From Actinomycetota bacterium (GTDB lineage: Bacteria > Actinomycetota > Acidimicrobiia > Acidimicrobiales > Ilumatobacteraceae), in contig JAPKZX010000073.1 in NCBI GenBank assembly GCA_026393575.1, positions 4,793 through 68,792 on the forward strand: a stretch of DNA of 64,000 nucleotides, read 5' to 3'. This document shows positions 1 through 64,000 of this stretch, one piece after another. Every line of letters begins with the position of its first letter. Position 1 is the first letter of the stretch. Under the pieces are notes generated by a model that had not been told where the DNA came from, ran no database searches, and saw only the letters and a list, made by a program, of their open reading frames with translations. A program made the translations under genes and the position numbers.

Positions 1-402
1 ATATGGAACATGATCATTCACCCAAATAATGAGTGAAGTATCGAATAAGACTTTTGCTCCACTCATGACAAACATTGAGATTGCGAACTGCACCAATGTG
101 GTGGAGGTAGCAGCGCCAACAACTGCAAGCGTGATGCCAATCATTCCAACTGTCATAGAGACAACACGGTTTCCTTTGTCAACCATGCGTCCAAGAATGG
201 GTGAACCAAGTCCGGCAAATTCTCCGATCATGAGCGCAACGCCCATTTGCGCGACGCTCACATCTAAACCGCGAGCGATTACTGCAATGAAGGGTGGGGC
301 GAAGCGATAGCACGCATTTGAAAAGAGGCGACCCCAGATGAGCCTGTCTAAATTCTTTCGAACAACTGGTGCGTATGTGTTGTCTATGTAGCGAGAAAAC
401 AT
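1..402 (-). CDS. MFS transporter, N-terminal part (gene continues beyond the left edge)
   Basis: Absent from the ORF track because there is no stop in the window. My reverse-strand translation from ATG 402-400 gives MFSRYIDNTYAPVVRKNLDRLIWGRLFSN...MIGEFAGLGSPILGRMVDKGNRVVSMTVGMIGITLAVVGA... This has hydrophobic TM segments and an MFS motif-A-like loop (G-R-M-V-D-K-G-N-R). The + ORF 29-310 is its antisense shadow. Confidence 0.65.
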   Translation of the reverse strand, partial: MFSRYIDNTYAPVVRKNLDRLIWGRLFSNACYRFAPPFIAVIARGLDVSVAQMGVALMIGEFAGLGSPILGRMVDKGNRVVSMTVGMIGITLAVVGAATSTTLVQFAISMFVMSGAKVLFDTSLIIWVNDHVPY

Positions 403-406
403 CTAG

Positions 407-1009
407 TTAGAGCTCTTCGCCGATTTCGCCGTGTTCGAATAACTCAACTACATCACCAACAGTGATGACTTCAGTTGCATCTGGCCACACAATGAACTCA
501 CAACCACCAAGGTTTGGTATGCGGCTATCACCTACGCGATGCGCACGACGCATCACACGAATAACGCCGGCATGTGCAACCACTAACACTTCGCCACCAG
601 GGAATTGTTCGGCAAGGTCAACAAGTGCAGCAGTGACGCGCGTGACGATGGAGATATCTGATTCGAAACCTGGCGGACGATTGTGTGCTTCTAGGTAACC
701 CGGCCAATCGCGTTCAATTTGGTCGTGGGTGAGACCTTGCCATTCACCAACATCGGTTTCACGAAATCGTGGATCTGCGTCTAACAAGCCAATGCCAAGA
801 CCTTCGGCGATGTATGTGGCGGTAATGCGTGAGCGACGTAAGTCGCTTGAGGCGATGGCGTCGAACATGCCGAGCTTCTGTGCAGCACGTCTCGCTTGTT
901 CGTATCCGAGGTCGGTTAGCTCAATATCTGCTTGACCCTGCCAGCGACCAAGAGCGTTCCATTCGCTTTGCCCATGGCGAAGCATCAAGATTTTGGTGGG
1001 AGGAGTCAC
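407..1009 (-). CDS. histidine phosphatase family protein (phosphoglycerate mutase-like)
   Basis: N-terminal LRHGQSEWN (RHG catalytic motif), and a later AHAGVIR histidine motif typical of the family. Confidence 0.85.
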   Translation of the reverse strand: MTPPTKILMLRHGQSEWNALGRWQGQADIELTDLGYEQARRAAQKLGMFDAIASSDLRRSRITATYIAEGLGIGLLDADPRFRETDVGEWQGLTHDQIERDWPGYLEAHNRPPGFESDISIVTRVTAALVDLAEQFPGGEVLVVAHAGVIRVMRRAHRVGDSRIPNLGGCEFIVWPDATEVITVGDVVELFEHGEIGEEL

Positions 1010-1051
1010 CCTTCGAGGATACTTCGGTACAGGTCAGACGAAGAACTGTTG

Positions 1052-1582
1052 TCAGTCGCCAGAAGTGATGCAGGCAAGGATTTCCAGAAAGAACTGGTCT
1101 GCCATTGCAATCATCTCTTCATCTGTTCGGTCTTGCACGGGGTGTGTGGTGTAAACCCTCTTCATCGAAGGTATGCCAAGAGCAACAGACTGGGCAGCGC
1201 CCGCAGAAATGAATTCCTCGGTGGCCACAAACACACCAGGTACTCCACGAAGTTCTAAATCTGAAATGTCATGCACACTGCATGACGTGCAACTGCCTCA
1301 ATCGGCTAATGCTTCAATGACCAAGTTGCATTGCGTAGCAATTTCTTGCCGCAAGTCAACTGGCGCAGGTTTTGTAAACGTTGGTTTAGAAAAACGAAGT
1401 ACTTTGGCACCGCGCTCTGTGAGCAATTCTTCAATGCGATTCAAAAAGACATTGCCGCGTGGCTTTGAAATGTCGAGCAACCCGACGGTGAGACCTTTCA
1501 CGCTGGCAGGACGAGCAAGCAATTGTCGTACGGCAGGCGTCGACTCATTGGTTGGATCGAGAATGGTGATGCCAGTTGCCAT
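1052..1582 (-). CDS. predicted selenoprotein with U-G-S-C motif (in-frame UGA at 1300-1298 read as Sec)
   Basis: ORFs 1298-1711(-) and 1052-1276(-) share one frame and are separated only by TGA. Read-through from ATG 1582 gives 176 aa: ...NLVIEALAD-U-GSCTSCSVHDISDLELRGVPGVF... A hairpin follows 11 nt after the UGA, and tRNA-Sec/selB/selA/selD lie within 2 kb. Confidence 0.7.
1268..1286 (-). promoter_or_regulatory. candidate bacterial SECIS hairpin
   Basis: The mRNA reads UGA-GGCAGUUGCAC-GUCAUGCA GUG UGCAUGAC. The arms are perfectly complementary (8 bp, or 7 bp with apical loop AGUGU containing GU). The hairpin starts 11 nt after the UGA. Confidence 0.55.
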
Positions 1583-1595
1583 GGGTATCAGTATG

Positions 1596-3041
1596 TCACG
1601 AGCCGACGATACGAGTGACGGGGTCTGAGCCGATTGCACCATTTGCCCATCCGGCAACGATGGATGAAAACAAACCTGCACCACCGCCGGCATAAGTAAG
1701 GAGCACTCCACCTGGGCGGAATTTAGGAAGTGTGGCGTCTTTCAGGTGGGGAGGAATACCTTCTGCCATATCGCGTGCGCCGCGAACAAGTTCACTGCCA
1801 TGCGTAAGAGAACGTTCGGTGATCTCGGCGATGAGTCGCTCGCGATCCCAACCAGCTTCTGCATACACGCGGCCGTGGTCTGGGCTGATTGTCAAAATTG
1901 CGTCGAAGCCAATGACCAATTTCGGGTGATGCACAGTTTGCAGCGAAGCGACAAGTGAATTAGTAAGTTCTTCCGGTGTGCGTGCAAGTTGGTCGACAAC
2001 ACATCGTGGTCCTTCACCCGCAAACACGGTGATTGCGTTTTGGCCTAGCGGCACTCCGCGTTCTGTGGCTAACGAAGTAAATGGCGAACCTTCTTCGTCT
2101 TCAGCAAAACAGAATGAGATTTTTCCTGGGTTGCCATGTGTTGCACGGTCGACTTCACCGGGGCGGCCACCACCCACATTGCGAATCGTGAGTTGCACGG
2201 CACGACCAATGGTGTTGTTCGCACGATTGCCTTGACCAAATGCGTTGATGCCAGAGTTCATTCCGATGGCGCGTGTACCTGGGCCATTACAGATGATGAC
2301 GGGGCCGACAGGCATTGTGGTGGCCAACACTCCGTGCATATTGAATTGGTCGTTACACACTGCTTCAAGAGCTGCGATGACCCACGGCATGTACTCGGGA
2401 AGGCAACCAGCCATGACTGCGTTGATTGCGATCTTTTCAACGGTGAGTTCCACAAGGTCTGGCGGCGCAATTGCAATGACATCTTGTGGGTGGCGCGTTG
2501 TTCCGGTGAGCATGCGCAACACACGCTCACGTGTTGGCGGAATGACAGGCAAACCGTCTGTCCATCCGCGCGCATACATCGCTTCAAATTCATCTTCTGC
2601 AGCAGAAAATTCAACGGTTCGTGCAATCACGGGTGAATCGGTGAACTTTGCGCGCAACTTGTCGACAATGTCTGGGTCGACACTCATGGAGCCGCAACCA
2701 GGTCGCATGGCTGGTAAGTCAGCACCTAAGTCGGCGATACCGGTGATGCGTTGCCAATCAGTTGCTTTCCAACCAAATGTTCGTTCCACTTCTTTGCCAT
2801 TGACCACTTTGATCAGTGTGGGAACAGTGTCGATGTCGTAGTGCCACGAGACAGACAAATCTTCATCATGAATTGGTGAGACAGACGATGGAAAGGTTGG
2901 ATCATCTTGCGTATAAACGGTCAGTGAGTTGGTGGCAGAAGCAATGTGAGAAAGAATAGGTTCCACCATTTGGCAGGTGGCGCATTCACGCTTCACGATG
3001 ACGACGAATCCGTTAGGAAGGTCTGGCGCAACAGAACTCAT
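1596..3041 (-). CDS. thioredoxin-fold (CxxC) domain fused to a large uncharacterised domain
   Basis: The N-terminus VVIVKRECATCQMVEPIL...VPTLIKV looks like a Trx fold with a C-A-T-C redox motif. I do not recognise the remaining ~350 aa. The stop lies 14 nt upstream of the selenoprotein start. Confidence 0.75.
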   Translation of the reverse strand: MSSVAPDLPNGFVVIVKRECATCQMVEPILSHIASATNSLTVYTQDDPTFPSSVSPIHDEDLSVSWHYDIDTVPTLIKVVNGKEVERTFGWKATDWQRITGIADLGADLPAMRPGCGSMSVDPDIVDKLRAKFTDSPVIARTVEFSAAEDEFEAMYARGWTDGLPVIPPTRERVLRMLTGTTRHPQDVIAIAPPDLVELTVEKIAINAVMAGCLPEYMPWVIAALEAVCNDQFNMHGVLATTMPVGPVIICNGPGTRAIGMNSGINAFGQGNRANNTIGRAVQLTIRNVGGGRPGEVDRATHGNPGKISFCFAEDEEGSPFTSLATERGVPLGQNAITVFAGEGPRCVVDQLARTPEELTNSLVASLQTVHHPKLVIGFDAILTISPDHGRVYAEAGWDRERLIAEITERSLTHGSELVRGARDMAEGIPPHLKDATLPKFRPGGVLLTYAGGGAGLFSSIVAGWANGAIGSDPVTRIVGS

Positions 3042-3060
3042 GGCCGAACGCTACTCTGAC

Positions 3061-3159
3061 GGCGGAGGCGTTTGAGTACCTGGTGGGCTTCGCTGTCTTC
3101 AAAACAGACGGAACGGGCGAACCCCGTTCGGCGGGTTCGATTCCCGTCCGCCTCCGCCA
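3061..3159 (+). tRNA. selC: tRNA-Sec (anticodon UCA)
   Basis: Complementary GGCGGAGG / CCTCCGCC acceptor ends. Anticodon loop C-U-UCA-A-A with UCA at 3099-3101. Long variable-arm hairpin GAACGGG-CGAA-CCCGUUC, T arm GCGGG-UUCGAUU-CCCGU, and 3' G-CCA encoded. An alternative 5' end at 3064 gives a 96-nt molecule. I could not draw the D arm cleanly by hand. Confidence 0.85.
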
Positions 3160-4860
3160 TCACCAGGCATGTCCCGGCAAGCGCACATCACCATTGCGTT
3201 TGGTGAGACCCACTTTGTCGAGACAAGTAGCAAGGGGTACAGCGTGCTTGCGGGTAATACCAAGTGCATCGCGAAGTTGAGCCATGGTGAAACCGTCTGG
3301 GTGTGTCTGCCATAGAGCCGTCAACTGAGGGCGCACGTCGTTCAATGTGTCTACATGAAAAGCAATGTTGTCGTGTTCGAACAAAACATTTCGTTGTACT
3401 AACTGGCGAATGATGTTTCGATCAAGTGTTGCGGTGTCTGGTGTAAGTAAACCAGCTAGTTGAAACTCGGCAACATACGCGTGATCAAGTAGCGGGTCTT
3501 GTTTCGCACGCGACGCCACACCGTTATGGACAACAACATCCTTCAGTGTTCTCACGATGTCTTGTTCGTATGCAGCAAGATCTGTCATCGTGATGGACAA
3601 TTCATTTTCAAGTCGATTATTCAGTTGTTGAACAGTGTCGTTGTAATCGGCAGGCAACGCGTACCACGAACCAATTGTGGGTTGCAGATTTTGTCCAGTT
3701 AGCAGTCGTGCCTGAGTAATGGAAAGAAAGCCACGTTGCTGAAGGATGTCTTCGGGCGTTGCATCTGTATGTGCAAAACGCACTGGCCCTTGTGGATCGA
3801 GATTAATGATGTGCCCACCGCCAACAGTTTGGTCTATTCCTGTGTCGCGCAGAACAACATGGTCATGAATTGCCAACGGAAGCGGTTGTGAGAAACGCAA
3901 TCGAACAGTGGCAGTTTCTCCGGGGCTAATAGAAGAAGTGTGAGCAATGCGCACAGTGACGCTCTGCATGGTGGTGCCGATGTGCAATGTGAAACTTCCG
4001 CGGTGAGTCATCGGACGCTTCAGTGTTGAGACAGCGGTAAAGTGCACATCAACAACTGATGTCATGAGATATGACTGCTGCTGTATCAGTGCATCGCCGC
4101 GGTGAAGGTCTGAGCTGTCGATGCCCACAATGTTCAGCGCACATCGCGAACGTGGCTCGCATGTTTGGACAGATGAATCAAGAGTTTGTACTTCTCTAAC
4201 GCGTACCTCTTGGCTAGTGCGCGCAACGTGCAGCACGTCACCAACACTCACAGACGCACCTTCAAGAGTTCCCGTCACCACGGTTCCCGACCCGCGAATA
4301 GTGAACACACGATCGATAAACAAACGTGTTGGTCTTGCATGGGTAGGTGGTTCTTCGTTTTCAAGAAGAGACGAGAGATGATGCAGCAGTTCTGGCAATC
4401 CTTTTTGCGTAACTACGGATGTGCTCATGAAGTTGGTCCAGTGAATGGAACTATCTATCAGTCGCTGTCGAATATCTTCTTCTAACTCGGTCAACTCAAT
4501 CTCGGTCGCCTTGTCGCTTTTGGTAATGACAATGACACCCGTACGTATGTTGAGCAGTTGTAATACATCGAGGTGTTCTTGCGTTTGTGGCATCCAGCCT
4601 TCGTGGGCATCAACAATCAGCATCGCAATGTCTACTCCGCTGACGCCAGCGATCATTGTGCGAATGAAATCAGCATGACCAGGAACATCCACAAAACTCA
4701 AAGATGTTCCGTTGGGTGTCATGCAATGTGCAAAACCAAGGTCAATCGTCATGCCTTTGCGTTTTTCTTCGGCGAGGCGGTCTGGGTCTGTCCCAGTTAA
4801 TGCAAGAACAAGAGAAGACTTGCCGTGGTCGACATGTCCGGCGGTTGCAATGACTGCCAT
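3160..4860 (-). CDS. selB: selenocysteine-specific translation elongation factor SelB
   Basis: GTPase motifs AGHVDHGKSSL, DVPGH and TKSD, followed by a long C-terminal extension of the length expected for the SelB mRNA-binding domains. Neighbours are selA and tRNA-Sec. Confidence 0.93.
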   Translation of the reverse strand: MAVIATAGHVDHGKSSLVLALTGTDPDRLAEEKRKGMTIDLGFAHCMTPNGTSLSFVDVPGHADFIRTMIAGVSGVDIAMLIVDAHEGWMPQTQEHLDVLQLLNIRTGVIVITKSDKATEIELTELEEDIRQRLIDSSIHWTNFMSTSVVTQKGLPELLHHLSSLLENEEPPTHARPTRLFIDRVFTIRGSGTVVTGTLEGASVSVGDVLHVARTSQEVRVREVQTLDSSVQTCEPRSRCALNIVGIDSSDLHRGDALIQQQSYLMTSVVDVHFTAVSTLKRPMTHRGSFTLHIGTTMQSVTVRIAHTSSISPGETATVRLRFSQPLPLAIHDHVVLRDTGIDQTVGGGHIINLDPQGPVRFAHTDATPEDILQQRGFLSITQARLLTGQNLQPTIGSWYALPADYNDTVQQLNNRLENELSITMTDLAAYEQDIVRTLKDVVVHNGVASRAKQDPLLDHAYVAEFQLAGLLTPDTATLDRNIIRQLVQRNVLFEHDNIAFHVDTLNDVRPQLTALWQTHPDGFTMAQLRDALGITRKHAVPLATCLDKVGLTKRNGDVRLPGHAW

Positions 4861-4863
4861 GAG

Positions 4864-6171
4864 TTATTTCAAAGAGTTCACAGCATCAATGATGATGGAG
4901 TCATCATCGGGGTGCACGCTTCGTAGATCTATATATGTGGTGTTCGCTACAGTGCGAGCAATTACGGGCGTTGCATGGCGCCGAAGTGCCGCGCGCTGGT
5001 CGCCAGCCAATGAGATTCCATGTGATTCGATGGTGCTTCCTGGTGCCGAACCGGCACCGATGAGTGAATCCAACGCAACACTTGTACCGACCCCAGTTGC
5101 AGCGATGAGGCGCTCTGCTCGTGTGGCTAGTTCTTGAAGAGGCGTTGTGGCCATTGCCCAGAATGGAATCTGTGTGCATACGTTGCGCGCGCTGTAGGAC
5201 AGCAACACATTTTGTAATGCAAGAAGTGTGTGTCCACCGGGCCGGAGTGTACGCATGAGTGGATGCGCAGCACATTGCGCCACCAGATCTGCACGACCGG
5301 CAATCACTCCGCATTGTGGACCGCCAAGAAGTTTGTCGCCGCTAAACGTAATGAGGTCTGCGCCGTCGGCGATTGCTTGTCGTGCAGCAGGTTCTTGTGC
5401 AATCCACGATGGAACATTTTCGAGGTATCCCTGCAACCAAGGTGCGGTGTTGTCTAAGAGGCCAGAACCAATGTCGGCCACAACAGGAACTTCGAGCGTG
5501 GCAAGTTCGGAGATACTTGTTTGTTCTGTGAAACCTTCAATAGAAAAATTTGAAGGATGCACTTTCAGCAATAACGCAATGTCGTTCTTGCGCGAATCAA
5601 TGGCACGTTCGTAATCGCGGAGGCGAGTGCGGTTGGTTGTACCAACATCAACTAGACGCGCACCAGATTGTTCCATGACATCGGGTATTCGAAAGCCACC
5701 GCCAATCTCAACGCTTTCTCCTCGTGACACTGCTACGTCGCGGCCTTCCGCAAGTGCAGCAAGTACCAACATGACAGCTGCAGCATTGTTGTTGACAACA
5801 ATTGCATCTTCAACATTGAGCAGTTGGCCGAATAATTCCGAGACTGCAGTGTGTCGCGAACCACGTTCTCCATTTGCAAGATTGAATTCAAGATTCGTTG
5901 GTCTGTGTGAGTCGGTCATCGCAAGTGGAGCGCGACCCAGATTCGTATGAAGCAACACGCCAGTACCGTTCACCACAGTGGTGAGTAACGATTGTGAGAA
6001 ATACAAAGCATTGTCGTAGGCCGCACCCTGAGCATCTTGTGGAGCATCGCGGACTGCTTCACGAGCGCAATGAACAAGTACGGCATGGGGCAATGTGAAT
6101 GACTTGGCCAATTCACGTGCAATGACGTCCACAGACGGGGGGTGCACTTGCTGGTTGCTCACGATTGTCAA
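4864..6171 (-). CDS. selA: L-seryl-tRNA(Sec) selenium transferase SelA
   Basis: Contains FSGDKLLGGPQCGVIAGR (the PLP-lysine motif of SelA). Size is 435 aa. The start is TTG at 6171-6169. Confidence 0.92.
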   Translation of the reverse strand: MTIVSNQQVHPPSVDVIARELAKSFTLPHAVLVHCAREAVRDAPQDAQGAAYDNALYFSQSLLTTVVNGTGVLLHTNLGRAPLAMTDSHRPTNLEFNLANGERGSRHTAVSELFGQLLNVEDAIVVNNNAAAVMLVLAALAEGRDVAVSRGESVEIGGGFRIPDVMEQSGARLVDVGTTNRTRLRDYERAIDSRKNDIALLLKVHPSNFSIEGFTEQTSISELATLEVPVVADIGSGLLDNTAPWLQGYLENVPSWIAQEPAARQAIADGADLITFSGDKLLGGPQCGVIAGRADLVAQCAAHPLMRTLRPGGHTLLALQNVLLSYSARNVCTQIPFWAMATTPLQELATRAERLIAATGVGTSVALDSLIGAGSAPGSTIESHGISLAGDQRAALRRHATPVIARTVANTTYIDLRSVHPDDDSIIIDAVNSLK

Positions 6172-6189
6172 CCTAGTAGTTTGCGAACT

Positions 6190-7203
6190 GTGAATAACAA
6201 CGAGAGCACTATCAAGTTGACCGAATGGACTTCGTGTGGCGGGTGCGCTGCCAAATGGGGAGCATCGCTCCTTTCAGATTTGGTACGCGATCTGCCCGAA
6301 AGTTTTGATTCGTCTCTACTTGTTGGGCTCGCGCCGTTTGATGATGCTGCGGTGTATCAACTCACACCTGAAGTTGCCTTGGTGAGCACCACCGATTTTT
6401 TCCCACCGCTTGTGGATGACCCGTCTGACTTTGGTGCGATAGCGGCGGCCAATGCATGTAGTGATGTCTTTGCAATGGGTGGTCGTGTGGTGTTGGCTGT
6501 GAACATTGCAGCGTTCCCCGAAGAGTTACCACGCGATGTCATTGCATCAATTTTCGCTGCAGCATCTGAAACAGTGCGTGATGCAGGCGGAACGATTGCT
6601 GGTGGTCACACGATTCGCAATCCGGAACCAATTTTTGGTCTAGCAGTACAAGGCGTTGTTGACCCACGACACATTTTCCGCAAGAGCGGAGCTTTGCCCG
6701 GTGACATTGCAATTTTGTCGAAGCCATTGGGAACTGGCCTTGTGACTGCAGCCGGCACAGCGGAACAAAAGAAATCTGCGATTGCTGGAATGCGTACGTT
6801 GAATCGGGTGGCTGCAGAACAGTTGAGAGAACATCAAGACAGCGTGCACGCAGTCACTGACGTCACCGGATACGGATTGGCTGGCCACGGATGGGAAATG
6901 TCCGATAGGTCGGGGGCGCGCCTCATTATCGATAGTGCATCGTTACCTCTATATGAAGGTGCGCACGAGATTGCTGCATCTGGTCATCGAACGGGTGGCG
7001 ACCCGCGCAATCGCGCGTACGTTGCAGATCGATTGACCACAACAGCAGATGATTCGTATGTGGCGTTATGCATGGATCCACAGACGTCGGGTGGACTCCT
7101 TGCAGCAGTCACACCCGAGGTTGCTAAGACATTGTGCTCGACAGATCAGTGGACACAGATAGGCCATTTCACTGGTGAGACACCAGGTATTGAAATCCGA
7201 TAG
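6190..7203 (+). CDS. selD: selenide, water dikinase SelD (Cys-type)
   Basis: N-terminal LTEWTSCGGCAAKWG (the SelD glycine-rich Cys/Sec loop) and AIR-synthase-like body. The start is uncertain: GTG 6190 or TTG 6181. The track start 6142 would overlap the selA start. Confidence 0.88.
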   Translation: MNNNESTIKLTEWTSCGGCAAKWGASLLSDLVRDLPESFDSSLLVGLAPFDDAAVYQLTPEVALVSTTDFFPPLVDDPSDFGAIAAANACSDVFAMGGRVVLAVNIAAFPEELPRDVIASIFAAASETVRDAGGTIAGGHTIRNPEPIFGLAVQGVVDPRHIFRKSGALPGDIAILSKPLGTGLVTAAGTAEQKKSAIAGMRTLNRVAAEQLREHQDSVHAVTDVTGYGLAGHGWEMSDRSGARLIIDSASLPLYEGAHEIAASGHRTGGDPRNRAYVADRLTTTADDSYVALCMDPQTSGGLLAAVTPEVAKTLCSTDQWTQIGHFTGETPGIEIR

Positions 7204-7218
7204 CACCACGCCGATACG

Positions 7219-7467
7219 ATGCCCATTGTGGCTGTTGTTCGATTTTTTGCTCAGGCGAGAGAAGCAGCAGGTGTTGGTCAGGCCGAAATTGCAGGCGCAA
7301 CTGTGGCCGATGTATTGGAAAACGCCGTTGCCACCTTTGGCGAGGGCCTTGGTCGCGTGATTTCTATGAGCAAAGTATGGGTGAATGGCGAAGAAGTGCC
7401 ACGCGACCACCTCGTGAGCGATAAAGATGAGGTAGCGGTATTGCCGCCTGTCTCGGGAGGAATCTAA
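7219..7467 (+). CDS. MoaD/ThiS-family sulfur-carrier protein, C-terminus GG-I
   Basis: VRFFAQAREAAG...DKDEVAVLPPVSGG followed by one extra Ile before the stop. This is a typical MoaD beta-grasp signature. Confidence 0.85.
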   Translation: MPIVAVVRFFAQAREAAGVGQAEIAGATVADVLENAVATFGEGLGRVISMSKVWVNGEEVPRDHLVSDKDEVAVLPPVSGGI

Positions 7468-7952
7468 TGGCAACTAAACCACCACAGTCCGTTGCAGAGA
7501 TTCGCGCCCAACGCAATGCGTTACAGGCTGAAGAAGACGCAATTTCTTTTGTTCGCCGACTAGCGCAAGGTCGTCTTGACCTGGTGCAAGACGAAGAACG
7601 TCGTCGTGCCACAGGAACCGAAACGCCAGTGGGTTCGCTTGCTGATCGACTCGCGGATGTTTTTGGTCAACAACATGGTGGTGGCAGCGCTCGACCTCCA
7701 CGCGAAACAAACATTCCTGCAGATCATCCGCTAGTGAAAGAGCTAGATGAATTGTGCGAACACTATGAATTTGAATCACTAGAGAATTTGGATTCGAAGT
7801 CGCTCTCTGAACTTGCTGGTGCTCTCAGCATGTTTGAAAAATCATGTTCTCAACTGCGCCATGATTTATTCGAGAAAATCGATGCGTTAACCGCAGCACT
7901 TGTGGCCAGCGTGCGCGCTAGCGGCGCGGGCTCCGTGGTGAAAGACCAGTAA
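7467..7952 (+). CDS. RsiG-like coiled-coil protein (putative c-di-GMP-binding anti-sigma factor homologue)
   Basis: Residues 23-38, EDAISFVRRLAQGRLD, match E-x3-S-x2-R-x3-Q-x3-D exactly. Residues 124-139, EKSCSQLRHDLFEKID, match except Q to F. The predicted helical regions are joined by a Gly/Pro linker. Confidence 0.6.
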   Translation: MATKPPQSVAEIRAQRNALQAEEDAISFVRRLAQGRLDLVQDEERRRATGTETPVGSLADRLADVFGQQHGGGSARPPRETNIPADHPLVKELDELCEHYEFESLENLDSKSLSELAGALSMFEKSCSQLRHDLFEKIDALTAALVASVRASGAGSVVKDQ

Positions 7953-8332
7953 TGGCAATTCGTCCCACTGAAAAACTGCATGACGTCGGCGAGTTCATTC
8001 GCCAACAGCGCGAAAATGCACAACAAAGCATTCGCGACCTTGCGCGGTCTGCTGGTGTCTCAAATCCGTATCTGTCTCAAATTGAACGAGGCATTCGTCG
8101 ACCATCTGCTGACATCTTGCAGCAGATTGCGCGCGCCTTAGAGATTTCCGCAGAGACTTTGTATGTGCGCGCTGGAATTTTGGATGGGACACCACCCGAG
8201 ACAAGCAGCGTTCCTGAAGCCATCAACAATGATGAGCGTCTCACGCCCGAGCAAAAGCAGAGCTTGTTGTCGGTTTATCGCTCTTTCGTGGGTAGCCAGG
8301 AAACCACTGCGCCCGTTGCCGACCCCCAGTAG
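7952..8332 (+). CDS. XRE-family helix-turn-helix transcriptional regulator
   Basis: IRQQRENAQQSIRDLARSAGVSNPYLSQIERGIRRPSADILQQIARAL is a classic Cro/C1 HTH. The start overlaps the upstream stop (TAATG). Confidence 0.85.
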   Translation: MAIRPTEKLHDVGEFIRQQRENAQQSIRDLARSAGVSNPYLSQIERGIRRPSADILQQIARALEISAETLYVRAGILDGTPPETSSVPEAINNDERLTPEQKQSLLSVYRSFVGSQETTAPVADPQ

Positions 8333-8368
8333 GGGAATCAGAACACCTCTAGATAGGTTGACTATCTC

Positions 8369-9580
8369 ATGCGTCGTGTAGCAGTTCTCTCTCTTCACAC
8401 CTCTCCATTGGCTCAGCCAGGTATTGGCGATGGTGGCGGAATGAATGTCTACGTGCGTGAACTTGTATCGGCACTTGCTCATGCCGGAGTGGATTGCACC
8501 ACTTATACACGTGCATGGCGCGATGACCTGCCAGCAGAAATCAACGTCGAGCCAAATCACAAGGTTGTTCATATTCCCGCCGGTGCAGTGGACATGCCCA
8601 AAGGTGACCTTCTTTCTGTAGTTCCTGAGTTCACCGACGGTGTTCTGCGCCACATCAACGCAAATGGCGGCACAGATGTGATTCATGCCAATTATTGGCT
8701 CAGTGGTTTGAGTGGCCACACACTGAAGCACGAACTCGACGTTCCCCTTGTCAGCACGTTTCACACGTTTGCGCGTGTGAAGGCACTGGGTGGCGACCCT
8801 GAATCTGAATTGCGCGAACAAGCAGAAACAGATGTCATTGGTTGTTCTGACGTGATTTGTGTGAGTTGCACTGAGGAAGAACGCCAGTTCATCGAGCTGT
8901 ATGGCAACCCTCCTGGCACGACTGAAATTGTTGCGCCCGGCGTAGAGCATGCATTTTTTGCACCAGGTGACAAACGTGGTGCACGCAAAGCTCTCGAGTT
9001 GGGTGACGGACCAGTGTTGTTGTTCGTCGGACGTATTCAGCCCCTGAAAGGTGCCGATGTTGCGGTGCGATCTCTTGCTGAACTGAACAGGCCTGATGCA
9101 ACACTCCTCATTGTCGGTGGCGCTAGTGGTACCGAAGGTGAAACAGAAATTGCTCACGTTCATGCGTTGATGCAAGAACTCAAAGTGGAAAACCAAGTGC
9201 GCTTTGTTGCCCCACAAGCACACCACATTTTGTCCACGTACTATCGCGCTGCAGACGTTGTTCTTGTACCAAGCCGTAGTGAGAGTTTTGGCCTTGTCGC
9301 ATTAGAGGCAGCAGCGTGTGGAACACCTGTTGTTGCAAATGCGGTAGGCGGCTTGCTCACGATTGTCGAGCACGGACGAACTGGTTTCTTAGTTCCAGAC
9401 CGTCAGCCTGAAATTTTTGCTCGCCACATTGCAAACATCTTGGATGACCCTGCACTTTCTGCGCGAATGTCGCACGATGCTGCAGAACGAGCAAAGGGCT
9501 ACACATGGAGTTTTGCTGCTGCTCGACTTCGCCGCGCATACACAGACATCACTTCTCGTGATCGCGTGGTGTGCAAGTAA
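8369..9580 (+). CDS. mshA: D-inositol-3-phosphate glycosyltransferase MshA (mycothiol biosynthesis)
   Basis: N-terminal RVAVLSLHTSPLAQPGIGDGGGMNVYVRELV and a GT4 C-terminal domain with ESFGLVALEAAACGTPVVA. Confidence 0.88.
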   Translation: MRRVAVLSLHTSPLAQPGIGDGGGMNVYVRELVSALAHAGVDCTTYTRAWRDDLPAEINVEPNHKVVHIPAGAVDMPKGDLLSVVPEFTDGVLRHINANGGTDVIHANYWLSGLSGHTLKHELDVPLVSTFHTFARVKALGGDPESELREQAETDVIGCSDVICVSCTEEERQFIELYGNPPGTTEIVAPGVEHAFFAPGDKRGARKALELGDGPVLLFVGRIQPLKGADVAVRSLAELNRPDATLLIVGGASGTEGETEIAHVHALMQELKVENQVRFVAPQAHHILSTYYRAADVVLVPSRSESFGLVALEAAACGTPVVANAVGGLLTIVEHGRTGFLVPDRQPEIFARHIANILDDPALSARMSHDAAERAKGYTWSFAAARLRRAYTDITSRDRVVCK

Positions 9581-9584
9581 ACAC

Positions 9585-10046
9585 ATGAGCGAATTGTTTA
9601 GTAACTCCGATGTAGCCGTTTTAGAACGACGAATTACTGAATGGCTCTTTGCCATGAAGGACCGCAACGAGGCAATCGCTGCAGTCGATAAAGATCAAGA
9701 GAATCATCACCGTTGGTATGTGCGTTTACGTGGTGAAGAAAAAGAGTTCACGACTGTGTGGCTCACATTGGGTCAGCGCACTTTGCGATATGAAACCTAT
9801 GTGATGCCTGCGCCCGAAGAAAACGCCGAAGCACTGTATGAGCATGTCTTGCGCCGAAATGAATCCTTAGTCGGCGCTCATTTTTCTATCGGCGTCGAAG
9901 ATGCAATCTTCTTGCGCGGCGAGTTGCCTTTGCGTCTGGTTGATGAACCAGAACTGGATCGAGTGGTAGGAACGTTGTACGCCACAGTCGAACGCGTTTT
10001 TCCCGCCATCATTCGCATTGGCTTCGCCAGCAAATTCGCTGACTAA
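9585..10046 (+). CDS. YbjN-domain protein (conserved mshA neighbour)
   Basis: Starts at ATG 9585 (MSELFSNSD...), 5 nt after the mshA stop. Size and position match the YbjN-like gene found next to mshA in mycobacteria. The track start 9417 lies inside mshA. Confidence 0.65.
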   Translation: MSELFSNSDVAVLERRITEWLFAMKDRNEAIAAVDKDQENHHRWYVRLRGEEKEFTTVWLTLGQRTLRYETYVMPAPEENAEALYEHVLRRNESLVGAHFSIGVEDAIFLRGELPLRLVDEPELDRVVGTLYATVERVFPAIIRIGFASKFAD

Positions 10047-10149
10047 ATCTGCCCCAGCACAAAACCCATCCCCACATTTACTGTGCCGGGGGCGGAAAGG
10101 TCGGGGAAGTCAGTTCCGTCCTCGGCGTCCACCCCATTAGTCTCGTTGC

Positions 10150-10944
10150 ATGACTTCACACACCTCGCGACTTGTCGTTATCGGCGGCGGCAACATGGGT
10201 TCTGCCCTGGTGGGCGGGTTAGTGCAGAGCGGGTGGGATCCTTCCACCATCACGGTTGTTGAGATTGATGCTGCCAAATGCGCACAATTGGAAAAAGACC
10301 TTGGTGTTCGCACAAGCAACGTGGTTGTTGCTGCCGAGGGCGCACTCATCGCTGTAAAACCGGGGGATGTTGTGGGTGTATGTGAGCAAGTTGCTGCAAC
10401 CGGAACACCGCGAGTGTTGTCTATTGCTGCTGGTATTTCCGTAGCCACCTTGCAACAGGCCGTGGGGAGCACAGTTGTCGCCGTGCGCGCAATGCCGAAC
10501 ACGCCAGCATTGGTAAAAGAAGGTGTCACTGCAATCTGTGGAAGCAGTGCATGTACTGAAGAAGATTACGCGTGGGCCGAATCGTTGCTATCTGCTGTTG
10601 GACTCGTGGTGCGTGTTCCTGAATTGCAGATGGATGCGGTCACCGCAGTTGCTGGTTCAGGTCCTGCATATATTTTTCTTATGGCTGAAGCGCTGTTGGC
10701 AGCTGCGATCGCAGAGGGGTTACCTCACGATGTCGCTGACGCCCTGGTACGTCAGTTGTTTCGTGGATCGGGAATCTTGTTGGCTGACTCATCCGACAGC
10801 CCTGCCACACTTCGCGAAAAGGTGACCTCGCCCAATGGAACGACGGCTGCCGGATTAGCTGTATTTGAAGAGTCGAAACTTCGTGAAATCGTGCACAACG
10901 TGGTGAAAGCGGCCGCTGCACGTAGCGCTGAGATGGGCAAATAG
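10150..10944 (+). CDS. proC: pyrroline-5-carboxylate reductase
   Basis: NAD(P) fold VVIGGGNMGSALVGGL and the C-terminal SPNGTTAAGL motif. Confidence 0.9.
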   Translation: MTSHTSRLVVIGGGNMGSALVGGLVQSGWDPSTITVVEIDAAKCAQLEKDLGVRTSNVVVAAEGALIAVKPGDVVGVCEQVAATGTPRVLSIAAGISVATLQQAVGSTVVAVRAMPNTPALVKEGVTAICGSSACTEEDYAWAESLLSAVGLVVRVPELQMDAVTAVAGSGPAYIFLMAEALLAAAIAEGLPHDVADALVRQLFRGSGILLADSSDSPATLREKVTSPNGTTAAGLAVFEESKLREIVHNVVKAAAARSAEMGK

Positions 10945-11002
10945 AGCCACCAAAATTTCCTACGAGGGTTTTCACTTTTTGTGGCCATGAGGAGTAGGTT
11001 TA

Positions 11003-11103
11003 GTGACACAGGTCACCGATGGTGGGAAACCAGCATCGGGAGTCGCGCTCAGCAATGAGCTGCGCCGAGAGGGCTGGTGCCGTCGGGGGGTTGGCACCAG
11101 CCC
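11003..11103 (+). ncRNA. candidate structured RNA element (four consecutive hairpins) in the proC - DUF62 intergenic region
   Basis: Four hairpins in series. (1) GTGAC-acag-GTCAC at 11003-11016. (2) CGAUGGUGG-GAAA-CCAGCAUCG at 11017-11038. (3) CGCGCUCA-GCAA-UGAGC(U)GCG at 11044-11064. (4) GGGCUGGUGCC-11 nt-GGCACCAGCCC at 11071-11103. The GNRA tetraloops exist only on the + strand. Confidence 0.3.
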
Positions 11104-11174
11104 TCCCGTATGTCTAGGCACATGTTGCAGTGCAAGTGAATCTCAAATCTGTTCCTACTCAATAAGGTGAAGTC

Positions 11175-12032
11175 ATGCATTCGCACGTATCTCTGCTCAC
11201 TGACTACGGACTACACGATGAATTTGTTGGCGTAATGAAATGCGTGATTACAGATCTTGCTCCGCATGCGCGCATCACAGACATCACTCATGGAATTCCC
11301 GCTTTTGATGTTCGTGCTGGTTCGCTTGCGCTTGCTCGCGCCATTCAATATGTGCCGCCTGGAATTGTGATTGCAGTTGTTGACCCAGGTGTTGGTTCAA
11401 ATCGACGCGCTATCGCAATCGAAGTTGCAGGTGGCCAGGGAGTGCTAATCGGCCCTGATAATGGTCTTCTTGCGTCGGCTGCAGCAATGGCAGGTGGCGC
11501 AGAACGAGTGTTTGAACTCTCCAACACGGATCTGCATATCGATGCGCCTGGTACAACATTTGCTGGTCGCGATATTTTTGCACCAGTTGCAGCGCACTTA
11601 TGCAACGGTGGCGCGATTGAAGATGTGGGACCAGAAATTGATTCAGCAACAGTGATGCCCGGACTTGTTCCTATTCCCACAGTTGAGAAACACGATGCAT
11701 ACGGCGAGGGATTGCGTTGTGAAGTGACGTGGGTAGACGGTTACGGAAATTGCCAACTCAATGTTGGGCCAGACGAGATTGCACAGTTCGGAACCACGGT
11801 TCGTCTTGTGATGGGTGACGATGTACGAAGCGCTCGCATTGCTTCCCATTTTGCTGAGATCGACGGCGGAGCCATTGGGGCCGTTGTTGATTCATACGGC
11901 ATGGTGGCCCTGGCGGTCGACCGTGGTTCTGCAGCGGAAACGTTGCGTCTGAGCGCAGGCGATGCAGTGCTTGTCTTTACAGGCTCTGGCGATGGTCAGA
12001 CCTCTGCCGTGAGCATCCGCTCAGCCAAGTAG
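11175..12032 (+). CDS. S-adenosyl-L-methionine hydroxide adenosyltransferase family protein (DUF62, SAM hydrolase / halogenase-like)
   Basis: LLTDYGLHDEFVGVMKCVI...VVDPGVGSNRRAIAIE...GPDNGLL...FAGRDIFAPVAAHL is the signature of the fluorinase/chlorinase-related family. Confidence 0.85.
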   Translation: MHSHVSLLTDYGLHDEFVGVMKCVITDLAPHARITDITHGIPAFDVRAGSLALARAIQYVPPGIVIAVVDPGVGSNRRAIAIEVAGGQGVLIGPDNGLLASAAAMAGGAERVFELSNTDLHIDAPGTTFAGRDIFAPVAAHLCNGGAIEDVGPEIDSATVMPGLVPIPTVEKHDAYGEGLRCEVTWVDGYGNCQLNVGPDEIAQFGTTVRLVMGDDVRSARIASHFAEIDGGAIGAVVDSYGMVALAVDRGSAAETLRLSAGDAVLVFTGSGDGQTSAVSIRSAK

Positions 12033-12139
12033 TGTTTGCACTGTGCGACCAGCGACAACCTTGACAATTGCTTTACTTATCGGAATCATCATGGCTGCTG
12101 GCATTGTCAACTTGCTGATTATGAAATAGAGCGATCTTC

Positions 12140-13627
12140 ATGAATCTTTCCCACATCATTGACGGACATCCTGATGATGCACCAGCGCTGATTTCTCGTG
12201 GTCGAGTCACCACATATGGCGCGTTGCGCCAACAAGTTGGCAGTATGCGCAGCGCCCTTACTCGTAATGGTGTTGGCAAAGGCGACGTTGTTGCGTTGCT
12301 ATGTGGAAACAGCAGATATTTCGTGGTGTCGTACCTCGCAGCTATTGGCGTTGGCGCGATTGTTTCACCGCTCAATCCCACAAGTCCTGCCCCAGAGATT
12401 GAAGGCGAACTTCACGTTGTGAAACCAACTGTTGTTGTGGTTGAGCCATCTGCTGTTGCAACATGGCTTCAGATTCCTTCCGAGACTCGAAATGCAGTGC
12501 GCATAGTTGTAGCCACAGAAGGCCACGACATTGCCGGGGCAATCACAATTGATGAATGCCTGCAGGGTGAAACCGCTGCGATTATTGATGTTGAAGCCAC
12601 GCATCCTGCTGTGTACATGTTTACAAGTGGTACTGCGGGCTCACCGAAAGCTGCGATTCTTACTCACAATAATTTGCTGACGAATATTCATCAGGCAAAT
12701 GTCGCTGAGCACTTAGTTGCCGGCGATGTCACTTTTGGAATCTTGCCGTTGTTCCACATCTTTGGTCTCAACGTAGTTTTGGGAACCACACTTGCTTCTG
12801 GTGGTTCAGTTGTTCTGGTACAACGTTTTGATCCTGTTGCAACAATGGAAACCATTGCTGATCGGGGCATCACTGTGATGCCGGGTTCCCCCAATATGTG
12901 GATGGCACTCGCACAGATGGATCATGCAACTCCTCACGGATTTGCAGGTGTGCGCCTTGCGTTGTCTGGTGCGGCCAAGTTGCCCGAACAAATCAGTCAT
13001 TCCATGAGCGCACGTTTTGGTTTGCAGATTCAAGAGGGCTACGGCCTCACAGAAGCAGCACCTGTTGTTACAACTTCAATTGGTATGACATGGACACCCG
13101 GTTCTATTGGTCGACCAGTTCCCGGTATTGAGTTACGAATTGTTGATGAGAATGGCGAAGACGTTTTGCTTGGCGATAGTGGCGAGATTTGGATTCGCGG
13201 CGAAAACATTTTTGCTGGTTATCTCAATGATCCCGAAGCAACTGCGCGAGTTCTCACTCGTGACGGTTGGTTGCGTACAGGTGACATTGCGGTGGTCGAT
13301 GAAGATGGCCACTTGTACATGGTTGACCGTGTAAAAGATCTCATCATTGTTTCAGGATTCAACGTTTTCCCCGCAGAAGTTGAAGGTGTGCTTTCAGCTC
13401 ATCCCGATGTTGCAGAAGTAACTGTTGTTGGCACACCGCACCCACACACTGGTGAAGCAGTTCGTGCGTACATTGTGACGCGCAATGGTGTGCATCTCGA
13501 CGAAGATGCAATTATCGATTATTGCCGAACGAAGTTGGCTCGATACAAAAGTCCTTCGAAGATTTTGTTTGTCGACACCCTGCCGCGCAACATCAGCGGG
13601 AAGGTGCAGCGCTTCGCTTTGAAGTAG
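12140..13627 (+). CDS. AMP-dependent synthetase/ligase (long-chain fatty-acid-CoA ligase-like)
   Basis: AMP-binding motifs MFTSGTAGSPKAA, EGYGLTE and TGDIAVVDEDGHLYMVDRVKD, plus the C-terminal SGKVQR. Confidence 0.9.
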   Translation: MNLSHIIDGHPDDAPALISRGRVTTYGALRQQVGSMRSALTRNGVGKGDVVALLCGNSRYFVVSYLAAIGVGAIVSPLNPTSPAPEIEGELHVVKPTVVVVEPSAVATWLQIPSETRNAVRIVVATEGHDIAGAITIDECLQGETAAIIDVEATHPAVYMFTSGTAGSPKAAILTHNNLLTNIHQANVAEHLVAGDVTFGILPLFHIFGLNVVLGTTLASGGSVVLVQRFDPVATMETIADRGITVMPGSPNMWMALAQMDHATPHGFAGVRLALSGAAKLPEQISHSMSARFGLQIQEGYGLTEAAPVVTTSIGMTWTPGSIGRPVPGIELRIVDENGEDVLLGDSGEIWIRGENIFAGYLNDPEATARVLTRDGWLRTGDIAVVDEDGHLYMVDRVKDLIIVSGFNVFPAEVEGVLSAHPDVAEVTVVGTPHPHTGEAVRAYIVTRNGVHLDEDAIIDYCRTKLARYKSPSKILFVDTLPRNISGKVQRFALK

Positions 13628-14390
13628 TTGCGCTTGTGGCGTTGCTTGCCACAAGAAAACCAACAAACAAGATACTGATGCCTGCCATAAGGGTGACAGC
13701 AAATGCTGTGTCTGCGCCGAGGCGTCCGGTGAACGTTCCACTGGCGGACAATGTTGCTGCACCGAGCGCAATGAAAATGTTTCCAAGCGCCAACATGCGT
13801 GGTGAAGAAACATTGCGTGTGGCAGTTGCGGTGAGTGCGGGGTTTGCCCCGCGAAGTACTCGATAGGCCGACCACAGTGCACCAACAAAAATAATGGTGG
13901 CGGGAATGGCCGAACCCACAGCAGCCAAGATGCGGGGAAGTGGGTCGAACAATTCGCTGCCCTTTGGCAACTCATTCGGAGAGAGGATGCTGTTCATGGG
14001 CGCTGTGAGGATGACGCCGGCTGAGAACCCGCTGAAGACAAGCAAGATTCTGGTGGTGACACGGCCAGCGCGAGGCCCTGCCAGAAGAAAAATGGTGCCG
14101 AGGGCCAGCCAGGGAACATTGAGGACGGCTCCCAACAAGAAAAAGATGCGAAATGACGGCTCGCTCCATCCACGAGCCTCGCCCCACCATAAGGAAAACG
14201 CCGCCAAGGCAAACAAAGCCATGGCAATTGTCCAGGCCAGTTCATGGGGGCGATGGCGCCTGAGCCAGCGATCCCAGGTGCTGAGACCAAAGGCCACGGC
14301 AATAAGGGCGGAGGCGGCGGCAAGAGCCGTGTTCAAGGTCACGGTAGTAAAGGCTAGGGGCAGCCCAACGGAGTTCGTGAAACCGTGCAC
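13593..14390 (-). CDS. integral membrane protein, unknown function
   Basis: Multiple hydrophobic helices. The probable start is GTG 14390, because the longer track ORF would run across the rex start. The 3' end overlaps the ligase gene by 35 nt (convergent). Confidence 0.55.
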   Translation of the reverse strand: MHGFTNSVGLPLAFTTVTLNTALAAASALIAVAFGLSTWDRWLRRHRPHELAWTIAMALFALAAFSLWWGEARGWSEPSFRIFFLLGAVLNVPWLALGTIFLLAGPRAGRVTTRILLVFSGFSAGVILTAPMNSILSPNELPKGSELFDPLPRILAAVGSAIPATIIFVGALWSAYRVLRGANPALTATATRNVSSPRMLALGNIFIALGAATLSASGTFTGRLGADTAFAVTLMAGISILFVGFLVASNATSATTSKRSAAPSR

Positions 14391-14393
14391 GAA
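14374..14393. promoter_or_regulatory. candidate Rex operator
   Basis: TCGTGAA-ACCG-TGCACGA (14375-14392) matches 11 of 14 specified positions of the commonly quoted Rex operator TTGTGAA-N4-TTCACAA. It lies about 20 nt upstream of the rex ATG. Confidence 0.4.
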
Positions 14394-14411
14394 GCAATAG
14401 CGTGGAGTTGC

Positions 14412-15101
14412 ATGTCGGACTCCCCCCGCCGCCGAATTCCAGAAGCCGCCCTCGGGCGTCTGCCTATCTATTTGCGCATTCTCGTCGACCTCGGCACCGA
14501 GAATGTTGCGCAAGTGTCAAGCGAGCAACTCGCAGAACTAGCAGCCGTTAATGCGGCCAAGGTGAGAAAGGACTTGTCCTATCTCGGCACGTACGGCACC
14601 CGCGGCGTTGGCTACGAAGTGCAGTTCTTGATGTATCAAATTCAACGTGAACTTGGGCTGAACCAGTCATGGCCACTCGTGATTGTTGGAGCAGGCAACT
14701 TAGGTCAAGCGCTCGCAAATTTCTCCGGCATTGCAGAACGCGGTTTTCACATTGTCGGAGTCGTAGACAAAGACGCCTCAAAGATCGGAACTGTTGTTGG
14801 TGGCGTTCGCGTCAAGCACGTCGACGAACTAACAAACATCGTCCAGGCAAAAGCAGTGAGCATTGGCATCATCGCAACCCCTGCCCAACATGCCCAAGAG
14901 GCAGCCGATGCCTTAGTGCGAGCCGGTGTGGGATCCATCATGAACTTTGCTCCTACAGTGTTGGCTGTGCCACGTGGAGTCAATATTCGAAAAGTCGATC
15001 TGGCACTTGAACTTCAAATCTTGAGTTACTACGAACAGACCCGAAACAACGGACTACGAGCTGTCCCTACGGGTGAGCACTCAGATTCGGTCAGCGCGTA
15101 A
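14412..15101 (+). CDS. rex: redox-sensing transcriptional repressor Rex
   Basis: RIPEAALGRLPIYLRIL...VSSEQLAE...VRKDLSYLGTYGTRGVGYEV and Rossmann motif IVGAGNLGQAL. It is the first gene of the hem operon, as in Streptomyces. Confidence 0.9.
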   Translation: MSDSPRRRIPEAALGRLPIYLRILVDLGTENVAQVSSEQLAELAAVNAAKVRKDLSYLGTYGTRGVGYEVQFLMYQIQRELGLNQSWPLVIVGAGNLGQALANFSGIAERGFHIVGVVDKDASKIGTVVGGVRVKHVDELTNIVQAKAVSIGIIATPAQHAQEAADALVRAGVGSIMNFAPTVLAVPRGVNIRKVDLALELQILSYYEQTRNNGLRAVPTGEHSDSVSA

Positions 15102-15106
15102 GCATC

Positions 15107-16366
15107 ATGTCCATCGTTGTCATCGGTCTCAACCATCGAACTACTCCAGTAGATCTATTGGGCAAGGTCATGATTTCCGATGCAGCACTTCCAAAAGCGT
15201 TGCATGCACTGTCAGTTCGCGATGACATTCGCGAAGCGGTAATTGTTTCTACGTGCAATCGCACCGAGGTCTACGCAATCGCTGAAAGATTTCACGGTGC
15301 ATACACAGACATCCGCGATTTCATTTGTGAAACGAGCGGTGTTGCTCCAGAAGAAATCTCTGCGCATCTGTACAGCCAACATGATGACGATGCCATTGTG
15401 CATTTGTTTGAAGTTGCAGCAGGACTTGATTCAGCCGTACTTGGTGAAACCGAAGTTTTAGGCCAAGTTCGTCACGCGTGGGATGTGGCAATGAATGAGG
15501 GTTCATCGCGTAGTGCGCTGAACTTACTTTTCCGTTACGCCCTAGAAGTAGGAAAGCGCGCGCGCACTGAAACAGGAATTAGCAAGTCAACAGCGTCTGT
15601 TTCGCATGCTGCAGTTGAAATGGCTGAAGAGATTCTTGGTTCTTTGACCGGTAAGAGTGTTCTTGTTGTTGGCGCTGGCGAAATGGGCGAAGGTGTTGCA
15701 ACTGCTTTATCTCGTGCTGGAGTTGCAACTATGACAGTGGTCAACCGCACCGAGTCACGTGGTGAAGCTCTGGCAGAAAAAGTCGGGGCGCGTGTGTGCT
15801 CATTTGATTTCCTAGAAACTGAACTTGCGAGTGCCGACGTTGTCTTGGCGTGCACCGGTGCAGGAACTTGCGTCATTGATTTTGATTTGGTCTCGCGTAC
15901 TCGTACAGACTCAAGTCGTCCGGTACTGATTGTGGACATTGCATTACCACGCGATGTCGAGCCAACAGTTGCAACAATTGCGAATGTCACGTTGCGTGAC
16001 CTCGATCATCTCAGTCAATGGGCACAACGCGGCATCGAACAACGCGCGTCGGAAATAGATCAAGTGCGCAACATTATTTCTGACGAGGTGGAACGCTTCA
16101 CGCTTGATCAGGCACAACGCCAAGCGGCTCCATTGGTGGCGCAATTGCGAGAAGTAATTGAGGCCGTGCGTGTTTCTGAAATTGAGCGATTCACTGGCCG
16201 GCTCACCGACCTCACCCCAGAACAGCGTGAGGTGGTTGAATCCATTACTCGGGGCATCGTCAACAAGATGCTTCACACACCGTCTGTCCGCCTGCGAGAA
16301 GCAGCCGGAACTCCACAGGGAGAGCGTTTGTCCGCAGCGGTGCGAGATTTGTTTAGTCTCGACTGA
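15107..16366 (+). CDS. hemA: glutamyl-tRNA reductase
   Basis: VSTCNRTEVYA catalytic-Cys motif and NADPH fold VVGAGEMGE. Confidence 0.92.
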   Translation: MSIVVIGLNHRTTPVDLLGKVMISDAALPKALHALSVRDDIREAVIVSTCNRTEVYAIAERFHGAYTDIRDFICETSGVAPEEISAHLYSQHDDDAIVHLFEVAAGLDSAVLGETEVLGQVRHAWDVAMNEGSSRSALNLLFRYALEVGKRARTETGISKSTASVSHAAVEMAEEILGSLTGKSVLVVGAGEMGEGVATALSRAGVATMTVVNRTESRGEALAEKVGARVCSFDFLETELASADVVLACTGAGTCVIDFDLVSRTRTDSSRPVLIVDIALPRDVEPTVATIANVTLRDLDHLSQWAQRGIEQRASEIDQVRNIISDEVERFTLDQAQRQAAPLVAQLREVIEAVRVSEIERFTGRLTDLTPEQREVVESITRGIVNKMLHTPSVRLREAAGTPQGERLSAAVRDLFSLD

Positions 16367-16374
16367 ATACATCT

Positions 16375-17259
16375 ATGACACAACTTCGAATTGCGACTCG
16401 CTCGAGTGCTCAGGCACGAACACAAGCGGAGAATTTCGGCGCACTCATTGAGCGCATGTCGCCGGGTGTGTCTGTTGAATATGTTTTTGTGGATACGCAT
16501 GGAGACGTAAACCAAACCATTCCACTGCACCAGATGGGTGGTCAAGGCGTATTTGTGAAAGAAGTGCAACGCGCAGTGTTAGATGGTGCTGCCGATATCG
16601 CTGTGCATTCTGCAAAAGATCTGCCATCGCAAACTGCTGACGGCTTAGTGATCGCTGCGGTGGGGGAACGTCGGACTCCTAATGATGCACTGATCGGCCG
16701 ATCGTTAGATGATCTTGCAATTGGTGCAACTGTTGCAACTGGGTCGGTGCGACGCCGTGCTCAATTGATGCGCATGCGTCCTGACCTGCAGTTTGTTGAC
16801 TTGCGCGGCAACATTCAGACTCGGCTTTCAAAGATTCCAGATGGTGGAGCCATTGTGATGGCAGTGGCTGCACTTGAAATATTGGGAATGACTGATCACA
16901 TAGCGCAAGTTCTCAACATCGATGTTGCAGTGCCAATGGTTGGGCAAGGTTCTGTGGCAGTCGAAGCTCGTTCAGATGACAGGGTTACTTTGGAAATTTT
17001 GTCGGCGATAGATCATGTGTCGAGTCGATACGCGGTGGAAACAGAACGAGCTTTCCTCGCTGAACTTGGCGCCGGCTGTTCGTTGCCTGTGGGTGCGCAT
17101 CTAACAAAAGAAGGCGTATTCCACGCTTTTATGGCAACTGATGATTGTTCTGATTCTGTACAACTAGTTGGTCCAATTGGCGACACAGACGACAACATTG
17201 CTGTTGGCATTGCAGCGGCACACGAATGTCGTACTCGTTTGGCAGAAGTTGCAGAATAA
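16375..17259 (+). CDS. hemC: hydroxymethylbilane synthase (porphobilinogen deaminase)
   Basis: LRIATRSSAQARTQA start, HSAKDLP, and the cofactor Cys in LGAGCSLPVGA. Confidence 0.92.
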   Translation: MTQLRIATRSSAQARTQAENFGALIERMSPGVSVEYVFVDTHGDVNQTIPLHQMGGQGVFVKEVQRAVLDGAADIAVHSAKDLPSQTADGLVIAAVGERRTPNDALIGRSLDDLAIGATVATGSVRRRAQLMRMRPDLQFVDLRGNIQTRLSKIPDGGAIVMAVAALEILGMTDHIAQVLNIDVAVPMVGQGSVAVEARSDDRVTLEILSAIDHVSSRYAVETERAFLAELGAGCSLPVGAHLTKEGVFHAFMATDDCSDSVQLVGPIGDTDDNIAVGIAAAHECRTRLAEVAE

Positions 17260-17997
17260 ATGTCGAACTCGCTTGAAGGCAGATCTGTAGTTATTACTCG
17301 TTCTATAGCCCAGAACGAATCATTACGCCGGTTGTTAGAAGCTCGTGGCGCGCGAGTTGTTGAAGTTCCGCTCATTGCTGTTGTCGAACCGGACGACGAA
17401 GGTCGCGAACGTGACGAAGTGCTGCAGCGGTTTGAAGATTTTGATTGGATTGTTGTGACATCACCGAATGGGGCAGATCGTGTGGCGCCATTTCTTTCTG
17501 CTGCACACGCTGCAGGTGATGCGAAGCGTTTTCCATTGTTAGCCGCTGTAGGTGAAGCCACTGCGCGTTCTGTAGGCACACCGGTTGCATTGTGTGCTGA
17601 ACCCGCTAGAAGCGATGTATTGGCACAGCAGTTTCCTGAGGGCAGTGGATCAGTTCTTGTCGTGCAGGGAAATCTGGCTGACAATCAATTGAGTGACGAC
17701 ATAGAAGCAAAAGGGTGGACAGTCACACGGGTTGTTGCATATCGCACTGTTCATTTGCGACCAACAAAAGAAATGATGTTGCCAGCGCTTTCAGCCGATG
17801 TTCTGTTACTTGCATCAGGCAGTGCAGCAACTGCGTGGTTTGATGCATTTGGTGCTTCAACTCCACCGTATGTGGTGGCAATGGGGCCAAGCACCGCCAA
17901 AGTCGCTGTCAACCTGGGTCTTGAAGTATCTGCAATAGCGTCAGAACAGACCCTGGACTCTCTTATCGAGACTGCCGAACGGGTGATTAGCCAATAA
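17260..17997 (+). CDS. hemD: uroporphyrinogen-III synthase
   Basis: HemD-like VVITRS...WIVVTSPNG repeat architecture, positioned between hemC and hemB. The ATG immediately follows the hemC stop codon (no spacer). Confidence 0.8.
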   Translation: MSNSLEGRSVVITRSIAQNESLRRLLEARGARVVEVPLIAVVEPDDEGRERDEVLQRFEDFDWIVVTSPNGADRVAPFLSAAHAAGDAKRFPLLAAVGEATARSVGTPVALCAEPARSDVLAQQFPEGSGSVLVVQGNLADNQLSDDIEAKGWTVTRVVAYRTVHLRPTKEMMLPALSADVLLLASGSAATAWFDAFGASTPPYVVAMGPSTAKVAVNLGLEVSAIASEQTLDSLIETAERVISQ

Positions 17998-18007
17998 CCT
18001 GAAGACG

Positions 18008-18988
18008 ATGTTTCCCGTATCGCGCCCCCGACGACTTCGTACCACTGGTGCAATGCGTGAACTAGTAGCCGAAACCAGGTTGCATGTTTCCGATCTCGTG
18101 GCACCACTTTTTGTGCGCGAAGGAATCTCATCTCCACAACCCATTGTTTCTTTGCCAGGCGTTGTCCAGCACACGGTCGCATCGCTTGTTCAAGAAGTAC
18201 AAGAGTTGCGTGACCTCGGTGTGAAGGCAATCATTTTGTTCGGAGTTCCCGCTTCGAAAGACGACATTGGGTCTGGTGCGTTTGATCCAAACGGCATAGC
18301 CCAAGTTGCGCTGAGGGCTCTTCACAGTGCCGTGGGTGATGACGTAGTGCTCATGGCGGATCTATGCGTTGATGAATACACCTCCCATGGACATTGCGGA
18401 ATTGTCGGAGCCGATGGTGAAGTTGATAACGATGCAACACTTGAGATTTATTGCAAGGCTGCCGTGGCGCAGGCTCAGGCAGGTGCTCACGTTGTAGCAC
18501 CGAGCGGCATGATGGATGGCCAAGTGGGTGCAATTCGTTCTGCTCTTGACGATGCCGGATTTGAAAATGTTGCGATCATGGCGTACTCAGCAAAGTATGC
18601 CTCTGCGCTCTATGGACCATTTCGTGATGCAGTCGATGTTCAGATTGTGGGCGGCGGGCATCGCAAGGGGTATCAACAAGATTGGCGCAATGCACGTGAG
18701 TCAATGCGTGAAGTATTCGAAGATATTGAACAAGGCGCAGACATTGTGATGGTGAAGCCTGCACTTGCGTATCTCGATGTCATTGGTCAGGTACGTGCAT
18801 CGGTCGATCATCCTGTCGCTGCGTATCACGTGAGTGGCGAGTACTCCATGCTTAAAGCCGCTGCCGAAAAAGGCTGGATTGATCACGACGCGGTTGCAAT
18901 GGAACATCTCACTGCAATCAAACGCGCAGGCGCTGACATCATTTTGACATATCTCACGCGTTGGTTCGCTGAGAACGCAACGAAGTAG
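18008..18988 (+). CDS. hemB: porphobilinogen synthase (5-aminolevulinate dehydratase)
   Basis: RPRRLR start, DLCVDEYTSHGHCG metal site, and active-site Lys in IVMVKPALAYLD. Confidence 0.92.
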   Translation: MFPVSRPRRLRTTGAMRELVAETRLHVSDLVAPLFVREGISSPQPIVSLPGVVQHTVASLVQEVQELRDLGVKAIILFGVPASKDDIGSGAFDPNGIAQVALRALHSAVGDDVVLMADLCVDEYTSHGHCGIVGADGEVDNDATLEIYCKAAVAQAQAGAHVVAPSGMMDGQVGAIRSALDDAGFENVAIMAYSAKYASALYGPFRDAVDVQIVGGGHRKGYQQDWRNARESMREVFEDIEQGADIVMVKPALAYLDVIGQVRASVDHPVAAYHVSGEYSMLKAAAEKGWIDHDAVAMEHLTAIKRAGADIILTYLTRWFAENATK

Positions 18989-18995
18989 GTCTTTT

Positions 18996-20348
18996 GTGAC
19001 TAATGCAATTCCATTGTGTGATGCGACTGCATGTGTGCAGGCTGGTTGTACGGCAACAGTGTGTCGTGGTCTAGGTACTCCATCAAACCAGTTAGTTTTT
19101 GAACGTTCTGCTCGTGCAATCCCTGGCGGTGTCAACTCGTCTATTCGTGCATTCAAAGCAGTGGGCGGAACGCCATACATTGTGTCTCGCGCTAACGGTG
19201 CATATGTCTACGACGTTGAAGGCAATGAGCTCATCGACCTTGTGCAGAGTTACGGAGCCATCATCCTCGGTCATGCGCATCCAAAAGTTACAGAGGCAAT
19301 CAGATCTGCTGCAGGTGACGGCACGTCGTATGGCGCACCCACTCCGCGAGAAATGAAATTGGCTGAAGCGATTGCTGAGCGTGTTCCGTCGTGTGAACGA
19401 GTTCGCTTTATGAATAGCGGGACCGAAGCCACAAGTACTGCGGTGCGACTTGCACGAGGTGCAACGGGTCGCAAACGAATTGTTACTTTTCATGGCAACT
19501 TTCATGGCGCAACAGATGCACTGTTAGCAGCAGGTGGAAGTGGCATTGCAACCTTGGGACTTCCAGGAACGGCCGGAGTTCCCGAAGAGGCCGTAGCAAA
19601 TACTTGGGTGTTGCCATACAACGTTGTCCCCACTCTTGATGAAGATGTCGCAGCAGTGTTTGTTGAACCTGTTGCCGCCAACATGGGACTTGTTGCACCA
19701 GCACCTGGATTTCTTGAAGGACTTCGAGCCGAATGTGATCGCGTTGGCGCACTGCTTGTCTTCGACGAAGTGATCACAGGGTTTCGTTTAGGAACAGGTG
19801 GAGCACAAGGGAAGTACGACATTCGTCCTGATCTCACATGCTTTGGAAAAGTAATTGGTGGAGGCCTACCCATTGGCGCTGTTGGTGGACGCAAAGACAT
19901 TATGGAGAACCTGACCCCGTTGGGTTCGGTGTTCCACGCCGGAACTTTGGCTGGTAATCCACTGGCAACTGCTGCAGGTCTTGCTGCACTCAATGAACTG
20001 ACAGATGATGTGTACATGGAATTATCCGCGCGTACACGGCATGTTGCTTCCATGTTGCGCGATGCGTGTGCAGAAGCAAATGTTGATGCATCATTCCCAG
20101 TGGTGGGAACTCTTGCGGGTATGTATTTCGGACATGCACTCGGCGGTAAAACGCCAACAAACTTCCAAGAAGCTTGTACAACAAGCGAAGAAACATACGC
20201 CAAGGTATTCCACGCACTTCTGTCTGCTGGTGTTGCACTTGCGCCAGGTGCGTACGAATCTTTGTTTGTTGGGTTAGCTCATACAGATGAAGTTGTGGCG
20301 CAACTTACAGAGCGAGTCGTTGTGGGATTGCAAGGAATTAACCGTTGA
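18996..20348 (+). CDS. hemL: glutamate-1-semialdehyde 2,1-aminomutase
   Basis: IPGGVNSSIRAF, VFDEVITGFR and the PLP-Lys motif CFGKVIGGGLP. The start is uncertain: GTG 18996 adds a Cys-rich ~25 aa extension not typical of HemL. Confidence 0.9.
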   Translation: MTNAIPLCDATACVQAGCTATVCRGLGTPSNQLVFERSARAIPGGVNSSIRAFKAVGGTPYIVSRANGAYVYDVEGNELIDLVQSYGAIILGHAHPKVTEAIRSAAGDGTSYGAPTPREMKLAEAIAERVPSCERVRFMNSGTEATSTAVRLARGATGRKRIVTFHGNFHGATDALLAAGGSGIATLGLPGTAGVPEEAVANTWVLPYNVVPTLDEDVAAVFVEPVAANMGLVAPAPGFLEGLRAECDRVGALLVFDEVITGFRLGTGGAQGKYDIRPDLTCFGKVIGGGLPIGAVGGRKDIMENLTPLGSVFHAGTLAGNPLATAAGLAALNELTDDVYMELSARTRHVASMLRDACAEANVDASFPVVGTLAGMYFGHALGGKTPTNFQEACTTSEETYAKVFHALLSAGVALAPGAYESLFVGLAHTDEVVAQLTERVVVGLQGINR

Positions 20349-20950
20349 GCAGACGCATCCTCTTCACCGCTCTTGCAATCTTGCTTATCGGTGTGGTTCT
20401 GGTGTCACAACGTGGGGGAGCAAAGGTTGTTGCACCTACTGCTGTGTTACACAAAGTGGATCTCATAGCGAGTATTGACAGCATCAATCTTGACGCTGCG
20501 TGGTCTCAAGATGGGAAAGTTACTTCAGGTGGTGCTGCCAGATTGTCGCTTGATGATTTGCGTACGTTGACAATTCTTGAAGGCACCATGACTGCTGAAT
20601 ACGGTGACATCCAACGGTGTACAGATTTTGTTACTCCAAATGCTTGCGTGTTGTTTGCAGACATGTTGGGTGAAGCAGTCGTATGGTTTGGACTTGTGTC
20701 AGCAGACGCAGTCTCGTCTCGAGCATTTGTGACACTGCCCGGATTGATCGACATGCAAGACAATGGGAATGAAGGCATTCTGCGTAATGGGTGGGTAGTG
20801 AACCTTGCTACTCCCGTGAAACGTAATTGTGAACAGGAAGACGGAGACACTTCGTCCTTGCGCGATTTCATCACACGGTTCCCAGATGCAAAAAGTACTG
20901 CAGTGGTAAATCTATTGACGGACAATGTTGTGTCCGTGAAATGTTTGTAA
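20345..20950 (+). CDS. hypothetical membrane-anchored / secreted protein
   Basis: TTG start overlapping the hemL stop, and an N-terminal hydrophobic anchor ILFTALAILLIGVVLV. I recognise no family. Confidence 0.5.
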   Translation: MSRRILFTALAILLIGVVLVSQRGGAKVVAPTAVLHKVDLIASIDSINLDAAWSQDGKVTSGGAARLSLDDLRTLTILEGTMTAEYGDIQRCTDFVTPNACVLFADMLGEAVVWFGLVSADAVSSRAFVTLPGLIDMQDNGNEGILRNGWVVNLATPVKRNCEQEDGDTSSLRDFITRFPDAKSTAVVNLLTDNVVSVKCL

Positions 20951-20957
20951 CTAAGCG

Positions 20958-21773
20958 TTACTTACCAATTGATGCGCGAGGCTCTGTGCCCACTGCACCT
21001 GGCTTAGTCGTAAGCATGGCGAAATCTTTTTCAATGGTGTCGAAACTGGTTGAACCCGCTTCAAGGCCAAGGAAAATTTCTGATTCTGGTGAACACCAGG
21101 TTTCGTATTCTGCTGCCCACTCTTCGCTCTTGGGGTCTGCGCCACTAATCGCGTAACGCGCGTGGCACACCACGGAAAGAATTTCTGCTTCAGTCAAAGC
21201 ACCGCCTGCTTTTTCACCTTGCATTGGCATCGGGTTTCCGTTGTATGAAAGTGGAGCATGCGCGCCACCTTCACGGTTTGGATCTCCGTACGTCTTGATT
21301 TCAGCAGCTGCGTATTTCTGGCTTCCGTTGTAGACGAAGTTCAACATGTCTTCAATGTGTGGGAAAGTTTTCATCACTTCACCCTGATACAAAATTCGTC
21401 CAGCTCCACCAGCACCATCGGCGCCGTGGCATCCGGCGCACGAACCGAACACGGTTGCGCCAATAGACATTGGTCCAGCAAGAACTTTTTCCGCAGGCTT
21501 TAAAGCAATGAGATACAACGCTGCCCATGCTGGCAATAAAGCAAGACCTGCCATTGCCCAGAATGGAATCTTTTTGCGTGACTTGGCTGCAGCAACGTAT
21601 GGCGGATCAGCAACAACAGGTTTTGGTGCAGGAGCTTCTGCTGCTTTTGCAGGTGTGGCAGGGGTAGCGACTGCTGGGGTCGATGATGGGGCGCTATCGC
21701 CAGACGCATCGCCAGACGCATCTGCGCGACGTGCCTTGGAGCGATTCAGAAGGTGCTCGGGAATCTCGGTCAC
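20958..21773 (-). CDS. membrane-anchored mono-heme c-type cytochrome
   Basis: Single CAGCH heme-binding motif after one TM helix (FWAMAGLALLPAWAALYLIAL). The N-terminal tail is Ala/Pro-rich. GTG start. Confidence 0.8.
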   Translation of the reverse strand: MTEIPEHLLNRSKARRADASGDASGDSAPSSTPAVATPATPAKAAEAPAPKPVVADPPYVAAAKSRKKIPFWAMAGLALLPAWAALYLIALKPAEKVLAGPMSIGATVFGSCAGCHGADGAGGAGRILYQGEVMKTFPHIEDMLNFVYNGSQKYAAAEIKTYGDPNREGGAHAPLSYNGNPMPMQGEKAGGALTEAEILSVVCHARYAISGADPKSEEWAAEYETWCSPESEIFLGLEAGSTSFDTIEKDFAMLTTKPGAVGTEPRASIGK

Positions 21774-21934
21774 TGCTCTTTACCTCTCGGGGAGACCATG
21801 GAAGAAGTCGTCAGAAAGCGGAAGTGCTCTCTGATTCGATGTCTTGCCTCCACGATAGACAAATAAAGGTGTTCTAGAGGAATCATTGTGGGTTGCGCCC
21901 CAGTGACTCATGTCGGTTGCCTCGGCCAGATACT

Positions 21935-22003
21935 TTGTGCGATTGTGCTTTTTGGGCACAACAGCACAACCTCGTAGCGGTCCCAAAACGCACAAAAGCA
22001 CAA
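21935..22003. promoter_or_regulatory. array of six TTGTGC/GCACAA hexamers (candidate operator) in a divergent intergenic region
   Basis: TTGTGC(21935)-ga-TTGTGC(21943)-tttttgg-GCACAA(21956)-ca-GCACAA(21964), followed by GCACAA(21990)-aa-GCACAA(21998). Confidence 0.35.
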
Positions 22004-22152
22004 CCTCAACTTGGTGATTGCAGGTTTACATGCGACAGAAGTCGCCCTTCGGGAAATGGGTAAACAGGGTGGTCAGGTGACTAGTCTTTCTATTACTTAG
22101 GCACCTGCCCCAGGCAATTACCGTCACCAGGACCGGAGAAGAAGAACAGTCC

Positions 22153-22629
22153 ATGATCGCGATCGACATCCTTAGATGGCCCGGAGTCAACCAGGCATTC
22201 CTGTTTTCCTTTTTCGCTACCACCGCTATGGCTCTCATTGTCATTCCGATTGGGAAACGTCGCCCAATAGCTAAGGCTGCGACATGGGGCGAAGCCATGA
22301 TTGGTTCTGTATACACGTTCTTCGTCATGTTCTTGGCGTTTGGTGTTGTTCCTCACCAGTTCATCGACCATGCAGACAAAGAACTCGGATGGCGTAAGGA
22401 CAAATTGTTGTACGGCCCTTTCGACATCTTCAATGCCAAGGCCAACGGCGGAAATTTCCCGTTTACGCTGAGCTATGAAGCAATTCGCGACATCGCTGTA
22501 GTCGTCATTCACGTCTACTTCATTGGTCTCATGATTTACATGTTCGTCTGGTGGCAGAAGCGTGGCGAGAAAGTCACAAAAGAGATCGAAACTTCGTCCT
22601 ACGGTCGCCCATTGGTGCGAAAGAGTTAA
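22153..22629 (+). CDS. hypothetical integral membrane protein (first gene of the Rieske/cyt b cluster)
   Basis: Three or four predicted TM helices. A GGAGAAG sequence sits upstream of the ATG. I recognise no family. Confidence 0.6.
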   Translation: MIAIDILRWPGVNQAFLFSFFATTAMALIVIPIGKRRPIAKAATWGEAMIGSVYTFFVMFLAFGVVPHQFIDHADKELGWRKDKLLYGPFDIFNAKANGGNFPFTLSYEAIRDIAVVVIHVYFIGLMIYMFVWWQKRGEKVTKEIETSSYGRPLVRKS

Positions 22630-22635
22630 GAAATC

Positions 22636-23049
22636 ATGGCTCGCACAGACGCAAACCCACCGATGCCAGAATGGTCAACTGAGTATCAACTCGTTGAAGT
22701 TGATGCTGACTACTTGGGCAAAGCTGTAAAGCCAAAACAGTTCATTCATATTGACCAAAGTGAATGCATCATGTGCGAAGGCTGCGTCGACATCTGCCCA
22801 TGGAAGTGCATCCATATGGTGACTCCCGATGCTGTTGCAGAAGCAACAGATACGGAGATGCCTGGTTCAGATCCATCTGACAACGTTCTTTTCATCATCG
22901 ATGACGATGTGTGTACACGGTGTGCACTGTGCGTCGATCGCTGTCCAACTGGCGTCATCATTCTGGGCAAAGTCGGTGCACCCGATCCAGAAGGTGACAG
23001 TCACACCCGAACAAACAATCATGGCTACGGCTATGGAATGCGCCTCTGA
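22636..23049 (+). CDS. 2x[4Fe-4S] ferredoxin-type protein
   Basis: Two CxxCxxCxxxCP motifs: CIMCEGCVDICP and CTRCALCVDRCP. Confidence 0.85.
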   Translation: MARTDANPPMPEWSTEYQLVEVDADYLGKAVKPKQFIHIDQSECIMCEGCVDICPWKCIHMVTPDAVAEATDTEMPGSDPSDNVLFIIDDDVCTRCALCVDRCPTGVIILGKVGAPDPEGDSHTRTNNHGYGYGMRL

Positions 23050-23061
23050 GGTAAGTGAATC

Positions 23062-23785
23062 ATGGCAAAAGTATTAGATAACCCTCGTCCAACTCTGAAA
23101 GAGCGGGCAGCCAAACTCGGAGGCCAAGTTCAAGGCAGCCAAGTATGGAACTCAATCTTTCGACCAGGTTCGATTTTCCGTAAGGGCTACACCGATAGCC
23201 CTCGTAACCGTTCGTACGTAATCATGAACTCGGTGCTGTATCACTTGCACCCAGTGAAGGTGAAGCGTCACGCAGTCAAAGTCAGTTACACGCTGTGTCT
23301 TGGTGGTTTGAGTTTCTTTCTCTTCATCTTGCTCACTGTCACCGGAATCTTCTTGATGTTCTTCTACCGACCAACAGGTGCAAACGCATGGCAAGACATT
23401 CAGACCTTGCAGACATCAGTGACTTTCGGTTTGCTCATTCGCAACATGCATCGTTGGGGAGCACACCTCATGGTGTTGTCAGTGTTCTTGCACATGGCGC
23501 GTGTTTTCTACCACGGTGCATACAAGCCACCTCGTGAATTCAACTGGGTAATTGGTGTCGTTCTCTTGACACTCACTTTGTTGTTGTCCTTCACCGGTTA
23601 CTTGTTGCCATGGGATCAGCTTGCTCTCTGGGCAGTAACGGTGGGTACCAACATGATGGGGTATTCGCCGGTCATTGGTTCGGTACGTGCTTCACGTACT
23701 CATGCTTCCTTTCGTCATCGTCATCTTTATGGCAATTCACTTCTGGCGCGTCCGCAAAGACGGCGGAATCTCTGGACCTCTGTAA
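23062..23785 (+). pseudogene. cytochrome b6-type (N-terminal cytochrome b) gene, frame-disrupted as given
   Basis: Helices A-C are in frame 1 ([35 protein letters not shown]...[25 protein letters not shown]). Helix D and the conserved C-terminus [33 protein letters not shown]-stop (TAA 23783-23785) are in the +1 frame. About 20 residues of the cd loop are absent. The track ORF 23062-23808 ends in a non-homologous Arg-rich tail. Confidence 0.7.
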
Positions 23786-23800
23786 GCGAGGGAGCACACA

Positions 23801-24535
23801 ATGACTGAAATTCCTGAACACCTACTGAAGCGAGCACAAGCAGCTCGTGAGAAGGCCGCGGCTGAATCAGATGCGCCTGCCGATGCAGGTGCTGGCGATT
23901 CACGCATTCCTGATCATCTTTTGGAACGAAGCAAAGCAGCTCGCGCAAGCGGAGACGGCGCAGTAGCAGTTGCGGATAAAGCAACAGCAGTTGTTGCAAG
24001 TGCGCCGGCCGGATCAGTGCCAGTGGGTGCCGGACCTGGTGGGCACACTCAACGTCTTCTTACTGTTGTGAAGTCTGGTTCTATCCAAGAAACAAAAGCA
24101 GCACCTGTCGACAAGGTGCACACGTGGCCTCACTTGTTGGCTGTTGAATTTGTTGCTGCACTTGCGTGCACAGCGTTCTTGTTCGTGTTCTCTTGGGTCG
24201 TTAACGCACCGTTGCTGCACGCAGCAGACTTCAACAAAACACCAAACCCATCGAAGGCACCTTGGTACTTCTTGGGTCTTCAGGAACTTCTCACCATGTT
24301 CCACCCAATGATCGCTGGCGTGACATTGCCTGGCATGGGTCTTGTTGCACTTATTTTGGCTCCATACGTTGACCGCAATACTTCGAACAAACCAGAAGAT
24401 CGCAAATGGATGACATCCATGATGACGCTTTTCCTTATGTTCTGGGCAGTGTTGGTCATCATTGGTTCGTTCTTCCGTGGTCCAGGGTTCAACTTCACCT
24501 TCCCATGGCGAGATGGCATTTTCTTCGAGTTGTGA
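23801..24535 (+). CDS. cytochrome b C-terminal domain protein (b6f subunit IV-like)
   Basis: [19 protein letters not shown] (PEWY-region equivalent) with three TM helices. GAGGGAG Shine-Dalgarno sequence upstream. A long N-terminal tail carries two IP(E/D)HLL repeats. Confidence 0.85.
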
Positions 24536-24598
24536 TTTCACTTCTCAGTAACAACTAATTATTCGACGTAAAGACAAAGGAACAAGGAACGTAAAGGC

Positions 24599-25447
24599 AT
24601 GAGTACCGGAATCGTCATAACGATCGTGGTGATCGCAGCAGTTGTCTTCGGGGCAATTGTTGTGTTGACCACCGCTCGTAGCTCCGAAGTTCGTGGTGCC
24701 GGCGCGTTGTCGCGCGAGACACGTTCACGTGATCGCAAAGCAACAATCTCTGGCAGCGCACCGACTGGTCGCGAAGTAGAAGCAGCGTCACGTACAAAAG
24801 AAGTAGTGGTTGCAGCACCTGTTGCGGTAGAACCATTTGTTGCTCCCGACGAAGAAGCGCTTGGCGTTTCTCGCCGTATGTTTTTCAACCGTGCAGCAGT
24901 CACACTCATGGCGGCAAGCCTTGGTGCATTCGGAGCATCTGTAGTGGCGTTCTTGTGGAAAGGCGCCGAAGGCGGATTCGGTTCGAAAATAAATGCCGGA
25001 AAATTGTCAGATGTCATCTCTGGCATCCGAGCGAACAAAGGCTTTTTGTACTTGTCTGAAGCACGTGCGTGGGTAACTGAATATCCCAAAGATGCTCTTG
25101 GTAAAGGAAATGCCATCTACGGAAAGCAATCACCTGTGTACTCAGGTATGCAATCTGGAATTGTCGCGTTGTATCAGAAGTGCCCACACCTTGGTTGTCG
25201 TGTTCCTGAATGCAAGAGCTCGCAATGGTTCGAATGTCCATGTCATGGTTCGCAATACAACCGTGTAGGCGAGAAGAAAGGTGGCCCTGCTCCTCGTGGC
25301 ATGGATCGCTTTGGAGTTTCTATCGCTAACGGCGTTCTCACAATCGACACTGGCGCAGTTTTTGCAGGCCCAGCAATTGGCACAAACACAACAGGTCAAG
25401 AAGCTGAAGGTCCGCACTGCATCGGTTCAACCGGAGGGAAGCACTAA
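24599..25447 (+). CDS. Rieske [2Fe-2S] iron-sulfur subunit
   Basis: CPHLGCRV...CPCHGSQY cluster-binding boxes, and an internal SRRMFFNRAAV twin-Arg-like segment before the second TM. Confidence 0.9.
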   Translation: MSTGIVITIVVIAAVVFGAIVVLTTARSSEVRGAGALSRETRSRDRKATISGSAPTGREVEAASRTKEVVVAAPVAVEPFVAPDEEALGVSRRMFFNRAAVTLMAASLGAFGASVVAFLWKGAEGGFGSKINAGKLSDVISGIRANKGFLYLSEARAWVTEYPKDALGKGNAIYGKQSPVYSGMQSGIVALYQKCPHLGCRVPECKSSQWFECPCHGSQYNRVGEKKGGPAPRGMDRFGVSIANGVLTIDTGAVFAGPAIGTNTTGQEAEGPHCIGSTGGKH

Positions 25448-25449
25448 TT

Positions 25450-26514
25450 ATGTTCGCAACAACGAGCACCTCCATTGCATGGCTCATTCTCCTGGTCTCA
25501 GTGGCCGGTTGGATTGTGTATGCAATTTTTAACGTGCGTGGTTCACGTTCAGAGATTGGCGCCGAACAAAAACTGGCCGCCAACCGCAAGGAGTACTACG
25601 ACGACGAAGCACTTGAAGGACCACGTCTTGAACGAGTTCAAGTTTTAGGTCTTCTCTTCCTTGTCATCATCACAATTGCATTACCGTTGTATTGGGTAAT
25701 GGAACCGCATCGCCAAGCAGAAGCAACTTTTGGTTTTGAAAAGCGCTTCACCGATTGGGGCGCACAATTGTTCGCACCAACAGCAGACGGTGGTTACAAC
25801 TGTTCAGGCTGTCACGGTGGAATGAAAGCAACTGGTGGTGTTGCTGCTTATGCAGTGACCGACCCAAAGACTGGCGAAGTGAAGTCTGTTTCATGGAAAG
25901 CACCAGCACTGAACACAGTGATGTATCGCTATTCAGAAGAAGAAGTGCGTTTTATTCTTAATTACGGTCGTCCGTTCTCGCCAATGTCGGCGTGGGGAAC
26001 TATCGGCGGTGGGCCAATGAATGATCAGTCGATTACTACTTTGATTGATTATTTGAAGTCCATTCAGATTCCGCAGGAAAATTGCGTGGCAACTCGTGCC
26101 GCATACAACCCAACGTGTGACGACGGAGATCTTCCTGCTGCAAACAACAAAGAAGTCATTGCTGAAGCACAACGACAAGTTGACAGTGGCAAGTACGGCT
26201 CACTTGGAGAAGCGTTGTTTAATCTCGACCTTGGTTCCGGCGCTTATTCATGTGCGCGTTGCCATACAAAGGGATGGTCATACGACGATCCACAAGTGAC
26301 TGGTGGTGGCGCTCTTGGGCCAAACCTCACTGGTGGATCATCCATTCGTCAATTCCCGAACCAGGCAGACATGGTCGCTTTTATTCAAAGCGGTTCTGAA
26401 CTTGGTAAGCGATACGGCGAACAAGGCCAGGGCAGTGGGCGTATGCCCGCCTTTGGTCAGTTGTACACAGAAGATCAAATCAAATTGATCGTTGAATACG
26501 TGCGGAGCCTCTGA
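25450..26514 (+). CDS. membrane-anchored diheme c-type cytochrome
   Basis: Two heme motifs, CSGCH and CARCH, and two N-terminal TM helices. Confidence 0.85.
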   Translation: MFATTSTSIAWLILLVSVAGWIVYAIFNVRGSRSEIGAEQKLAANRKEYYDDEALEGPRLERVQVLGLLFLVIITIALPLYWVMEPHRQAEATFGFEKRFTDWGAQLFAPTADGGYNCSGCHGGMKATGGVAAYAVTDPKTGEVKSVSWKAPALNTVMYRYSEEEVRFILNYGRPFSPMSAWGTIGGGPMNDQSITTLIDYLKSIQIPQENCVATRAAYNPTCDDGDLPAANNKEVIAEAQRQVDSGKYGSLGEALFNLDLGSGAYSCARCHTKGWSYDDPQVTGGGALGPNLTGGSSIRQFPNQADMVAFIQSGSELGKRYGEQGQGSGRMPAFGQLYTEDQIKLIVEYVRSL

Positions 26515-27320
26515 TGTTGTCAGCGTTACTTTCAGTCGGTTGGGAACCCGAAATTCGGGGATGGATCATTGTCATCATCAGCGTGACAGTGCTCATGGGC
26601 TCTACGTATTTGTTGCTCGGTACCAATGTTGGTGCTCGTCTTGGTTTTCTCATCGCGCTTGCCGCACTTTCTGGCTGGATGATGTCGATGGCAATCATTT
26701 GGGCTGTGTACGGAATTGGTCTGAAGGGGCCAGACCCAACATGGCATCCGAGTGAACCCGTCACCATCGTGCGTGATGGTGCGTTACTAGACCGGGCTGA
26801 AGTTGTTGATGCGCCGATTGACATTGCTGGGCTCGACGCAACGAAAGCTGCGGATGTTGTTTCTAAGACATTGGTAGAAGATGGTTGGAAGATTCTTGAA
26901 GAGTCCGACCCTGCACGTGGACGTGCGATCGCTTCTGCTGATGAAATTGTTCAGGTTCAAGCCGAAGAATTTGCTGCCGGTGAATACGCCACCATCAACG
27001 TGTATGACAAAGGTGGCGAGCGGTATCCAAAAATCGGTAATTCCATCGACTTCATCGCATTCAAGCACAAGCCTCGTTACGCAATCGTTGAGATTGCGCC
27101 GTTGCTTGAACAGCGCGCCGAACCAGGTCGTGCACCAGCACGTGCACAGATCGACACTACGAAGCCTCACCGTTACGTCGTCATGATTCGTGACCTTGGT
27201 GCAAAGCGTCGCCCTGCATTCCTTATTGGCATCGGCTCTGGCCTTATTTTCTTCTTGTTGTGCTGGCTTCTCCATCGTCGTGAAGCACTGTTGCGCAAGA
27301 ACCTCGCACTGAAGGCATAG
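26514..27320 (+). CDS. hypothetical integral membrane protein (between the cytochrome c gene and nuoA)
   Basis: The start overlaps the upstream stop (TGATG). Three N-terminal TM helices and one C-terminal TM helix. The stop lies 4 nt before nuoA. Confidence 0.6.
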   Translation: MLSALLSVGWEPEIRGWIIVIISVTVLMGSTYLLLGTNVGARLGFLIALAALSGWMMSMAIIWAVYGIGLKGPDPTWHPSEPVTIVRDGALLDRAEVVDAPIDIAGLDATKAADVVSKTLVEDGWKILEESDPARGRAIASADEIVQVQAEEFAAGEYATINVYDKGGERYPKIGNSIDFIAFKHKPRYAIVEIAPLLEQRAEPGRAPARAQIDTTKPHRYVVMIRDLGAKRRPAFLIGIGSGLIFFLLCWLLHRREALLRKNLALKA

Positions 27321-27324
27321 CGCA

Positions 27325-27774
27325 ATGGGTCAGTACCTTCCCATTTTGGCGTTAACGGTGCTGGCGATTCTTTTCGCATTACTTAGCCTCATTGCTTCTC
27401 GGTTGTTGGCACCTAATCGTCCAAGTTCAGCTAAAGAAGCACCATACGAATGCGGCATTGTTCCAAGTCGTGAACCGCCTGAACGCTTTCCTGTCAGCTT
27501 CTATGTCATTGCAATGTTGTTCATCATGTTTGACATTGAAATCATTTTTGCTTACCCATACGCAGTAGACAGAGAGTTCCTCGGGTCTTTTGCGTTCTTC
27601 GAAATGCTTGCGTTTAGCGTTGTTTTCTTTGTTGCATTTGTGTACATGGTTGCACGCGGTGCTCTTGAGTGGGGCCCCATCATGCGGTCAGCAAAACTTG
27701 ATCCGCAATCAAGCACTGGTGTTCAGGCAAGCGGAACCGTGCGCGTTGTTGGTCGCGAAGGACGAGCAGCCTGA
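27325..27774 (+). CDS. nuoA: NADH-quinone oxidoreductase subunit A
   Basis: [11 protein letters not shown] and [15 protein letters not shown] motifs. Confidence 0.9.
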
Positions 27775-28355
27775 TGGGATTAGTTCAGAATGTTCTTGAC
27801 GACGGACTTGGTGGCATTGAGCACAACTTTGTTACTGCCCGTATCGAAGATTTAGTCAAGTGGGCACGTTCACGTTCTAGCTGGGGCGCTTCATTCGGTC
27901 TTGCTTGTTGCGCCATCGAAATGATGGGAACTGGTGCATCGCATTACGACTTGTCTCGTTTCGGAATGGAAGTGTTCCGCGCATCTCCTCGTCAGGCAGA
28001 CATCATGATTGTTGCTGGCCGTGTTAGTCAGAAAATGGCTCCAGTGTTGCGCCAGGTATACGACCAGATGATGGAACCTAAGTGGGTCATCTCCATGGGT
28101 GTCTGTGCATCAAGTGGCGGAATGTTTAACAACTACGCAATTGTGCAAGGCGTCGATCAGATCGTGCCAGTAGATGTTTATGCGCCAGGATGCCCTCCAA
28201 CACCAGAGACATTGATACATGCCATTGAGACATTGCATCAATTGATTGAAGATGGCGAAATCATGCGTCGTCGTGAATCAAATAATGGTGGTGCAGGAAT
28301 TCAACTCACTGAGGGCGCAGTTACTGCTGCTCCTGTCACGCTTGGAACGAAGTAA
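27774..28355 (+). CDS. nuoB: NADH-quinone oxidoreductase subunit B
   Basis: [21 protein letters not shown] and APGCPP (N2 cluster ligands). Confidence 0.93.
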
Positions 28356-28357
28356 TC

Positions 28358-28861
28358 ATGAGTGACGTGGCTGAAACAGTGGACAATGCTGTAGAGACTC
28401 AACACGGTTGCCCCGTAGTCGATTCGCTTGGACAACGAGTTTTGCTTGCTACTCGCGAGAATTACATTTCAGTAGTCAAAGCCCTTGTTGATGAGGGATA
28501 CACCATGTGTATCGACCTCACTGGTGTTGACTATCTCAATTTGCCCAATCGCAAAGTTGGACACGGTGTCACACCGGAGCGTTTTGAAGTTGTGGCCAAT
28601 TTCCTGTCGCTCACATTGCGTCAACGCATTCGTGTACGCGTGCAGATTCCAGAGAACGATGCCACGTTGCCGTCGTTGTTTGACTTGCACCCTGGCACCG
28701 AGGCTCATGAACGTGAAACATTCGACATGTTCGGAATTTCTTTTGATGGTCATCCAGACATGACTCGCATCTTGATGCCAGAAGATTGGGATGGTCACCC
28801 ACTTCGTAAGGATTACGACCAAGGTTCTATTCCAGTCCAGTTCAAAGGGTCAAACTCATGA
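28358..28861 (+). CDS. nuoC: NADH-quinone oxidoreductase subunit C
   Basis: ERETFDMFGISFDGHPD...PEDWDGHPLRKDY. Confidence 0.9.
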   Translation: MSDVAETVDNAVETQHGCPVVDSLGQRVLLATRENYISVVKALVDEGYTMCIDLTGVDYLNLPNRKVGHGVTPERFEVVANFLSLTLRQRIRVRVQIPENDATLPSLFDLHPGTEAHERETFDMFGISFDGHPDMTRILMPEDWDGHPLRKDYDQGSIPVQFKGSNS

Positions 28862-30186
28862 CGATTGTCTCGGCCGGAACTAACGAGGGCGGACAAGAAC
28901 TCCTCTCACGAAGCGACCTCACTGCAAAAGAACTTTTGCGTGAAGTGGGCTCAGTGTTACGTCTCAGTGAGACTGAAGCAGCCGCATTGGCTTCAGTTGC
29001 AGACGAGGCGCCAGAAGATCAAACAATGATCATCAACATGGGGCCACAACACCCAAGTACTCACGGTGTATTGCGACTCATGTTGGAACTTCAGGGTGAA
29101 ACTGTTCTGCGATGCAAGCCAATCATCGGTTACCTGCACACGGGCATGGAGAAGACTGGCGAAGCACTCTCGTACATGCAGGGTGGCACCAACGTGACGC
29201 GCATGGATTACTTGTCGCCGTTGAATAACGAACTTGTTTTCTCCTTGGCCGTGGAAAAACTCCTTGGCATCGATGGCGATATTCCAGAACGCGCTACGTG
29301 GATGCGCATGCTGCTGAGCGAATTAAACCGTATGAGCAGCCACCTTTTGTTCCTAGCTACTAACGGCATGGACATCGGTGCAGTTTCCATGATGTTGTAC
29401 GGATGGCGTGAACGCGAAGATGTTCTTCGCTTCTTCCAAAAAGTCACCGGACTTCGCATGACCCACACCTTCATTCGCCCTGGTGGTTTGGCTGCTGACT
29501 TGCCTGCCGGCTGGCGTGACGATGTTTTGGAAATTCTCGAGAACTTGCCATCGCGGCTTGAGGAATACGACATCTTGATGTCTGGTCAGCCAATTTGGCG
29601 AGAGCGTCTGCAAGGTGTTGGCGTTATCACCGCGCAAGAAGCAATTGCACTCGGAGTCACCGGACCAATTCTTCGTTCGACCGGAGTTCCATGGGACCTT
29701 CGCCGCGACATGCCATACCTTCACTATGACCAACTCGAATTCGATGTTGTTGTAGGCGAGTACGGCGATGCATACGACCGCTATTCGATTCGTTTCAATG
29801 AGATCCGTGAGTCAATGCGCATCGTGTATCAAATTCTCGATCGCATGCCATCGGGCGACTATCGAATCCAGGACAAAAAAGTTACGCCACCACCGCGTGC
29901 ACGCATTGACGAGTCAATGGAAGCACTTATTCACCACTTCAAAATCTTTACTGAAGGTTTCAAAGTTCCAGAAGGCGAAGTGTACGTCAGTATCGAAAGC
30001 CCACGCGGAGAAATTGGTTGCTACATCGTGAGCGATGGTTCTTCTCATCCGTATCGCATGCATGTACGCGCACCATCATTTGTCAATATTCAAGCTATGC
30101 CTCACATGATGCGTGGTGGACTCGTCGCGGACGCAGTGGCTGTTATTTCGTCTGTTGACCCTGTTCTAGGAGAGGTTGATCGCTGA
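28858..30186 (+). CDS. nuoD: NADH-quinone oxidoreductase subunit D
   Basis: NMGPQHPSTHGVLRL and C-terminal SVDPVLGEVDR. Confidence 0.93.
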   Translation: MTIVSAGTNEGGQELLSRSDLTAKELLREVGSVLRLSETEAAALASVADEAPEDQTMIINMGPQHPSTHGVLRLMLELQGETVLRCKPIIGYLHTGMEKTGEALSYMQGGTNVTRMDYLSPLNNELVFSLAVEKLLGIDGDIPERATWMRMLLSELNRMSSHLLFLATNGMDIGAVSMMLYGWREREDVLRFFQKVTGLRMTHTFIRPGGLAADLPAGWRDDVLEILENLPSRLEEYDILMSGQPIWRERLQGVGVITAQEAIALGVTGPILRSTGVPWDLRRDMPYLHYDQLEFDVVVGEYGDAYDRYSIRFNEIRESMRIVYQILDRMPSGDYRIQDKKVTPPPRARIDESMEALIHHFKIFTEGFKVPEGEVYVSIESPRGEIGCYIVSDGSSHPYRMHVRAPSFVNIQAMPHMMRGGLVADAVAVISSVDPVLGEVDR

Positions 30187-30800
30187 TGGCTCGTCTTTCT
30201 GAAGACAACATTCGTCTTGCACGTGAAATTATTGGTCGGTATCCAAAGCCGCGCTCAGCAACAATTCCGTTGTTGCATCTTGCGCAAGAGCAAGATGGGT
30301 TTGTTACGAACGAGGCGATGTCGCACATCGGTGAGCTTGTTGGTGCCACATCGGCCGAAGTGTATGGAACTGCATCCTTCTACGAGATGTTCAAGTTTGA
30401 GCCAGTCGGTAAGTTCCTCATCAATATTTGCGGAACAATGTCGTGTGCACTCCTCGGAGCTGAAGAACTCATGCATCATGCTGAAGGGCGACTTGGTATC
30501 AAGATGGGTTCCACCACAGCAGATGGCAAGATCACACTTGAGCGAGCCGAATGCCAAGCAGCATGCACCGAAGCCCCGTGCTTACAAGTCAACTACCGCT
30601 ACCGCTATCGCGTCACACCACAAGATCTTGATGCGCTCATCGACGATTTGTCTTCCGGCGCTCTCGACGCTGAAATTCCTGCGCACGGCACAGTTGCAAC
30701 AGTTCGGCAATCAATTCCTGCTGATCGCGGCGTAGGCGCAGTCGACCCTGACGATGTCACTGAAGGCCCGGCCTGGCTTGACGGAAAGGCTGCACTATGA
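30186..30800 (+). CDS. nuoE: NADH-quinone oxidoreductase subunit E
   Basis: 2Fe-2S ligands in ICGTMSCALLG...CQAACTEAP. Confidence 0.9.
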   Translation: MARLSEDNIRLAREIIGRYPKPRSATIPLLHLAQEQDGFVTNEAMSHIGELVGATSAEVYGTASFYEMFKFEPVGKFLINICGTMSCALLGAEELMHHAEGRLGIKMGSTTADGKITLERAECQAACTEAPCLQVNYRYRYRVTPQDLDALIDDLSSGALDAEIPAHGTVATVRQSIPADRGVGAVDPDDVTEGPAWLDGKAAL

Positions 30801-32194
30801 GCGGCGGTACTTGGAAGCACGCACCTGGTTTTTACGAAGGCGATCGTCCACGCATTGTGACTTCGCGATTCGAATACGAAGATTCATTCACGCTTGAGCG
30901 TTACTTAGCAACAGATGGTTACAAGGGCTTGCGCACTGCGCTTGGTCGCCCAGCTACAGATGTTCACGATGAAGTGAAGAATGCAACAGTTTTAGGTCGC
31001 GGTGGCGCAGGTTTCCCTGCAGGTAACAAGTGGGGTCTTACTCCTCAAGGCGTATGGCCTCGGTACTTGGTTGTCAACGGTGACGAAAGTGAACCAGGCA
31101 CATACAAGGACCGCTTGCTCATGGAGCGTGATCCACATCAATTGATCGAAGGTTGCCTCATTGCTTCGTATGCCGCTGGCTTGTCGCAGTGCTTCCTCTA
31201 TATACGTGGTGAAATGGCGCTTGCTCAAGAACGTGTTGCTGCTGCACTAAACGAGGCATATGCCGCGGGTTATGTGGGCAAGAACATTCTTGGTTCTAAG
31301 TTTTCATTAGACATCGTTCTTCACTGGGGTGCTGGCGCATACGTTGTCGGAGAAGAAACCGCACTCATTGAATCACTTGAAGGCAATCGTGGAATGCCAC
31401 GTTTGAAGCCTCCGTATTTCCCGGCGGCAATCGGTTTGTATGGTCAACCAACAATCGTGAACAACGTCGAGACTTTGGCTAACTTGCCATGGCTCTTGCA
31501 AAATGGTGCTCCGGCATACACAGCAATTGGTACGGCAACATCACCTGGCACTCGCATGGTGGCAGTCTCAGGACACGTGAATCGTCCTGGTGTTTTCGAA
31601 ATCATCAATGGCACCACGACATTTCGTGACCTTCTCTATGGCGATGAGTTCTGTCAGGGAATTCGTAATGGCAATGACCTTAAGGCGTTTGTCCCAGGTG
31701 GTGGTTCTGCGCCATGGTTTACACCAGATCAGTTAGATCTTCCATTCGAAGCAAGCCAAGTGGGGCCAGCAGGTTCCATGTTGGGTTCAGGCGCAATTAT
31801 GGTGATGGACAGCACAACAGACATCCCTCGTGCTGCACTCACACTCACTCGTTTTTACGCACATGAATCATGCGGCAAGTGCACACCATGTCGCGAAGGC
31901 GGAACATGGCTTGAACGCATTTTGTCTCGTGTTGTAGATGGCAAGGGAACAGACGCCGACCTTGATCAACTGTTCGAAGTAGGAGAGTCCATCTGTCCAG
32001 GGGCCTTCCCACATGCATCCAATGAAAAACTTGGTCTTGCAGCAGTGCCATTTCCTTATCGCATGAACACAATTTGTTTTGTCGGTCCGTCTGCGTATGC
32101 ACCAGTGCACTCAGCGCTCACGTTGTTCCGTAGCGAATTTGAAGCACGCATAACGAAGCGCAAACTCATTTCAGTAACGGCGGTCGGGCAATGA
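30797..32194 (+). CDS. nuoF: NADH-quinone oxidoreductase subunit F
   Basis: GRGGAGFPAGNKW, GEETALIESLEG and ESCGKCTPCREG. Confidence 0.93.
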   Translation: MSGGTWKHAPGFYEGDRPRIVTSRFEYEDSFTLERYLATDGYKGLRTALGRPATDVHDEVKNATVLGRGGAGFPAGNKWGLTPQGVWPRYLVVNGDESEPGTYKDRLLMERDPHQLIEGCLIASYAAGLSQCFLYIRGEMALAQERVAAALNEAYAAGYVGKNILGSKFSLDIVLHWGAGAYVVGEETALIESLEGNRGMPRLKPPYFPAAIGLYGQPTIVNNVETLANLPWLLQNGAPAYTAIGTATSPGTRMVAVSGHVNRPGVFEIINGTTTFRDLLYGDEFCQGIRNGNDLKAFVPGGGSAPWFTPDQLDLPFEASQVGPAGSMLGSGAIMVMDSTTDIPRAALTLTRFYAHESCGKCTPCREGGTWLERILSRVVDGKGTDADLDQLFEVGESICPGAFPHASNEKLGLAAVPFPYRMNTICFVGPSAYAPVHSALTLFRSEFEARITKRKLISVTAVGQ

Positions 32195-34560
32195 CAACTA
32201 TCGATACGAATACAACCGACGCTGAGAACACGCCACCGGTAGATCCCAACGCAGTGTCCATCACAATCAATGGACGTACAGTTGCCGCGCGAAAGGGCGA
32301 ACTGATCATTGCTGCTGCAGATCGCGCAGACGAGTACATTCCTCGTTTCTGTTACCACCCACGCATGAGTTCAGTGGGAATGTGTCGTCAATGTCTCGTT
32401 GAGGTCGAAGGGCCACGCGGTCCGATGATGGTTGTTAGCTGCATGACGCCAGTCGCTGACGGGCAAATTGTGCGCACCGATACGCCACAAGTGAAGCGCG
32501 CTCATGAAGGAATGATTGAACTTCTTCTTGCGAATCATCCATTGGATTGCCCAGTGTGTGACAAGGGCGGCGAATGCCCATTGCAAGACCAAGCATTTAG
32601 TCATGGTGCTGGCGAGAGTCGCTTTGTCGAAGAAAAGCGCCATTACGAAAAGCCCATCCCAATTAGTGATCTGGTGTTGCTCGACCGTGAGCGTTGCATC
32701 TTGTGCGACCGTTGCACACGTTTTGCAGACGAAGTTGCCGGTGACCCTCTCATTATTTTCACGCAACGCGGTAATAACACGCAGGTCATGACATTCCCAG
32801 ATGAACCGTTCGCATCGTATTTCTCCGGCAACACGGTTCAGATTTGTCCGGTGGGCGCATTGACCGCCACGCCTTATCGCTTCAAAGCTCGCCCATGGGA
32901 CTTAGAGCAACGCGAAAGCACTTGCACATCTTGTTCAGTGGGTTGTCGCACCGTTGTGCAATCAAGTCGTGATGAATTGTTGCGTTTCCAAGGAGTAGAT
33001 AGCGACCCAGTGAACTGGGGCTGGCTATGTGACCGCGGTCGATTCAATTTCCAATCCACTAACTCTGAAGATCGTCTTGTCACACCACAAGTGAAGTCTG
33101 GTGATTCATTTACTACGGTCACATGGTCTGAAGCGTTAGACACTGTTGCGCGAACTGTTCGTCATGCTCGCCCAGGGTCAGTAGCCCTGATAGGTGGAGC
33201 ACGTGGAACCAACGAAGATGCGTTCATGTGGGCAAAGGTTGCTGACGCACTTGGTGTCACTATGCGCGATGCTCAATTAGACGACGGATTGCCTGCTTCT
33301 ATCTATTCATACGCACAAGCAACAATTGACTCAACATGTGCAGGTGGCACCGTCATTGTTGTCGCGCCAGACCTTAAGGAAGAACTTCCAGTTCTTTTCC
33401 TTCGCCTTCGTGATGCCGCAGAGAAAAAGCGTGTGCGCATTATTGAAGTGTCCTCACACCAAACCGGCTTAACGAAGTATGCATGGCGTTCCGTGCAGGC
33501 TGAGCCAGGAACATCTGCCGCTGCCCTTGCTGCGTTACTCAGCGAAAGTGCTGTTGCAACTCAAATTCAGAGTGGAGCAGTCACCATTGTGGCGGGACGC
33601 GGAAACCTTGCAGAGTCGGCCAATCATGTCATGGCTGCTGTTGATGCAGTTATTGGTGCGGTGCCAAGTGCAACTGTGCTTCCCGCACTTCGTCGCGGCA
33701 ACGTTCGTGGTGCTTTGTCGGTAGGCCTTGCCCCGTCAGATGGCAATGACACTGCAGCAATCTTGGAAGCAGCAGCAAACGGAAAAGTTGATTGCCTCAT
33801 TCTTCTTGGCGCCGACCCATTAAGTGACGTTGCCGATGCCGACCTTGCGCGCCGTGGAATTGCCGGTGCCAAGTTTGTTGTTGCAGTGGACACTTTCTTG
33901 TCTCCAAGCGCTGCGCACGCCGACATTGTGTTGCCTGCCGCTGCGTATGGTGAAAAAGACGGAACCACAATGAACCTTGAAGGTCGCGTGACAAACGTTG
34001 TGCAGAAAATCACCCCACGTGGTACATCTCGTGCCGACTGGATGATTGCTGCTGAACTACTCAGTGTGTTGGGTCATGATTCTTCGGTCTCAACGTTGGC
34101 TGATGTGCAGCGCGACATGGCCAAGGCGATTCCTGGTTTTGGTGCCACAACTACTGCAGTTGCAGTAAAGCGTGATGGAGTAGTGGTGTCTGTACCAGTT
34201 GCTGCGCATTCCAATGTGGTTACTAGTGCACCACCACGCAACTCGTACGAGTTCCGCCTCAACGTGAGCCGCAAGTTGTACGACCGAGCAATTAGTACTC
34301 TCACTAGCCCTGCTCTAGAGAATCTCGCTCCAGGTGCGCAAGTGTTGGTGAACCCACTTGATCTCGATCGTGTTGGCGCTCCAGAAGGCGGAAACGTTCG
34401 TGTTTCTAACAACAACAGTTCGTTGGTTCTGCCAGTGCATTCGTCGCCTTCGGTTCCACGCGGAGTTGCACTTGTTCCTTTCAACCAACCAGGTGCAGAC
34501 ATTCGTGAACTGATTCGTCGATCAGATTCAGTCGTAGACGTTCGGATTGAGTCAATATGA
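32191..34560 (+). CDS. nuoG: NADH-quinone oxidoreductase subunit G
   Basis: CYHPRMSSVGMCRQCLVEV, HPLDCPVCDKGGECPLQD and CILCDRCTRF, plus a molybdopterin-like C-terminal domain. Confidence 0.93.
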   Translation: MTTIDTNTTDAENTPPVDPNAVSITINGRTVAARKGELIIAAADRADEYIPRFCYHPRMSSVGMCRQCLVEVEGPRGPMMVVSCMTPVADGQIVRTDTPQVKRAHEGMIELLLANHPLDCPVCDKGGECPLQDQAFSHGAGESRFVEEKRHYEKPIPISDLVLLDRERCILCDRCTRFADEVAGDPLIIFTQRGNNTQVMTFPDEPFASYFSGNTVQICPVGALTATPYRFKARPWDLEQRESTCTSCSVGCRTVVQSSRDELLRFQGVDSDPVNWGWLCDRGRFNFQSTNSEDRLVTPQVKSGDSFTTVTWSEALDTVARTVRHARPGSVALIGGARGTNEDAFMWAKVADALGVTMRDAQLDDGLPASIYSYAQATIDSTCAGGTVIVVAPDLKEELPVLFLRLRDAAEKKRVRIIEVSSHQTGLTKYAWRSVQAEPGTSAAALAALLSESAVATQIQSGAVTIVAGRGNLAESANHVMAAVDAVIGAVPSATVLPALRRGNVRGALSVGLAPSDGNDTAAILEAAANGKVDCLILLGADPLSDVADADLARRGIAGAKFVVAVDTFLSPSAAHADIVLPAAAYGEKDGTTMNLEGRVTNVVQKITPRGTSRADWMIAAELLSVLGHDSSVSTLADVQRDMAKAIPGFGATTTAVAVKRDGVVVSVPVAAHSNVVTSAPPRNSYEFRLNVSRKLYDRAISTLTSPALENLAPGAQVLVNPLDLDRVGAPEGGNVRVSNNNSSLVLPVHSSPSVPRGVALVPFNQPGADIRELIRRSDSVVDVRIESI

Positions 34561-35786
34561 TTTCTGCACTTCTTTCAGTTGACCCGTTGCTTGACGGCAA
34601 ATTGCTATGGACACCGTTGATCATTGTTCTGGTCAAGGTTCTCATTGTCTTTGTGGTGGGCCTTGTCGCCACCATGCTCATGGTGTGGTTCGAGCGAAAA
34701 GTCATTGCGGGTATGCAAAACCGTGTGGGGCCAAACAAAGCAGGTCCATGGGGTCTATTGCAAACTCTGGCCGACGGCATCAAGTTGTTCTTTAAAGAAG
34801 ATCTCTTGCCCGAGCGCTCAGACAAGTTTGTTTTCAAACTTGCTCCGTACCTCACCTTGGTACCTGCATTCTTGGCGTTTGCAATTATTCCATTGGGCGG
34901 TGACTTCCGTGACGGCAAGGGTGGCATGGTCACCATGTTTGGTCATCAAACACGATTGCAGTTAGCAGACCCACCAATCGGTGTGTTGTTTGCCTTAGCA
35001 ATCTCTTCCATCGCCGTGTACGGCATCATGCTCGCTGGCTGGTCAAGTGGTTCGAAGTATCCATTGCTCGGTTCTGTGCGTGCATCTGCACAGATGGTGT
35101 CGTATGAAGCTGCTCTCGGTCTCTCACTTGGTGCGGTTCTCTTGGTTTCTGGCACGTTGTCTACTGCTGGCATTGTGAACCTACAAACCTCCGTTGGTCG
35201 TTGGAACATTGTCGCCACCGGGTTCGTGCCGTTCTTTATCTTCCTCATCGCGGCTACTGCTGAAATGAACCGCCCTCCGTTCGACCTCGTTGAAGCAGAA
35301 CAAGAACTCGTAGGTGGTTTCAACACCGAGTATTCGTCAATTCGTTTTGCACTCTTTTTCCTTGCAGAGTTCATGAACACAATCACTATGTCGGCGTTGA
35401 TTGTCACATTGTTCTTCGGCGGGCCTCAACCAATCACAATCGGCAATACCACTCTTGACATTCCAGTACTTCCGAACGCCTTGGAAGGAACCGTCTGGTT
35501 GTTGTTGAAGGTTCTTGTGTTCCTCTACATCTACGTTTGGTTCCGCGCTACATTGCCGCGTTTCCGTTACGACCAACTCATGGACCTCGGTTGGAAAGTG
35601 TTGATTCCTGCATCACTTGGTTGGTTTATGTTGCTTGCAGCTCAGCGAGTAGGTCGCGATGCCGGCTGGGATCAAATAGTGGTCACATTGGTATCGGCTT
35701 TGGTTCTGATTGGTGGCTACGCATTGCTGCAACTTGCCCAAAAGGTGAGTCGCAGCAATCGTGAGAAGGACGGAGCGAGTTTCTAA
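34557..35786 (+). CDS. nuoH: NADH-quinone oxidoreductase subunit H
   Basis: [15 protein letters not shown] and [26 protein letters not shown]. Confidence 0.93.
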
Positions 35787-36439
35787 TGGGTTACTTCGGT
35801 GGATTCCTTGTCACCATGCGTCAGCATGGTGCACGCAACAAAGTGACGACTGAGTATTCGGGCGGTCGCGTTTTCCGTCGCAAGAATCGCGATGAGCACG
35901 ACGAGAAAATTGAAAAGCCCGAGCGCATGCACGGTCGCCACGTGCTCAATCGTTATGAAGACGGTATGGAAAAGTGCATCGGCTGTGAGTTGTGTGCTGG
36001 TGTTTGTCCTGCCAAGTGCATCTATGTACGCGGGGCCGATAATGACCCTGACAATCCAACCTCTCCCGGCGAGCGTTTTGGTTTTGTGTACGAAATCAAT
36101 TACTTGCGTTGCATCCATTGCGATATGTGCGTCGAGGCTTGCCCTACCGAAGCAATTACTGAGACAAAATTATTTGAGTTCTCATTTACGAATCGCAAAG
36201 ACGCCATCTATACAAAGGATGAATTACTCGTCGATACCACGGGTCAGCCACAACATCTTCCATGGGAAGACTGGCGTCCAGGTGAAGATCAGCACACATC
36301 TGGTTGGATGAGGGCAACAGCTCCATCAGGCGATGCTTCATTTGAAGGTGTTGTTGCGTGGAGCGGAGAACTTGGCCACGGGGTGCGTGCGCCAGAACCA
36401 CCACAGAGTGACCGCGATGAATCAGAGGCGGATCACTAA
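35786..36439 (+). CDS. nuoI: NADH-quinone oxidoreductase subunit I
   Basis: [12 protein letters not shown] and [12 protein letters not shown]. Confidence 0.92.
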
Positions 36440-36978
36440 TGGAACTTGTAGTTTTTGTTCTCGCCGCAGCAATGGTCTTGGGTGGGGCACTCGGAGTCGT
36501 GACCAGGGCTAATCCTGTTCATGCCGCTATGAGTCTTGTTCTCACACTGTTTGGAATTGCAGTGATGTTCGTTTCACACAACGCGCATTTCCTGGCTGCT
36601 GTTCAAGTCATTGTGTATGCCGGAGCCATTGTGGTGTTGTTCCTCTTTGTCATCATGCTTCTCGGTGTCGACGAATCGGAAGACCTTTCGGTGGAGCCCA
36701 TTGCTAAGCAACGACCATTAGCACTCATTCTGGGTGGCGGATTAGTCGCCATCATTATCGCTGCAGTAGTTACTGGTCGTGAGAATTTCGCTTCCGCAGG
36801 TGGCGCCTTGGAAAGCGCAACTCTTGAATCTCCCGATGCAAACATCCGTGCGTTGGCTCGTTCCATCTTCAGCACCAACGTATTTGCTTTCGAAATAACC
36901 TCCGTACTTCTTTTGGTAGCAGTAGTCGGCACTGTTGTAATGGCTCGCAGAATGAAATCACTAGGAACTGGGAAGTGA
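36439..36978 (+). CDS. nuoJ: NADH-quinone oxidoreductase subunit J
   Basis: Small 5-TM protein with [18 protein letters not shown], in the canonical position. Confidence 0.88.
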
Positions 36979-37301
36979 TCGCAATGTTGTCTGCTGTCGA
37001 ACCCACAACTTCTTGGTACCTCATCTTGTCTGCAGTTCTTTTCGGTATCGGAACTGTCGGAGTTCTTGTACGACGTAACCCACTAGTTATGTTCATGTGC
37101 ATTGAACTGATGCTGAACGCTGTGAACCTCTCGTTCGTTGCTCTTGCCACACAATTGTCGAACATCAATGGTCAGGTAGCTGTTTTCTTCGTAATGGTGG
37201 TAGCTGCAGCCGAAGTCGTTGTAGGCCTTGGCATCATTGTTTCCATCATGCGTCGCCGCACAGATGCAACCGCAGATGATCTCTCAGGATTGAAGGGCTA
37301 G
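36975..37301 (+). CDS. nuoK: NADH-quinone oxidoreductase subunit K
   Basis: 3-TM protein with [12 protein letters not shown]...[11 protein letters not shown]. The start is GTG 36975 or ATG 36984. Confidence 0.9.
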
Positions 37302-37307
37302 ACCATC

Positions 37308-39218
37308 ATGTTGGATCTCATTTGGCTTGTTCCAGCGCTTCCGCTTGCTGGCTTTTTATTGATTGTCTTGTTTGGCAGAAAACTCGGTGAACCAGGTGCA
37401 GGCATCTTTGCCACCGTCATGACCGCATCATCTTTTGTTGTTGTGGCAGGCATCTATTTCGATCTGTTGTCACGAACTGCAGAAGAACGTCATCACGTAG
37501 TCACTCTGTTCTCGTGGTTGCCCGTGGGCTCACTGCACGTAGATCTTGCGTTACTTGCTGACCCTCTCAGCATCACCATGGCGCTTTTCATTACAGGTAT
37601 TGGCTCCATGATTCATCTGTATGCCATTGGCTACATGCACGGAGATCCAAAGTTTCCTAAGTTCTTCATGTATCTCAACCTGTTCGTTTTCTCAATGTTG
37701 ATGCTGGTGCTCGGCGAAAACTTGTTGGTGACATTCCTCGGATGGGAAGGAGTAGGTGCGTGTTCGTACTTCCTCATTTCTTTCTGGCACACTCGCGACT
37801 CCGCTGCCACTGCCGGCAAAAAGGCATTCGTTACCAACCGTGTTGGTGACTGGGGAATGATGGTGGCGATGTTCCTTGCATTCTCTGCTGTCGGAACATT
37901 GTCGTATGAAGGAATTAACCACGCAGCGGAAAATGGCGGCTTAGCTGCAGTGACTGCTACTGGCATTGCCCTCATGTTGTTTGTTGGTGCTTGCGGCAAG
38001 AGCGCACAGTTGCCGTTGTATTTGTGGTTGCCCGACGCAATGGAGGGCCCAACACCAGTTTCTGCTCTCATCCACGCGGCCACCATGGTGACCTCCGGTG
38101 TTTTTCTTCTCACGCGTATGGCGCCAGTGCTTCATGCCTCGTACCCGTGGGCGGGCGATGTCATTGCCACCGTAGGTGCAATCACTGCGCTCTTTGCGGC
38201 AACAATCGCTGTTGCTCAAACTGACATTAAGAAAGTGTTGGCGTATTCCACCGTCTCGCAACTTGGTTTCATGTTCTTAGCTATCGGTTCTGGCGCTTAT
38301 GTAGCGGCCATTTTCCATATGGTGACCCATGCGTTCTTCAAGGCATTGCTCTTCCTTGGTTCTGGTTCTGTCATCCATGGCATGCATCACGAGCAGGACA
38401 TGCGTCGCATGGGTGCATTGCGCAAAGTCATGCCAATAACAGGCTTTACTTTCATCATTGGCTGGTTAGCAATTGCGGGCGTTCCTCCTTTTGCTGGTTT
38501 TTGGTCGAAGGATGAAATCTTGTTGTACGCGTTCGCCAACAACCGTTTGTTGTGGTTCATCGGCGTTGTTACTGCTTTGCTCACCGCGTATTACATGACA
38601 CGTCAAGTCATCATGGTCTTCTTTGGTGAAGCTCGTTGGCATGACCATGCTGAAGATAACGGCGCACATGGCGATCACACCCCACATGAAAGTCCGTGGA
38701 CAATGGTGACCCCATTGGTGGTATTGGCCGGATTATCCATCGTCGGCGGTGCGATGCAATTGCCGTTTACAAAAGGCACCAAGTTTTTAGAACATTGGTT
38801 AGAGCCAGTGGTGCATCACTCCGAGAGAAACATCTCTGGAACATGGGCTTACGAAAACAAGTGGTTGTTACTTGCCCTTGCAATAGCAATTGCCATCTCT
38901 GGAATTGCAGCATCTATCGCGGTCTACGCCAAGGGTAAGTTCAAAGTGATTGAGCCCGCCATCCTTGCCGACGCGTGGCGTTACGACTCCACCGTGTCTT
39001 CACTTATCGGTGGCCCTGGCTACAAATCATTTGATGCTGTTGCATCCTTCGATGCAGTGGTCGTAGACGGAGTTGTTAATGGAGCCGGAATTGAGGTTCG
39101 CCGAATTTCGGGAGTACTCAGCAAGTTGCAAACGGGTCTGATTCGTTCGTATGCCGCAATCGTTGCCTTTGGTGCAGTTGCGGTCCTTGCATGGTTCCTC
39201 GTGAGAGGGGTTCTCTAA
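37308..39218 (+). CDS. nuoL: NADH-quinone oxidoreductase subunit L
   Basis: Antiporter-like WEGVGACSYFLISFWH and GKSAQLPLYLWLPDAMEGPTPVSALIHAATMV, with a C-terminal lateral helix region. Confidence 0.93.
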   Translation: MLDLIWLVPALPLAGFLLIVLFGRKLGEPGAGIFATVMTASSFVVVAGIYFDLLSRTAEERHHVVTLFSWLPVGSLHVDLALLADPLSITMALFITGIGSMIHLYAIGYMHGDPKFPKFFMYLNLFVFSMLMLVLGENLLVTFLGWEGVGACSYFLISFWHTRDSAATAGKKAFVTNRVGDWGMMVAMFLAFSAVGTLSYEGINHAAENGGLAAVTATGIALMLFVGACGKSAQLPLYLWLPDAMEGPTPVSALIHAATMVTSGVFLLTRMAPVLHASYPWAGDVIATVGAITALFAATIAVAQTDIKKVLAYSTVSQLGFMFLAIGSGAYVAAIFHMVTHAFFKALLFLGSGSVIHGMHHEQDMRRMGALRKVMPITGFTFIIGWLAIAGVPPFAGFWSKDEILLYAFANNRLLWFIGVVTALLTAYYMTRQVIMVFFGEARWHDHAEDNGAHGDHTPHESPWTMVTPLVVLAGLSIVGGAMQLPFTKGTKFLEHWLEPVVHHSERNISGTWAYENKWLLLALAIAIAISGIAASIAVYAKGKFKVIEPAILADAWRYDSTVSSLIGGPGYKSFDAVASFDAVVVDGVVNGAGIEVRRISGVLSKLQTGLIRSYAAIVAFGAVAVLAWFLVRGVL

Positions 39219-40819
39219 TGTCGTTCGTTTCTCTTGTTGCATCGTCTGCTGGTGCTGCACACCACGTTTCGTTTCCTATCCTCTCAGCTCTCATCATCCT
39301 TCCGATTGTGGGCGCGGTTCTTGTTGCACTCACGAGTAATCGTCGACCTGAGTATGTGAAGTTGATTGCAACGTTGTTCAGTGTTGGTGTTGCTGGTATG
39401 TCTATTTGGCTGCTGGCCTCATTCAAAACTCATGATGGCGGATTTCAGTTTCAGTCTCAACACGAATGGATTTCATCGTGGGGCATTTCATGGCACCTCG
39501 GTGTAGATGGCATTTCGCTTTTCTTGGTAGTTCTCACGGGAATTCTCTTCCCACTTGTCATCGTCGGTATTGACCCACATCACGACCAAAAGCGGTACTT
39601 GGCGTGGTTGTTGGTGTTGGAAGCCGGAGTCATGGGCAGTTTCCTCAGCCTCGACCTCTTCTTGTTCTTCATCTTCTTTGAAATTGTTCTTGTACCGATG
39701 TACTTCCTGATTGGTGGATGGGGATACGACAAGCGCATTTATGCAGCGACAAAGTTCTTCTTGTACACCATGCTCGGTTCAGCGTTCATGTTGGTGGGCA
39801 TCATCGCCACAGCGTTGTTGGCACGACACGACATTGGATATCTCACCTTTGACGTGGTCACTATTGCTGAACGTGCAAGCTTTTCTACCAACACTGCGCG
39901 TTGGCTGTTTGTCTCGTTTGCAATCGCTTTCGCTGTGAAGGTTCCTATCTTCCCATTGCATACATGGTTGCCAGATGCGCACACCCAGGCGCCTACTGGT
40001 GGTTCAGTAATTCTTGCTGGCGTGTTGCTAAAAATGGGTACGTACGGCTTCTTGCGTTTCGGTTTGTATCTGTTCCCGTCCGCCGCACTGTGGGCTAAGC
40101 CGGTCTTCCTTACATTGGCGACAATCGGCATCATTTACGGCGCTATTGCTGCCACCATGCAAAAAGACCTCAAGCGTTTAGTTGCGTATTCTTCCGTCGC
40201 TCACCTTGGGTTTATCGTGCTCGGAATTTTCGCCGTCACATCGCAATCACTTACGGGTGGAGTGATGCAGATGGTAAACCACGGACTTTCTACAGGTGCG
40301 TTGTTCCTACTTGTCGGCATGATCTACGAGCGTCGTCACACACGTGTCATTGCTGAACTGAAGGGCATTCAAGCTGTTGCACCAATTTTCGCTGCTGCAT
40401 TCATGGTCGTGATGTTGTCTTCTATTGGCGTACCCGGGCTCAATGGCTTTGTTGGTGAGTTCCTCATCCTCATTGGTTCTTTTGAAACAGCTCGTTGGTG
40501 GACCGTGGTTGCAGCCACCGGAGTTATCCTCGCTGCGCTGTACTTGTTGTGGGCTTACCAACGTGTGTTCCATGGTGAGCCAGACGAAGCAAACTCTTCC
40601 TTCGCTGAGATGAACCTTCGTGAGGGTTCATTAATTCTCGTCTTCATCAGTTTGATTGTGTTTACTGGCCTGTATCCAAAGCCGATGCTTGAACGTATTG
40701 AGCCAAGTGTCGACAAACTCATCGAACACGTTGTGAAGCATTCTGACTATCAGCCACCAACTGCGCCAGCAGAACATTCTGAGACGCCTGCTGAATCAAC
40801 ACATACAGGAGGCGAGTGA
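39218..40819 (+). CDS. nuoM: NADH-quinone oxidoreductase subunit M
   Basis: KVPIFPLHTWLPDAHTQAPTGGSVILAGVLLKMG. ATG 39218 overlaps the nuoL stop (TAATG). Confidence 0.92.
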   Translation: MSFVSLVASSAGAAHHVSFPILSALIILPIVGAVLVALTSNRRPEYVKLIATLFSVGVAGMSIWLLASFKTHDGGFQFQSQHEWISSWGISWHLGVDGISLFLVVLTGILFPLVIVGIDPHHDQKRYLAWLLVLEAGVMGSFLSLDLFLFFIFFEIVLVPMYFLIGGWGYDKRIYAATKFFLYTMLGSAFMLVGIIATALLARHDIGYLTFDVVTIAERASFSTNTARWLFVSFAIAFAVKVPIFPLHTWLPDAHTQAPTGGSVILAGVLLKMGTYGFLRFGLYLFPSAALWAKPVFLTLATIGIIYGAIAATMQKDLKRLVAYSSVAHLGFIVLGIFAVTSQSLTGGVMQMVNHGLSTGALFLLVGMIYERRHTRVIAELKGIQAVAPIFAAAFMVVMLSSIGVPGLNGFVGEFLILIGSFETARWWTVVAATGVILAALYLLWAYQRVFHGEPDEANSSFAEMNLREGSLILVFISLIVFTGLYPKPMLERIEPSVDKLIEHVVKHSDYQPPTAPAEHSETPAESTHTGGE

Positions 40820-42333
40820 TGTTGCTTGCAAGTGGACTCATCGGTCCTTCCATTCCGTGGACCGACATTTTGCCTCTCCTCATCTTGTTGGGCGGCGCAT
40901 GCTTTCTGTTGTTAGTAGGTTCTCTTGTTCCTAATTGGCCACGTCATGGTTATGCATGGTTTACCGGTGCAACTGCGGCGGCAGCCCTCGTAGCGAACTG
41001 TGTGCAGTGGAACAACTTGCATAGCAAGGTGGGTCGCTCAATCATTGCTGACGCAATATTTATTGACCGTTTTTCGGTCCTCGCAAGTATCACCGTTTTA
41101 GGCGCTGTAGTTTTCTGTTCTATTCTCATGAGCGCTTATTTGCAACGTTCGCAAGACGATGGCCCAGAACTGTTTGCACTGTTCCTCACTGCAGCAATCG
41201 GCGCAATCGTGATGATTTCTGCCAACGATCTCATTGTGATGTTCTTAGGACTCGAAGTACTCAGTCTCTCGCTGTACCTTCTTGCTGCTAGTAACCGTCG
41301 TCGGGAACAGAGTCAAGAGTCAGGCATTAAATACTTCGTTCTTGGTGGTTTTGCATCAGCCTTCTTTTTGTATGGCATCGCACTCGTCTACGGAAGTACC
41401 GGTAGCACGCAGTTATTCGCGAACCAATCACTTCCGCAAGGTATTGCTCAAGCTCTGGGTTCTCAGGTTGCGGTAAATGGAAATGATTCGCTGCTCTTGA
41501 TCGGTATCGGCCTACTCATGATTGGTTTGGCCTTCAAAGTTTCTGCCGCTCCATTCCATGTGTGGGCTCCAGACGTATATGAAGGTGCACCCACTCCGGT
41601 GACTGCCTTCATGGCGTCCGTAGGAAAGGTCGCGGCGTTCGCTGCGCTTCTGAGAGTTCTTCTTGTTGGTTTGCCTCAGCGTGTAGACGACTGGCGACCA
41701 GTGGTGTGGGCCCTTGCAATTGCGACGGTCTTTATTGGTTCTGTCATGGCAGTTGTGCAAACAAACGTGAAGAGAATGCTTGCGTACTCATCCGTGAGCC
41801 ACGCCGGATTCATCCTTGTTGGTGTTGAGGCAGCTGCACATATGCGTGGCGATGGTCTTGCATCATCAATGAATTACCTCGCTATTTACACGGTTCTTGT
41901 GATGGGTTCATTTGCAATTGTGCTTGCAATGTCAGGTCAACAAGATGCTGATACAGCATTGACAGATTTCCGAGGTCTAGCAAAGCGTCGCCCTGCATTG
42001 GCTCTGGCATTCAGCATCTTGCTATTTGCTCAGGCGGGTGTCCCGTTTACATCGGGGTTTGTTGCGAAGTTTGCAATCATGAAGTCAGCCGTAGATGTCG
42101 GCTCGTACGCTCTTGCAGTTGCAGCCATGGTCGCTGCAGTCATTGGTGCGTTCTTGTACCTACGCATTGTTGTGAGCATGTGGTTGGAAGAACCAGATTC
42201 TTCCGAGCCACTCAATGTTGCAACCCCCGTGGTGCTTGTCATTGTGTTGGCAGTTGCGTTCACGTTGGTTATCGGTCTGTTCCCAGACTTGCTGCTCGAT
42301 GCAACACGCTTAGTGCGCTTCGCGCCGCGCTGA
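40816..42333 (+). CDS. nuoN: NADH-quinone oxidoreductase subunit N
   Basis: KVSAAPFHVWAPDVYEGAPTPVTAFMA. It is the last gene of the operon. Confidence 0.92.
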   Translation: MMLLASGLIGPSIPWTDILPLLILLGGACFLLLVGSLVPNWPRHGYAWFTGATAAAALVANCVQWNNLHSKVGRSIIADAIFIDRFSVLASITVLGAVVFCSILMSAYLQRSQDDGPELFALFLTAAIGAIVMISANDLIVMFLGLEVLSLSLYLLAASNRRREQSQESGIKYFVLGGFASAFFLYGIALVYGSTGSTQLFANQSLPQGIAQALGSQVAVNGNDSLLLIGIGLLMIGLAFKVSAAPFHVWAPDVYEGAPTPVTAFMASVGKVAAFAALLRVLLVGLPQRVDDWRPVVWALAIATVFIGSVMAVVQTNVKRMLAYSSVSHAGFILVGVEAAAHMRGDGLASSMNYLAIYTVLVMGSFAIVLAMSGQQDADTALTDFRGLAKRRPALALAFSILLFAQAGVPFTSGFVAKFAIMKSAVDVGSYALAVAAMVAAVIGAFLYLRIVVSMWLEEPDSSEPLNVATPVVLVIVLAVAFTLVIGLFPDLLLDATRLVRFAPR

Positions 42334-43023
42334 TTACCTGACGTGCTGAATCAGGGAATCAAATAAACCCTGCTGGCTTGCATCGTCTGCAGCAGTGTCT
42401 TCTGGATGCCATTGCACGCCGATCACCCAATGTTTAGAAACATGCTGAACAGCCTCAATGGTGCCGTCATGATGTGTGCCGACAACGGTGAGGTCATTCG
42501 CTAATTTTTCAATTGCCTGATGATGAAACGAATGCACAAATGGTTCGTGAGTCCCCATTGCTAGAGCCACCAGCGAACCAGAGATCATTTGCACAGTGTG
42601 CATTGTGTCGCGGTGGTCGTCTGTGGTGTCTAGATGTTGAATGAGTGTTCCACCAAGTGCAACGTTCAAAATTTGGTGTCCTCTACAGATCGCTAAAATT
42701 GGAAGATCGATATCAAGCGCTGCACGCACTGCGGCAATTTCGAAAGCATCGATGAAGTCATTGACGCCACGAAGCTCTGCATTTTCGGTGTGCCCATAAC
42801 AAGTGGGGTTTACGTCTCCACCGCCTGGCATCACAATGCCGTCGCATCTATGAATTGTGGCCGCAATCACATCAGGGTCATTGGACGGGGGAATAACAAT
42901 GGGCAGACCACCCGCGCGGTGGATGGCATCTGCATACATTCGTCCAGACGATATGGCCTTGCCGCGAACGTTATTTGCTTCTGAAGCACGACGCCCTGGT
43001 ACGCCGATCAACGGCATGGTCAT
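42334..43023 (-). CDS. gamma-glutamyl-gamma-aminobutyrate hydrolase family protein (peptidase C26 / class I amidotransferase)
   Basis: PILAICRGHQILNVALGGTL (nucleophile Cys) and VIGVQWHPE. Confidence 0.8.
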   Translation of the reverse strand: MTMPLIGVPGRRASEANNVRGKAISSGRMYADAIHRAGGLPIVIPPSNDPDVIAATIHRCDGIVMPGGGDVNPTCYGHTENAELRGVNDFIDAFEIAAVRAALDIDLPILAICRGHQILNVALGGTLIQHLDTTDDHRDTMHTVQMISGSLVALAMGTHEPFVHSFHHQAIEKLANDLTVVGTHHDGTIEAVQHVSKHWVIGVQWHPEDTAADDASQQGLFDSLIQHVR

Positions 43024-44231
43024 CCGTTATCGACTTCTTCTGCTTCGTATCCTGCGGCTTGTACCGCAGCAAGCACATCTTTTGCATGATCTCGGCTGCG
43101 CACTTCCAGCACGGCCTGCACGCCAGTTTCGCGCACATGCAAATTAACGCCTTCACGTACGTGTTCTACTTCAATGAGGTTGGCGCCCGATTGTGCGAAC
43201 AAGTTAAGCAGTCCTGCTAACCCACCTGGACGATCAGAGATACGAACAAAAATAATGAGTCGTCGTCCTGCCTGTGTTTCATTTCGACGAATTAGTCCGG
43301 GCACAACTCCCAAGTCCACGTTGCCGCCAGACAACACAACACACGTTGTGCCGCTGCGCGAAGGCTTTACCTGCCCGCTCATTAGTGCGGAAACACCAAC
43401 TGCGCCGCCACCTTCTACATACAACTTGCTGCGGTCCATCAGTAGAACCATTGCATCTGCCACGAGGTCTTCTTCCACAACAATTATTTCGTCCACGTAT
43501 TTTTCAATGATGGGTCGAGTGAATTCGCCAGGCGTTTTTACTGCAATTCCGTCTGCCAAAGTCACAATCGGACCATCGGGTGGTAGGTCACCTGCATATG
43601 GTGCGCAAGCACGTACTTGCACACCGATGATTCGAATCTTCGGATTGATGTGTTTCAGTGCAAGCGCAACGCCACCTGTTAAGCCACCGCCACCGAGTGG
43701 AACAAGAACCATTGCAAGATCTGCAATGTCTTCAGCAAGTTCGAGGCCGAGCGTGGCTTGTCCTGCAACAACAATTGGATCATCATACGGATGGCAGAAA
43801 TTCATACCAGTAAGTTCTGCACGTGAGCGAGCAAGTGCAACAGCATCATTCAACGTGTCACCACCTTCAGTGAGCGTGGCGCCATATGAACGAACTGATT
43901 CCATTTTCGAAAGTGATGCACCTGCAGGAACAAAAATCTCACATGGCACACCGAAATGGCGTGCAGCAAATGCGATGGCTTGTGCATGGTTACCTGCGCT
44001 ACCTGCAACGACACCAGACTGTGCGGCATCACCGAGCGAAGTGAGTTTGTTCATCGCTCCGCGAATCTTGAATGAGCCTGTCCGCTGTAAATTCTCAGCC
44101 TTCAAGACGACATTGCCACCGAAACGTTCAGACAAAGTGAGCGACTCTGTAATGGGAGTTCGCTTCACGACGCCTGCGCCAGCTAGTCGTGCGGCCAGAA
44201 TGGCAGCCGAATCAATAGGTGGAGTGGTCAT
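43020..44231 (-). CDS. ilvA: threonine ammonia-lyase (threonine dehydratase) with one C-terminal ACT-like domain
   Basis: LKAENLQRTGSFKIRGA (PLP Lys) and AGNHAQA, with regulatory tail LIIFVRISDRPGGLAGLL. ATG 44231 is chosen as the start, because the longer track ORF overlaps the divergent gene. Confidence 0.88.
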   Translation of the reverse strand: MTTPPIDSAAILAARLAGAGVVKRTPITESLTLSERFGGNVVLKAENLQRTGSFKIRGAMNKLTSLGDAAQSGVVAGSAGNHAQAIAFAARHFGVPCEIFVPAGASLSKMESVRSYGATLTEGGDTLNDAVALARSRAELTGMNFCHPYDDPIVVAGQATLGLELAEDIADLAMVLVPLGGGGLTGGVALALKHINPKIRIIGVQVRACAPYAGDLPPDGPIVTLADGIAVKTPGEFTRPIIEKYVDEIIVVEEDLVADAMVLLMDRSKLYVEGGGAVGVSALMSGQVKPSRSGTTCVVLSGGNVDLGVVPGLIRRNETQAGRRLIIFVRISDRPGGLAGLLNLFAQSGANLIEVEHVREGVNLHVRETGVQAVLEVRSRDHAKDVLAAVQAAGYEAEEVDNG

Positions 44232-44246
44232 GCAGGCTCTACCGTA

Positions 44247-44966
44247 GTGGGCATGCGTGCAGCACTTGTTGCGAATAGAGAAGATGTCGACCCCGGTCTT
44301 GTCGGGCGAGCATTGCGTCGACATGGTTATACGTTCACGGAGTTCTTGAGAGAAGACCACGAGGGCTGGTTGCCCGTGGAAGATTTCGATCTGGTCCTCG
44401 CTTTGGGTTCTAACTGGAGTACTTATTGGGACCATGTGGCCGGCCCGGTGCGTGCCGAACAGGAACTGCTTCGTGAGGCCATGCGGCGAGATATCCCTGT
44501 GCTGGGAATCTGCTTTGGTGCCCAGCAGGTTGCAGCGGTCCTAGGGGGAGAAATCACAAAAGCACAATCTCCTGAAATCGGGTGGTGCCAAGTGTTTGCT
44601 ACGTCTGAGGCCGGGCTTACGGCCCCGTCGGCGTTGACCTCTGGCCCCTGGATGCAGTGGCATTACGACCGATTTTCGGTCCCTTCGGGGGCAACCGTTT
44701 TGGCCGATTCACCCGTTGGTCCGCAGGCCATGGTGGTCGGGCGCACATTGGCTGTCCAGTTTCATCCCGAGGCCACGGAGACGATCGTTTCCCATTGGTC
44801 GAGCGGCACCGGAACCGAGGAACTTGATGCCGCTGGTATCTCGAAAGTTGCGCTGCTGTCAGAGACAAGGTCCCAGGTGGAAGGGGCCGAGATTCGGTGC
44901 AATGAATTGGTGGACTGGTTCATCTCGACCATTGCACAAAGGCACATGGGGTTACCGACAGTCTGA
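44247..44966 (+). CDS. class I glutamine amidotransferase-like protein
   Basis: IPVLGICFGAQQVA (nucleophile elbow) and LAVQFHPE. Confidence 0.8.
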   Translation: MGMRAALVANREDVDPGLVGRALRRHGYTFTEFLREDHEGWLPVEDFDLVLALGSNWSTYWDHVAGPVRAEQELLREAMRRDIPVLGICFGAQQVAAVLGGEITKAQSPEIGWCQVFATSEAGLTAPSALTSGPWMQWHYDRFSVPSGATVLADSPVGPQAMVVGRTLAVQFHPEATETIVSHWSSGTGTEELDAAGISKVALLSETRSQVEGAEIRCNELVDWFISTIAQRHMGLPTV

Positions 44967-44985
44967 GAAGTTGGGGGCATCGTGA

Positions 44986-45375
44986 GTGCCCGTAGTAGTT
45001 TTGGCAGTGATGTCCCCGTTCTTACGGTCCTATCTCACTGTCGTGTGGTTTGGCCTTGCCTCCTTCTTAGTCGCTGGTTTGCTGCTTGGTATCTCGGCAC
45101 TCATTCGCCCGAACAAGCCCAACCCAGAAAAGTTGCTCACCTATGAAAGTGGTGTGGACCCTGTAGGCGACGGTTGGTCGCAGAGCCAAATTCGTTATTA
45201 CGTCTTTGCACTTCTGTTTGTGATTTTTGATGTTGAAGCAGTATTCATTTTTCCGTGGGCAACTCAGTTAGAGCGTTACGCGGTTTTTGGTCTCGTTGAG
45301 ATGGGTGTCTTCGTTGGCATCCTCTTGCTTGGCCTTGTCTATGCGTGGCGCAAAGGCGTCTTGCGCTGGGTTTAG
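44986..45375 (+). CDS. nuoA: NADH-quinone oxidoreductase subunit A, second copy
   Basis: YESGVDP...[18 protein letters not shown]. The start is GTG 44986 or ATG 45010. Confidence 0.88.
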
Positions 45376-45394
45376 GAACAAGGATTTTTCTCGT

Positions 45395-45949
45395 ATGGGT
45401 CTCGTAGATCGTGGTCGACTCGGCAAGCCACTCACTCAACTGTTCAACCTTGGTCGGTCGTACAGCTTGTGGGTATATCAATGGGGTCTGGCTTGTTGTG
45501 CAATTGAAATGGGGGCCGCATTCGGTTCTCCGCGTTATGACGTAATGAGACTCGGCGTTATTCCATTGCCTGCTTCTCCTCGTCAAGCAGACCTTGTAGT
45601 TATTTCTGGAACAGTTACAGACAAGATGGCGCCGGCAATCAAGCGTTTGTATGAACAAATGCCCGAACCGAAATATGTGATTTCAATGGGAAGCTGCGCA
45701 AACTGCGGAGGACCATATTGGGATAGTTACTCCGTCACTAAAGGTATTGATCAGATCATTCCTGTTGATGTGTATGTCCCTGGTTGTCCTCCTCGTCCAG
45801 AAGCCTTGTTAGAAGGAATCGTTTTGTTGCAGCAACGCATCAAGAACGAAGACATGGGCGCGCGTTGGCGCGGTGAAGGATTTCGTCCAATGAACATTGA
45901 TGGCGAGTCCGCAGAGAGGGGAGGTGTTCCCGTTGTCGTCAACAACTGA
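45395..45949 (+). CDS. nuoB: NADH-quinone oxidoreductase subunit B, second copy
   Basis: [23 protein letters not shown] and VPGCPP. Starts at ATG 45395. Confidence 0.9.
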
Positions 45950-46586
45950 TTCCACAACTGAAGCACCTCGTGACGAAATTCGTGACACAGAAATTGCGCG
46001 AGTCATCGCTGCACTCGATGGCGCTGTTCTCGATTCTCTTGTAAAACCAAATGACGACATGTGGATCCGCGTTTCCGCAGATGCATGGGTCGCAACTGGA
46101 AACACATTGAAGTCACTCGGATATTCGTACTTCTGTTTTCTTTCTGCAATCGACTGGATGCCCTCTCCGTTCGGCAAGGGTGAAGATGATCCCACCGATC
46201 CTCCGAAAGAGCGTGACACCGCTGTGAAGCAGGGCTACACAGGTGGCTCCACACGTTTCCAAGTACTCGCTCGCGTCATGCAGCCGTTCTCAAGCCTCGG
46301 TATCAACATCAAGGTTGATGTTGACGACGCAGCGATGGCGATTGATTCATGGAGCGGTGTCTACGCGGGTGCAAATTGGCACGAGCGCGAAACACACGAA
46401 ATGTTTGGCATTGGTTTCAACGGACATCCAGACCTTCGCAATATGTATCTTCCTACAGATTTTGAAGGTCATCCATTGCGCAAAGATTTCCCATTGCTTG
46501 CGCGCATCGTGAAGCCATGGCCCGGAATTGTTGACGTCGAACCGCTTCCAGGTGACGACGATGAAGAGGAAGGCGAAGCATCATGA
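45933..46586 (+). CDS. nuoC: NADH-quinone oxidoreductase subunit C, second copy
   Basis: [37 protein letters not shown] and an acidic C-terminal tail. The start is uncertain. TTG 45933 lies 8 nt after a GGAGG. The alternatives are GTG 45924 and ATG 45897. Confidence 0.85.
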
Positions 46587-47755
46587 GTTTGCTCGGAGAC
46601 CGCCAACAGTTGGCCTACATCGCATCGCAAGCAGCAGATGCACGCGTCAACGTAGAACTTGAAACCGAGGGAATGACCCTCAACATCGGACCGCAGCACC
46701 CTGCGACTCACGGAACACTTCGCATCATCGCTCGACTCGACGGCGAACAAGTTATTTGGGCAGAGCCATCTGCTGGATACATGCATCGTGGTTACGAGAA
46801 GCTCACCGAGGTTCGTACCTACCCACAGGTCACTGCATTGGTAAACCGCATCGACTGGTTGGGTTCGTTCGCAAACGAAGTGCCATTTATTTTGGCAGCC
46901 GAAAAGTTGATGGGCGTAGAGGCACCATCACGTGCTCAACACATTCGCACCATTCTTTTTGAACTGTCTCGCATCGCAAACGTTTCTTTGTTCCTTGGTG
47001 ACCTTGGTGTGCAGTTGGGTGCAGTAACTCCTGTGTTCTTCGCATTCCGTGATCGTGAATATGTACTGAACCTCATTGAGGCAGCAACTGGTGGACGCTT
47101 CCACCCGAACTTCGACCGCATTGGTGGGTTGAAGGAAGACTTGCCAGCAGGTTTCATTGACGAGACTCGCAACGTCATGAAGAAGTTGCGCACATTCTGC
47201 GATCAGATCGAAGACTTGTTGTTTGGCAATGAAATCTTCCAGTCACGTACACGTGGCATTGGTGTAATTCCGAAAGATGTTGCATTGCAGTACGGCATGT
47301 CCGGTGCAAACTTGCGCGCAAGTGGTGTCGATTGGGATCTTCGCCGCGACCAAAGTCTTCCTATGGCATGGAACAAAGTTGATTGGAAAGTGATTACGCA
47401 TCCCGACGGCGACTCGTTCGCTCGTTGCTGGGTTCGCTTGCAAGAAGTGCGCGAGTCCACACGCATCGTTGACCAACTTCTCGACACCATTCCAGCCGGA
47501 CCTGTCATGGCAAAGGTTCCCAAAATCATCAAGGTTCCTGAAGGCGAAGCATGGGTCTCAACCGAAAATCCACTCGGCGAGATGGGCTATTACGTCGTGT
47601 CACAAGGCGACATGGGTCCATTCCGTGTGAAGATTCGTAGTGCGTCGTTCAACAACATTTCTATTGTGCCGTGGCTATTGAAGGGTGTTTATGTCCCAGA
47701 CATCATCACCATCTTGGCGTCGTTGTATTTCATTCTCGGAGACATTGATCGCTGA
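46583..47755 (+). CDS. nuoD: NADH-quinone oxidoreductase subunit D, second copy
   Basis: NIGPQHPATHGTLRI and C-terminal FILGDIDR. Confidence 0.92.
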   Translation: MSLLGDRQQLAYIASQAADARVNVELETEGMTLNIGPQHPATHGTLRIIARLDGEQVIWAEPSAGYMHRGYEKLTEVRTYPQVTALVNRIDWLGSFANEVPFILAAEKLMGVEAPSRAQHIRTILFELSRIANVSLFLGDLGVQLGAVTPVFFAFRDREYVLNLIEAATGGRFHPNFDRIGGLKEDLPAGFIDETRNVMKKLRTFCDQIEDLLFGNEIFQSRTRGIGVIPKDVALQYGMSGANLRASGVDWDLRRDQSLPMAWNKVDWKVITHPDGDSFARCWVRLQEVRESTRIVDQLLDTIPAGPVMAKVPKIIKVPEGEAWVSTENPLGEMGYYVVSQGDMGPFRVKIRSASFNNISIVPWLLKGVYVPDIITILASLYFILGDIDR

Positions 47756-48813
47756 TGAATGCAGCTGTACTTTCCGCTGACCTTGCCTACTGGGCACAGT
47801 CGTTATTGCGCGTTCTTGGTGGCCTGGTTGCAGTTCTACTGCCAGCAGGAACCATCGTGTACCTGTTCTTGTTCAAGATGATGTCGTTTATGCAGTCTCG
47901 TCTTGGTCCAATGGAAGCTGGTCCGTACGGTTCGATGCAGTTGTTTGCTGAAGTTGGCAAGTGGTTGCAGAAAGAAGACATCTACCCTGCACGGGCAGAC
48001 AGGTTCCTTTTCAAGATTGCGCCGCTCATTGTTTTGGCCAGCACCTTCTTATTGGTAGTGGTGGTGCCGTTCGGACCAGACGCGTGGTTCACCGATTTTG
48101 AAGCAGGCGTCTTCTATATGCTCGCCGTTTCATCTGTTTCAGTTCTTGGCATTTTGATTGCTGGTTGGTCAAGTGCCAACAAGTACTCACTGCTCGGTGG
48201 TCTTCGTGCTGCTGGTCAATTGATCGCTTATGAACTTCCCATGGTGCTCGCAGTCGTTGGTGTTGTCATTCAGGCCGGAACAATGAACATGCAAGGCATC
48301 GTGGTGGCACAAAATGCTGGCTCAATGTTTGGATGGGACGGACTTGGCAACCCATACGTCCTGACGCAGTTCGTTGGTTTTGTGATTTTCATGATTGCCG
48401 TGCAAGCAGAACTCACACAAACACCGTTCGACATGCCAATCGCTGAGTCTGAACTCGTGTCTGGTTACATGACCGAATACTCAGGCTTCCGTTTCCTTAT
48501 TTTCTTCATTGGTGAATTCGCAACTGCTGGCGTGTTCTCCATGATTGCTTCTGTTCTCTTCCTCGGCGGTTGGGCTGTTCCATTCTCTTGGTTCGGTTGG
48601 ACCAACTTGAATGACATCGACAACTGGATGAATGTGGCCGGACCACTCATCTTGTTCACCAAGATGGTTGTGTTGTCTTTCATCATCATGTGGGTGCGTT
48701 TCTCTTTCCCACGTTTCCGTGAAGACCAGTTGCAGCGCTTCGCATGGAAAGTGCTGATTCCAGTTTCACTTGTCAACATCATGCTGACGGCAATCTTCAA
48801 GGTGGCATTCTGA
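47755..48813 (+). CDS. nuoH: NADH-quinone oxidoreductase subunit H, second copy
   Basis: [11 protein letters not shown] and [27 protein letters not shown]. Confidence 0.92.
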
Positions 48814-49310
48814 TGGCTAAGCCCAAAGTTCCTGGTTTGTTTAAGGGCCTCGGGGTCACTTTCGGTACGTTGATGCGTACAGCAACTGAAGGGTCAAACA
48901 CCATTCAGTATCCGCACGAAAAGGAGACACCTCCTGTTCGTGCGCGCGGTGTTATCGCATTGCATGAAGGCAACTGCACCTCGTGCATGTTGTGTGCACG
49001 TTCATGTCCCGACTGGTGCATCTACATCGAAGGTCATAAAGAGTTGGCACCACCGCGTCGTGCTGGCGGTTCTCCTCGTAAGGTCAACAAACTCGATCGT
49101 TTTGATATAGACTACGCACTCTGCATGTATTGCGGTATCTGTGTAGAGGTGTGTCCGTTCGACGCATTGTTCTGGAGCCCAGAATACGAATACTCAGAAC
49201 CTCGCATCGCCGACCTCTTGCATGACAAGTCAAAACTTGGCGAGTGGATGGAAACTGTTCCTGAAGCACCAGAACTTGAAGCTGGCGCAGATAAGAAGGG
49301 CAAGAAGTAA
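48813..49310 (+). CDS. nuoI: NADH-quinone oxidoreductase subunit I, second copy
   Basis: [12 protein letters not shown] and [15 protein letters not shown] 48813 overlaps the nuoH stop. Confidence 0.9.
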
Positions 49311-49822
49311 TGATTGCTGCTGACCTTCTTGTCGCTCAAAACATTGGTTTTGCGATCATCGCTGCAATCATGGTGATTGGTGCGCTTCGTGTTGTTACAA
49401 CATCGAACGTCGTACACGCAGCTCTTTGGCTCGTAGTTGTTCTCGCTGGTGCAGCCGCTCAATACGTACTTCTTGCCGCCGAGTTCGTAGCAATCACTCA
49501 AGTACTTGTGTATATCGGTGCTGTGATGGTGCTGTTCCTTTTCGGAACAATGTTGACTCGTGCACGTATTGGCGTTGAGACCGACCTGAACAATAAGAAT
49601 TGGTTCATGGGTGTGCCGGTTGCGGTATTGCTCTTTGCAACACTTGCTATCGCACTCAATGATGGTTTTGGCGATCAACGCTTGCCTTCAGATTCTCCTG
49701 TGGTATCGACTCAACAATTATCTGACCAAATTTTTGGACCGTACTTGTTGCCGTTCTGGGCACTGTCGTTCGTTCTTCTTGCCGCCGTTATCGGAGCCAT
49801 TGTGCTTTCAAGGAGGGACTAA
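49310..49822 (+). CDS. nuoJ: NADH-quinone oxidoreductase subunit J, second copy
   Basis: QVLVYIGAVMVLFLFGTML, in the canonical position. Confidence 0.88.
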   Translation: MIAADLLVAQNIGFAIIAAIMVIGALRVVTTSNVVHAALWLVVVLAGAAAQYVLLAAEFVAITQVLVYIGAVMVLFLFGTMLTRARIGVETDLNNKNWFMGVPVAVLLFATLAIALNDGFGDQRLPSDSPVVSTQQLSDQIFGPYLLPFWALSFVLLAAVIGAIVLSRRD

Positions 49823-49825
49823 GCC

Positions 49826-50125
49826 ATGTTGTTGAATCAGTTCCTTATTCTGGGCGCCGTTTTGTTCTGCATCGGCGTCTACGGAGTCATTGCTCGTAAG
49901 AACGCGGTCATGGTGTTGATGTCAATTGAATTGATTTTGAATTCAGTGAACATCAACTTGTTGGCTTTCTCTTTGCGTAACGGATCTGTCGACGGCCACA
50001 CGTTTGCTCTGTATGTCATTGCAGTCGCAGCCGCCGAAGTCGGAGTCGGACTCGCAATGGTTCTCCTTATGTATCGCAACCGTCGCTCCATCGGACTTGA
50101 CGAACTCTCAGAGATGAAGGGCTGA
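49826..50125 (+). CDS. nuoK: NADH-quinone oxidoreductase subunit K, second copy
   Basis: MSIELILNSVNINLL...AAAEVGVGLAM. Confidence 0.9.
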   Translation: MLLNQFLILGAVLFCIGVYGVIARKNAVMVLMSIELILNSVNINLLAFSLRNGSVDGHTFALYVIAVAAAEVGVGLAMVLLMYRNRRSIGLDELSEMKG

Positions 50126-50129
50126 TCAG

Positions 50130-52556
50130 ATGTTGGCAGCAGCGACCGAAATGACAGAGACAGTGTTGTCGTCTGGTTGGTTCTTAGAGAACGCATGGAT
50201 TATCCCCATCATCCCTGCAATCTCGTTTGCACTCATTATCTTTTTTGGCAAGCGCATGCCGAAAAAAGGCAGCGAGTTCGGTGTCGCTTCCATGTTGGGA
50301 GCCCTTGTATTTTCCGCAGGTGCCGCATACCAGTGGATTCAGCGAGTTAATGGCGCTGCAGAAGGCGCCTACATCGCGCCAATCGTCAAGACATGGACCT
50401 GGTGGCAAAACGATGGTGTCTCGCTAGGTATTGGCCAACATGTTGATGGTCTAACAGTCACCATTCTTCTAGTCGTTGCGTTTATTTCTTCACTTGTACA
50501 GATTTATTCGCTCGAATACCTTCGCGGTGACCGTCGATACACACATTTCTTCGCGTCTCTCACGTTGTTCTCTGCAGGCATGCTCAACATGGTTGTAGCC
50601 GAGAACATGATCCAACTCATCCTTGGTTGGGAAATCATGGGTCTGTGCTCGTTCATGCTTATTGGACATTGGTGGGAAGAGGGCGCAAATAGTCGTGCTG
50701 CACTCAAAGCATTCTTTACGACACGTACTGGCGACATTGGTCTCTTGACCGGTACTGCCGTCTTGTACTTCGCTGCGAACGATTGGACTACAAAGACACT
50801 CGGCGTATCTGGCTTCTCCATTCGTGGTTTGTCATCGTGGGCGCTTTCGGGTGACCCAAGCTCTGCAGCAATCACAGTTGGCGCTGTGGCTTTATTCATT
50901 GCTGCAATCGGCAAGAGCGGCCAGTTCCCGCTCCACACCTGGTTGCCAGACGCGATGGCTGGCCCAACGCCTGTTAGTTCCTTGCTGCACTCAAGCACCA
51001 TGGTTGTTGCTGGCGTGTTCCTGGTTGCTCGCGTGTATCCAGTGTTCTTTGAAGGCCTCGACATTCTTGGGTCAGGTGCCAACTTCATTGTGATCATCGG
51101 TGGCATCACCATTGTCATTGCCGCTCTTCTCGCGTTCGTCCAAACAGACATCAAGAAGGTGTTGGCGTATTCAACTGTGAGTCAGTTGGGATACATGATG
51201 ATGGGACTCGGCGCTGGTGCCTGGTTGCCAGCCGTCTTCCATATCTTTACGCACGCGTTCTTTAAGGCTTGTCTGTTCTTGGGCGCCGGCTCAATCAGTC
51301 ACAGCTCATCGCATCACTCGTTTGAAATGAAGAAAGACATGGGTGGACTACGCAAGTTCATGCCCATCACTTTCACCACATGGATCATCTCAACATTGGC
51401 ATTATGTGGTGTCTTCCCGTTCTCTGGTTTCTTCTCTAAAGACGAAATCATCGACAACGTAGGTCATAACGGTTACAACGTGTTCATGATTGTCGGCCTG
51501 ACGGGTGCGTTCCTCACCGCTGCATATATGACACGCGCGACGTACCTCACCTTCTTTGGTTCGCCACGCGGCGCATCTGCTGGAGAGCATCATGAAGAAG
51601 AAGGTCATGGCGCACACGCAAGTCATGACGATCATGCTCATGACACTCACGGTCACGACGCACATGCAAGCCACGATGATCATGCGTCACATGGTCCTCA
51701 TGAATCTGGTTGGCTGATTACTGCACCTCTCATCATCTTGGCCACCCTTGCGTTGAGTTCTGGTTTCTTGAACGCAGCGCCATTTGGTCACAGCTGGGAG
51801 AACTTCAAGAAGTGGGTAGAACCAAGTGCTGAAGTCATCAACCCAACAGGCATTGCTTATGTCACCGGTGGTGCAGGTGAAGCAAGAATTTCTTCCGACG
51901 AACCAACTGAACCTGTTGTGGGTGAAGAGGCCCAATCCGGTGCGCCTTTGGCTGCAGCGAGTGGTGAAGAAGATCACTCGAGTGAGGAAGGTCATCACAA
52001 ATCTGATTGTGGAACCAAAACTCCAGTAGATGGCGTGTGTGTTGCACCGCAACTTAATCATGCGCCATTCAAATGGTCGAAGGCTGGCTTGTCCATGCTC
52101 ATCGTGTTTGCAGGAATGTTGTCTAGCTGGATCTTGTGTGTTCAGTTGTACGAGCGCAAGAACAAAAAACTCGTTGGTCTCACAGAGCGCAATAAGGCTC
52201 TAGGTGCCGGGTACAAGTTCTTGGTGAACAAGTACTACCTCGACGCTCTATACGAAAACGTGATCGTACGTTCCATCGCGCATCCAATCGCGCGCGGTGC
52301 GTATTGGATCAACCAAAACATTCTCGACGGCATCGTCAACGGCGCAGGTACAAGCGCCAAGACCGTTGCTGGTTGGGTGTATCGCAATGTCGATCAGAAA
52401 TTGGTCGATGGAGCAGTGAATGGTTCGGGTAACGCAGCGCAAGCAGCGGGCGGCGCCCTACAACCTGTTCAGTCCGGAAAAGTCAATATGTATGGGGCGT
52501 TGTTATTCGGCTCAGCCGCCATCGGCGCTCTCATACTCGTCATCATTAATACCTGA
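50130..52556 (+). CDS. nuoL: NADH-quinone oxidoreductase subunit L, second copy, with large His-rich and acidic insertions (808 aa)
   Basis: WEIMGLCSFMLIGHWW and GKSGQFPLHTWLPDAMAGPTPVSSLLHSSTMV. It is about 170 aa longer than the first nuoL. Confidence 0.9.
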   Translation: MLAAATEMTETVLSSGWFLENAWIIPIIPAISFALIIFFGKRMPKKGSEFGVASMLGALVFSAGAAYQWIQRVNGAAEGAYIAPIVKTWTWWQNDGVSLGIGQHVDGLTVTILLVVAFISSLVQIYSLEYLRGDRRYTHFFASLTLFSAGMLNMVVAENMIQLILGWEIMGLCSFMLIGHWWEEGANSRAALKAFFTTRTGDIGLLTGTAVLYFAANDWTTKTLGVSGFSIRGLSSWALSGDPSSAAITVGAVALFIAAIGKSGQFPLHTWLPDAMAGPTPVSSLLHSSTMVVAGVFLVARVYPVFFEGLDILGSGANFIVIIGGITIVIAALLAFVQTDIKKVLAYSTVSQLGYMMMGLGAGAWLPAVFHIFTHAFFKACLFLGAGSISHSSSHHSFEMKKDMGGLRKFMPITFTTWIISTLALCGVFPFSGFFSKDEIIDNVGHNGYNVFMIVGLTGAFLTAAYMTRATYLTFFGSPRGASAGEHHEEEGHGAHASHDDHAHDTHGHDAHASHDDHASHGPHESGWLITAPLIILATLALSSGFLNAAPFGHSWENFKKWVEPSAEVINPTGIAYVTGGAGEARISSDEPTEPVVGEEAQSGAPLAAASGEEDHSSEEGHHKSDCGTKTPVDGVCVAPQLNHAPFKWSKAGLSMLIVFAGMLSSWILCVQLYERKNKKLVGLTERNKALGAGYKFLVNKYYLDALYENVIVRSIAHPIARGAYWINQNILDGIVNGAGTSAKTVAGWVYRNVDQKLVDGAVNGSGNAAQAAGGALQPVQSGKVNMYGALLFGSAAIGALILVIINT

Positions 52557-52570
52557 GGGAGCACATAGGC

Positions 52571-54106
52571 ATGCTTAGCGAACACAACTGGGTGCTATCA
52601 GTCGGCACATTCTTGCCACTGGTGGGAGTCATCATCATGCTTTTTCTGCCGAAGGCAGACGAAGCACTAACTAAAGCAGTGGGCATCATCACAGCAGCGG
52701 CAACGCTTGCTGTCGGTGTGTTTACCTTGATTCAGTTTGACTACGGCCGCGCTGGCGAGATGCAGTTCGTGGCAAACCACGAATGGATCTCTGTCATCAA
52801 GTCGTCGTACTTCATTGGATTAGACGGAATCAGCCTTCCTCTGTATTTCCTCTCGATGGTCATCACTTTGTTGGTCATGATTTACAGCTGGGATCACGTT
52901 CCTTCACCAGGTAATCCAAAAGCATTCTTCATCTTGATGTTGGTATTGCAAACAGGTATGGCCGGAACATTTATTTCCCGTGACCTCATCTTGTTCTTCG
53001 TGTTCTTCGAACTTGTTCTGTTGCCGATGTATTTCATGATTGGTGTTTGGGGTGGCGAAAATCGCCAGTACGCATCACTCAAGTTCTTCTTGTACACCAT
53101 GTTTGGTTCGGCGCTTATGTTGGTGGCCTTCCTTGCGTTGTTCTTCAAGACCGGTGCCGAAAGTTTCTCTATTCCATTCCTCATTGAAAATGGTTTGAAC
53201 ATTTCTCGTACGACCCAGATCTGGATCTTCGGTGGCATGTTTGTTGGCTTCGCGGTCAAGGTGCCAATGTTCCCGTTCCACACTTGGTTGCCTGATGCGC
53301 ACACCCAAGCGCCAACTCAAGGTTCAGTCATCCTGGCTGCCATCTTGTTGAAGTTGGGTACCTACGGTTTTGTACGAATCGCAATTCCGATTCTTCCTGA
53401 AGCAGCAAAAGCATGGGCGCCGTACATCGGTGCTCTTGCAGTGATTGGCATTATCTATGGCGCGCTTGGCTGTCTCGCCCAAACAGATATGAAGCGATTG
53501 ATTGCGTTCTCATCGGTTGCTCACATGGGTTACGTCATGTTGGGTATTTCAACTTTGACCTCGTTCGGTATGAACGCAGCAATGTTTGGAATGGTTGCTC
53601 ACGGTTTGATTACCGGCATGTTGTTCTTTGTTGCAGGTTCTGTGAAAGAGCGTTATCACACACTTGAAATCAAGCGTCTCTCTGGCATGTTGTTACAAAT
53701 ACCAAAACTTGGTTGGATCATGGGCTTCTGTGCGATGGCTTCGCTTGGTCTTCCAGGTCTTGCAGGTTTCTGGGGTGAATTCCCCGCGATTCTCTCTGCA
53801 TATCAACCAGCCGACGGGTTGCCAGTTGAGGTTTTCCGCGCATACATGGTGATTGCTGCAATCGGAACTGTGTTTGCTGCTGGTTATCTGTTGTGGCTGT
53901 TCCAGCGGACTGCATTTGGTGAGCCAACTGCAGAGTTCTCACCAGGTCATGGTCACGACGAAGACATCCATGATGTCAACAAGTTTGAGTGGCTGGCATG
54001 GTCACCTTTGCTTATCGCCATCGTGGTCTTTGGTGTGTACCCACAACTGATGTTCAAAGTTCTCGACCCAGCTGTGGGCGTCACGTTGAAGGCTTTTGGA
54101 GGCTGA
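52571..54106 (+). CDS. nuoM: NADH-quinone oxidoreductase subunit M, second copy
   Basis: KVPMFPFHTWLPDAHTQAPTQGSVILAAILLKLG. Confidence 0.92.
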   Translation: MLSEHNWVLSVGTFLPLVGVIIMLFLPKADEALTKAVGIITAAATLAVGVFTLIQFDYGRAGEMQFVANHEWISVIKSSYFIGLDGISLPLYFLSMVITLLVMIYSWDHVPSPGNPKAFFILMLVLQTGMAGTFISRDLILFFVFFELVLLPMYFMIGVWGGENRQYASLKFFLYTMFGSALMLVAFLALFFKTGAESFSIPFLIENGLNISRTTQIWIFGGMFVGFAVKVPMFPFHTWLPDAHTQAPTQGSVILAAILLKLGTYGFVRIAIPILPEAAKAWAPYIGALAVIGIIYGALGCLAQTDMKRLIAFSSVAHMGYVMLGISTLTSFGMNAAMFGMVAHGLITGMLFFVAGSVKERYHTLEIKRLSGMLLQIPKLGWIMGFCAMASLGLPGLAGFWGEFPAILSAYQPADGLPVEVFRAYMVIAAIGTVFAAGYLLWLFQRTAFGEPTAEFSPGHGHDEDIHDVNKFEWLAWSPLLIAIVVFGVYPQLMFKVLDPAVGVTLKAFGG

Positions 54107-54109
54107 CCC

Positions 54110-55618
54110 GTGCTGAGCACTATCGCTGACGCTGTGTGGTCGGCACCTGTTGTCGACTATCACGCACTTGCGCCCGAGATTGTTCTCGGGGGCGGCATTG
54201 TGCTGCTCTTGCTGTTGGATCTCTTTATTGCAGACGCGAAGAAGTGGATACTGACACCTGTTGCAAGTTTCACCCTCCTTGCTGCTTTCATTCCAGTACT
54301 GACACTGTCGCTCAGTGATGCGGGAGTCCGTTCACTGTTTGATGGCCGCTATGTGGTGGACGATTTCAGTCTTGTACTGAAAGGTTTGTTCCTGCTTGCT
54401 GGTTATGTGGTGGTGTTGTTGTCTGCAGATCACATTCGTGAGGGCGACTACTACCAAGGGGAGTATTGGTTCTTGGTCTTGTCGAGCCTTTTGGGAATGG
54501 TCATGATGGCATCTAGCCGTGACCTCATTTCCATTTTCGTTTCACTCGAGTTCTTGTCGATCCCGGCGTACATGCTGGCCGCCTGGCGTAAGCGTGACAG
54601 CAAAAGCAATGAAGCAGGAATCAAGTACTACTTACTTGGTGTATTTGCGTCGGCCATCATGTTGTACGGCATGTCACTTCTGTACGGCATCACTAACTCC
54701 ACAAAACTTGTAGACATCGGTGCATATCTCGGTTCAGACATGTCTGCGATTCGTGCAGTTGCGGTTCTGTTCGTAGTGATTGGTTTTGCATTCAAGATTT
54801 CAGCAGTTCCTTTCCATACGTGGGCGCCCGACACCTATCAAGGTGCTCCAACTCCTGTCACTGCGTTCTTGTCTGTTGCGTCGAAGACCGCAGGATTCGT
54901 TGCTCTGGTCACTGTTGTGTACGTCGGATTCCCTGGTTCAAACGAAGTGTGGCAGCCAGTGTTCTGGATCCTCTCTGCGCTCACAATGACCGTCGGCAAC
55001 GTCATGGCCCTAAAGCAAACAAACATCGTTCGTATGTTGGCCTATTCGTCAATCGCTCAAGGCGGCTTCATTCTCATGCCGCTTGCGGTGGCAGGTGAAC
55101 AAGGTGTTGCAGAGTCCGCTCTGCGCGCTGTAGTTACATACTTGCTGGTGTATGCAGCAACGAACTTGGGTGTCTTTGCAGTGATCATTGCGGTGTCTCG
55201 CAAAACACGCAGCGGCGAGATTTCTTCGTACGGTGGTCTGTTCTCATACGCACCTGGCCTTGCAACTCTGATGACATTGTTCATGGCGTCACTTGCTGGT
55301 ATTCCACCTCTCGGTGGTTGGTTCGGTAAGTTTGCAGCCTTCCAATCACTTGTCTCTGCACAAAACAATTGGGCGTATGCATTGGCCATTATTGGCGGTG
55401 TGAACTCTGTTGTGGCATTCGGGTACTACGGAAGTATCTTGCGTGAAATGTGGATGCGCCCAGTGCCAGATGGTGATTCATCGCCCGTTCCAATTCAATC
55501 ATCGCTCATTGTTGCTCTAGCAATCACCGGTTCTGCAACGTTGTTGCTCGGTGTCTTGCCAGGAATTGTTATTCACTTCGGTGATCTTGCCGGTCTCGCC
55601 GGTGCCTTCGGCGGCTGA
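54110..55618 (+). CDS. nuoN: NADH-quinone oxidoreductase subunit N, second copy
   Basis: KISAVPFHTWAPDTYQGAPTPVTAFLS. GTG start. Confidence 0.92.
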   Translation: MLSTIADAVWSAPVVDYHALAPEIVLGGGIVLLLLLDLFIADAKKWILTPVASFTLLAAFIPVLTLSLSDAGVRSLFDGRYVVDDFSLVLKGLFLLAGYVVVLLSADHIREGDYYQGEYWFLVLSSLLGMVMMASSRDLISIFVSLEFLSIPAYMLAAWRKRDSKSNEAGIKYYLLGVFASAIMLYGMSLLYGITNSTKLVDIGAYLGSDMSAIRAVAVLFVVIGFAFKISAVPFHTWAPDTYQGAPTPVTAFLSVASKTAGFVALVTVVYVGFPGSNEVWQPVFWILSALTMTVGNVMALKQTNIVRMLAYSSIAQGGFILMPLAVAGEQGVAESALRAVVTYLLVYAATNLGVFAVIIAVSRKTRSGEISSYGGLFSYAPGLATLMTLFMASLAGIPPLGGWFGKFAAFQSLVSAQNNWAYALAIIGGVNSVVAFGYYGSILREMWMRPVPDGDSSPVPIQSSLIVALAITGSATLLLGVLPGIVIHFGDLAGLAGAFGG

Positions 55619-56645
55619 TTCCATACGCGCTGCTATTGCAGCGTCTCAAGGAAGTATTCCGTTTGCGCAGTTCATGGAGAACGCGCTGTACGGGTCTGAC
55701 GGTTTCTATTCCACAACAGGTCGTGCCGGCAGGCGTGGCGACTTCATTACTTCTCCAGAAGTGGGACCATTATTTGGCCATGTCCTGTCGCAAGCAATTG
55801 ATGCAGTGTGGAAACGTTTAGGTGAGCCCACTGATTTTCAAATAGTAGAAGTGGGTGCTGGGCCGGGCACACTCGCGCGTTCAATTCTCGCAGCGAGTCC
55901 ACAGTGTCTAGTCAATGGATCGTACGTAGCTGTTGAAGTAAGTGCCGAACAACGAACATTGCATCCAGAAGGGGTGACATCTACTGATGTCATGCCAAGC
56001 AACATCGCACACGGTGTCATCATTGCCAATGAATTGCTCGACAATCTGCCATTTGATTTATGGGTATATGACGATGGCTGGAGGAATGCTCATGTCATTC
56101 AACAGGGAGATGGTTTCGCAGAGTTATTGATGACCCAAGACGTTCCTGCCTGTTTACCTTCACGCGTTCCACATGGCTCACGCGCACCAGTGCATACGAA
56201 GGCCACTGAATGGCTATCCAATGTTCTCGAAAATCTGTCTTCTGGCAGTGTGTTCGTTATCGATTACTGCACTCCATTAACCGCCGAGGTCGCATCCATG
56301 CCATGGCGTGAATGGTTGCGCACCTACGCGGGTCATGAACGCGGAGTGCACTATTTGCGCAACCCCGGTGAACAAGACATCACAACACAGGTATGCATCG
56401 ACCAACTTGCCGCTGTGCGAGAGCCAGATGCAGTGCGAACGCAATCGCAGTTCTTGCAGTTGTGGGGAATTGATGAACTGGTAGAAGAGGGGAAACAAGT
56501 GTGGACAGAAAATGCTGCGCGGCCCACAGTGGCAGCCATCAAGATGAGAAGCAGAGTTACCGAGGCAGAGGCCCTGCTCGATACGACTGGCCTAGGCAAT
56601 TTCATGGTTCTTGAGTGGTCTATTTCATCTTCAAAAGAGAAGTAG
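55602..56645 (+). CDS. MidA/NDUFAF7-family class I SAM-dependent methyltransferase (DUF185)
   Basis: IPFAQFMENALYGSDGFY...RRGDFITSPEVGPLFGHVL...FQIVEVGAGPGTLARSIL is the hallmark block of the MidA/NDUFAF7 family. The start is uncertain. GTG 55602 overlaps the nuoN end by 17 nt. Confidence 0.8.
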   Translation: MPSAADSIRAAIAASQGSIPFAQFMENALYGSDGFYSTTGRAGRRGDFITSPEVGPLFGHVLSQAIDAVWKRLGEPTDFQIVEVGAGPGTLARSILAASPQCLVNGSYVAVEVSAEQRTLHPEGVTSTDVMPSNIAHGVIIANELLDNLPFDLWVYDDGWRNAHVIQQGDGFAELLMTQDVPACLPSRVPHGSRAPVHTKATEWLSNVLENLSSGSVFVIDYCTPLTAEVASMPWREWLRTYAGHERGVHYLRNPGEQDITTQVCIDQLAAVREPDAVRTQSQFLQLWGIDELVEEGKQVWTENAARPTVAAIKMRSRVTEAEALLDTTGLGNFMVLEWSISSSKEK

Positions 56646-56654
56646 GTTGCAGGT

Positions 56655-57587
56655 GTGATCGTTGTTGAGAATCTCACCAAGTCGTATGGGTCTAAGAAGG
56701 CAGTCGACTCGCTTTCGTTCTCGGTGGCGCCTGGTCGGGTAACTGGTTTCCTGGGGCCCAATGGTTCTGGCAAAAGCACCACTATGCGATGCATGTTGGG
56801 CCTCGATCGCCCTGACACAGGGCATGTTTTGTTCGATGGCAAGGCGTACACAGAGTTTGAGCGCCCACTCACCCAAGTGGGTTCGCTACTTGATGCGGGA
56901 GATGCCCACAAGGGAAGAACAGCGCGTAATCATTTGCGCTGGATCGCATTAACGCATGGCATTTCAGTGCAGCGTGTGGACCAAGTTCTTCAAATGGTCG
57001 GCATGACCGAAGCAGCCAATACACGAGTTGGCAAGTTTTCATTAGGAATGCGCCAACGTCTTGGCCTTGCTGCTGCATTACTAGGCGATCCAAAAGTTGT
57101 CATATTGGACGAACCCGCAAACGGTCTTGACCCAGAAGGAATTCGATGGACAAGAGAAGTGATGCGACATCTTGCAGATGAGGGTCGGTCTGTTCTAGTT
57201 AGCAGTCATCAGTTAGTTGAGTTATCACTTGTTGCTGATGACTTGGTGGTCATTGGTCAGGGTTCCCTTATTTCTTCCGGGCCAATCAGCCAATTCATGA
57301 CACAACATGCAAAAACATGGGTGCGTGTTGTCTCCCCAAGTATTGACGCTCTTGCAGAACTTGTTCGACTTGCAGGCGGAACAATTGAGAAGACTCTGGA
57401 GGGGGTTGATTTTCACGGCATCAGTGCTGCAGCCATTGGTGAAATCGCCGCAAAAAACAATTTTGTATTACATGAACTTTCGCCCCAAATCGGTTCACTG
57501 GAGCAGGCGTTTCTTGATGCGACAGATGCATCAGTGGAATACAGAGGCGAATCCGCCACCTCAACATGGGCGGCACCGCAGCAATGA
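56655..57587 (+). CDS. ABC transporter ATP-binding protein
   Basis: Walker A GPNGSGKST, signature FSLGMRQRL, and Walker B VVILDEP. Confidence 0.9.
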   Translation: MIVVENLTKSYGSKKAVDSLSFSVAPGRVTGFLGPNGSGKSTTMRCMLGLDRPDTGHVLFDGKAYTEFERPLTQVGSLLDAGDAHKGRTARNHLRWIALTHGISVQRVDQVLQMVGMTEAANTRVGKFSLGMRQRLGLAAALLGDPKVVILDEPANGLDPEGIRWTREVMRHLADEGRSVLVSSHQLVELSLVADDLVVIGQGSLISSGPISQFMTQHAKTWVRVVSPSIDALAELVRLAGGTIEKTLEGVDFHGISAAAIGEIAAKNNFVLHELSPQIGSLEQAFLDATDASVEYRGESATSTWAAPQQ

Positions 57588-58330
57588 TTGGTGTCCTTCG
57601 CTCAGAGTTATTCAAGTTGCGCACTACACGTGCAACAAAAGTCGTTGTTGCATGCTCAATTGCACTCCCAGCCATCATCTTCACTCTCACTTCGATGTAT
57701 GCATTCAGCAACGGGGAAGTAGGCGATTCTCTTGTTTCTATGGTGGGCAACTTTGCCCCACTCACAGGTCTTTTACTGGGTGTTGTTGGTGTGTTGTGTT
57801 CGACGCAAGAGTATTCACAGGGAACTATTCGAATCACTCTCGTTGCAACTCCGAATCGGTTCACAGTTTTGGTTGCAAAACTACTGACAACAGTGGTGGT
57901 CTCTACGGTTTCCTCTGTGCTGATGCTGTTGCTGTGTTTGGTGCCGTCTCAGTTGATTCTGTCGTCGCGAAACATCGACTTCGCCACCATTGATACTGAT
58001 GTGCGCATCTTGTTTTCGGTAGTGATCCTTAGCGTTTTCCTCTCAGTACTTGGGTTGTCGCTTGGCTTGGTGTTCAAGAGTTCACCCGGAGCTATCTCTG
58101 CATTGCTCTTGTGGCCCACCATTCTTGAAGGAATGGTGTTTGGTCTATTGTCGGTGGCATTCGATCGCAACATGATGAAGTTTGCTCCGGTGCAAGGCAA
58201 TGGTTTTAGGCTCATTGCTCATTACGCAAATGAAAGCAATTCGTGGCTTGTTTCGTTAACGGTTTTCACGGCTTTTGTAGCAGTGTTTGCGGTGCTGGGT
58301 GCGGTCTTCTTCTCGCGTCGCGACGCTTAG
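57584..58330 (+). CDS. ABC-2 type transporter permease
   Basis: Six TM helices, with a LRSELFKLRTTR start typical of ABC-2 permeases. ATG 57584 overlaps the ATPase stop (ATGA). Confidence 0.8.
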   Translation: MIGVLRSELFKLRTTRATKVVVACSIALPAIIFTLTSMYAFSNGEVGDSLVSMVGNFAPLTGLLLGVVGVLCSTQEYSQGTIRITLVATPNRFTVLVAKLLTTVVVSTVSSVLMLLLCLVPSQLILSSRNIDFATIDTDVRILFSVVILSVFLSVLGLSLGLVFKSSPGAISALLLWPTILEGMVFGLLSVAFDRNMMKFAPVQGNGFRLIAHYANESNSWLVSLTVFTAFVAVFAVLGAVFFSRRDA

Positions 58331-59295
58331 CGCACCGCAGAGTCGGGTCGGCTTGTTAGCCATGCCCCAATGAGCACAACGCTCATACCAAGGACTGCAA
58401 GGGCAGTTACTTTTTCATCACGAAATAGCAAACCAAGAATTGTTGCTACTACTGGGGTGAAGAACACGCCAATAACACCGCGTACTGCACCTGCACGCAC
58501 CATCAGCATTCCGTACATTACGTAAGCAAAACCAGTTCCGAATGCGCCAAGCACTGCAAGTGCAAAGAACGCTGCCCAGGAAAATTTGCTATCGAAGAAA
58601 GCTGGTATGCCGAGTGGGAGAGAAAACAACAAAGCAAAGAGCTCTTGCCATAACAACACGGGAAGTGTTCCGTATTTCACTTGCATTTCACGAGACATGA
58701 TGCTGGTGAATGCATAACAACAAGTAGCGGCTAGAAGAAACAGCACTCCGTGCAATGTTGCGCCTTTGTCATCGCCAACACTTCCGAACGAGATGAGTGC
58801 GATACCAACGAACCCGATGAGTACAGCGGTGATTCGACGAGCAGATGGCATGTTGCGGGTGAGGATGGCTGCGGCAACAACGGTGGTGATGGGGATAGAG
58901 CCATTGATCATTCCGGTGATGGAAGACGAGACGGATTGTTCTGCCAGTGGGTACAGATAGAACGGAATTGTCATTGCAACAAACCCAAGCATTGCAACGC
59001 GTGGCATATCTTTGCGGTCGATTCGCTTGCGAGCAGCGGGGAAGCAGGCGAGTGCCAGAGCGCCAAATCCGAGTCGGGCAATAGGAACTACTCCTGTCGC
59101 AACGTGGTCGATGGCAATAGCGATGAAAAGAAAGGATGCTCCCCAGGTGATTGCCACTGCCGTTGTCATGCCCCATTCGGCTGGCCCAAATTGTTGGGTG
59201 GTATCTCGGCCAAGGTTCGACGGTGTCACCCGTTCAGTCTTACCGCCCGCCCTAGTGAGTAGCGAGTTCATTTCACTAGTCTCATAGTTAGTCAT
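58327..59295 (-). CDS. EamA/DMT-family transporter
   Basis: About ten TM helices in two EamA-like halves. The start is uncertain: ATG 59295 or the internal Met at 59169. Confidence 0.8.
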
Positions 59296-59308
59296 TAGGG
59301 GGTTTCAG

Positions 59309-61267
59309 ATGGCCGATTCAGATAACCACGACACAATTGATGCACTGCAGTGGGAACAAAGAAAGTTTCCGCCTTCTGATGCATTCAAGAAGAACACGTT
59401 GGTAGCCGGAACTCATTTGTATGAAGAGGCCGATCGTGATTACGAGGCTTTCTGGGCGCGACAAGCATCTGAGCTTGTTGAATGGTCGCGGCCTTGGGAC
59501 ACCATCTGCGAATGGAATTTGCCGTTTAGTAAATGGTTTGTGGGTGGGCAAACAAACGTGTCGTACAACTGCCTCGACCATCATGTACTTGCCGGCAAGG
59601 GTGACAAGGTTGCGTTTCATTTTGAAGGTGAACCTGGTGATACGCGCACGGTGACGTATGCGCAGTTGCTTGATGAAGTACAAAAGTTCGCAAATGTATT
59701 GAAAGGACTCGGTGTTGCCAAAGGTGACCGAGTCAATATCTATCTTCCGATGATTCCAGAGGCCGCAGTTGCCATGTTGGCATGTGCACGAATCGGCGCC
59801 GCTCACTCGGTGGTATTCGGTGGTTTCTCGTCGCAAGCACTTGCAGATCGCATTAATGACGCCGAAGCAAAAGTTTTGATTACTGCAGATGGTGGCTATC
59901 GCCGCGGTGAAGTGTTCGCGCTGAAGCCACAGGCCGATGAAGCGGTAGAAAATGCAAAGAGCATCACTGCAGTTGTTGTGGTGAAGCGTGGTGGCAATGC
60001 AGTTGAAATGCAAGCCGGCCGTGATCACTGGTATCACGAGTTGATGGCAACAGCCGATGCGGTGTGCCCCGCAGAACCAATGGATTCTGAGCAGTTGTTG
60101 TTCTTGTTGTACACCTCAGGTACAACGGGAAAGCCCAAGGGCATCATGCACACCACAGGTGGTTACCTCACGCATGTCACCTACACACATAAGTACGTTT
60201 TCGATCTCAATCCCGAAAAAGATATTTTCTGGTGCACAGCTGATGTGGGCTGGATTACTGGCCACAGCTACATCGTCTACGGGCCGCTCAGTAATGGCGC
60301 AACTCAAGTGATGTATGAAGGCGTTCCCAATTACCCGGCGAATGATCGCATGTGGGAAATCATCGAGAAGTACAAAGTCACGATTTTCTATACGGCGCCC
60401 ACAGCTATTCGTACCTATATGAAGTGGGGCGTGGAAGAACCTGCAAAGCATGACCTCTCGTCATTGCGACTGCTGGGCAGCGTAGGTGAACCTATTAACC
60501 CTGAAGCGTGGATGTGGTATCACGAAAATATTGGGCGTGGTAATTGCCCAATTGTTGACACGTGGTGGCAAACAGAAACAGGCGGAATCATGATTTCACC
60601 GTTACCTGGTGCAACAACCACAAAGCCTGGTTCTGCAACGTTCCCGTTGCCCGGCATTGGTGCTGAACTTCTTGATGATGAAGGAAAGATAGTGACTCAT
60701 GGTGGTGGCTATCTCACACTCACTCATCCATGGCCGGGAATGTTGCGCGGCATTTGGAAAGACCCAGAGCGTTATAAAGATGCGTATTGGTCGCGCTTTG
60801 AAGGTCGGTACTTTGCCGGTGACGGAGCCAAGTTAGATGACGATGGTTATCTCTGGTTGTTGGGTCGTGTCGATGATGTGATGAACATCTCGGGTCACCG
60901 TATTTCTACAACTGAAGTGGAAAGTGCGTTGGTGTCACATCCGAGCGTTGCTGAAGCAGCAGTTGTTGGTGCAAACGATGCCACTACTGGCCAAGCAATC
61001 ATTGCGTATGTCACCTTGGTGGGTGGCATGGAAGTAGATGAGCAAGTGCTGCGCAATCACGTCGCCAATGAAATTGGTGCAATTGCAAAACCCAAAACGA
61101 TTTACTTCACGCCAGATCTACCAAAGACTCGTAGCGGGAAAATTATGCGTCGCTTGTTGCGCGATGTTGCTGAAGGTAGAAATCTTGGTGACACCACAAC
61201 GCTTGCTGATGCGAACGTTGTGAACGAACTACAGAAACGCGCCGCAGAAGCACCAAGCGAAGATTAA
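59309..61267 (+). CDS. acs: acetyl-CoA synthetase (acetate-CoA ligase)
   Basis: 652 aa, with [30 protein letters not shown] and the C-terminal [15 protein letters not shown]. Confidence 0.93.
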
Positions 61268-61270
61268 ATC

Positions 61271-62200
61271 GTGAAACGCGCACTGCTATGTCTTGGTGTT
61301 CTTGTCTGTGTTGCTTCGTGCTCAAACAGTGCTGAGGTCACAGTTGAAAAAGAGACTGCAAATGCTGGACGATGTGCGCCATCCGAAGAAAATCCAACGT
61401 TGGGCTTAGCGGCTATCACCGACAAGTATCGAGTGCGAGTCTGGGACGACCCGGCTACAACGGCATCACGTGAGCTAGAGCAAATTGGTGATGATCCTTA
61501 CTCGAATAACACGGGATATGACCTGACGGTTGCCGAGTCTGTTGCAATCTCACCAAAGGATTGCACAATCTTTGTCGGTGCATGTTGTGAACCTGTGAGC
61601 GGCATTACTTTTTACGAAGGTGAAATCAAAGGTGAATGGCTGCAACTTACGGGCCACTTGCCGGCAATTAGTCCAGACGGGGAACTACTGGCTTTAGTCG
61701 GATATGAAGAATTGACTATTTCTTCTGTTGAAGCACCAGACAAAGTTTCAACAACGATTGCGCTTCCAAAAGCCGATGTGGCAACGATGTATCAAACTGC
61801 ATGGCTGAATGGTGATCAGGTAGCGGTAAGCGGGTTCACTGCCAATGGCGCATTTGTGTGGGTTGCATCCATTAGCGAAGGAACACTTCGTCCTGCACAG
61901 TTGATCACAAATGAAGTGAACTGGGAGTCCAGGAATCTCTGGCGTGTGGGATTAGTGGGAACAGACGAGAACAATAATCTTGTGACACGTGTAGCTGGGG
62001 TAGATGGAAATGACATCGTGCAATTTCGTGATGCAGAGTCATTTGAAGTTCGGTCGAACATCAATATCTCAGACAGCACTATTACTTACATCATGAATGG
62101 CGCACGTAGTGCAATGGTGAATGACCAAGGCGTGCTAAGTGTGTGGTGGGGCAACGGTAGCCCCGAGATAGTTGGCGACGATTACAATTGGGCTGGCTAA
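61271..62200 (+). CDS. hypothetical lipoprotein
   Basis: GTG start. Signal peptide MKRALLCLGVLVCVASCS with a lipobox-like V-A-S-C. I recognise no family. Confidence 0.6.
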   Translation: MKRALLCLGVLVCVASCSNSAEVTVEKETANAGRCAPSEENPTLGLAAITDKYRVRVWDDPATTASRELEQIGDDPYSNNTGYDLTVAESVAISPKDCTIFVGACCEPVSGITFYEGEIKGEWLQLTGHLPAISPDGELLALVGYEELTISSVEAPDKVSTTIALPKADVATMYQTAWLNGDQVAVSGFTANGAFVWVASISEGTLRPAQLITNEVNWESRNLWRVGLVGTDENNNLVTRVAGVDGNDIVQFRDAESFEVRSNINISDSTITYIMNGARSAMVNDQGVLSVWWGNGSPEIVGDDYNWAG

Positions 62201-62208
62201 AAAAAGTT

Positions 62209-62697
62209 TTAGTCGCGGAAGTTTTCAAACTGCAATGGAATGCCAAGGTCTTCGCCTTTAAGCAAAGCCATGACGCCTTGTAGGTCGTCTCGTTTTTTAC
62301 TGGTGACACGAACTTGCTCGCCTTGTGTTTGGCTAGAGACTCCCTTGCCACCTTTTTCTTTGATGAGCTTGTTGATCTCGCGAGCCTTGTCGGAAGAGAT
62401 TCCAACTTTCACCGTGACCAACTGACGAACTGTGTCTCCGCTGGCTTGTTCAAACTTGCCCCACTCGATGCCTTTGAGTGACATGCCGCGCTTCACGAAT
62501 TTTTCTTCCAGCAAGACACGCACCGCACGGGCCTTTTCTTCCGAAATGGTCTTGATGGTGATGATGAGGTCGTTTTGCTCGATGGAGGAGTCCGTCCCCT
62601 TGAAGTCAAAGCGCTGGCTCATTTCGCGCTGGGCCTGGTCGATGGCGTTACGGAGCTCTTGGCGGTCAATATCGGAAACAATGTCAAACGATGGCAT
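62209..62697 (-). CDS. yajQ: YajQ-family nucleotide-binding protein (UPF0234)
   Basis: MPSFDIVSDIDRQELRNAIDQAQREMSQRFDFKG, 163 aa from ATG 62697. The longer track ORF runs into tRNA-Tyr. Confidence 0.88.
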   Translation of the reverse strand: MPSFDIVSDIDRQELRNAIDQAQREMSQRFDFKGTDSSIEQNDLIITIKTISEEKARAVRVLLEEKFVKRGMSLKGIEWGKFEQASGDTVRQLVTVKVGISSDKAREINKLIKEKGGKGVSSQTQGEQVRVTSKKRDDLQGVMALLKGEDLGIPLQFENFRD

Positions 62698-62741
62698 GGG
62701 GTAGAAGGCTACCCACCCGATAACCTTGGCAATTCCAATAG

Positions 62742-62826
<85 letters not shown>

Positions 62827-62875
62827 CGGAGAAATCCGTGAACTGAACGGCGAAAGCCGATACAGCCCAACCCGT

Positions 62876-62910
62876 ATTCGACCTCGCTGGATTTTCCAGC
62901 GGGGTCGAAT
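62876..62910. terminator. long hairpin between convergent tRNA-Tyr and the GNAT gene (possible bidirectional terminator)
   Basis: ATTCGACCTCGCTGG-atttt-CCAGCGGGGTCGAAT gives a 15-bp stem with one G-U pair. There is no clear U-tract. A smaller CACGGA-gaaa-TCCGTG hairpin lies at 62825-62840. Confidence 0.4.
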
Positions 62911-62921
62911 GCTGTGGGGGA

Positions 62922-63431
62922 CTATCTCTCAGTCAGAAGGCACTGCATCAGTGCCACATCGAGCCATTTATTGAATTTTCGCCCGATTTGGCGCTCAATT
63001 CCTACTAATTGGAAGCCCAGAGCCTCATGTAGGGCAATGGAACCCTCGGAAAGGGTGGTAATTCGGGCCATAACGGCGTGAAAACCACCATTTTCGGCTG
63101 CCTCGAGCAGGTGGGAGAGCATGGCCCGGCCAATTCCCTGGCGGCCAAGATCTCGGCGCACATAGACAGAATCCTCCACCGAGGTGCGGTACGCGGCCCT
63201 TTCCTTATACGGCGAAAGGGCTCCAAAGCCCACGACCTGGCCATCGAGCTCGGCCACATAGACACAAAATGCTCCGGTTCGGGCCCGCTGCCACTCCAAT
63301 TGATCGTCCAGGGAGCGGGGCACGAGGTCAAAAGTGGCCGTCTCGTGTTCTACCTCGTAGTTATAGATAGACCTGATGGCCTCGGCGTCGCGCTCTTCAG
63401 CATGGCGAATAGAAATCTGTCCCACAGACAT
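62922..63431 (-). CDS. GNAT-family N-acetyltransferase (phosphinothricin/amino-acid acetyltransferase-like)
   Basis: IRHAEERDAEAIRSIYNYEVEHETATFD...VYVRRDLGRQGIGRAMLSHLL contains the acetyl-CoA binding R-x-x-G-x-G/A motif. Confidence 0.85.
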   Translation of the reverse strand: MSVGQISIRHAEERDAEAIRSIYNYEVEHETATFDLVPRSLDDQLEWQRARTGAFCVYVAELDGQVVGFGALSPYKERAAYRTSVEDSVYVRRDLGRQGIGRAMLSHLLEAAENGGFHAVMARITTLSEGSIALHEALGFQLVGIERQIGRKFNKWLDVALMQCLLTER

Positions 63432-63507
63432 AAGAACCTAGTGCCGTTCGACCACTTGCACCGATAACCTTTTTACTCCGGCTCGTGGGGGCTTTCTCCA
63501 TGCGCAC

Positions 63508-63580
63508 GCCCTCTTAGCTCAGTCGGTAGAGCGTTTCCATGGTAAGGAAAAGGTCGTCGGTTCGATTCCGACAGAGGGCT
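63508..63580 (+). tRNA. tRNA-Thr (GGU)
   Basis: GCCCTCT/AGAGGGC acceptor, D arm GCTC-AGTCGGTA-GAGC, anticodon loop AU-GGU-AA, and T arm GTCGG-TTCGATT-CCGAC. Confidence 0.9.
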
Positions 63581-63623
63581 CCGCCATCTGGCTTGCTAGA
63601 TGGTTGAACGACTATTACGCCAA

Positions 63624-63697
63624 GGCGGCGTAGCTCAGTTGGTCAGAGCATCCGGCTCATAATCGGAAGGTCATCAGTTCGATCCTGATCGCCGCTA
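63624..63697 (+). tRNA. tRNA-Met (CAU), elongator-type (tRNA-Ile2 not excluded)
   Basis: GGCGGCG/CGCCGCT acceptor, anticodon loop CU-CAU-AA, and T arm ATCAG-TTCGATC-CTGAT. It lacks the three G-C pairs of initiator anticodon stems. Confidence 0.85.
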
Positions 63698-64000
63698 CGA
63701 AAAATTGACCATGGTAAGACCACGTTGACGGCTGCTATTTCGCGTACGTTGGCTGATCGTGGGTTGGCTGAGTTCCAAGCGTTCGATCAAATCGACAAGG
63801 CACCTGAAGAAAAAGCTCGTGGTATAACGATCTCGATTGCTCACATTGAGTATGAGACAGAGAATCGTCACTATGCACACGTTGACATGCCTGGTCACGC
63901 TGACTACATCAAGAACATGATTACTGGTGCTGCACAGGTTGACGGCGCAATTTTGGTTGTTGCTGCTACTGATGGTCCTATGCCTCAGACTCGTGAGCAC
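63698..64000 (+). pseudogene. tuf: elongation factor Tu, 5'-truncated as given (no start codon, begins inside the P-loop) and continuing past the right edge
   Basis: The frame opens at 63689, inside tRNA-Met, and reads (R)[21 protein letters not shown]...[73 protein letters not shown]. The usual ~18-20 N-terminal residues (M..K.KF.R.KPH.N.GTIGH) and the first Gly of the GHVDHGKT motif are missing. Confidence 0.7.

Follow-up and report, generated by a model that had tools for sequence, protein, structure and literature searches.

The UGSC family of selenoproteins was first noted as the 'UGSC-containing protein' in Hyphomonas neptunium and in metagenomes (PMC1976440). In the Global Ocean Sampling (GOS) data, UGSC ranks among the selenoprotein families of highest abundance, with 255 Sec and 21 Cys forms, is enriched in non-marine samples and was suggested to have a thioredoxin-like fold (PMC2398784), and it is still entered as uncharacterised in a 2026 review (PMC13188914). 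Two other described systems bear on the locus presented here. The bacterial SECIS (bSECIS) element of the E. coli fdhF type is a stem-loop that lies within the coding region shortly after the UGA, with a small loop that opens with G-U; the published model has a 3-9-nt apical loop on a 4-16-bp upper stem, a G at loop position 1 or 2, usually with G or U as the next base, a loop that lies 16-37 nt from the UGA, and a folding energy no higher than -7.5 kcal/mol (PMC13188914 Fig. 2). Selenoprotein B (GrdB, GrdF, GrdH, PrdB; TIGR01917, TIGR01918, NF040794), a protein of about 240-435 aa, has a UxxC redox motif in common with UGSC.

Here, we report a UGSC locus in a 64,000-nucleotide stretch of DNA, the whole of which is called the window. 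We are highly confident that the frame from ATG 1582 to the stop at 1052 on the minus strand is a single gene for a 176-aa UGSC family selenoprotein, with decoding of the UGA aided by a hairpin. The probable gene and its recoding elements are as follows:

1052 to 1582, minus strand: UGSC family selenoprotein gene, 176 aa, Sec95 (translation; NF041046 and PF24696; tblastn of residues 1-176 in 80 genomes)
1298 to 1300, minus strand: in-frame UGA, probably read as Sec (TGA in 154/155 distinct homologous loci, TGT in one; Cys in P0003 and P0004)
1287 to 1297, minus strand: 11-nt spacer GGC AGU UGC AC, from the UGA to the hairpin (comparison of 155 loci)
1268 to 1286, minus strand: SECIS-type hairpin, 8-bp stem and GUG apical loop (fold, bSECIS criteria, conservation)

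An earlier note on this DNA had proposed that two listed open reading frames are one gene read through a UGA, and translation agrees: ORFs 1298-1711(-) and 1052-1276(-) occupy one frame, and its sole break is TGA 1300-1298. Read through, the frame has 176 codons from ATG 1582 to the stop TGA 1054-1052, with the in-frame UGA as residue 95 and with the motif EALAD-U-GSC-TSC-SVHD around it; the length and the motif are those given in the note. The note had also seen no plausible start for the second ORF, rightly, since its GTG 'start' is the Val codon of the SVHD motif.

For profile searches on the 176-aa protein, U was changed to C. Its score is 151.9 bits against NCBIfam NF041046, 'UGSC family (seleno)protein' (curated cut-off 125), and 147.8 bits against Pfam PF24696, 'UGSC family' (cut-off 25), so that the homology search that the note had advised for the read-through protein places it above both curated cut-offs. 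The RefSeq product name that the note had offered was right as well, being that of NF041046 and the NCBI label for the Ilumatobacteraceae homologue P0263. The U/C-G-S-C motif that the family requires is present in EALAD-U-GSC. Compared with the UGSC family of Zhang & Gladyshev (reference ABI76733.1, Hyphomonas neptunium), the protein has the same U-G-S-C motif, falls in the same length class and shows no difference bearing on membership, and the abundance of that family in non-marine aquatic samples fits the present freshwater Ilumatobacteraceae-like sequence. The gene is an ordinary member of the curated UGSC family and is nameable automatically under current NCBI annotation rules. The selenoprotein call is in itself of low novelty, because publications on the family go back to 2007-2008.

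In public databases the gene is split, which the note had expected of standard gene callers: GenBank divides the exact sequence between MCX6518312.1, of 94 aa, and MCX6518311.1, of 74 aa, each entered as a 'hypothetical protein'. Databases contain hundreds of N-terminal pieces of about 94-101 aa that end in ...EALAD, together with C-terminal pieces of about 74 aa, and such fragments are present by the hundreds in JGI and ENA too. A protein search that started from the C-terminal half recovered fragments of 72-78 aa almost exclusively, and it added no full-length Cys form. Both the public calls for the exact sequence and the many similar fragments that terminate at ...EALAD would suit a reading in which TGA 1300-1298 is a genuine stop, the locus being either a pseudogene made by a nonsense mutation or two small genes in the style of the GenBank, JGI and ENA annotations.

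The conservation of the UGA, and of the frame on its far side, makes a genuine stop extremely improbable. A genome scan found 341 relatives, and the best 80 of these were examined (all Acidimicrobiia, mostly Ilumatobacteraceae MAGs, the closest 98% identical); TGA stands at the Sec column in 80/80 of these species-level loci, with the protein conserved on both sides. A further scan, which started from a Cys form of 60% identity, added 80 loci from various metagenome projects, and TGA was found in all 80. Pooling yielded 155 distinct loci that span 60-98% protein identity, of which 154 have TGA and one has TGT (L081, the contig of the Cys form P0004), a degree of conservation that a chance nonsense mutation does not explain. 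Among close relatives, the variable columns 3' of the hairpin are distributed 20/12/32 by codon position, a pattern typical of a translated frame, and the downstream frame is under purifying selection. The UGSC models, moreover, are covered only by both halves together, and the 74-aa 'gene' would have to begin inside the conserved motif, at its Val. The full-length Cys forms in the protein databases, P0003 and P0004, are contiguous and align Cys at the UGA column, so the alignment of homologues across the UGA that the note had suggested speaks for read-through; a degenerate-pattern search of metagenomes for Cys-form loci found none. Assigning MCX6518312.1 and MCX6518311.1 to one gene corrects a mis-annotation, and the case shows that a recoded gene can be recovered from sequence alone.

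Read-through might also take place with an amino acid other than Sec, if UGA were reassigned (Trp/Gly, codes 4/25) or if near-cognate suppression inserted Trp or Cys, and some database homologues do have W (P0002, P0005) or R (P0001) at the UGA column. We hold this to be extremely improbable. TGA is the commonest ordinary stop in the window, where it ends 21/41 long open frames, including the UGSC gene and its neighbour, and UGA is therefore not reassigned in this organism. The W entries are most simply explained as translation under another genetic code, and the natural substitute at the column is Cys, the sulphur analogue of Sec. Furthermore, a complete selC-selB-selA-selD set adjoins the gene:

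3064 to 3155, plus strand: tRNA-Sec (selC), anticodon UCA (Rfam RF01852, 63.3 bits, E = 3e-11)
3160 to 4860, minus strand: selB, Sec-specific elongation factor with a C-terminal winged-helix SECIS-binding domain (TIGR00475, 318 bits; PF09107 SelB-wing_3)
4864 to 6171, minus strand: selA, selenocysteine synthase (TIGR00474, 398 bits)
6142 to 7203, plus strand, start approximate: selD, selenophosphate synthetase, Cys form (TIGR00476, 328.6 bits)

The selB, selA and selD products each score above the NCBIfam equivalog cut-off. The tRNA-Sec lies on the strand opposite to the UGSC gene and is miscalled by ARAGORN as tRNA-Phe. The earlier note had placed the Sec machinery within 2 kb; all four sel genes are indeed nearby, and their actual distance from the gene is 1.5-5.6 kb. 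By the established bacterial Sec pathway, SelD would make selenophosphate and SelA would turn Ser-tRNA-Sec into Sec-tRNA-Sec. SelB-GTP carrying Sec-tRNA-Sec would then use its C-terminal winged-helix domain to bind the 1286-1268 hairpin, and would deliver Sec when UGA 1300-1298 is in the A site, after which the ribosome would read on to the real stop at 1054-1052.

The hairpin, GUCAUGCA-GUG-UGCAUGAC (1286-1268), begins 11 nt after the UGA, has GU in its loop and folds in the way the note had described. It dominates the local RNA fold, with an energy of -9.5 kcal/mol for the 19 nt alone and -11.7 for 39 nt. The note had recommended a SECIS predictor; set against the published bSECIS model, the hairpin agrees with all four criteria (3-nt loop on an 8-bp stem; GUG; 19 nt from UGA to loop, made up of the 11-nt spacer and the 8-nt stem arm; -9.5 kcal/mol), and it also has frozen synonymous sites and two covarying pairs, detailed below. 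Compared with the bSECIS model, its 3-nt loop is the minimum allowed, and it has no bulged U and no extended lower stem. Compared with the Rfam SECIS models, it is without sequence similarity.

Were the selenoprotein real and the hairpin not its SelB-binding element, some other constraint (on the peptide, mRNA stability or pausing) would have to account for the structure. Its folding energy is unremarkable against shuffles (z = -0.54 for 66 nt, -0.93 for 39 nt), and a search of positions 1-12000 of the window with Rfam models, at E up to 1, matched the tRNA-Sec only and no SECIS family. Bacterial SECIS elements are too diverse for good Rfam coverage, and this non-match is therefore no argument against function. 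L081, the one Cys-form contig with DNA (TGT), retains the identical hairpin, which might likewise be taken to separate the structure from Sec insertion. All 80 relatives retrieved with the L081 form carry TGA, however, so the Cys form would be a recent derivative, and the best reading of L081 is that Cys recently replaced Sec and left a remnant SECIS behind, a documented pattern (PMC1794560). The position, loop size, G-U opening and energy of the hairpin all fit the bSECIS consensus, and no other conserved structure was seen within 60 nt. A peptide constraint, for its part, could neither freeze synonymous third positions nor make them covary, and both effects are seen in the alignment. We therefore judge a hairpin with some other role very unlikely and retain its reading as the SECIS element.

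Over the 155 loci, the length of the spacer is invariant and its Gly, Ser and Cys codons are free at synonymous sites, its GGC being nearly fixed in the 79 closest relatives. The stem cells are paired in 97.8% of cases, and the loop opens with GU in 155/155 sequences. Stem pair 4, whose two sides are the synonymous third bases of a Ser/Thr NNR codon and of a His CAY codon, is GC in 123 sequences, AU in 23, GU in 8 and mismatched in 1; it switches between A-U and G-C by way of G-U, and A-C is never found. On a flank-based neighbour-joining tree this pair requires at least about 14 changes of state, with A-U in 11 separate groups, counts that are rough because the tree was built on short flanks. 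A second compensatory change is found at stem pair 1 (GC 153, AU 2), as ACA...GAT in L125 and L143. Computed on conserved degenerate codons only, synonymous entropy averages 0.15 bits in the hairpin codons +4 to +10 against 1.36 bits over 55 codons elsewhere, and 5/6 degenerate codons are frozen in the hairpin against 0/55 elsewhere. The Ser codon at +7, at the junction of stem and loop, is AGT in 155/155 loci, and the spacer Ser codon at +2 uses five codons. Six of the eight stem pairs do not vary in the closest 75 sequences and five of the eight do not vary across all 155; variation in the stem is limited because the TSCSVHD peptide motif is itself near-invariant. Judged by these substitution patterns, the hairpin is under selection at the RNA level, and it offers an unusually clean case of SECIS constraint acting on synonymous sites.

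A perfect hairpin of at least 8 bp with SECIS geometry follows 5 of the 2546 TGA triplets of the window (0.2%; 0.09% in shuffled sequence), and two of the five matches are the same hairpin at 1286-1268. The matches at 13620(+) and 57677/57683(-) do not share a frame with the long ORFs at those sites. The largest pair of frames joined by an in-frame TGA, at 52550-55618, is nuoM/nuoN and not a hidden selenoprotein.

Directly upstream of the UGSC gene, a second gene ends with its stop 13 nt before the UGSC start:

1596 to 3041, minus strand: likely partner gene, 481 aa, a thioredoxin domain (C20-x-x-C23) and a core of ~340 aa (synteny, fusions)

A homologue of this partner is immediately upstream of UGSC in 78/78 genome loci with upstream DNA and in 64/69 metagenome loci, and the synteny holds also in a clade without nearby sel genes. 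In the two Cys-form contigs an upstream gene shares 4 nt with the start of UGSC; that of L081 has 59% identity to the partner. The N-terminus is a thioredoxin domain in which C20-x-x-C23 is invariant. PDB searches with the partner matched thioredoxin for this N-terminus alone and nothing for the core, and the core (residues ~145-480) had no match in Pfam, NCBIfam or PDB. An exhaustive search gathered the core family into 5,703 clusters at 50% identity, with many stand-alone members of 340-370 aa and one near-invariant cysteine, C213. The predicted structure of the 481-aa partner has a pLDDT of 50.8, from a shallow alignment. Among 43 diverse representatives, the core is fused to a UGSC domain in 8 (for example P0482 and P0506), to a Redoxin/AhpC-TSA/ResA-like domain in 6, to thioredoxin in 6 and to a ferredoxin-thioredoxin-reductase beta-like (FTR-B) domain in 1. 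Because of the synteny together with the fusions, a functional link between UGSC and its partner is likely, and we lean towards the view that UGSC serves the upstream protein as its dedicated selenol/thiol redox subunit.

A structure model was made for the natural Cys homologue P0004, which is 60% identical to the window protein. This AlphaFold (AF2) model (pLDDT 82.8, pTM 0.81) is a domain of alternating beta and alpha elements in which strand 87-93 and helix 97-111 flank the Sec/Cys residue. Foldseek against PDB gave generic flavodoxin-like matches (DpaB, flavodoxins, WrbA; TM 0.4-0.5), with no thioredoxin among the best PDB matches, and PDB sequence and profile searches with UGSC gave nothing credible. 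The window UGSC is thus predicted to be a flavodoxin-like alpha/beta domain, with U95-G-S-C98-T-S-C101 flanked by a beta strand and the N-terminal end of a helix. The thioredoxin-like fold suggested in the literature is not supported, because the P0004 model is flavodoxin-like and lacks a thioredoxin match. That suggestion would make UGSC a free-standing thioredoxin-fold antioxidant oxidoreductase with no specific link to the upstream gene; given the modelled fold, the near-universal synteny and the recurrent fusion with the same core domain, we find this unlikely and prefer UGSC as a subunit of its upstream partner.

Profile comparison also suggests a remote relationship to selenoprotein B. 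Among 36 diverse UGSC proteins, 33 have a weak match to GrdF (best E = 1.4e-5) and 30 have a weak match to GrdB, the glycine reductase selenoprotein B (best E = 7.4e-6), with TIGR01918, GrdH and PrdB matched by fewer. The matches cover the stretch that holds the UGSC Sec, and U95 falls near profile position 350, which we take to be the site of the GrdB Sec. The scores are 12-30 bits (12-15 for the window protein) against cut-offs of 600-800, and UGSC is therefore not a member of the selenoprotein B family. The signal is weak but consistent, and it points to UGSC as a remote relative of the Sec region of selenoprotein B, and of that region only. Both systems are tied at the operon level to a thioredoxin module. 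They differ in that UGSC has 176 aa, that homologues of GrdA, GrdE and PrdA are absent, and that the UGSC partner is an unrelated domain.

In the mechanism that we consider, the ~340-aa core of the partner would carry the substrate chemistry, and the fused thioredoxin domain (CxxC) would re-reduce a Se-S bond formed between U95 and C98. Such a Se-S cycle is possible yet doubtful on present analysis. The proposed chemistry would parallel that of selenoprotein B with thioredoxin in the glycine and D-proline reductases, and the selenoprotein B matches that enter this functional model have E values of 1e-5 to 1e-2. If the model is true, UGSC and the core would be a reductase running a Se-S cycle on a substrate. 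More broadly, and as a tentative proposal that falls short of an even chance, UGSC and the core may form a widespread two-component redox enzyme that depends on selenium and occurs in aerobic bacteria of water and soil, with swappable electron-donor modules (UGSC, thioredoxin, Redoxin/ResA-like, FTR-B) and with UGSC sharing descent with the Sec region of selenoprotein B. A figure of the GOS work depicts a UGSC/Unknown_1 fusion. UGSC is very abundant in aquatic metagenomes; the predicted fold, the partner and the selenoprotein B link provide handles on its function, which the very large, unmodelled partner family could unlock.

In the best 80 of 341 related genome loci (L001-L080), the selD-selA-selB-tRNA-Sec cluster adjoins the pair formed by the UGSC selenoprotein gene and its upstream partner gene in L001-L031 only, the clade nearest the window, while the remoter Ilumatobacteraceae (L032-L080) carry the pair with no adjoining sel cluster. 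In the nearest clade, the genes for Sec insertion may thus move together with the gene that they serve. Three members of the cluster are placed in the window as follows:

3064-3159, plus strand, tRNA-Sec with anticodon UCA, identified by Rfam
4864-6171, minus strand, selA ORF, mechanical call
6142-7203, plus strand, selD ORF, mechanical call

The tRNA-Sec gene lies between selB and the partner gene, on the strand opposite to both. ARAGORN labeled this 96-nt gene as tRNA-Phe (anticodon aaa), an assignment that was dropped in favor of the Rfam match. As mechanically called, the two divergent ORFs share 30 nt at their 5' ends. In the selD ORF, the match to the family model starts at residue 25, and the real selD start is therefore probably downstream of the called one.

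GenBank holds a sequence identical to the UGSC gene (window 1052-1582, minus strand), split into two 'hypothetical proteins', MCX6518312.1 and MCX6518311.1 (locus tags NTV13_06555 and NTV13_06550), from an Actinomycetota MAG; the N-terminal UGSC fragment is borne by 616 contigs. The sole Cys-form homologue with DNA sequence, L081, has TGT at the Sec column (the alignment column of the in-frame UGA; region L081:1214-1291), and has every base of the SECIS hairpin unchanged, although its spacer Ser codon is TCT instead of AGY. A search seeded with L081's Cys form retrieved 80 relatives, every one with TGA. L081 probably reflects either a sequencing error or a Sec-to-Cys change recent enough for the SECIS to persist as a remnant. 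Among full-length database homologues, P0001 shows R in the Sec column and P0002 and P0005 show W, which probably results from translation under a genetic code with TGA as Trp.

The partner-gene core (residues ~145-480; window 1596-3041, minus strand) had no matches in Pfam, NCBIfam or PDB. Sequences of this domain, the core of the upstream gene's 'thioredoxin family protein', nevertheless fall into 5,703 representative clusters (50% identity). The module fused to it varies by lineage and can be UGSC, thioredoxin, Redoxin/ResA-like or FTR-B. The domain appears to define a family of redox enzymes that has not been described.

Of the in-frame TGA junctions in the window, the longest (52550-55618, plus strand) was rejected as a selenoprotein: going by the sequences of the two ORFs, its TGA at 54104 looks like the stop of nuoM, with nuoN following in the same frame. 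Perfect 8-bp hairpins of SECIS-like geometry follow two more TGA sites, at 13620 (plus strand) and 57677/57683 (minus strand), which were set aside as selenoprotein candidates because their frame differs from that of the local long ORFs. The site at 13620 is close to where the gene at 12140-13627 stops, and its hairpin may serve as a terminator.

Follow-up and report, generated by a model that had tools for sequence, protein, structure and literature searches.

A twin-motif RsiG homologue with a phenylalanine variant of the c-di-GMP signature in freshwater Ilumatobacteraceae

The rsiG locus and its gene order

The analysed window is a stretch of 64,000 nucleotides from a freshwater Ilumatobacteraceae MAG (Acidimicrobiia) of 1.92 Mb, which consists of 129 contigs, is 82% complete and has a G+C content of 51.5%. 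The plus strand carries a MoaD/ThiS-like gene (7219..7467; PF02597 at 53.8 bits), followed by the rsiG homologue (7467..7952) coding for a putative twin-helix anti-sigma factor of 161 aa, the gene for an XRE-family HTH regulator (7952..8332; HTH_3 at 51.7 bits) and an mshA-like glycosyltransferase gene (8369..9580), whose TIGR03449 score of 382.6 bits is under the cut-off of 462.5. Both junctions of rsiG are TAATG overlaps, as read from the sequence and as originally predicted: the final A of the MoaD-like stop codon TAA (7465-7467) is also the first letter of the rsiG start ATG (7467-7469), and the rsiG stop TAA (7950-7952) overlaps the XRE start ATG (7952-7954) in the same manner. The open reading frame and the two copies of the c-di-GMP signature, including the exchange of Gln for Phe in the second copy, likewise lie where the original prediction had placed them, as confirmed by residue count. 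A scan for sigma-70 promoters and terminators between 5900 and 8500 gave no promoter-like site and nothing above the values of shuffled sequences.

The relatives of the locus stem from freshwater MAGs of either Ilumatobacteraceae or Acidimicrobiaceae, and the 40 related loci all show the order MoaD-like, RsiG, XRE, MshA-like, YbjN-like, ProC within the reach of the respective contigs. Among the neighbours of rsiG in the Ilumatobacteraceae, the MoaD-like gene is the most constant; it is located directly 5' of rsiG in every locus whose contig extends that far, and its stop codon overlaps the rsiG start in most relatives as well. Across the wider Ilumatobacteraceae, the MoaD-RsiG-MshA arrangement is constant, whereas the XRE gene is variable: most relatives have it between rsiG and mshA, usually spaced from rsiG by a few to about 50 bases without any overlap, but five genomes (G186, G407, G409, G411, and G413) lack it at the locus while keeping MoaD-RsiG-MshA. 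One of these, G186, belongs to the same genus as the source genome and is 99% complete. A protein search of the five genomes detected no XRE gene elsewhere either, while the same search recovered the gene in the controls G000, G402, and G408. In 30 RsiG loci from outside the Ilumatobacteraceae, the sequence up to 1.5 kb from RsiG contains neither XRE nor MoaD nor MshA. The coupling of MoaD, rsiG and XRE is a feature of gene order at the family level, and the XRE regulator is not an obligate partner. The HTH domain of this regulator resembles those of SinR, DdrO, and ClgR, and its sequence identity among the relatives amounts to 75-97%, compared to 58-99% for RsiG.

Some further features of the surroundings may be mentioned. 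Immediately upstream of the MoaD-like gene, selB and selA (minus strand) and selD (plus strand) occupy positions 3160-7203 of the window; several relatives without selB, selA and selD still keep MoaD-RsiG. The MoaD/ThiS-like protein ends in ...PPVSGGI, one residue past the Gly-Gly. A YbjN-family protein is encoded 3' of mshA in all relatives (9417-10046 in the window); the longest open reading frame, starting at 9417, runs into the end of mshA, so that the real start is probably at about 9580.

Assignment to the RsiG family and the c-di-GMP signature

Residues 8-64 of the 161-aa protein match the Pfam RsiG family PF22802 with 57.7 bits (cut-off 27), and the best sequence match in the PDB is 6pfj_T (E 6.9e-9, residues 9-150), the RsiG chain of the RsiG-WhiG-c-di-GMP complex of S. 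venezuelae, which had been deposited as "AmfC protein". This alignment extends over the loop and the two motif helices, with both motifs in register, whereas the RsiG chains of Rubrobacter (7LQ2-4) align to helix 1 alone (E 0.002-0.02). The similarity therefore reaches well past the short motif; a lack of similarity beyond the motif would have refuted the original prediction by its own terms. NCBIfam contains no model for the protein. An AlphaFold2 model built from 31 relatives (mean pLDDT 85.2) predicts five helices at residues 9-49, 58-70, 88-99, 102-107, and 110-152, with α1 and α5 forming an antiparallel coiled coil and being connected by short helices and a loop, which indicates the same α1-α5 layout as in published RsiG (PMC7005675). 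When the model was compared with the PDB by Foldseek, the best four matches were RsiG chains (probability 1.00, TM 0.58-0.68, 25-26% identity), and the next one followed only at an E-value of 0.45. The combined evidence from the Pfam family, the alignment to 6PFJ and the Foldseek matches bears out the original prediction of an RsiG-type coiled-coil protein and supports, at the level of sequence and modelled structure, its assignment as a genuine member of the RsiG family.

The two motif helices of the window protein share about 15% identity by our own count. Helix 5 of the relatives scores 21-38 bits on the RsiG model, which fits an origin of the twin motifs from a repeat; helix 5 of the window protein itself does not score. 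A second RsiG paralogue in the relatives was considered and rejected, the apparent two matches representing the two helices of a single open reading frame.

The motif of α1, EDAISFVRRLAQGRLD (7533..7580, plus strand; residues 23-38), exhibits the exact consensus with E23, S27, R30, Q34, and D38 and aligns to repeat 1 of S. venezuelae RsiG, EADLSYVRRMLQGRID; all five signature residues are invariant in the 31 relatives. As translation of the entire genome in all six frames (3.83 million residues) yields only two exact matches to E-x3-S-x2-R-x3-Q-x3-D, the signature is rare, but the second match is an unrelated site in a frame of 1178 aa, so the proof of identity comes from the family-level matches rather than from the motif alone. 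The motif of α5, EKSCSQLRHDLFEKID (7836..7883, plus strand; residues 124-139), aligns in register to repeat 2 of S. venezuelae RsiG, EQQISRRRHHLQRTAD. Its residues E124, S128, R131, and D139 match the published consensus E(X)3S(X)2R(X)3[Q/H](X)3D, while F135 at the Gln/His position falls outside of it. The five residues E, S, R, F, and D are unchanged in 119 of the 120 closest homologues, although the intervening residues vary, the remaining homologue being an N-terminally truncated fragment of 153 aa. The combination of Gln in helix 1 and Phe in helix 5 was found in all 14 genera of the Ilumatobacteraceae sample and in 36 further loci, down to 34% identity (loci L009-L048, L079-L091, and L121), and none of the 50 Ilumatobacteraceae copies deviates from the Phe, whereas twin-motif copies from outside the family show Q/Q, H/Q, H/L, or Q/L. 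Among 118 representatives of clusters at 50% identity, the helix-5 position is occupied by H (58), F (43), L (8), Y (3), or Q (3). In the crystal structures, the residue at the Q/H position stacks on the splayed guanine, while Arg and Asp provide base specificity (PMC7005675, PMC8325347). A stacking role of Phe135 is plausible by analogy and, since a fixed aromatic residue suits guanine stacking, the Phe is read as a lineage variant of the site rather than as a sign of decay. As judged from the available sequences, its fixation across the whole family is a new, if small, observation.

The linker loop LADRLADVFGQQHGGGSARPPRET (7638..7709, plus strand; residues 58-81) is the counterpart of the S. 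venezuelae RsiG loop which wraps c-di-GMP. Within the family, no other stretch of the protein is as well conserved, and the part LADVFGQQHGGGSARPPRET of the loop (residues 62-81) is almost invariant. H70, S74, and R76, all invariant or nearly so in the family, align with H110, S112/113, and R115 of S. venezuelae RsiG, and Gly67 with S108, by alignment only; S108, H110, S112, and R115 contact c-di-GMP in the known protein (PMC7005675). The AlphaFold2 model shows low pLDDT values at residues 70-78, in agreement with a loop that becomes ordered only on WhiG, as has been published for RsiG (PMC8325347).

The WhiG-type sigma factor and c-di-GMP turnover

No whiG gene is present within the 64-kb window, as had been noted beforehand, but a WhiG-type sigma factor of 250 aa is encoded elsewhere in the genome, on contig C126 at approximately 15530-16282. 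It matches TIGR02479 (FliA/WhiG) with 263 bits (cut-off 189.6), and among the PDB structures it is most similar to S. venezuelae WhiG (E 6e-69), with FliA behind it at E 8e-51. Its residues K38, G42, and R43 correspond to K57, G61, and R62 of S. venezuelae WhiG, which touch c-di-GMP and mark the RsiG-regulated WhiG2 clade (PMC8325347; bioRxiv 10.64898/2026.01.14.699351), the clade with which RsiG pairs according to Denis et al. (2026; bioRxiv 10.64898/2026.01.14.699351). Less similarity is seen at the RsiG-contact positions of sigma-4, where I206, L207, D210, D211, and L213 stand against T235, L236, Y239, E240, and L242 of S. venezuelae: two of the five are identical (L236, L242) and one is conservatively exchanged (E240 to Asp), while T235 is replaced by Ile and Y239 by Asp. 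The gene is located between those for an XerC-like recombinase and an M23 peptidase, followed by rpsB; this order is common to two relatives, and a Streptomyces-sized genome has the same M23 neighbour.

RsiG was found in 14 and WhiG in 12 of the 15 genomes of the Ilumatobacteraceae sample. Both searches covered 26 genomes of the class, which are kin and thus represent few independent events rather than 26. All 21 of them with RsiG also contain a WhiG of at least 249 bits, while the five without RsiG show a FliA-like match of at most 176 bits or none. In G407, a genome of the same family (96% complete, 170 contigs) with a twin-motif RsiG, no FliA/WhiG match was obtained at E <= 1e-40, and the XRE gene is missing as well. 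The case may be due to a gap in the assembly or represent an orphan RsiG. The original prediction had left the partner of the protein open and suggested that it might differ from the Streptomyces paradigm; the WhiG2-like sigma factor of the genome with its retained K/G/R residues, the class-wide co-occurrence of RsiG and WhiG and the dispensability of the XRE gene all argue against this.

The lineage is non-flagellated and planktonic, and a flagellin search of the genome (82% complete) yielded no hit. A whole-genome scan for T[AC]AA-N15-17-GCCGA gave 104 loose matches, which is close to the number of about 87 expected by chance (a rough estimate). Nine intergenic candidates for WhiG promoters show no coherent function, and a conserved WhiG-type promoter near the moaD-rsiG-XRE operon was found in none of 15 relatives.

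The only GGDEF domains of the genome (C34:75087-76334 and C71:29255-30523) belong to two GGDEF-EAL proteins, of which one has a membrane N-terminus and the other contains PAS domains. A genome devoid of diguanylate cyclases, which would have refuted the original prediction, is thereby excluded only in part: the GGDEF domains exist, yet their A-sites read AGDEF and SGDEF. The EAL motifs are canonical in both proteins, while both A-sites are non-canonical, which is a new but small detail of this genome. The orthologues of the membrane protein in relatives likewise carry SGDEF or AGDEF, and those of the PAS-GGDEF-EAL protein have a canonical GGDEF in G186 (from the same genus), G402, G407, and G409. 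Synthesis of c-di-GMP in the source MAG appears likely from the sequences but, given the two non-canonical A-sites, is not assured. Family genomes of 1.7-2.4 Mb contain exactly two GGDEF matches each, compared to 10-41 in large genomes, suggesting that the c-di-GMP network of the small genomes is minimal.

A proposed RsiG-WhiG switch and competing explanations

The observations are best accommodated by a monomeric twin-motif RsiG which binds a c-di-GMP dimer and sequesters a WhiG2-type sigma factor, and we regard this model as a whole as quite probable. Helices α1 (9-49) and α5 (110-152) would pack as an antiparallel coiled coil, as predicted by the structural model, and each helix would offer Glu, Ser, Arg, and Asp for contacts to ribose and guanine, together with one stacking residue, Gln34 on α1 and Phe135 on α5. 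[quoted passage not shown] The family membership, the predicted fold, the conserved motifs, the sigma factor with its co-occurrence and the GGDEF-EAL genes are observations, whereas we infer that the protein binds c-di-GMP and WhiG and in which direction it regulates.

The closest competitor would be an RsiG that still binds WhiG, but whose dependence on c-di-GMP has been altered or lost through the exchange of Gln for Phe and the reduced, possibly inactive set of cyclases. The departure of F135 from the published consensus, the AGDEF or SGDEF sites in both GGDEF domains and the mere two GGDEF genes here and in other genomes of 1.7-2.4 Mb would all fit such a loss. We nevertheless consider it unlikely, as neither helix varies at Arg and Asp, which specify the base, or at Glu and Ser, which contact the ribose, and as the His, Ser, and Arg of the loop are likewise invariant. 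In addition, Phe can stack on guanine no less well than Gln, and its fixation in about 50 copies with identities as low as 34% points to selection, not decay. Moreover, the same-genus orthologue of the PAS-GGDEF-EAL protein still has a canonical GGDEF, and WhiG retains Gly42 and Arg43.

Still less can be said for the translationally coupled XRE regulator as the functional partner in place of WhiG, a very unlikely arrangement despite the overlap of the rsiG stop and the XRE start by one base and the position of the XRE gene directly 3' of rsiG in most Ilumatobacteraceae loci, where it is even more conserved than RsiG. The gene was found nowhere in the five genomes named above, which maintain MoaD-RsiG-MshA, the two genes are spaced rather than overlapping in most relatives, and the 30 RsiG loci outside the family have no XRE gene nearby. 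We also know of no precedent for an RsiG binding an HTH protein. That the window protein is merely a generic coiled-coil protein carrying the motif by chance is a notion to which we attach hardly any probability: the unrelated exact match elsewhere in the six-frame translation speaks in its favour, but the full-length homology to a solved RsiG, the Pfam match and the fold match refute it, and the co-occurrence with WhiG also speaks against it.

Relation to known RsiG systems

Compared to RsiG of S. venezuelae (Vnz19430, formerly AmfC; 6PFJ, 6PFV), the window protein shares the five-helix layout, the motifs on α1 and α5 in register and the loop residues His, Ser, and Arg, and in both systems the partner sigma factor contains the K/G/R residues and is encoded far from rsiG. 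The two proteins differ in that they are only about 25% identical, that the window protein is shorter (161 aa versus about 24 kDa) due to a reduced N-terminal tail, that the stacking residue of α5 is Phe instead of Gln, and that α1 and α5 resemble each other less than the 33% identity found in the S. venezuelae protein. Unlike in Streptomyces, the output cannot be sporulation, as the source organism is unicellular, planktonic and genome-streamlined. RsiG of Rubrobacter radiotolerans (7LQ2-7LQ4), likewise from a unicellular actinobacterium, has a similar α1 helix and motif, but it contains one motif and forms a homodimer, whereas the window protein has two motif helices per chain.

Twin-motif RsiG proteins have been reported from three of four Acidimicrobiales, always together with WhiG (Schumacher et al., 2021; PMC8325347). 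These are from the same class and show the same twin-motif architecture, but derive from cultured reference genomes. The window protein belongs to this Acidimicrobiales twin-motif group and is an expected member of the known RsiG-WhiG switch. The Phe variant and the MoaD-RsiG-(XRE)-MshA order are not described in that study, and neither it nor the work of Denis et al. (bioRxiv 10.64898/2026.01.14.699351) mentions Ilumatobacter, the Phe variant or the XRE neighbour. The RsiG-(c-di-GMP)-WhiG switch would thereby be extended to abundant uncultured freshwater plankton with very small genomes, the Ilumatobacteraceae, where RsiG may be the main or sole c-di-GMP effector of the small-genome members. 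Neither the Phe variant nor the extension to freshwater changes the known mechanism. It is rather doubtful, if conceivable, that in the streamlined Ilumatobacteraceae two GGDEF-EAL enzymes feed into a single asymmetric RsiG(Q/F)-WhiG switch controlling a non-flagellar, non-sporulation regulon, with XRE as a second output in some genera. The stacking position of helix 5 appears to tolerate Phe and, in the Ilumatobacteraceae, to require it, which offers a wider search pattern for such c-di-GMP receptors.

A view on the wider distribution shows PF22802 in 279 of 401 sampled Actinomycetota genomes, in many of them as single-helix open reading frames of about 100 aa, compared to RsiG in 134 of 673 reference genomes in the 2021 survey (PMC8325347). 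The high share probably reflects the sampling of uncultured or basal lineages. A wider non-RsiG family as the source of this spread was considered and discarded, the short open reading frames which were checked being Rubrobacter-type single-motif RsiG, one of which matches 7LQ4.

What the first reader, a model, noticed from the sequence alone, without database searches (positions are those of the whole stretch)
22153..27320. b6f-style Rieske/cytochrome b cluster with extra ferredoxin and membrane subunits in a mycothiol-encoding actinobacterium
- Gene order is: unknown 3-4 TM protein, 2x[4Fe-4S] ferredoxin, cytochrome b6-type protein, separate subunit IV-like protein, Rieske protein, diheme cytochrome c, unknown 4-TM protein. 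All have tiny gaps or overlapping starts and stops.
- Model actinobacteria (Mycobacterium, Corynebacterium) encode an unsplit QcrB in a qcrCAB operon.
- A split b6/subunit IV is the hallmark of cyanobacterial b6f and Firmicute bc complexes.
- The diheme cytochrome c, by contrast, is the actinobacterial hallmark, so the complex is a hybrid.
- A dicluster ferredoxin encoded immediately before cytochrome b is not part of canonical bc1 or b6f. It could mean an extra cytoplasmic electron entry or exit route.
Basis: partly seen in the sequence, partly recalled or inferred. Interest (0 to 1): 0.6.

Follow-up and report, generated by a model that had tools for sequence, protein, structure and literature searches.

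The report
Ferredoxin-linked b6-type complex III operon
This is the main quinol-oxidising respiratory operon (complex III) of a freshwater Ilumatobacteraceae actinobacterium: a chloroplast-like cytochrome b6/Rieske core that nearly always travels with its own small iron-sulfur ferredoxin, an untested feature already seen several times in this scan, and in this assembly its cytochrome b6 gene carries a 59-base frameshifting deletion.

Summary
The gene order is real: 3-TM protein, 2x[4Fe-4S] ferredoxin, cytochrome b6, subunit IV, Rieske, dihaem c, membrane protein, then nuoA 4 nt later.

The b6 gene is broken here by a 59-nt deletion plus frameshift that all same-genus relatives lack. The last membrane protein has 3 TM helices, not 4.
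- **What it is.** The core belongs to the known "APWY"/subfamily-G clade of Rieske/cytochrome b complexes. It has the APWY Qo motif, the CLGG haem-cn cysteine and a high-potential-type Rieske (CPCHGSQY). Kao & Hunte (2014) already recorded a split cytochrome b for Ilumatobacter.
- **The dihaem c** shows no detectable homology to solved actinobacterial QcrC, so "hybrid" holds only for architecture.
- **Distribution.** Ferredoxin-b6-subunit IV-Rieske-cytochrome c is syntenic in about 20 families of Actinomycetota. Four genomes of one family keep the complex but have lost the ferredoxin.
- **Nearest relatives of the ferredoxin** are the C-terminal dicluster modules of the NAD(P)-oxidoreductase subunits of Kuenenia-type complexes.
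- **Best reading (inferred).** It is an accessory cytoplasmic electron port on cytochrome b6.

This scan found the same operon at least eight times on other genomes. It is a new variant of a known kind, of moderate interest.

The parts
20958..21773 (-). Divergently transcribed membrane-anchored monohaem cytochrome c (271 aa). Its cytoplasmic N-tail carries the motif IPEHLLNRS.
   Evidence: PF00034. Conserved at this position across the order. Motif.
21935..22008 (.). Nested TTGTGC/GCACAA palindromes in the 379-nt divergent spacer. Candidate operator of Rex/CRP type, but the spacing is one base off both consensuses.
   Evidence: Inverted repeats I1-I7 and direct repeat D1. Function not tested.
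22153..22629 (+). 158-aa membrane protein with 3 TM helices and no known family. The cytoplasmic loop GKRRP...WGE and the C-tail S.YGRPLV[KR]K are invariant or nearly so.
   Evidence: No Pfam or NCBIfam hit. Alignment A3 of 25 orthologs. Syntenic in Acidimicrobiia.
22636..23049 (+). 137-aa cytoplasmic 2x[4Fe-4S] ferredoxin. It is acidic (pI 4.4, net charge -13), has a conserved N-terminal extension (DY..VD..[WY]L...VKPK) and a class-specific C-tail HGYGYGMRL.
   Evidence: All 8 Cys are invariant. No signal or Tat motif in the sequence. Scores 25.5 bits against NuoI, whose cut-off is 113. Syntenic across the phylum.
23062..23680 (+). Cytochrome b6, 5' part (residues 1-207). Contains a basic 73-residue N-terminal extension (the first 75 residues carry +11), the CLGG haem-cn motif and the helix B histidines.
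23681..23785 (+). Cytochrome b6, 3' part, in the +1 frame. Encodes helix D with both remaining haem-ligand histidines and ends ...GISGPL-TAA. A 59-nt deletion relative to relatives lies at the 23680/23681 junction.
   Evidence: Relatives are intact.
23801..24535 (+). Subunit IV (244 aa, 3 TM helices) with the Qo motif APWY. Its cytoplasmic N-tail of about 105 aa carries two copies of IP[ED]HLLxR[SA].
   Evidence: PF00032 and ExtQ-like. Motif.
24599..25447 (+). Rieske [2Fe-2S] protein. It has an N-terminal TM helix, an internal SRRMFF Tat-like motif and a second TM helix. Cluster boxes are CPHLGC and CPCHGSQY, the high-potential type.
   Evidence: The best solved relatives are the Kuenenia Rieske proteins 9rk4 and 9rk3, then b6f PetC.
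25450..26514 (+). Dihaem class-I cytochrome c (354 aa) with two N-terminal hydrophobic helices.
   Evidence: No match to solved QcrC.
26514..27320 (+). 268-aa membrane protein of unknown family: 2 N-terminal TM helices, a soluble domain of about 160 aa, and 1 C-terminal TM helix. Its start overlaps the cytochrome c stop (ATGA).
   Evidence: No family. 1967 homologs, all unnamed or called hypothetical. Weakly conserved across the phylum. The AF2 model is poor.
27325..28355 (+). nuoA and nuoB, the start of the complex I operon, 4 nt downstream and on the same strand.
   Evidence: The adjacency is conserved in the order but not in the other-class loci fetched with enough downstream sequence. The true nuoI is at window 35900-36226.

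Best explanation
**Identity (well supported).** This is the only Rieske/cytochrome b (complex III) operon found in a 1.9-Mb freshwater Ilumatobacteraceae (acIV, Acidimicrobiales) MAG. Its core is b6f-like:
- a four-helix cytochrome b6 with the CxGG cysteine for a third, covalently bound haem cn;
- a separate three-helix subunit IV with the Qo motif APWY;
- a high-potential-type Rieske protein.

This places it in the 'APWY clade' (Kao & Hunte) / subfamily G (Dibrova). Electrons from the quinol (presumably menaquinol) leave on the outer side through the Rieske protein to a membrane-anchored dihaem cytochrome c. From there they go to the aa3-type oxidase, perhaps through the divergently encoded monohaem c. 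The operon runs straight into nuoA-N.

**Mechanism of the extra parts (inferred).** The acidic 2x[4Fe-4S] protein is a cytoplasmic accessory subunit. It would dock on the strongly basic, invariant N-terminal extension of b6 and on the n-side surface of the complex. In Acidimicrobiia the 158-aa membrane protein would help hold it. It would wire two clusters to haem cn/bH. That gives the Qi side a one-electron entry or exit port for a soluble low-potential partner, which is what remains of the FeS wire of the Kuenenia-type NAD(P)-oxidoreductase subunits.

The ferredoxin is accessory, not core, because some genomes keep the complex without it.

**State in this assembly.** The b6 gene carries a 59-nt frameshifting deletion. 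This is more likely an assembly or minor-variant artefact than true loss of respiration.

**How the confidence figure is built.** It is for the whole statement, mechanism included. The identity part alone would be about 0.9.
For: **Identity**
- Pfam and NCBIfam assignments.
- Only one cytochrome b is found in the genome.
- The intact ortholog scores 171 bits against b6 of b6f and 87 against mycobacterial QcrB. It scores 310 bits against the Geobacter ExtP model.
- The APWY, CLGG and CPCHGSQY motifs are read directly from the sequence.
- The record titles of the closest loci name Ilumatobacteraceae.
- An aa3-type COX1 is present.

**Link of the ferredoxin to the complex**
- fdx-b6-suIV-Rieske-cyt c is syntenic in all fdx-bearing loci inspected, from about 20 families.
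- In the same sample of 301 genomes, 126 have the ferredoxin and 129 have the b6.
- The gaps around the ferredoxin gene are 6 and 12 nt.
- The ferredoxin is about as conserved as b6 and more conserved than the Rieske protein or the cytochrome c. Identity to two same-genus genomes: ferredoxin 100/96%, b6 99/96%, Rieske 94/76%.
- All 8 Cys and an N-terminal extension are conserved phylum-wide.

**Homology to a bound FeS wire**
- Its nearest non-orthologous relatives among 1.84 billion representatives are the C-terminal dicluster domains of GltD-like NAD(P)/FAD proteins (E about 1e-12).
- These genes sit beside APWY-type or b6-type cytochrome b genes in L157, L021 and L073.
- In Kuenenia such subunits are modelled as a four-cluster wire from haem cn/bN to FAD (PMC12954380).

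**Docking surface**
- The b6 segment FRPGS..R.GY.D..R.R....[13 protein letters not shown] is invariant or nearly so in 27 fdx-linked b6 proteins.
- The first 75 residues of b6 have pI 11.1 and net charge +11. The ferredoxin has pI 4.4 and net charge -13.
- The best-conserved parts of the 158-aa protein are cytoplasmic.
- Solved relatives of the ferredoxin are almost all complex-bound subunits: FwdF, MvhB, NdhI, RnfB, PscB, NuoI.
Against: - No binding, expression or structural data exist.
- The AF2 model of the ferredoxin is unusable (pLDDT 44).
- No genuine ferredoxin-b6 or membrane-protein-ferredoxin fusion was found. The apparent fusions are frameshifted junk.
- A small, acidic, soluble dicluster protein is also what a free carrier looks like.
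- Four genomes of one family, each 95-97% complete and one assembled as a single contig, keep b6-suIV-Rieske-cyt c with the invariant b6 extension but have no ortholog of the ferredoxin anywhere. So neither the complex nor the extension depends on it.
- Synteny within one phylum may reflect a single ancestral event.
- In this window b6 is broken, so as assembled the operon cannot make a working complex.
- An earlier check in this scan priced the 'working docked part' reading at 19/100.
Confidence: 0.5

Rival explanations
1. The ferredoxin is a free, soluble electron carrier that is only co-expressed with complex III. For example, it could be a general low-potential carrier for cytoplasmic enzymes, or a diffusible partner that touches the complex only briefly. 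It is not a subunit.
For: - It is small, acidic and has no membrane anchor.
- It was lost in four genomes that keep the complex.
- No fusion to any membrane subunit was found.
- Databases name it only generically: '4Fe-4S binding protein', 'NuoI', 'PreA'.
Against: - The position directly upstream of b6, with tiny gaps, is kept across classes.
- It is as conserved as b6 itself.
- It has family-specific N-terminal and C-terminal extensions.
- Its nearest relatives are modules of subunits encoded next to cytochrome b.
- Only about 155 clusters at 50% identity reach E <= 1e-10, so this is a narrow, dedicated family rather than a housekeeping ferredoxin.
Confidence: 0.25
2. The ferredoxin, and in Acidimicrobiia the 158-aa membrane protein, are biogenesis factors. 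They could supply reducing power for the thioether attachment of haem cn on the cytoplasmic side, or chaperone assembly. They would not be parts of the mature enzyme.
For: - All ferredoxin-linked b6 proteins have the CxGG cysteine, whereas the GltD-linked unsplit cytochromes b (L021, L073) lack it.
- No homologs of the plastid CCB haem-cn attachment factors were noticed in the cluster. No search for them was made.
Against: - Four genomes without the ferredoxin still have CLGG in b6.
- The homologous dicluster module occurs in GltD-type subunits attached to cytochromes b that have no haem-cn cysteine.
- Assembly factors are rarely as conserved as the catalytic subunit.
Confidence: 0.1
3. The locus is a decaying pseudogene operon in this organism. 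The 59-nt deletion in b6 is real and this lineage no longer uses a bc complex.
For: - The deletion and frameshift are in the assembled sequence.
- No other cytochrome b is found in the genome.
Against: - Every other gene of the operon is intact and 91-100% identical to a same-genus genome.
- All other same-genus copies examined have intact b6.
- An aa3-type cytochrome c oxidase, which needs reduced cytochrome c, is present.
- The genome is an 82%-complete MAG in 129 contigs, the kind of assembly where single-read or minor-variant errors survive.
- The aberrant product is not on record in any other assembly.
Confidence: 0.12

Closest known systems
'APWY clade' of Rieske/cytochrome b complexes (Kao & Hunte 2014, PMC4122944), roughly subfamily G of Dibrova et al. 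2013/2017 (PMC5600118). It includes the Geobacter ExtOPQ module.
   Same: - Split b6 plus subunit IV, APWY Qo motif and CxGG haem-cn motif.
- The intact ortholog passes the NCBIfam ExtP equivalog cut-off, 310 against 290 bits.
- Subunit IV matches ExtQ.
- Ilumatobacter was already listed among the split-b Actinobacteria that the paper assigns to the PEWY-cyt c or the APWY clade.
   Different: - The motif is CLGG, not the WCMGG typical of the clade.
- The partners are a dihaem class-I c and a small cytoplasmic ferredoxin.
- The Geobacter Ext cluster has multihaem cytochromes and no ferredoxin.
- Here it is the only bc-type complex found in an aerobe, not a second or third copy.
NAD(P)-oxidoreductase-bearing Rieske/cytochrome b complexes of anammox bacteria (Kuenenia Kuste4569-4574 and Kustd1480-1485; Kartal 2013, de Almeida 2016, Hauser 2025 PMC12954380)
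   Same: - The b6/subunit IV core with haem cn.
- High-potential Rieske. The best solved relatives of the Rieske protein here are 9rk4 and 9rk3.
- A cytoplasmic FeS module homologous to the ferredoxin here.
- Genuine GltD-type copies exist in the same phylum as second clusters (L021, L073).
   Different: - Only the two-cluster module is present. There is no FAD or NAD(P) domain and no Fer4_20 clusters.
- Subunit IV has 3 TM helices, not 5.
- The c-type partner is a dihaem class-I c, not a hexa- or octahaem c or an HAO-like protein.
- The partner of the FeS module is unknown.
Cyanobacterial/plastid cytochrome b6f (PetB, PetD, PetC)
   Same: - b6 aligns over residues 74-260, right up to the GISGPL C-terminus (E 2e-49).
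- It has the haem-cn cysteine.
- Rieske box II, CPCHGSQY, is of the high-potential type, and b6f PetC is among its best solved relatives.
- A ferredoxin-to-haem-cn route has long been proposed for cyclic electron flow (PMC5600118).
   Different: - No cytochrome f and no PetG/L/M/N genes.
- A 73-residue N-terminal extension on b6 and a tail of about 105 residues on subunit IV.
- A dedicated ferredoxin gene inside the operon.
- Respiratory, not photosynthetic.
Actinobacterial bcc complex (QcrCAB of Mycobacterium and Corynebacterium)
   Same: Both have a cytochrome c with two class-I haem domains, which could pass electrons to an aa3 oxidase without a soluble cytochrome c. Both lie in the same phylum.
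   Different: - Cytochrome b is split, and closer to b6 (87 against 171 bits).
- The Rieske protein scores only E 0.004 against the QcrA model.
- The dihaem c has no detectable similarity to solved QcrC and is anchored N-terminally.

Membership tests
Rieske/cytochrome b complex, b6f-type core | Four-helix cytochrome b with four His ligands for haems bL and bH | tested here: inconclusive
   The helix B histidines are in frame. The helix D histidines are encoded only in the +1 frame, after a 59-nt deletion. All same-genus orthologs examined are intact.
Rieske/cytochrome b complex, b6f-type core | Separate three-helix subunit IV carrying the Qo (PEWY-type) motif | tested here: met
   PF00032, E 1.5e-8. 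[13 protein letters not shown] and three hydrophobic helices can be read in the sequence.
Rieske/cytochrome b complex, b6f-type core | Rieske protein with CxH...CxxH cluster boxes, encoded next to cytochrome b | tested here: met
   CPHLGC and CPCHGSQY. PF00355. Matches to PetC and Kuenenia Rieske proteins.
Rieske/cytochrome b complex, b6f-type core | CxGG cysteine for covalent haem cn (ci) | tested here: met
   YTLCLGG; the CLGG motif is present in all 27 ferredoxin-linked orthologs. Actual haem attachment cannot be tested here.
APWY clade (Kao & Hunte 2014) | Qo motif APWY | tested here: met
   Read from the sequence. The definition comes from PMC4122944.
APWY clade (Kao & Hunte 2014) | Placement inside the clade on a cytochrome b tree | not tested
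   No reference sequences of the other clades were on hand. The only proxy is that the best curated family is Geobacter ExtP, at 310 bits and over its cut-off.
Cyanobacterial/plastid b6f complex | Cytochrome f (PetA) as the c-type subunit | tested here: not met
   The c-type subunit is a dihaem class-I cytochrome c (PF00034/PF13442).
Actinobacterial QcrCAB bcc complex | Unsplit QcrB of about 540 aa | tested here: not met
   Split into b6 and subunit IV. The QcrB_actin model scores 119 bits against a cut-off of 500.
Actinobacterial QcrCAB bcc complex | QcrC-type dihaem cytochrome c (homology) | tested here: not met
   No solved QcrC (for example 6adq, 6hwh, 7q21, 7e1v) is matched at E <= 0.01. 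No NCBIfam QcrC-type hit.
Kuenenia-type NAD(P)-linked Rieske/cytochrome b complex | GltD-like subunit with FAD/NAD(P) domains and four FeS clusters in the operon | tested here: not met
   Only a 137-aa dicluster protein is present. The full GltD-type subunit occurs in other clusters: L021, L073, L157.
Kuenenia-type NAD(P)-linked Rieske/cytochrome b complex | Membrane-proximal dicluster module homologous between the systems | tested here: met
   35-39% identity to the C-terminal domains in L021 and L073. P0491, P0495 and P0497 are the nearest non-orthologs in the representative library, at E about 1e-12. P0491 lies beside b6 and subunit IV.
NADH dehydrogenase subunit NuoI (the name several databases give the ferredoxin) | Score over the TIGR01971 cut-off and a position in a nuo operon | tested here: not met
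   25.5-45 bits against a cut-off of 113. The true nuoI is at window 35900-36226.

The most novel reading that the evidence does not exclude
The ferredoxin turns this complex III into a three-way redox machine.

- **Forward direction.** The high-potential Rieske branch pulls one electron of menaquinol 'downhill'. The other electron is pushed through very low-potential b haems and haem cn onto the bound [4Fe-4S] clusters, which reduce a cytoplasmic low-potential acceptor. This is quinol-based electron bifurcation, as proposed for Kuenenia.
- **Reverse direction.** Reduced ferredoxin from 2-oxoacid oxidoreductases is fed into the Qi site. This is a built-in ferredoxin:quinone reductase, the activity long sought in b6f.

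Either way, a large part of aerobic non-model Actinomycetota would have a route between the quinone pool and ferredoxin-level carriers that no textbook respiratory chain contains.
Probability: 0.15. Interest if true: 0.85.

Novelty: new variant of a known kind. Interest (0 to 1): 0.45.

Why it matters
**Scale.** Acidimicrobiia (acIV and marine groups) and related classes are abundant in lakes, oceans and soils. This operon is the only complex III found in this genome. The ferredoxin family alone has about 3,600 clusters at 90% identity in public data.

**An untested enzyme composition.** No bc1, bcc or b6f enzyme studied so far has a dedicated FeS protein on its cytoplasmic side. If it is a working subunit, it offers a simple, culturable, aerobic system (Ilumatobacter, Aquihabitans, Iamia) for two open questions:
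- whether haem cn can exchange electrons with a ferredoxin;
- whether Rieske/b complexes can bifurcate towards low-potential acceptors.

**Practical points.**
- Databases name the ferredoxin 'NuoI' or 'PreA', which is wrong.
- The intact b6 passes the NCBIfam equivalog cut-off for Geobacter 'selenite/tellurite reduction ExtP', so it may be misnamed in automatic annotation.
- In this MAG the b6 gene would be called as a 248-aa protein with a false tail.

Tried and rejected
- **Independent occurrence of the aberrant b6 product.** None is on record.
- **AF2 of the 268-aa membrane protein** (26 sequences): pLDDT 54.8. **AF2 of the ferredoxin** (51 sequences, 35-92% identity): pLDDT 44.4. Both are too poor, so no fold search was run.
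- **Rosetta-stone fusions.** Long hits in the 50% representative library that looked like membrane-protein-ferredoxin or ferredoxin-b6 fusions are frameshifted or error-ridden gene calls. Rejected.
- **Programmed frameshift in b6.** Rejected, because 20 conserved residues are missing as well.
- **Ferredoxin = NuoI.** Rejected.
- **Dihaem c = QcrC ortholog.** Rejected.
- **Ferredoxin shared with the Geobacter Ext cluster.** Rejected, because that cluster has none.
- **Names for the other classes carrying the operon.** Exact look-up gave mostly 'Actinomycetota bacterium'. Only Egibacteraceae and Acidimicrobiia were named.
- **Promoter and terminator scan.** It gave nothing above shuffled expectation.
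- **Equivalence of the conserved b6 His** (LYHLHP) to the His43/His62 ligand of the extra haem b modelled in Kuenenia. This could not be tested because no Kuenenia cytochrome b sequence was on hand.

Full report
**What is there.** Between 22153 and 27320, seven + strand ORFs follow one another with gaps of 6, 12, 15, 63, 2, -1 and 4 nt:
- a 158-aa membrane protein with no family;
- a 137-aa protein with two complete CxxCxxCxxxCP motifs;
- cytochrome b/b6;
- subunit IV (PF00032);
- a Rieske protein;
- a cytochrome c with two class-I haem domains;
- a 268-aa membrane protein with no family.

nuoA starts 4 nt later. A membrane-anchored monohaem cytochrome c is transcribed divergently, 379 nt upstream. 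The scan for promoters and terminators found nothing above shuffled expectation.

**The b6 gene is broken in this assembly.**
- Pfam matches only the first three quarters of the b6 profile.
- After residue 207 the listed ORF reads a non-homologous Arg/Ser/His tail.
- The +1 frame from 23681 reads [34 protein letters not shown]-stop. This is helix D with the two remaining haem ligands and the family C-terminus.
- Against a same-genus genome that is 97-99% identical on either side, 59 nt are missing at the junction. They encode QVRFVLLGGVEIGSETLLRW. The break lies between imperfect TTGGTT/TTGCGTT repeats.
- All other same-genus copies examined have the intact gene, with open frames of 261-264 aa.
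- It is the only cytochrome b found in this 82%-complete, 129-contig MAG. An aa3-type oxidase is present.
- The rest of the operon is 91-100% identical to that relative.
- The aberrant product is not recorded in any other assembly.

I read it as an assembly or minor-variant artefact (about 65%) rather than a fixed lesion. Only reads can settle this.

**What kind of complex it is.**
- The intact ortholog aligns with plastid and cyanobacterial b6 from residue 74 to the last residue (171 bits), against 87 bits for mycobacterial QcrB.
- Its best curated family is Geobacter ExtP, at 310 bits against a cut-off of 290. Subunit IV matches ExtQ.
- b6 has the CLGG haem-cn motif. Subunit IV has APWY at the Qo site.
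- The Rieske protein has CPHLGC and CPCHGSQY. The Ser and Tyr of box II mark high-potential Rieske proteins (established knowledge of the family).
- The best solved relatives of the Rieske protein are the two Kuenenia Rieske proteins 9rk4 and 9rk3, then b6f PetC.

This is the 'APWY clade' of Kao & Hunte. They listed Ilumatobacter coccineum among the few Actinobacteria with split cytochrome b, and assigned those sequences to the PEWY-cyt c or the APWY clade. They also noted that no member of the APWY clade has been characterised. It corresponds broadly to subfamily G of Dibrova et al..

The dihaem cytochrome c has no match to any solved QcrC at E <= 0.01 and no NCBIfam QcrC-type hit. It is anchored by N-terminal helices. 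So 'hybrid with the actinobacterial hallmark' is a resemblance of design, not of descent.

**Organism and distribution.**
- Record titles of the closest loci name Ilumatobacteraceae, acIV and Acidimicrobiales MAGs from lakes and rivers.
- The full set is conserved in 13 families of the order: divergent cytochrome c, 158-aa protein, ferredoxin, b6, subunit IV, Rieske, dihaem c, 268-aa protein, nuoA.
- In an even sample of 301 Actinomycetota genomes, 126 have the ferredoxin (E <= 1e-8) and 129 have this b6 (E <= 1e-60), in the same families.
- In every fdx-bearing locus I pulled out, from about 20 families, the order ferredoxin-b6-subunit IV-Rieske-cytochrome c holds wherever the contig reaches. 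A weak homolog of the 268-aa protein often follows. One of these families is named Egibacteraceae.
- Three features are confined to Acidimicrobiia or nearly so: the 158-aa protein, the nuo adjacency and the tail motif IP[ED]HLLxR[SA].

**The ferredoxin.**
- All eight cysteines are invariant. So is an N-terminal extension, DY..VD..[WY]L...VKPK, that generic ferredoxins lack.
- Within the genus it is as conserved as b6: 100% and 96% identity, against 94% and 76% for the Rieske protein.
- It is not NuoI. It scores 25-45 bits against a cut-off of 113, and the true nuoI is at 35900-36226.
- Scored against 1.84 billion representatives, the family is narrow: 155 clusters at E <= 1e-10.
- The nearest non-orthologs are the C-terminal dicluster domains of 595-615-aa proteins with Fer4_20 and Pyr_redox_2 domains, at E about 1e-12.
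- One of these sits in a cluster of cytochrome b6, subunit IV, GltD-like protein and multihaem cytochromes c.
- The same architecture occurs inside this phylum as second copies. It comprises a GltD-like subunit ending in the homologous dicluster domain, an unsplit APWY cytochrome b without the CxGG cysteine, a Rieske protein and a cytochrome c domain (monohaem in L021) (L021, L073).
- This is the Kuenenia type. There the NAD(P) oxidoreductase subunit is modelled on the cytoplasmic face, with four FeS clusters leading from haem cn/bN to FAD, and NAD(P)H production by bifurcation is proposed (PMC12954380).

The small ferredoxin here therefore corresponds to part of that wire. By inference it is the membrane-proximal pair of clusters, without the flavin end.

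**Where it could dock (inference).**
- b6 has a 73-residue N-terminal extension that b6f lacks.
- The segment FRPGS..R.GY.D..R.R....[13 protein letters not shown], just before the CLGG helix, is invariant or nearly so in all 27 ferredoxin-linked b6 proteins. The GltD-linked cytochromes b keep only LH[LI]YPVKV.
- The first 75 residues carry +11. The ferredoxin carries -13.
- The best-conserved parts of the 158-aa protein are its cytoplasmic loop and its invariant C-tail S.YGRPLV[KR]K.
- Acidimicrobial ferredoxins have a matching class-specific tail, HGY.YG.R[FL].
- Kuenenia models place an extra haem b between the two cytochromes b, ligated by a His in the N-terminal region. Whether the conserved His of LYHLHP is its equivalent could not be tested.

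**A limit on the claim.**
- Four genomes of one family, the family that also contains Egibacteraceae members with the ferredoxin, keep an upstream membrane protein, b6 with the invariant extension and CLGG, subunit IV, Rieske, dihaem c and the 268-aa homolog.
- They have no ferredoxin gene at the locus and no ortholog anywhere. One is a single-contig 4.6-Mb genome. All are 95-97% complete.
- So the ferredoxin is accessory. The complex and the b6 extension do not depend on it. 'Always', as earlier notes of this scan put it, is too strong.
- No true gene fusions support a physical complex, and AF2 gave no usable model.

I put the 'docked electron port' reading at roughly one half. A merely co-expressed soluble carrier gets about a quarter, and a biogenesis role about a tenth.

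**Comparison and novelty.**
- Known already: the core, its clade, the split gene in Acidimicrobiia, and the idea of a cytoplasmic redox module on this clade.
- Not found in the papers I searched: the minimal two-cluster subunit, its near-universal linkage to the sole complex III of aerobic Actinomycetota, and the two unnamed membrane proteins.
- This scan has reported the same operon at least eight times on other genomes.

I reached the same reading before looking at those notes. I add three things: the loss of the ferredoxin in one family, the ExtP naming hazard, and the state of b6 in this window.

Verdict: real, ordinary in its core, and a new variant of a known kind in its extra parts.

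Noticed in passing
window 23801-23950 and 21700-21773 (- strand): The short motif IP[ED]HLLxR[SA] occurs only three times in the whole genome: twice in the cytoplasmic N-tail of subunit IV and once in the N-tail of the divergent monohaem cytochrome c. It is conserved on both proteins across Acidimicrobiia and absent from the clusters of other classes. It may be a shared docking peptide. Function unknown.
   Followed up: partly
window 21935-22008: Nested TTGTGC/GCACAA palindromes and an 18-nt direct repeat lie in the spacer between the cytochrome c gene and the operon. The TTGTG-N9-CACAA spacing is one base longer than the Rex and CRP/FNR consensuses.
   Followed up: partly
L023:6661-7443 (same-genus intact b6); applies to window 23062-23785: The intact Acidimicrobiia b6 scores 310 bits against the NCBIfam equivalog 'selenite/tellurite reduction operon b-type cytochrome ExtP' (cut-off 290). 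Automatic annotation may therefore give complex III b6 of Actinomycetota a misleading Geobacter name.
   Followed up: partly
L160 (G194), L161 (G259), L162 (G207), L163 (G233): Four genomes of one family keep the b6-subunit IV-Rieske-dihaem c cluster but have lost the ferredoxin gene. Two sister genomes (G220, G311) keep it. This is a natural with/without comparison.
   Followed up: yes
L021:7014-9290 (-) and L073:5475-7952 (+): Second Rieske/cytochrome b clusters in some Actinomycetota. They encode a GltD-like NAD(P)/FAD subunit (open frames of 758 and 826 aa) with a C-terminal dicluster domain, next to an unsplit APWY cytochrome b that lacks the haem-cn cysteine. This is the Kuenenia-type architecture outside Planctomycetes.
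   Followed up: partly
window 48861-49238: A second NuoI-like gene (90 bits against TIGR01971) lies about 13 kb downstream of the true nuoI at 35900-36226. This suggests a second complex-I-like or related membrane-bound FeS module in the window.
   Followed up: no
G000:C68:31108-32406: A divergent COX1-like gene (126 bits) sits 3 kb upstream of the aa3-type COX1 (527 bits). Not examined here.
   Followed up: no
window 24599-24960: The Rieske protein has an N-terminal TM helix, a linker of about 70 residues, and then an internal twin-arginine-like motif (SRRMFFNR) before its second helix. This recalls the dual Sec/Tat insertion described for multi-helix actinobacterial Rieske proteins (my own knowledge, not tested).
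   Followed up: no
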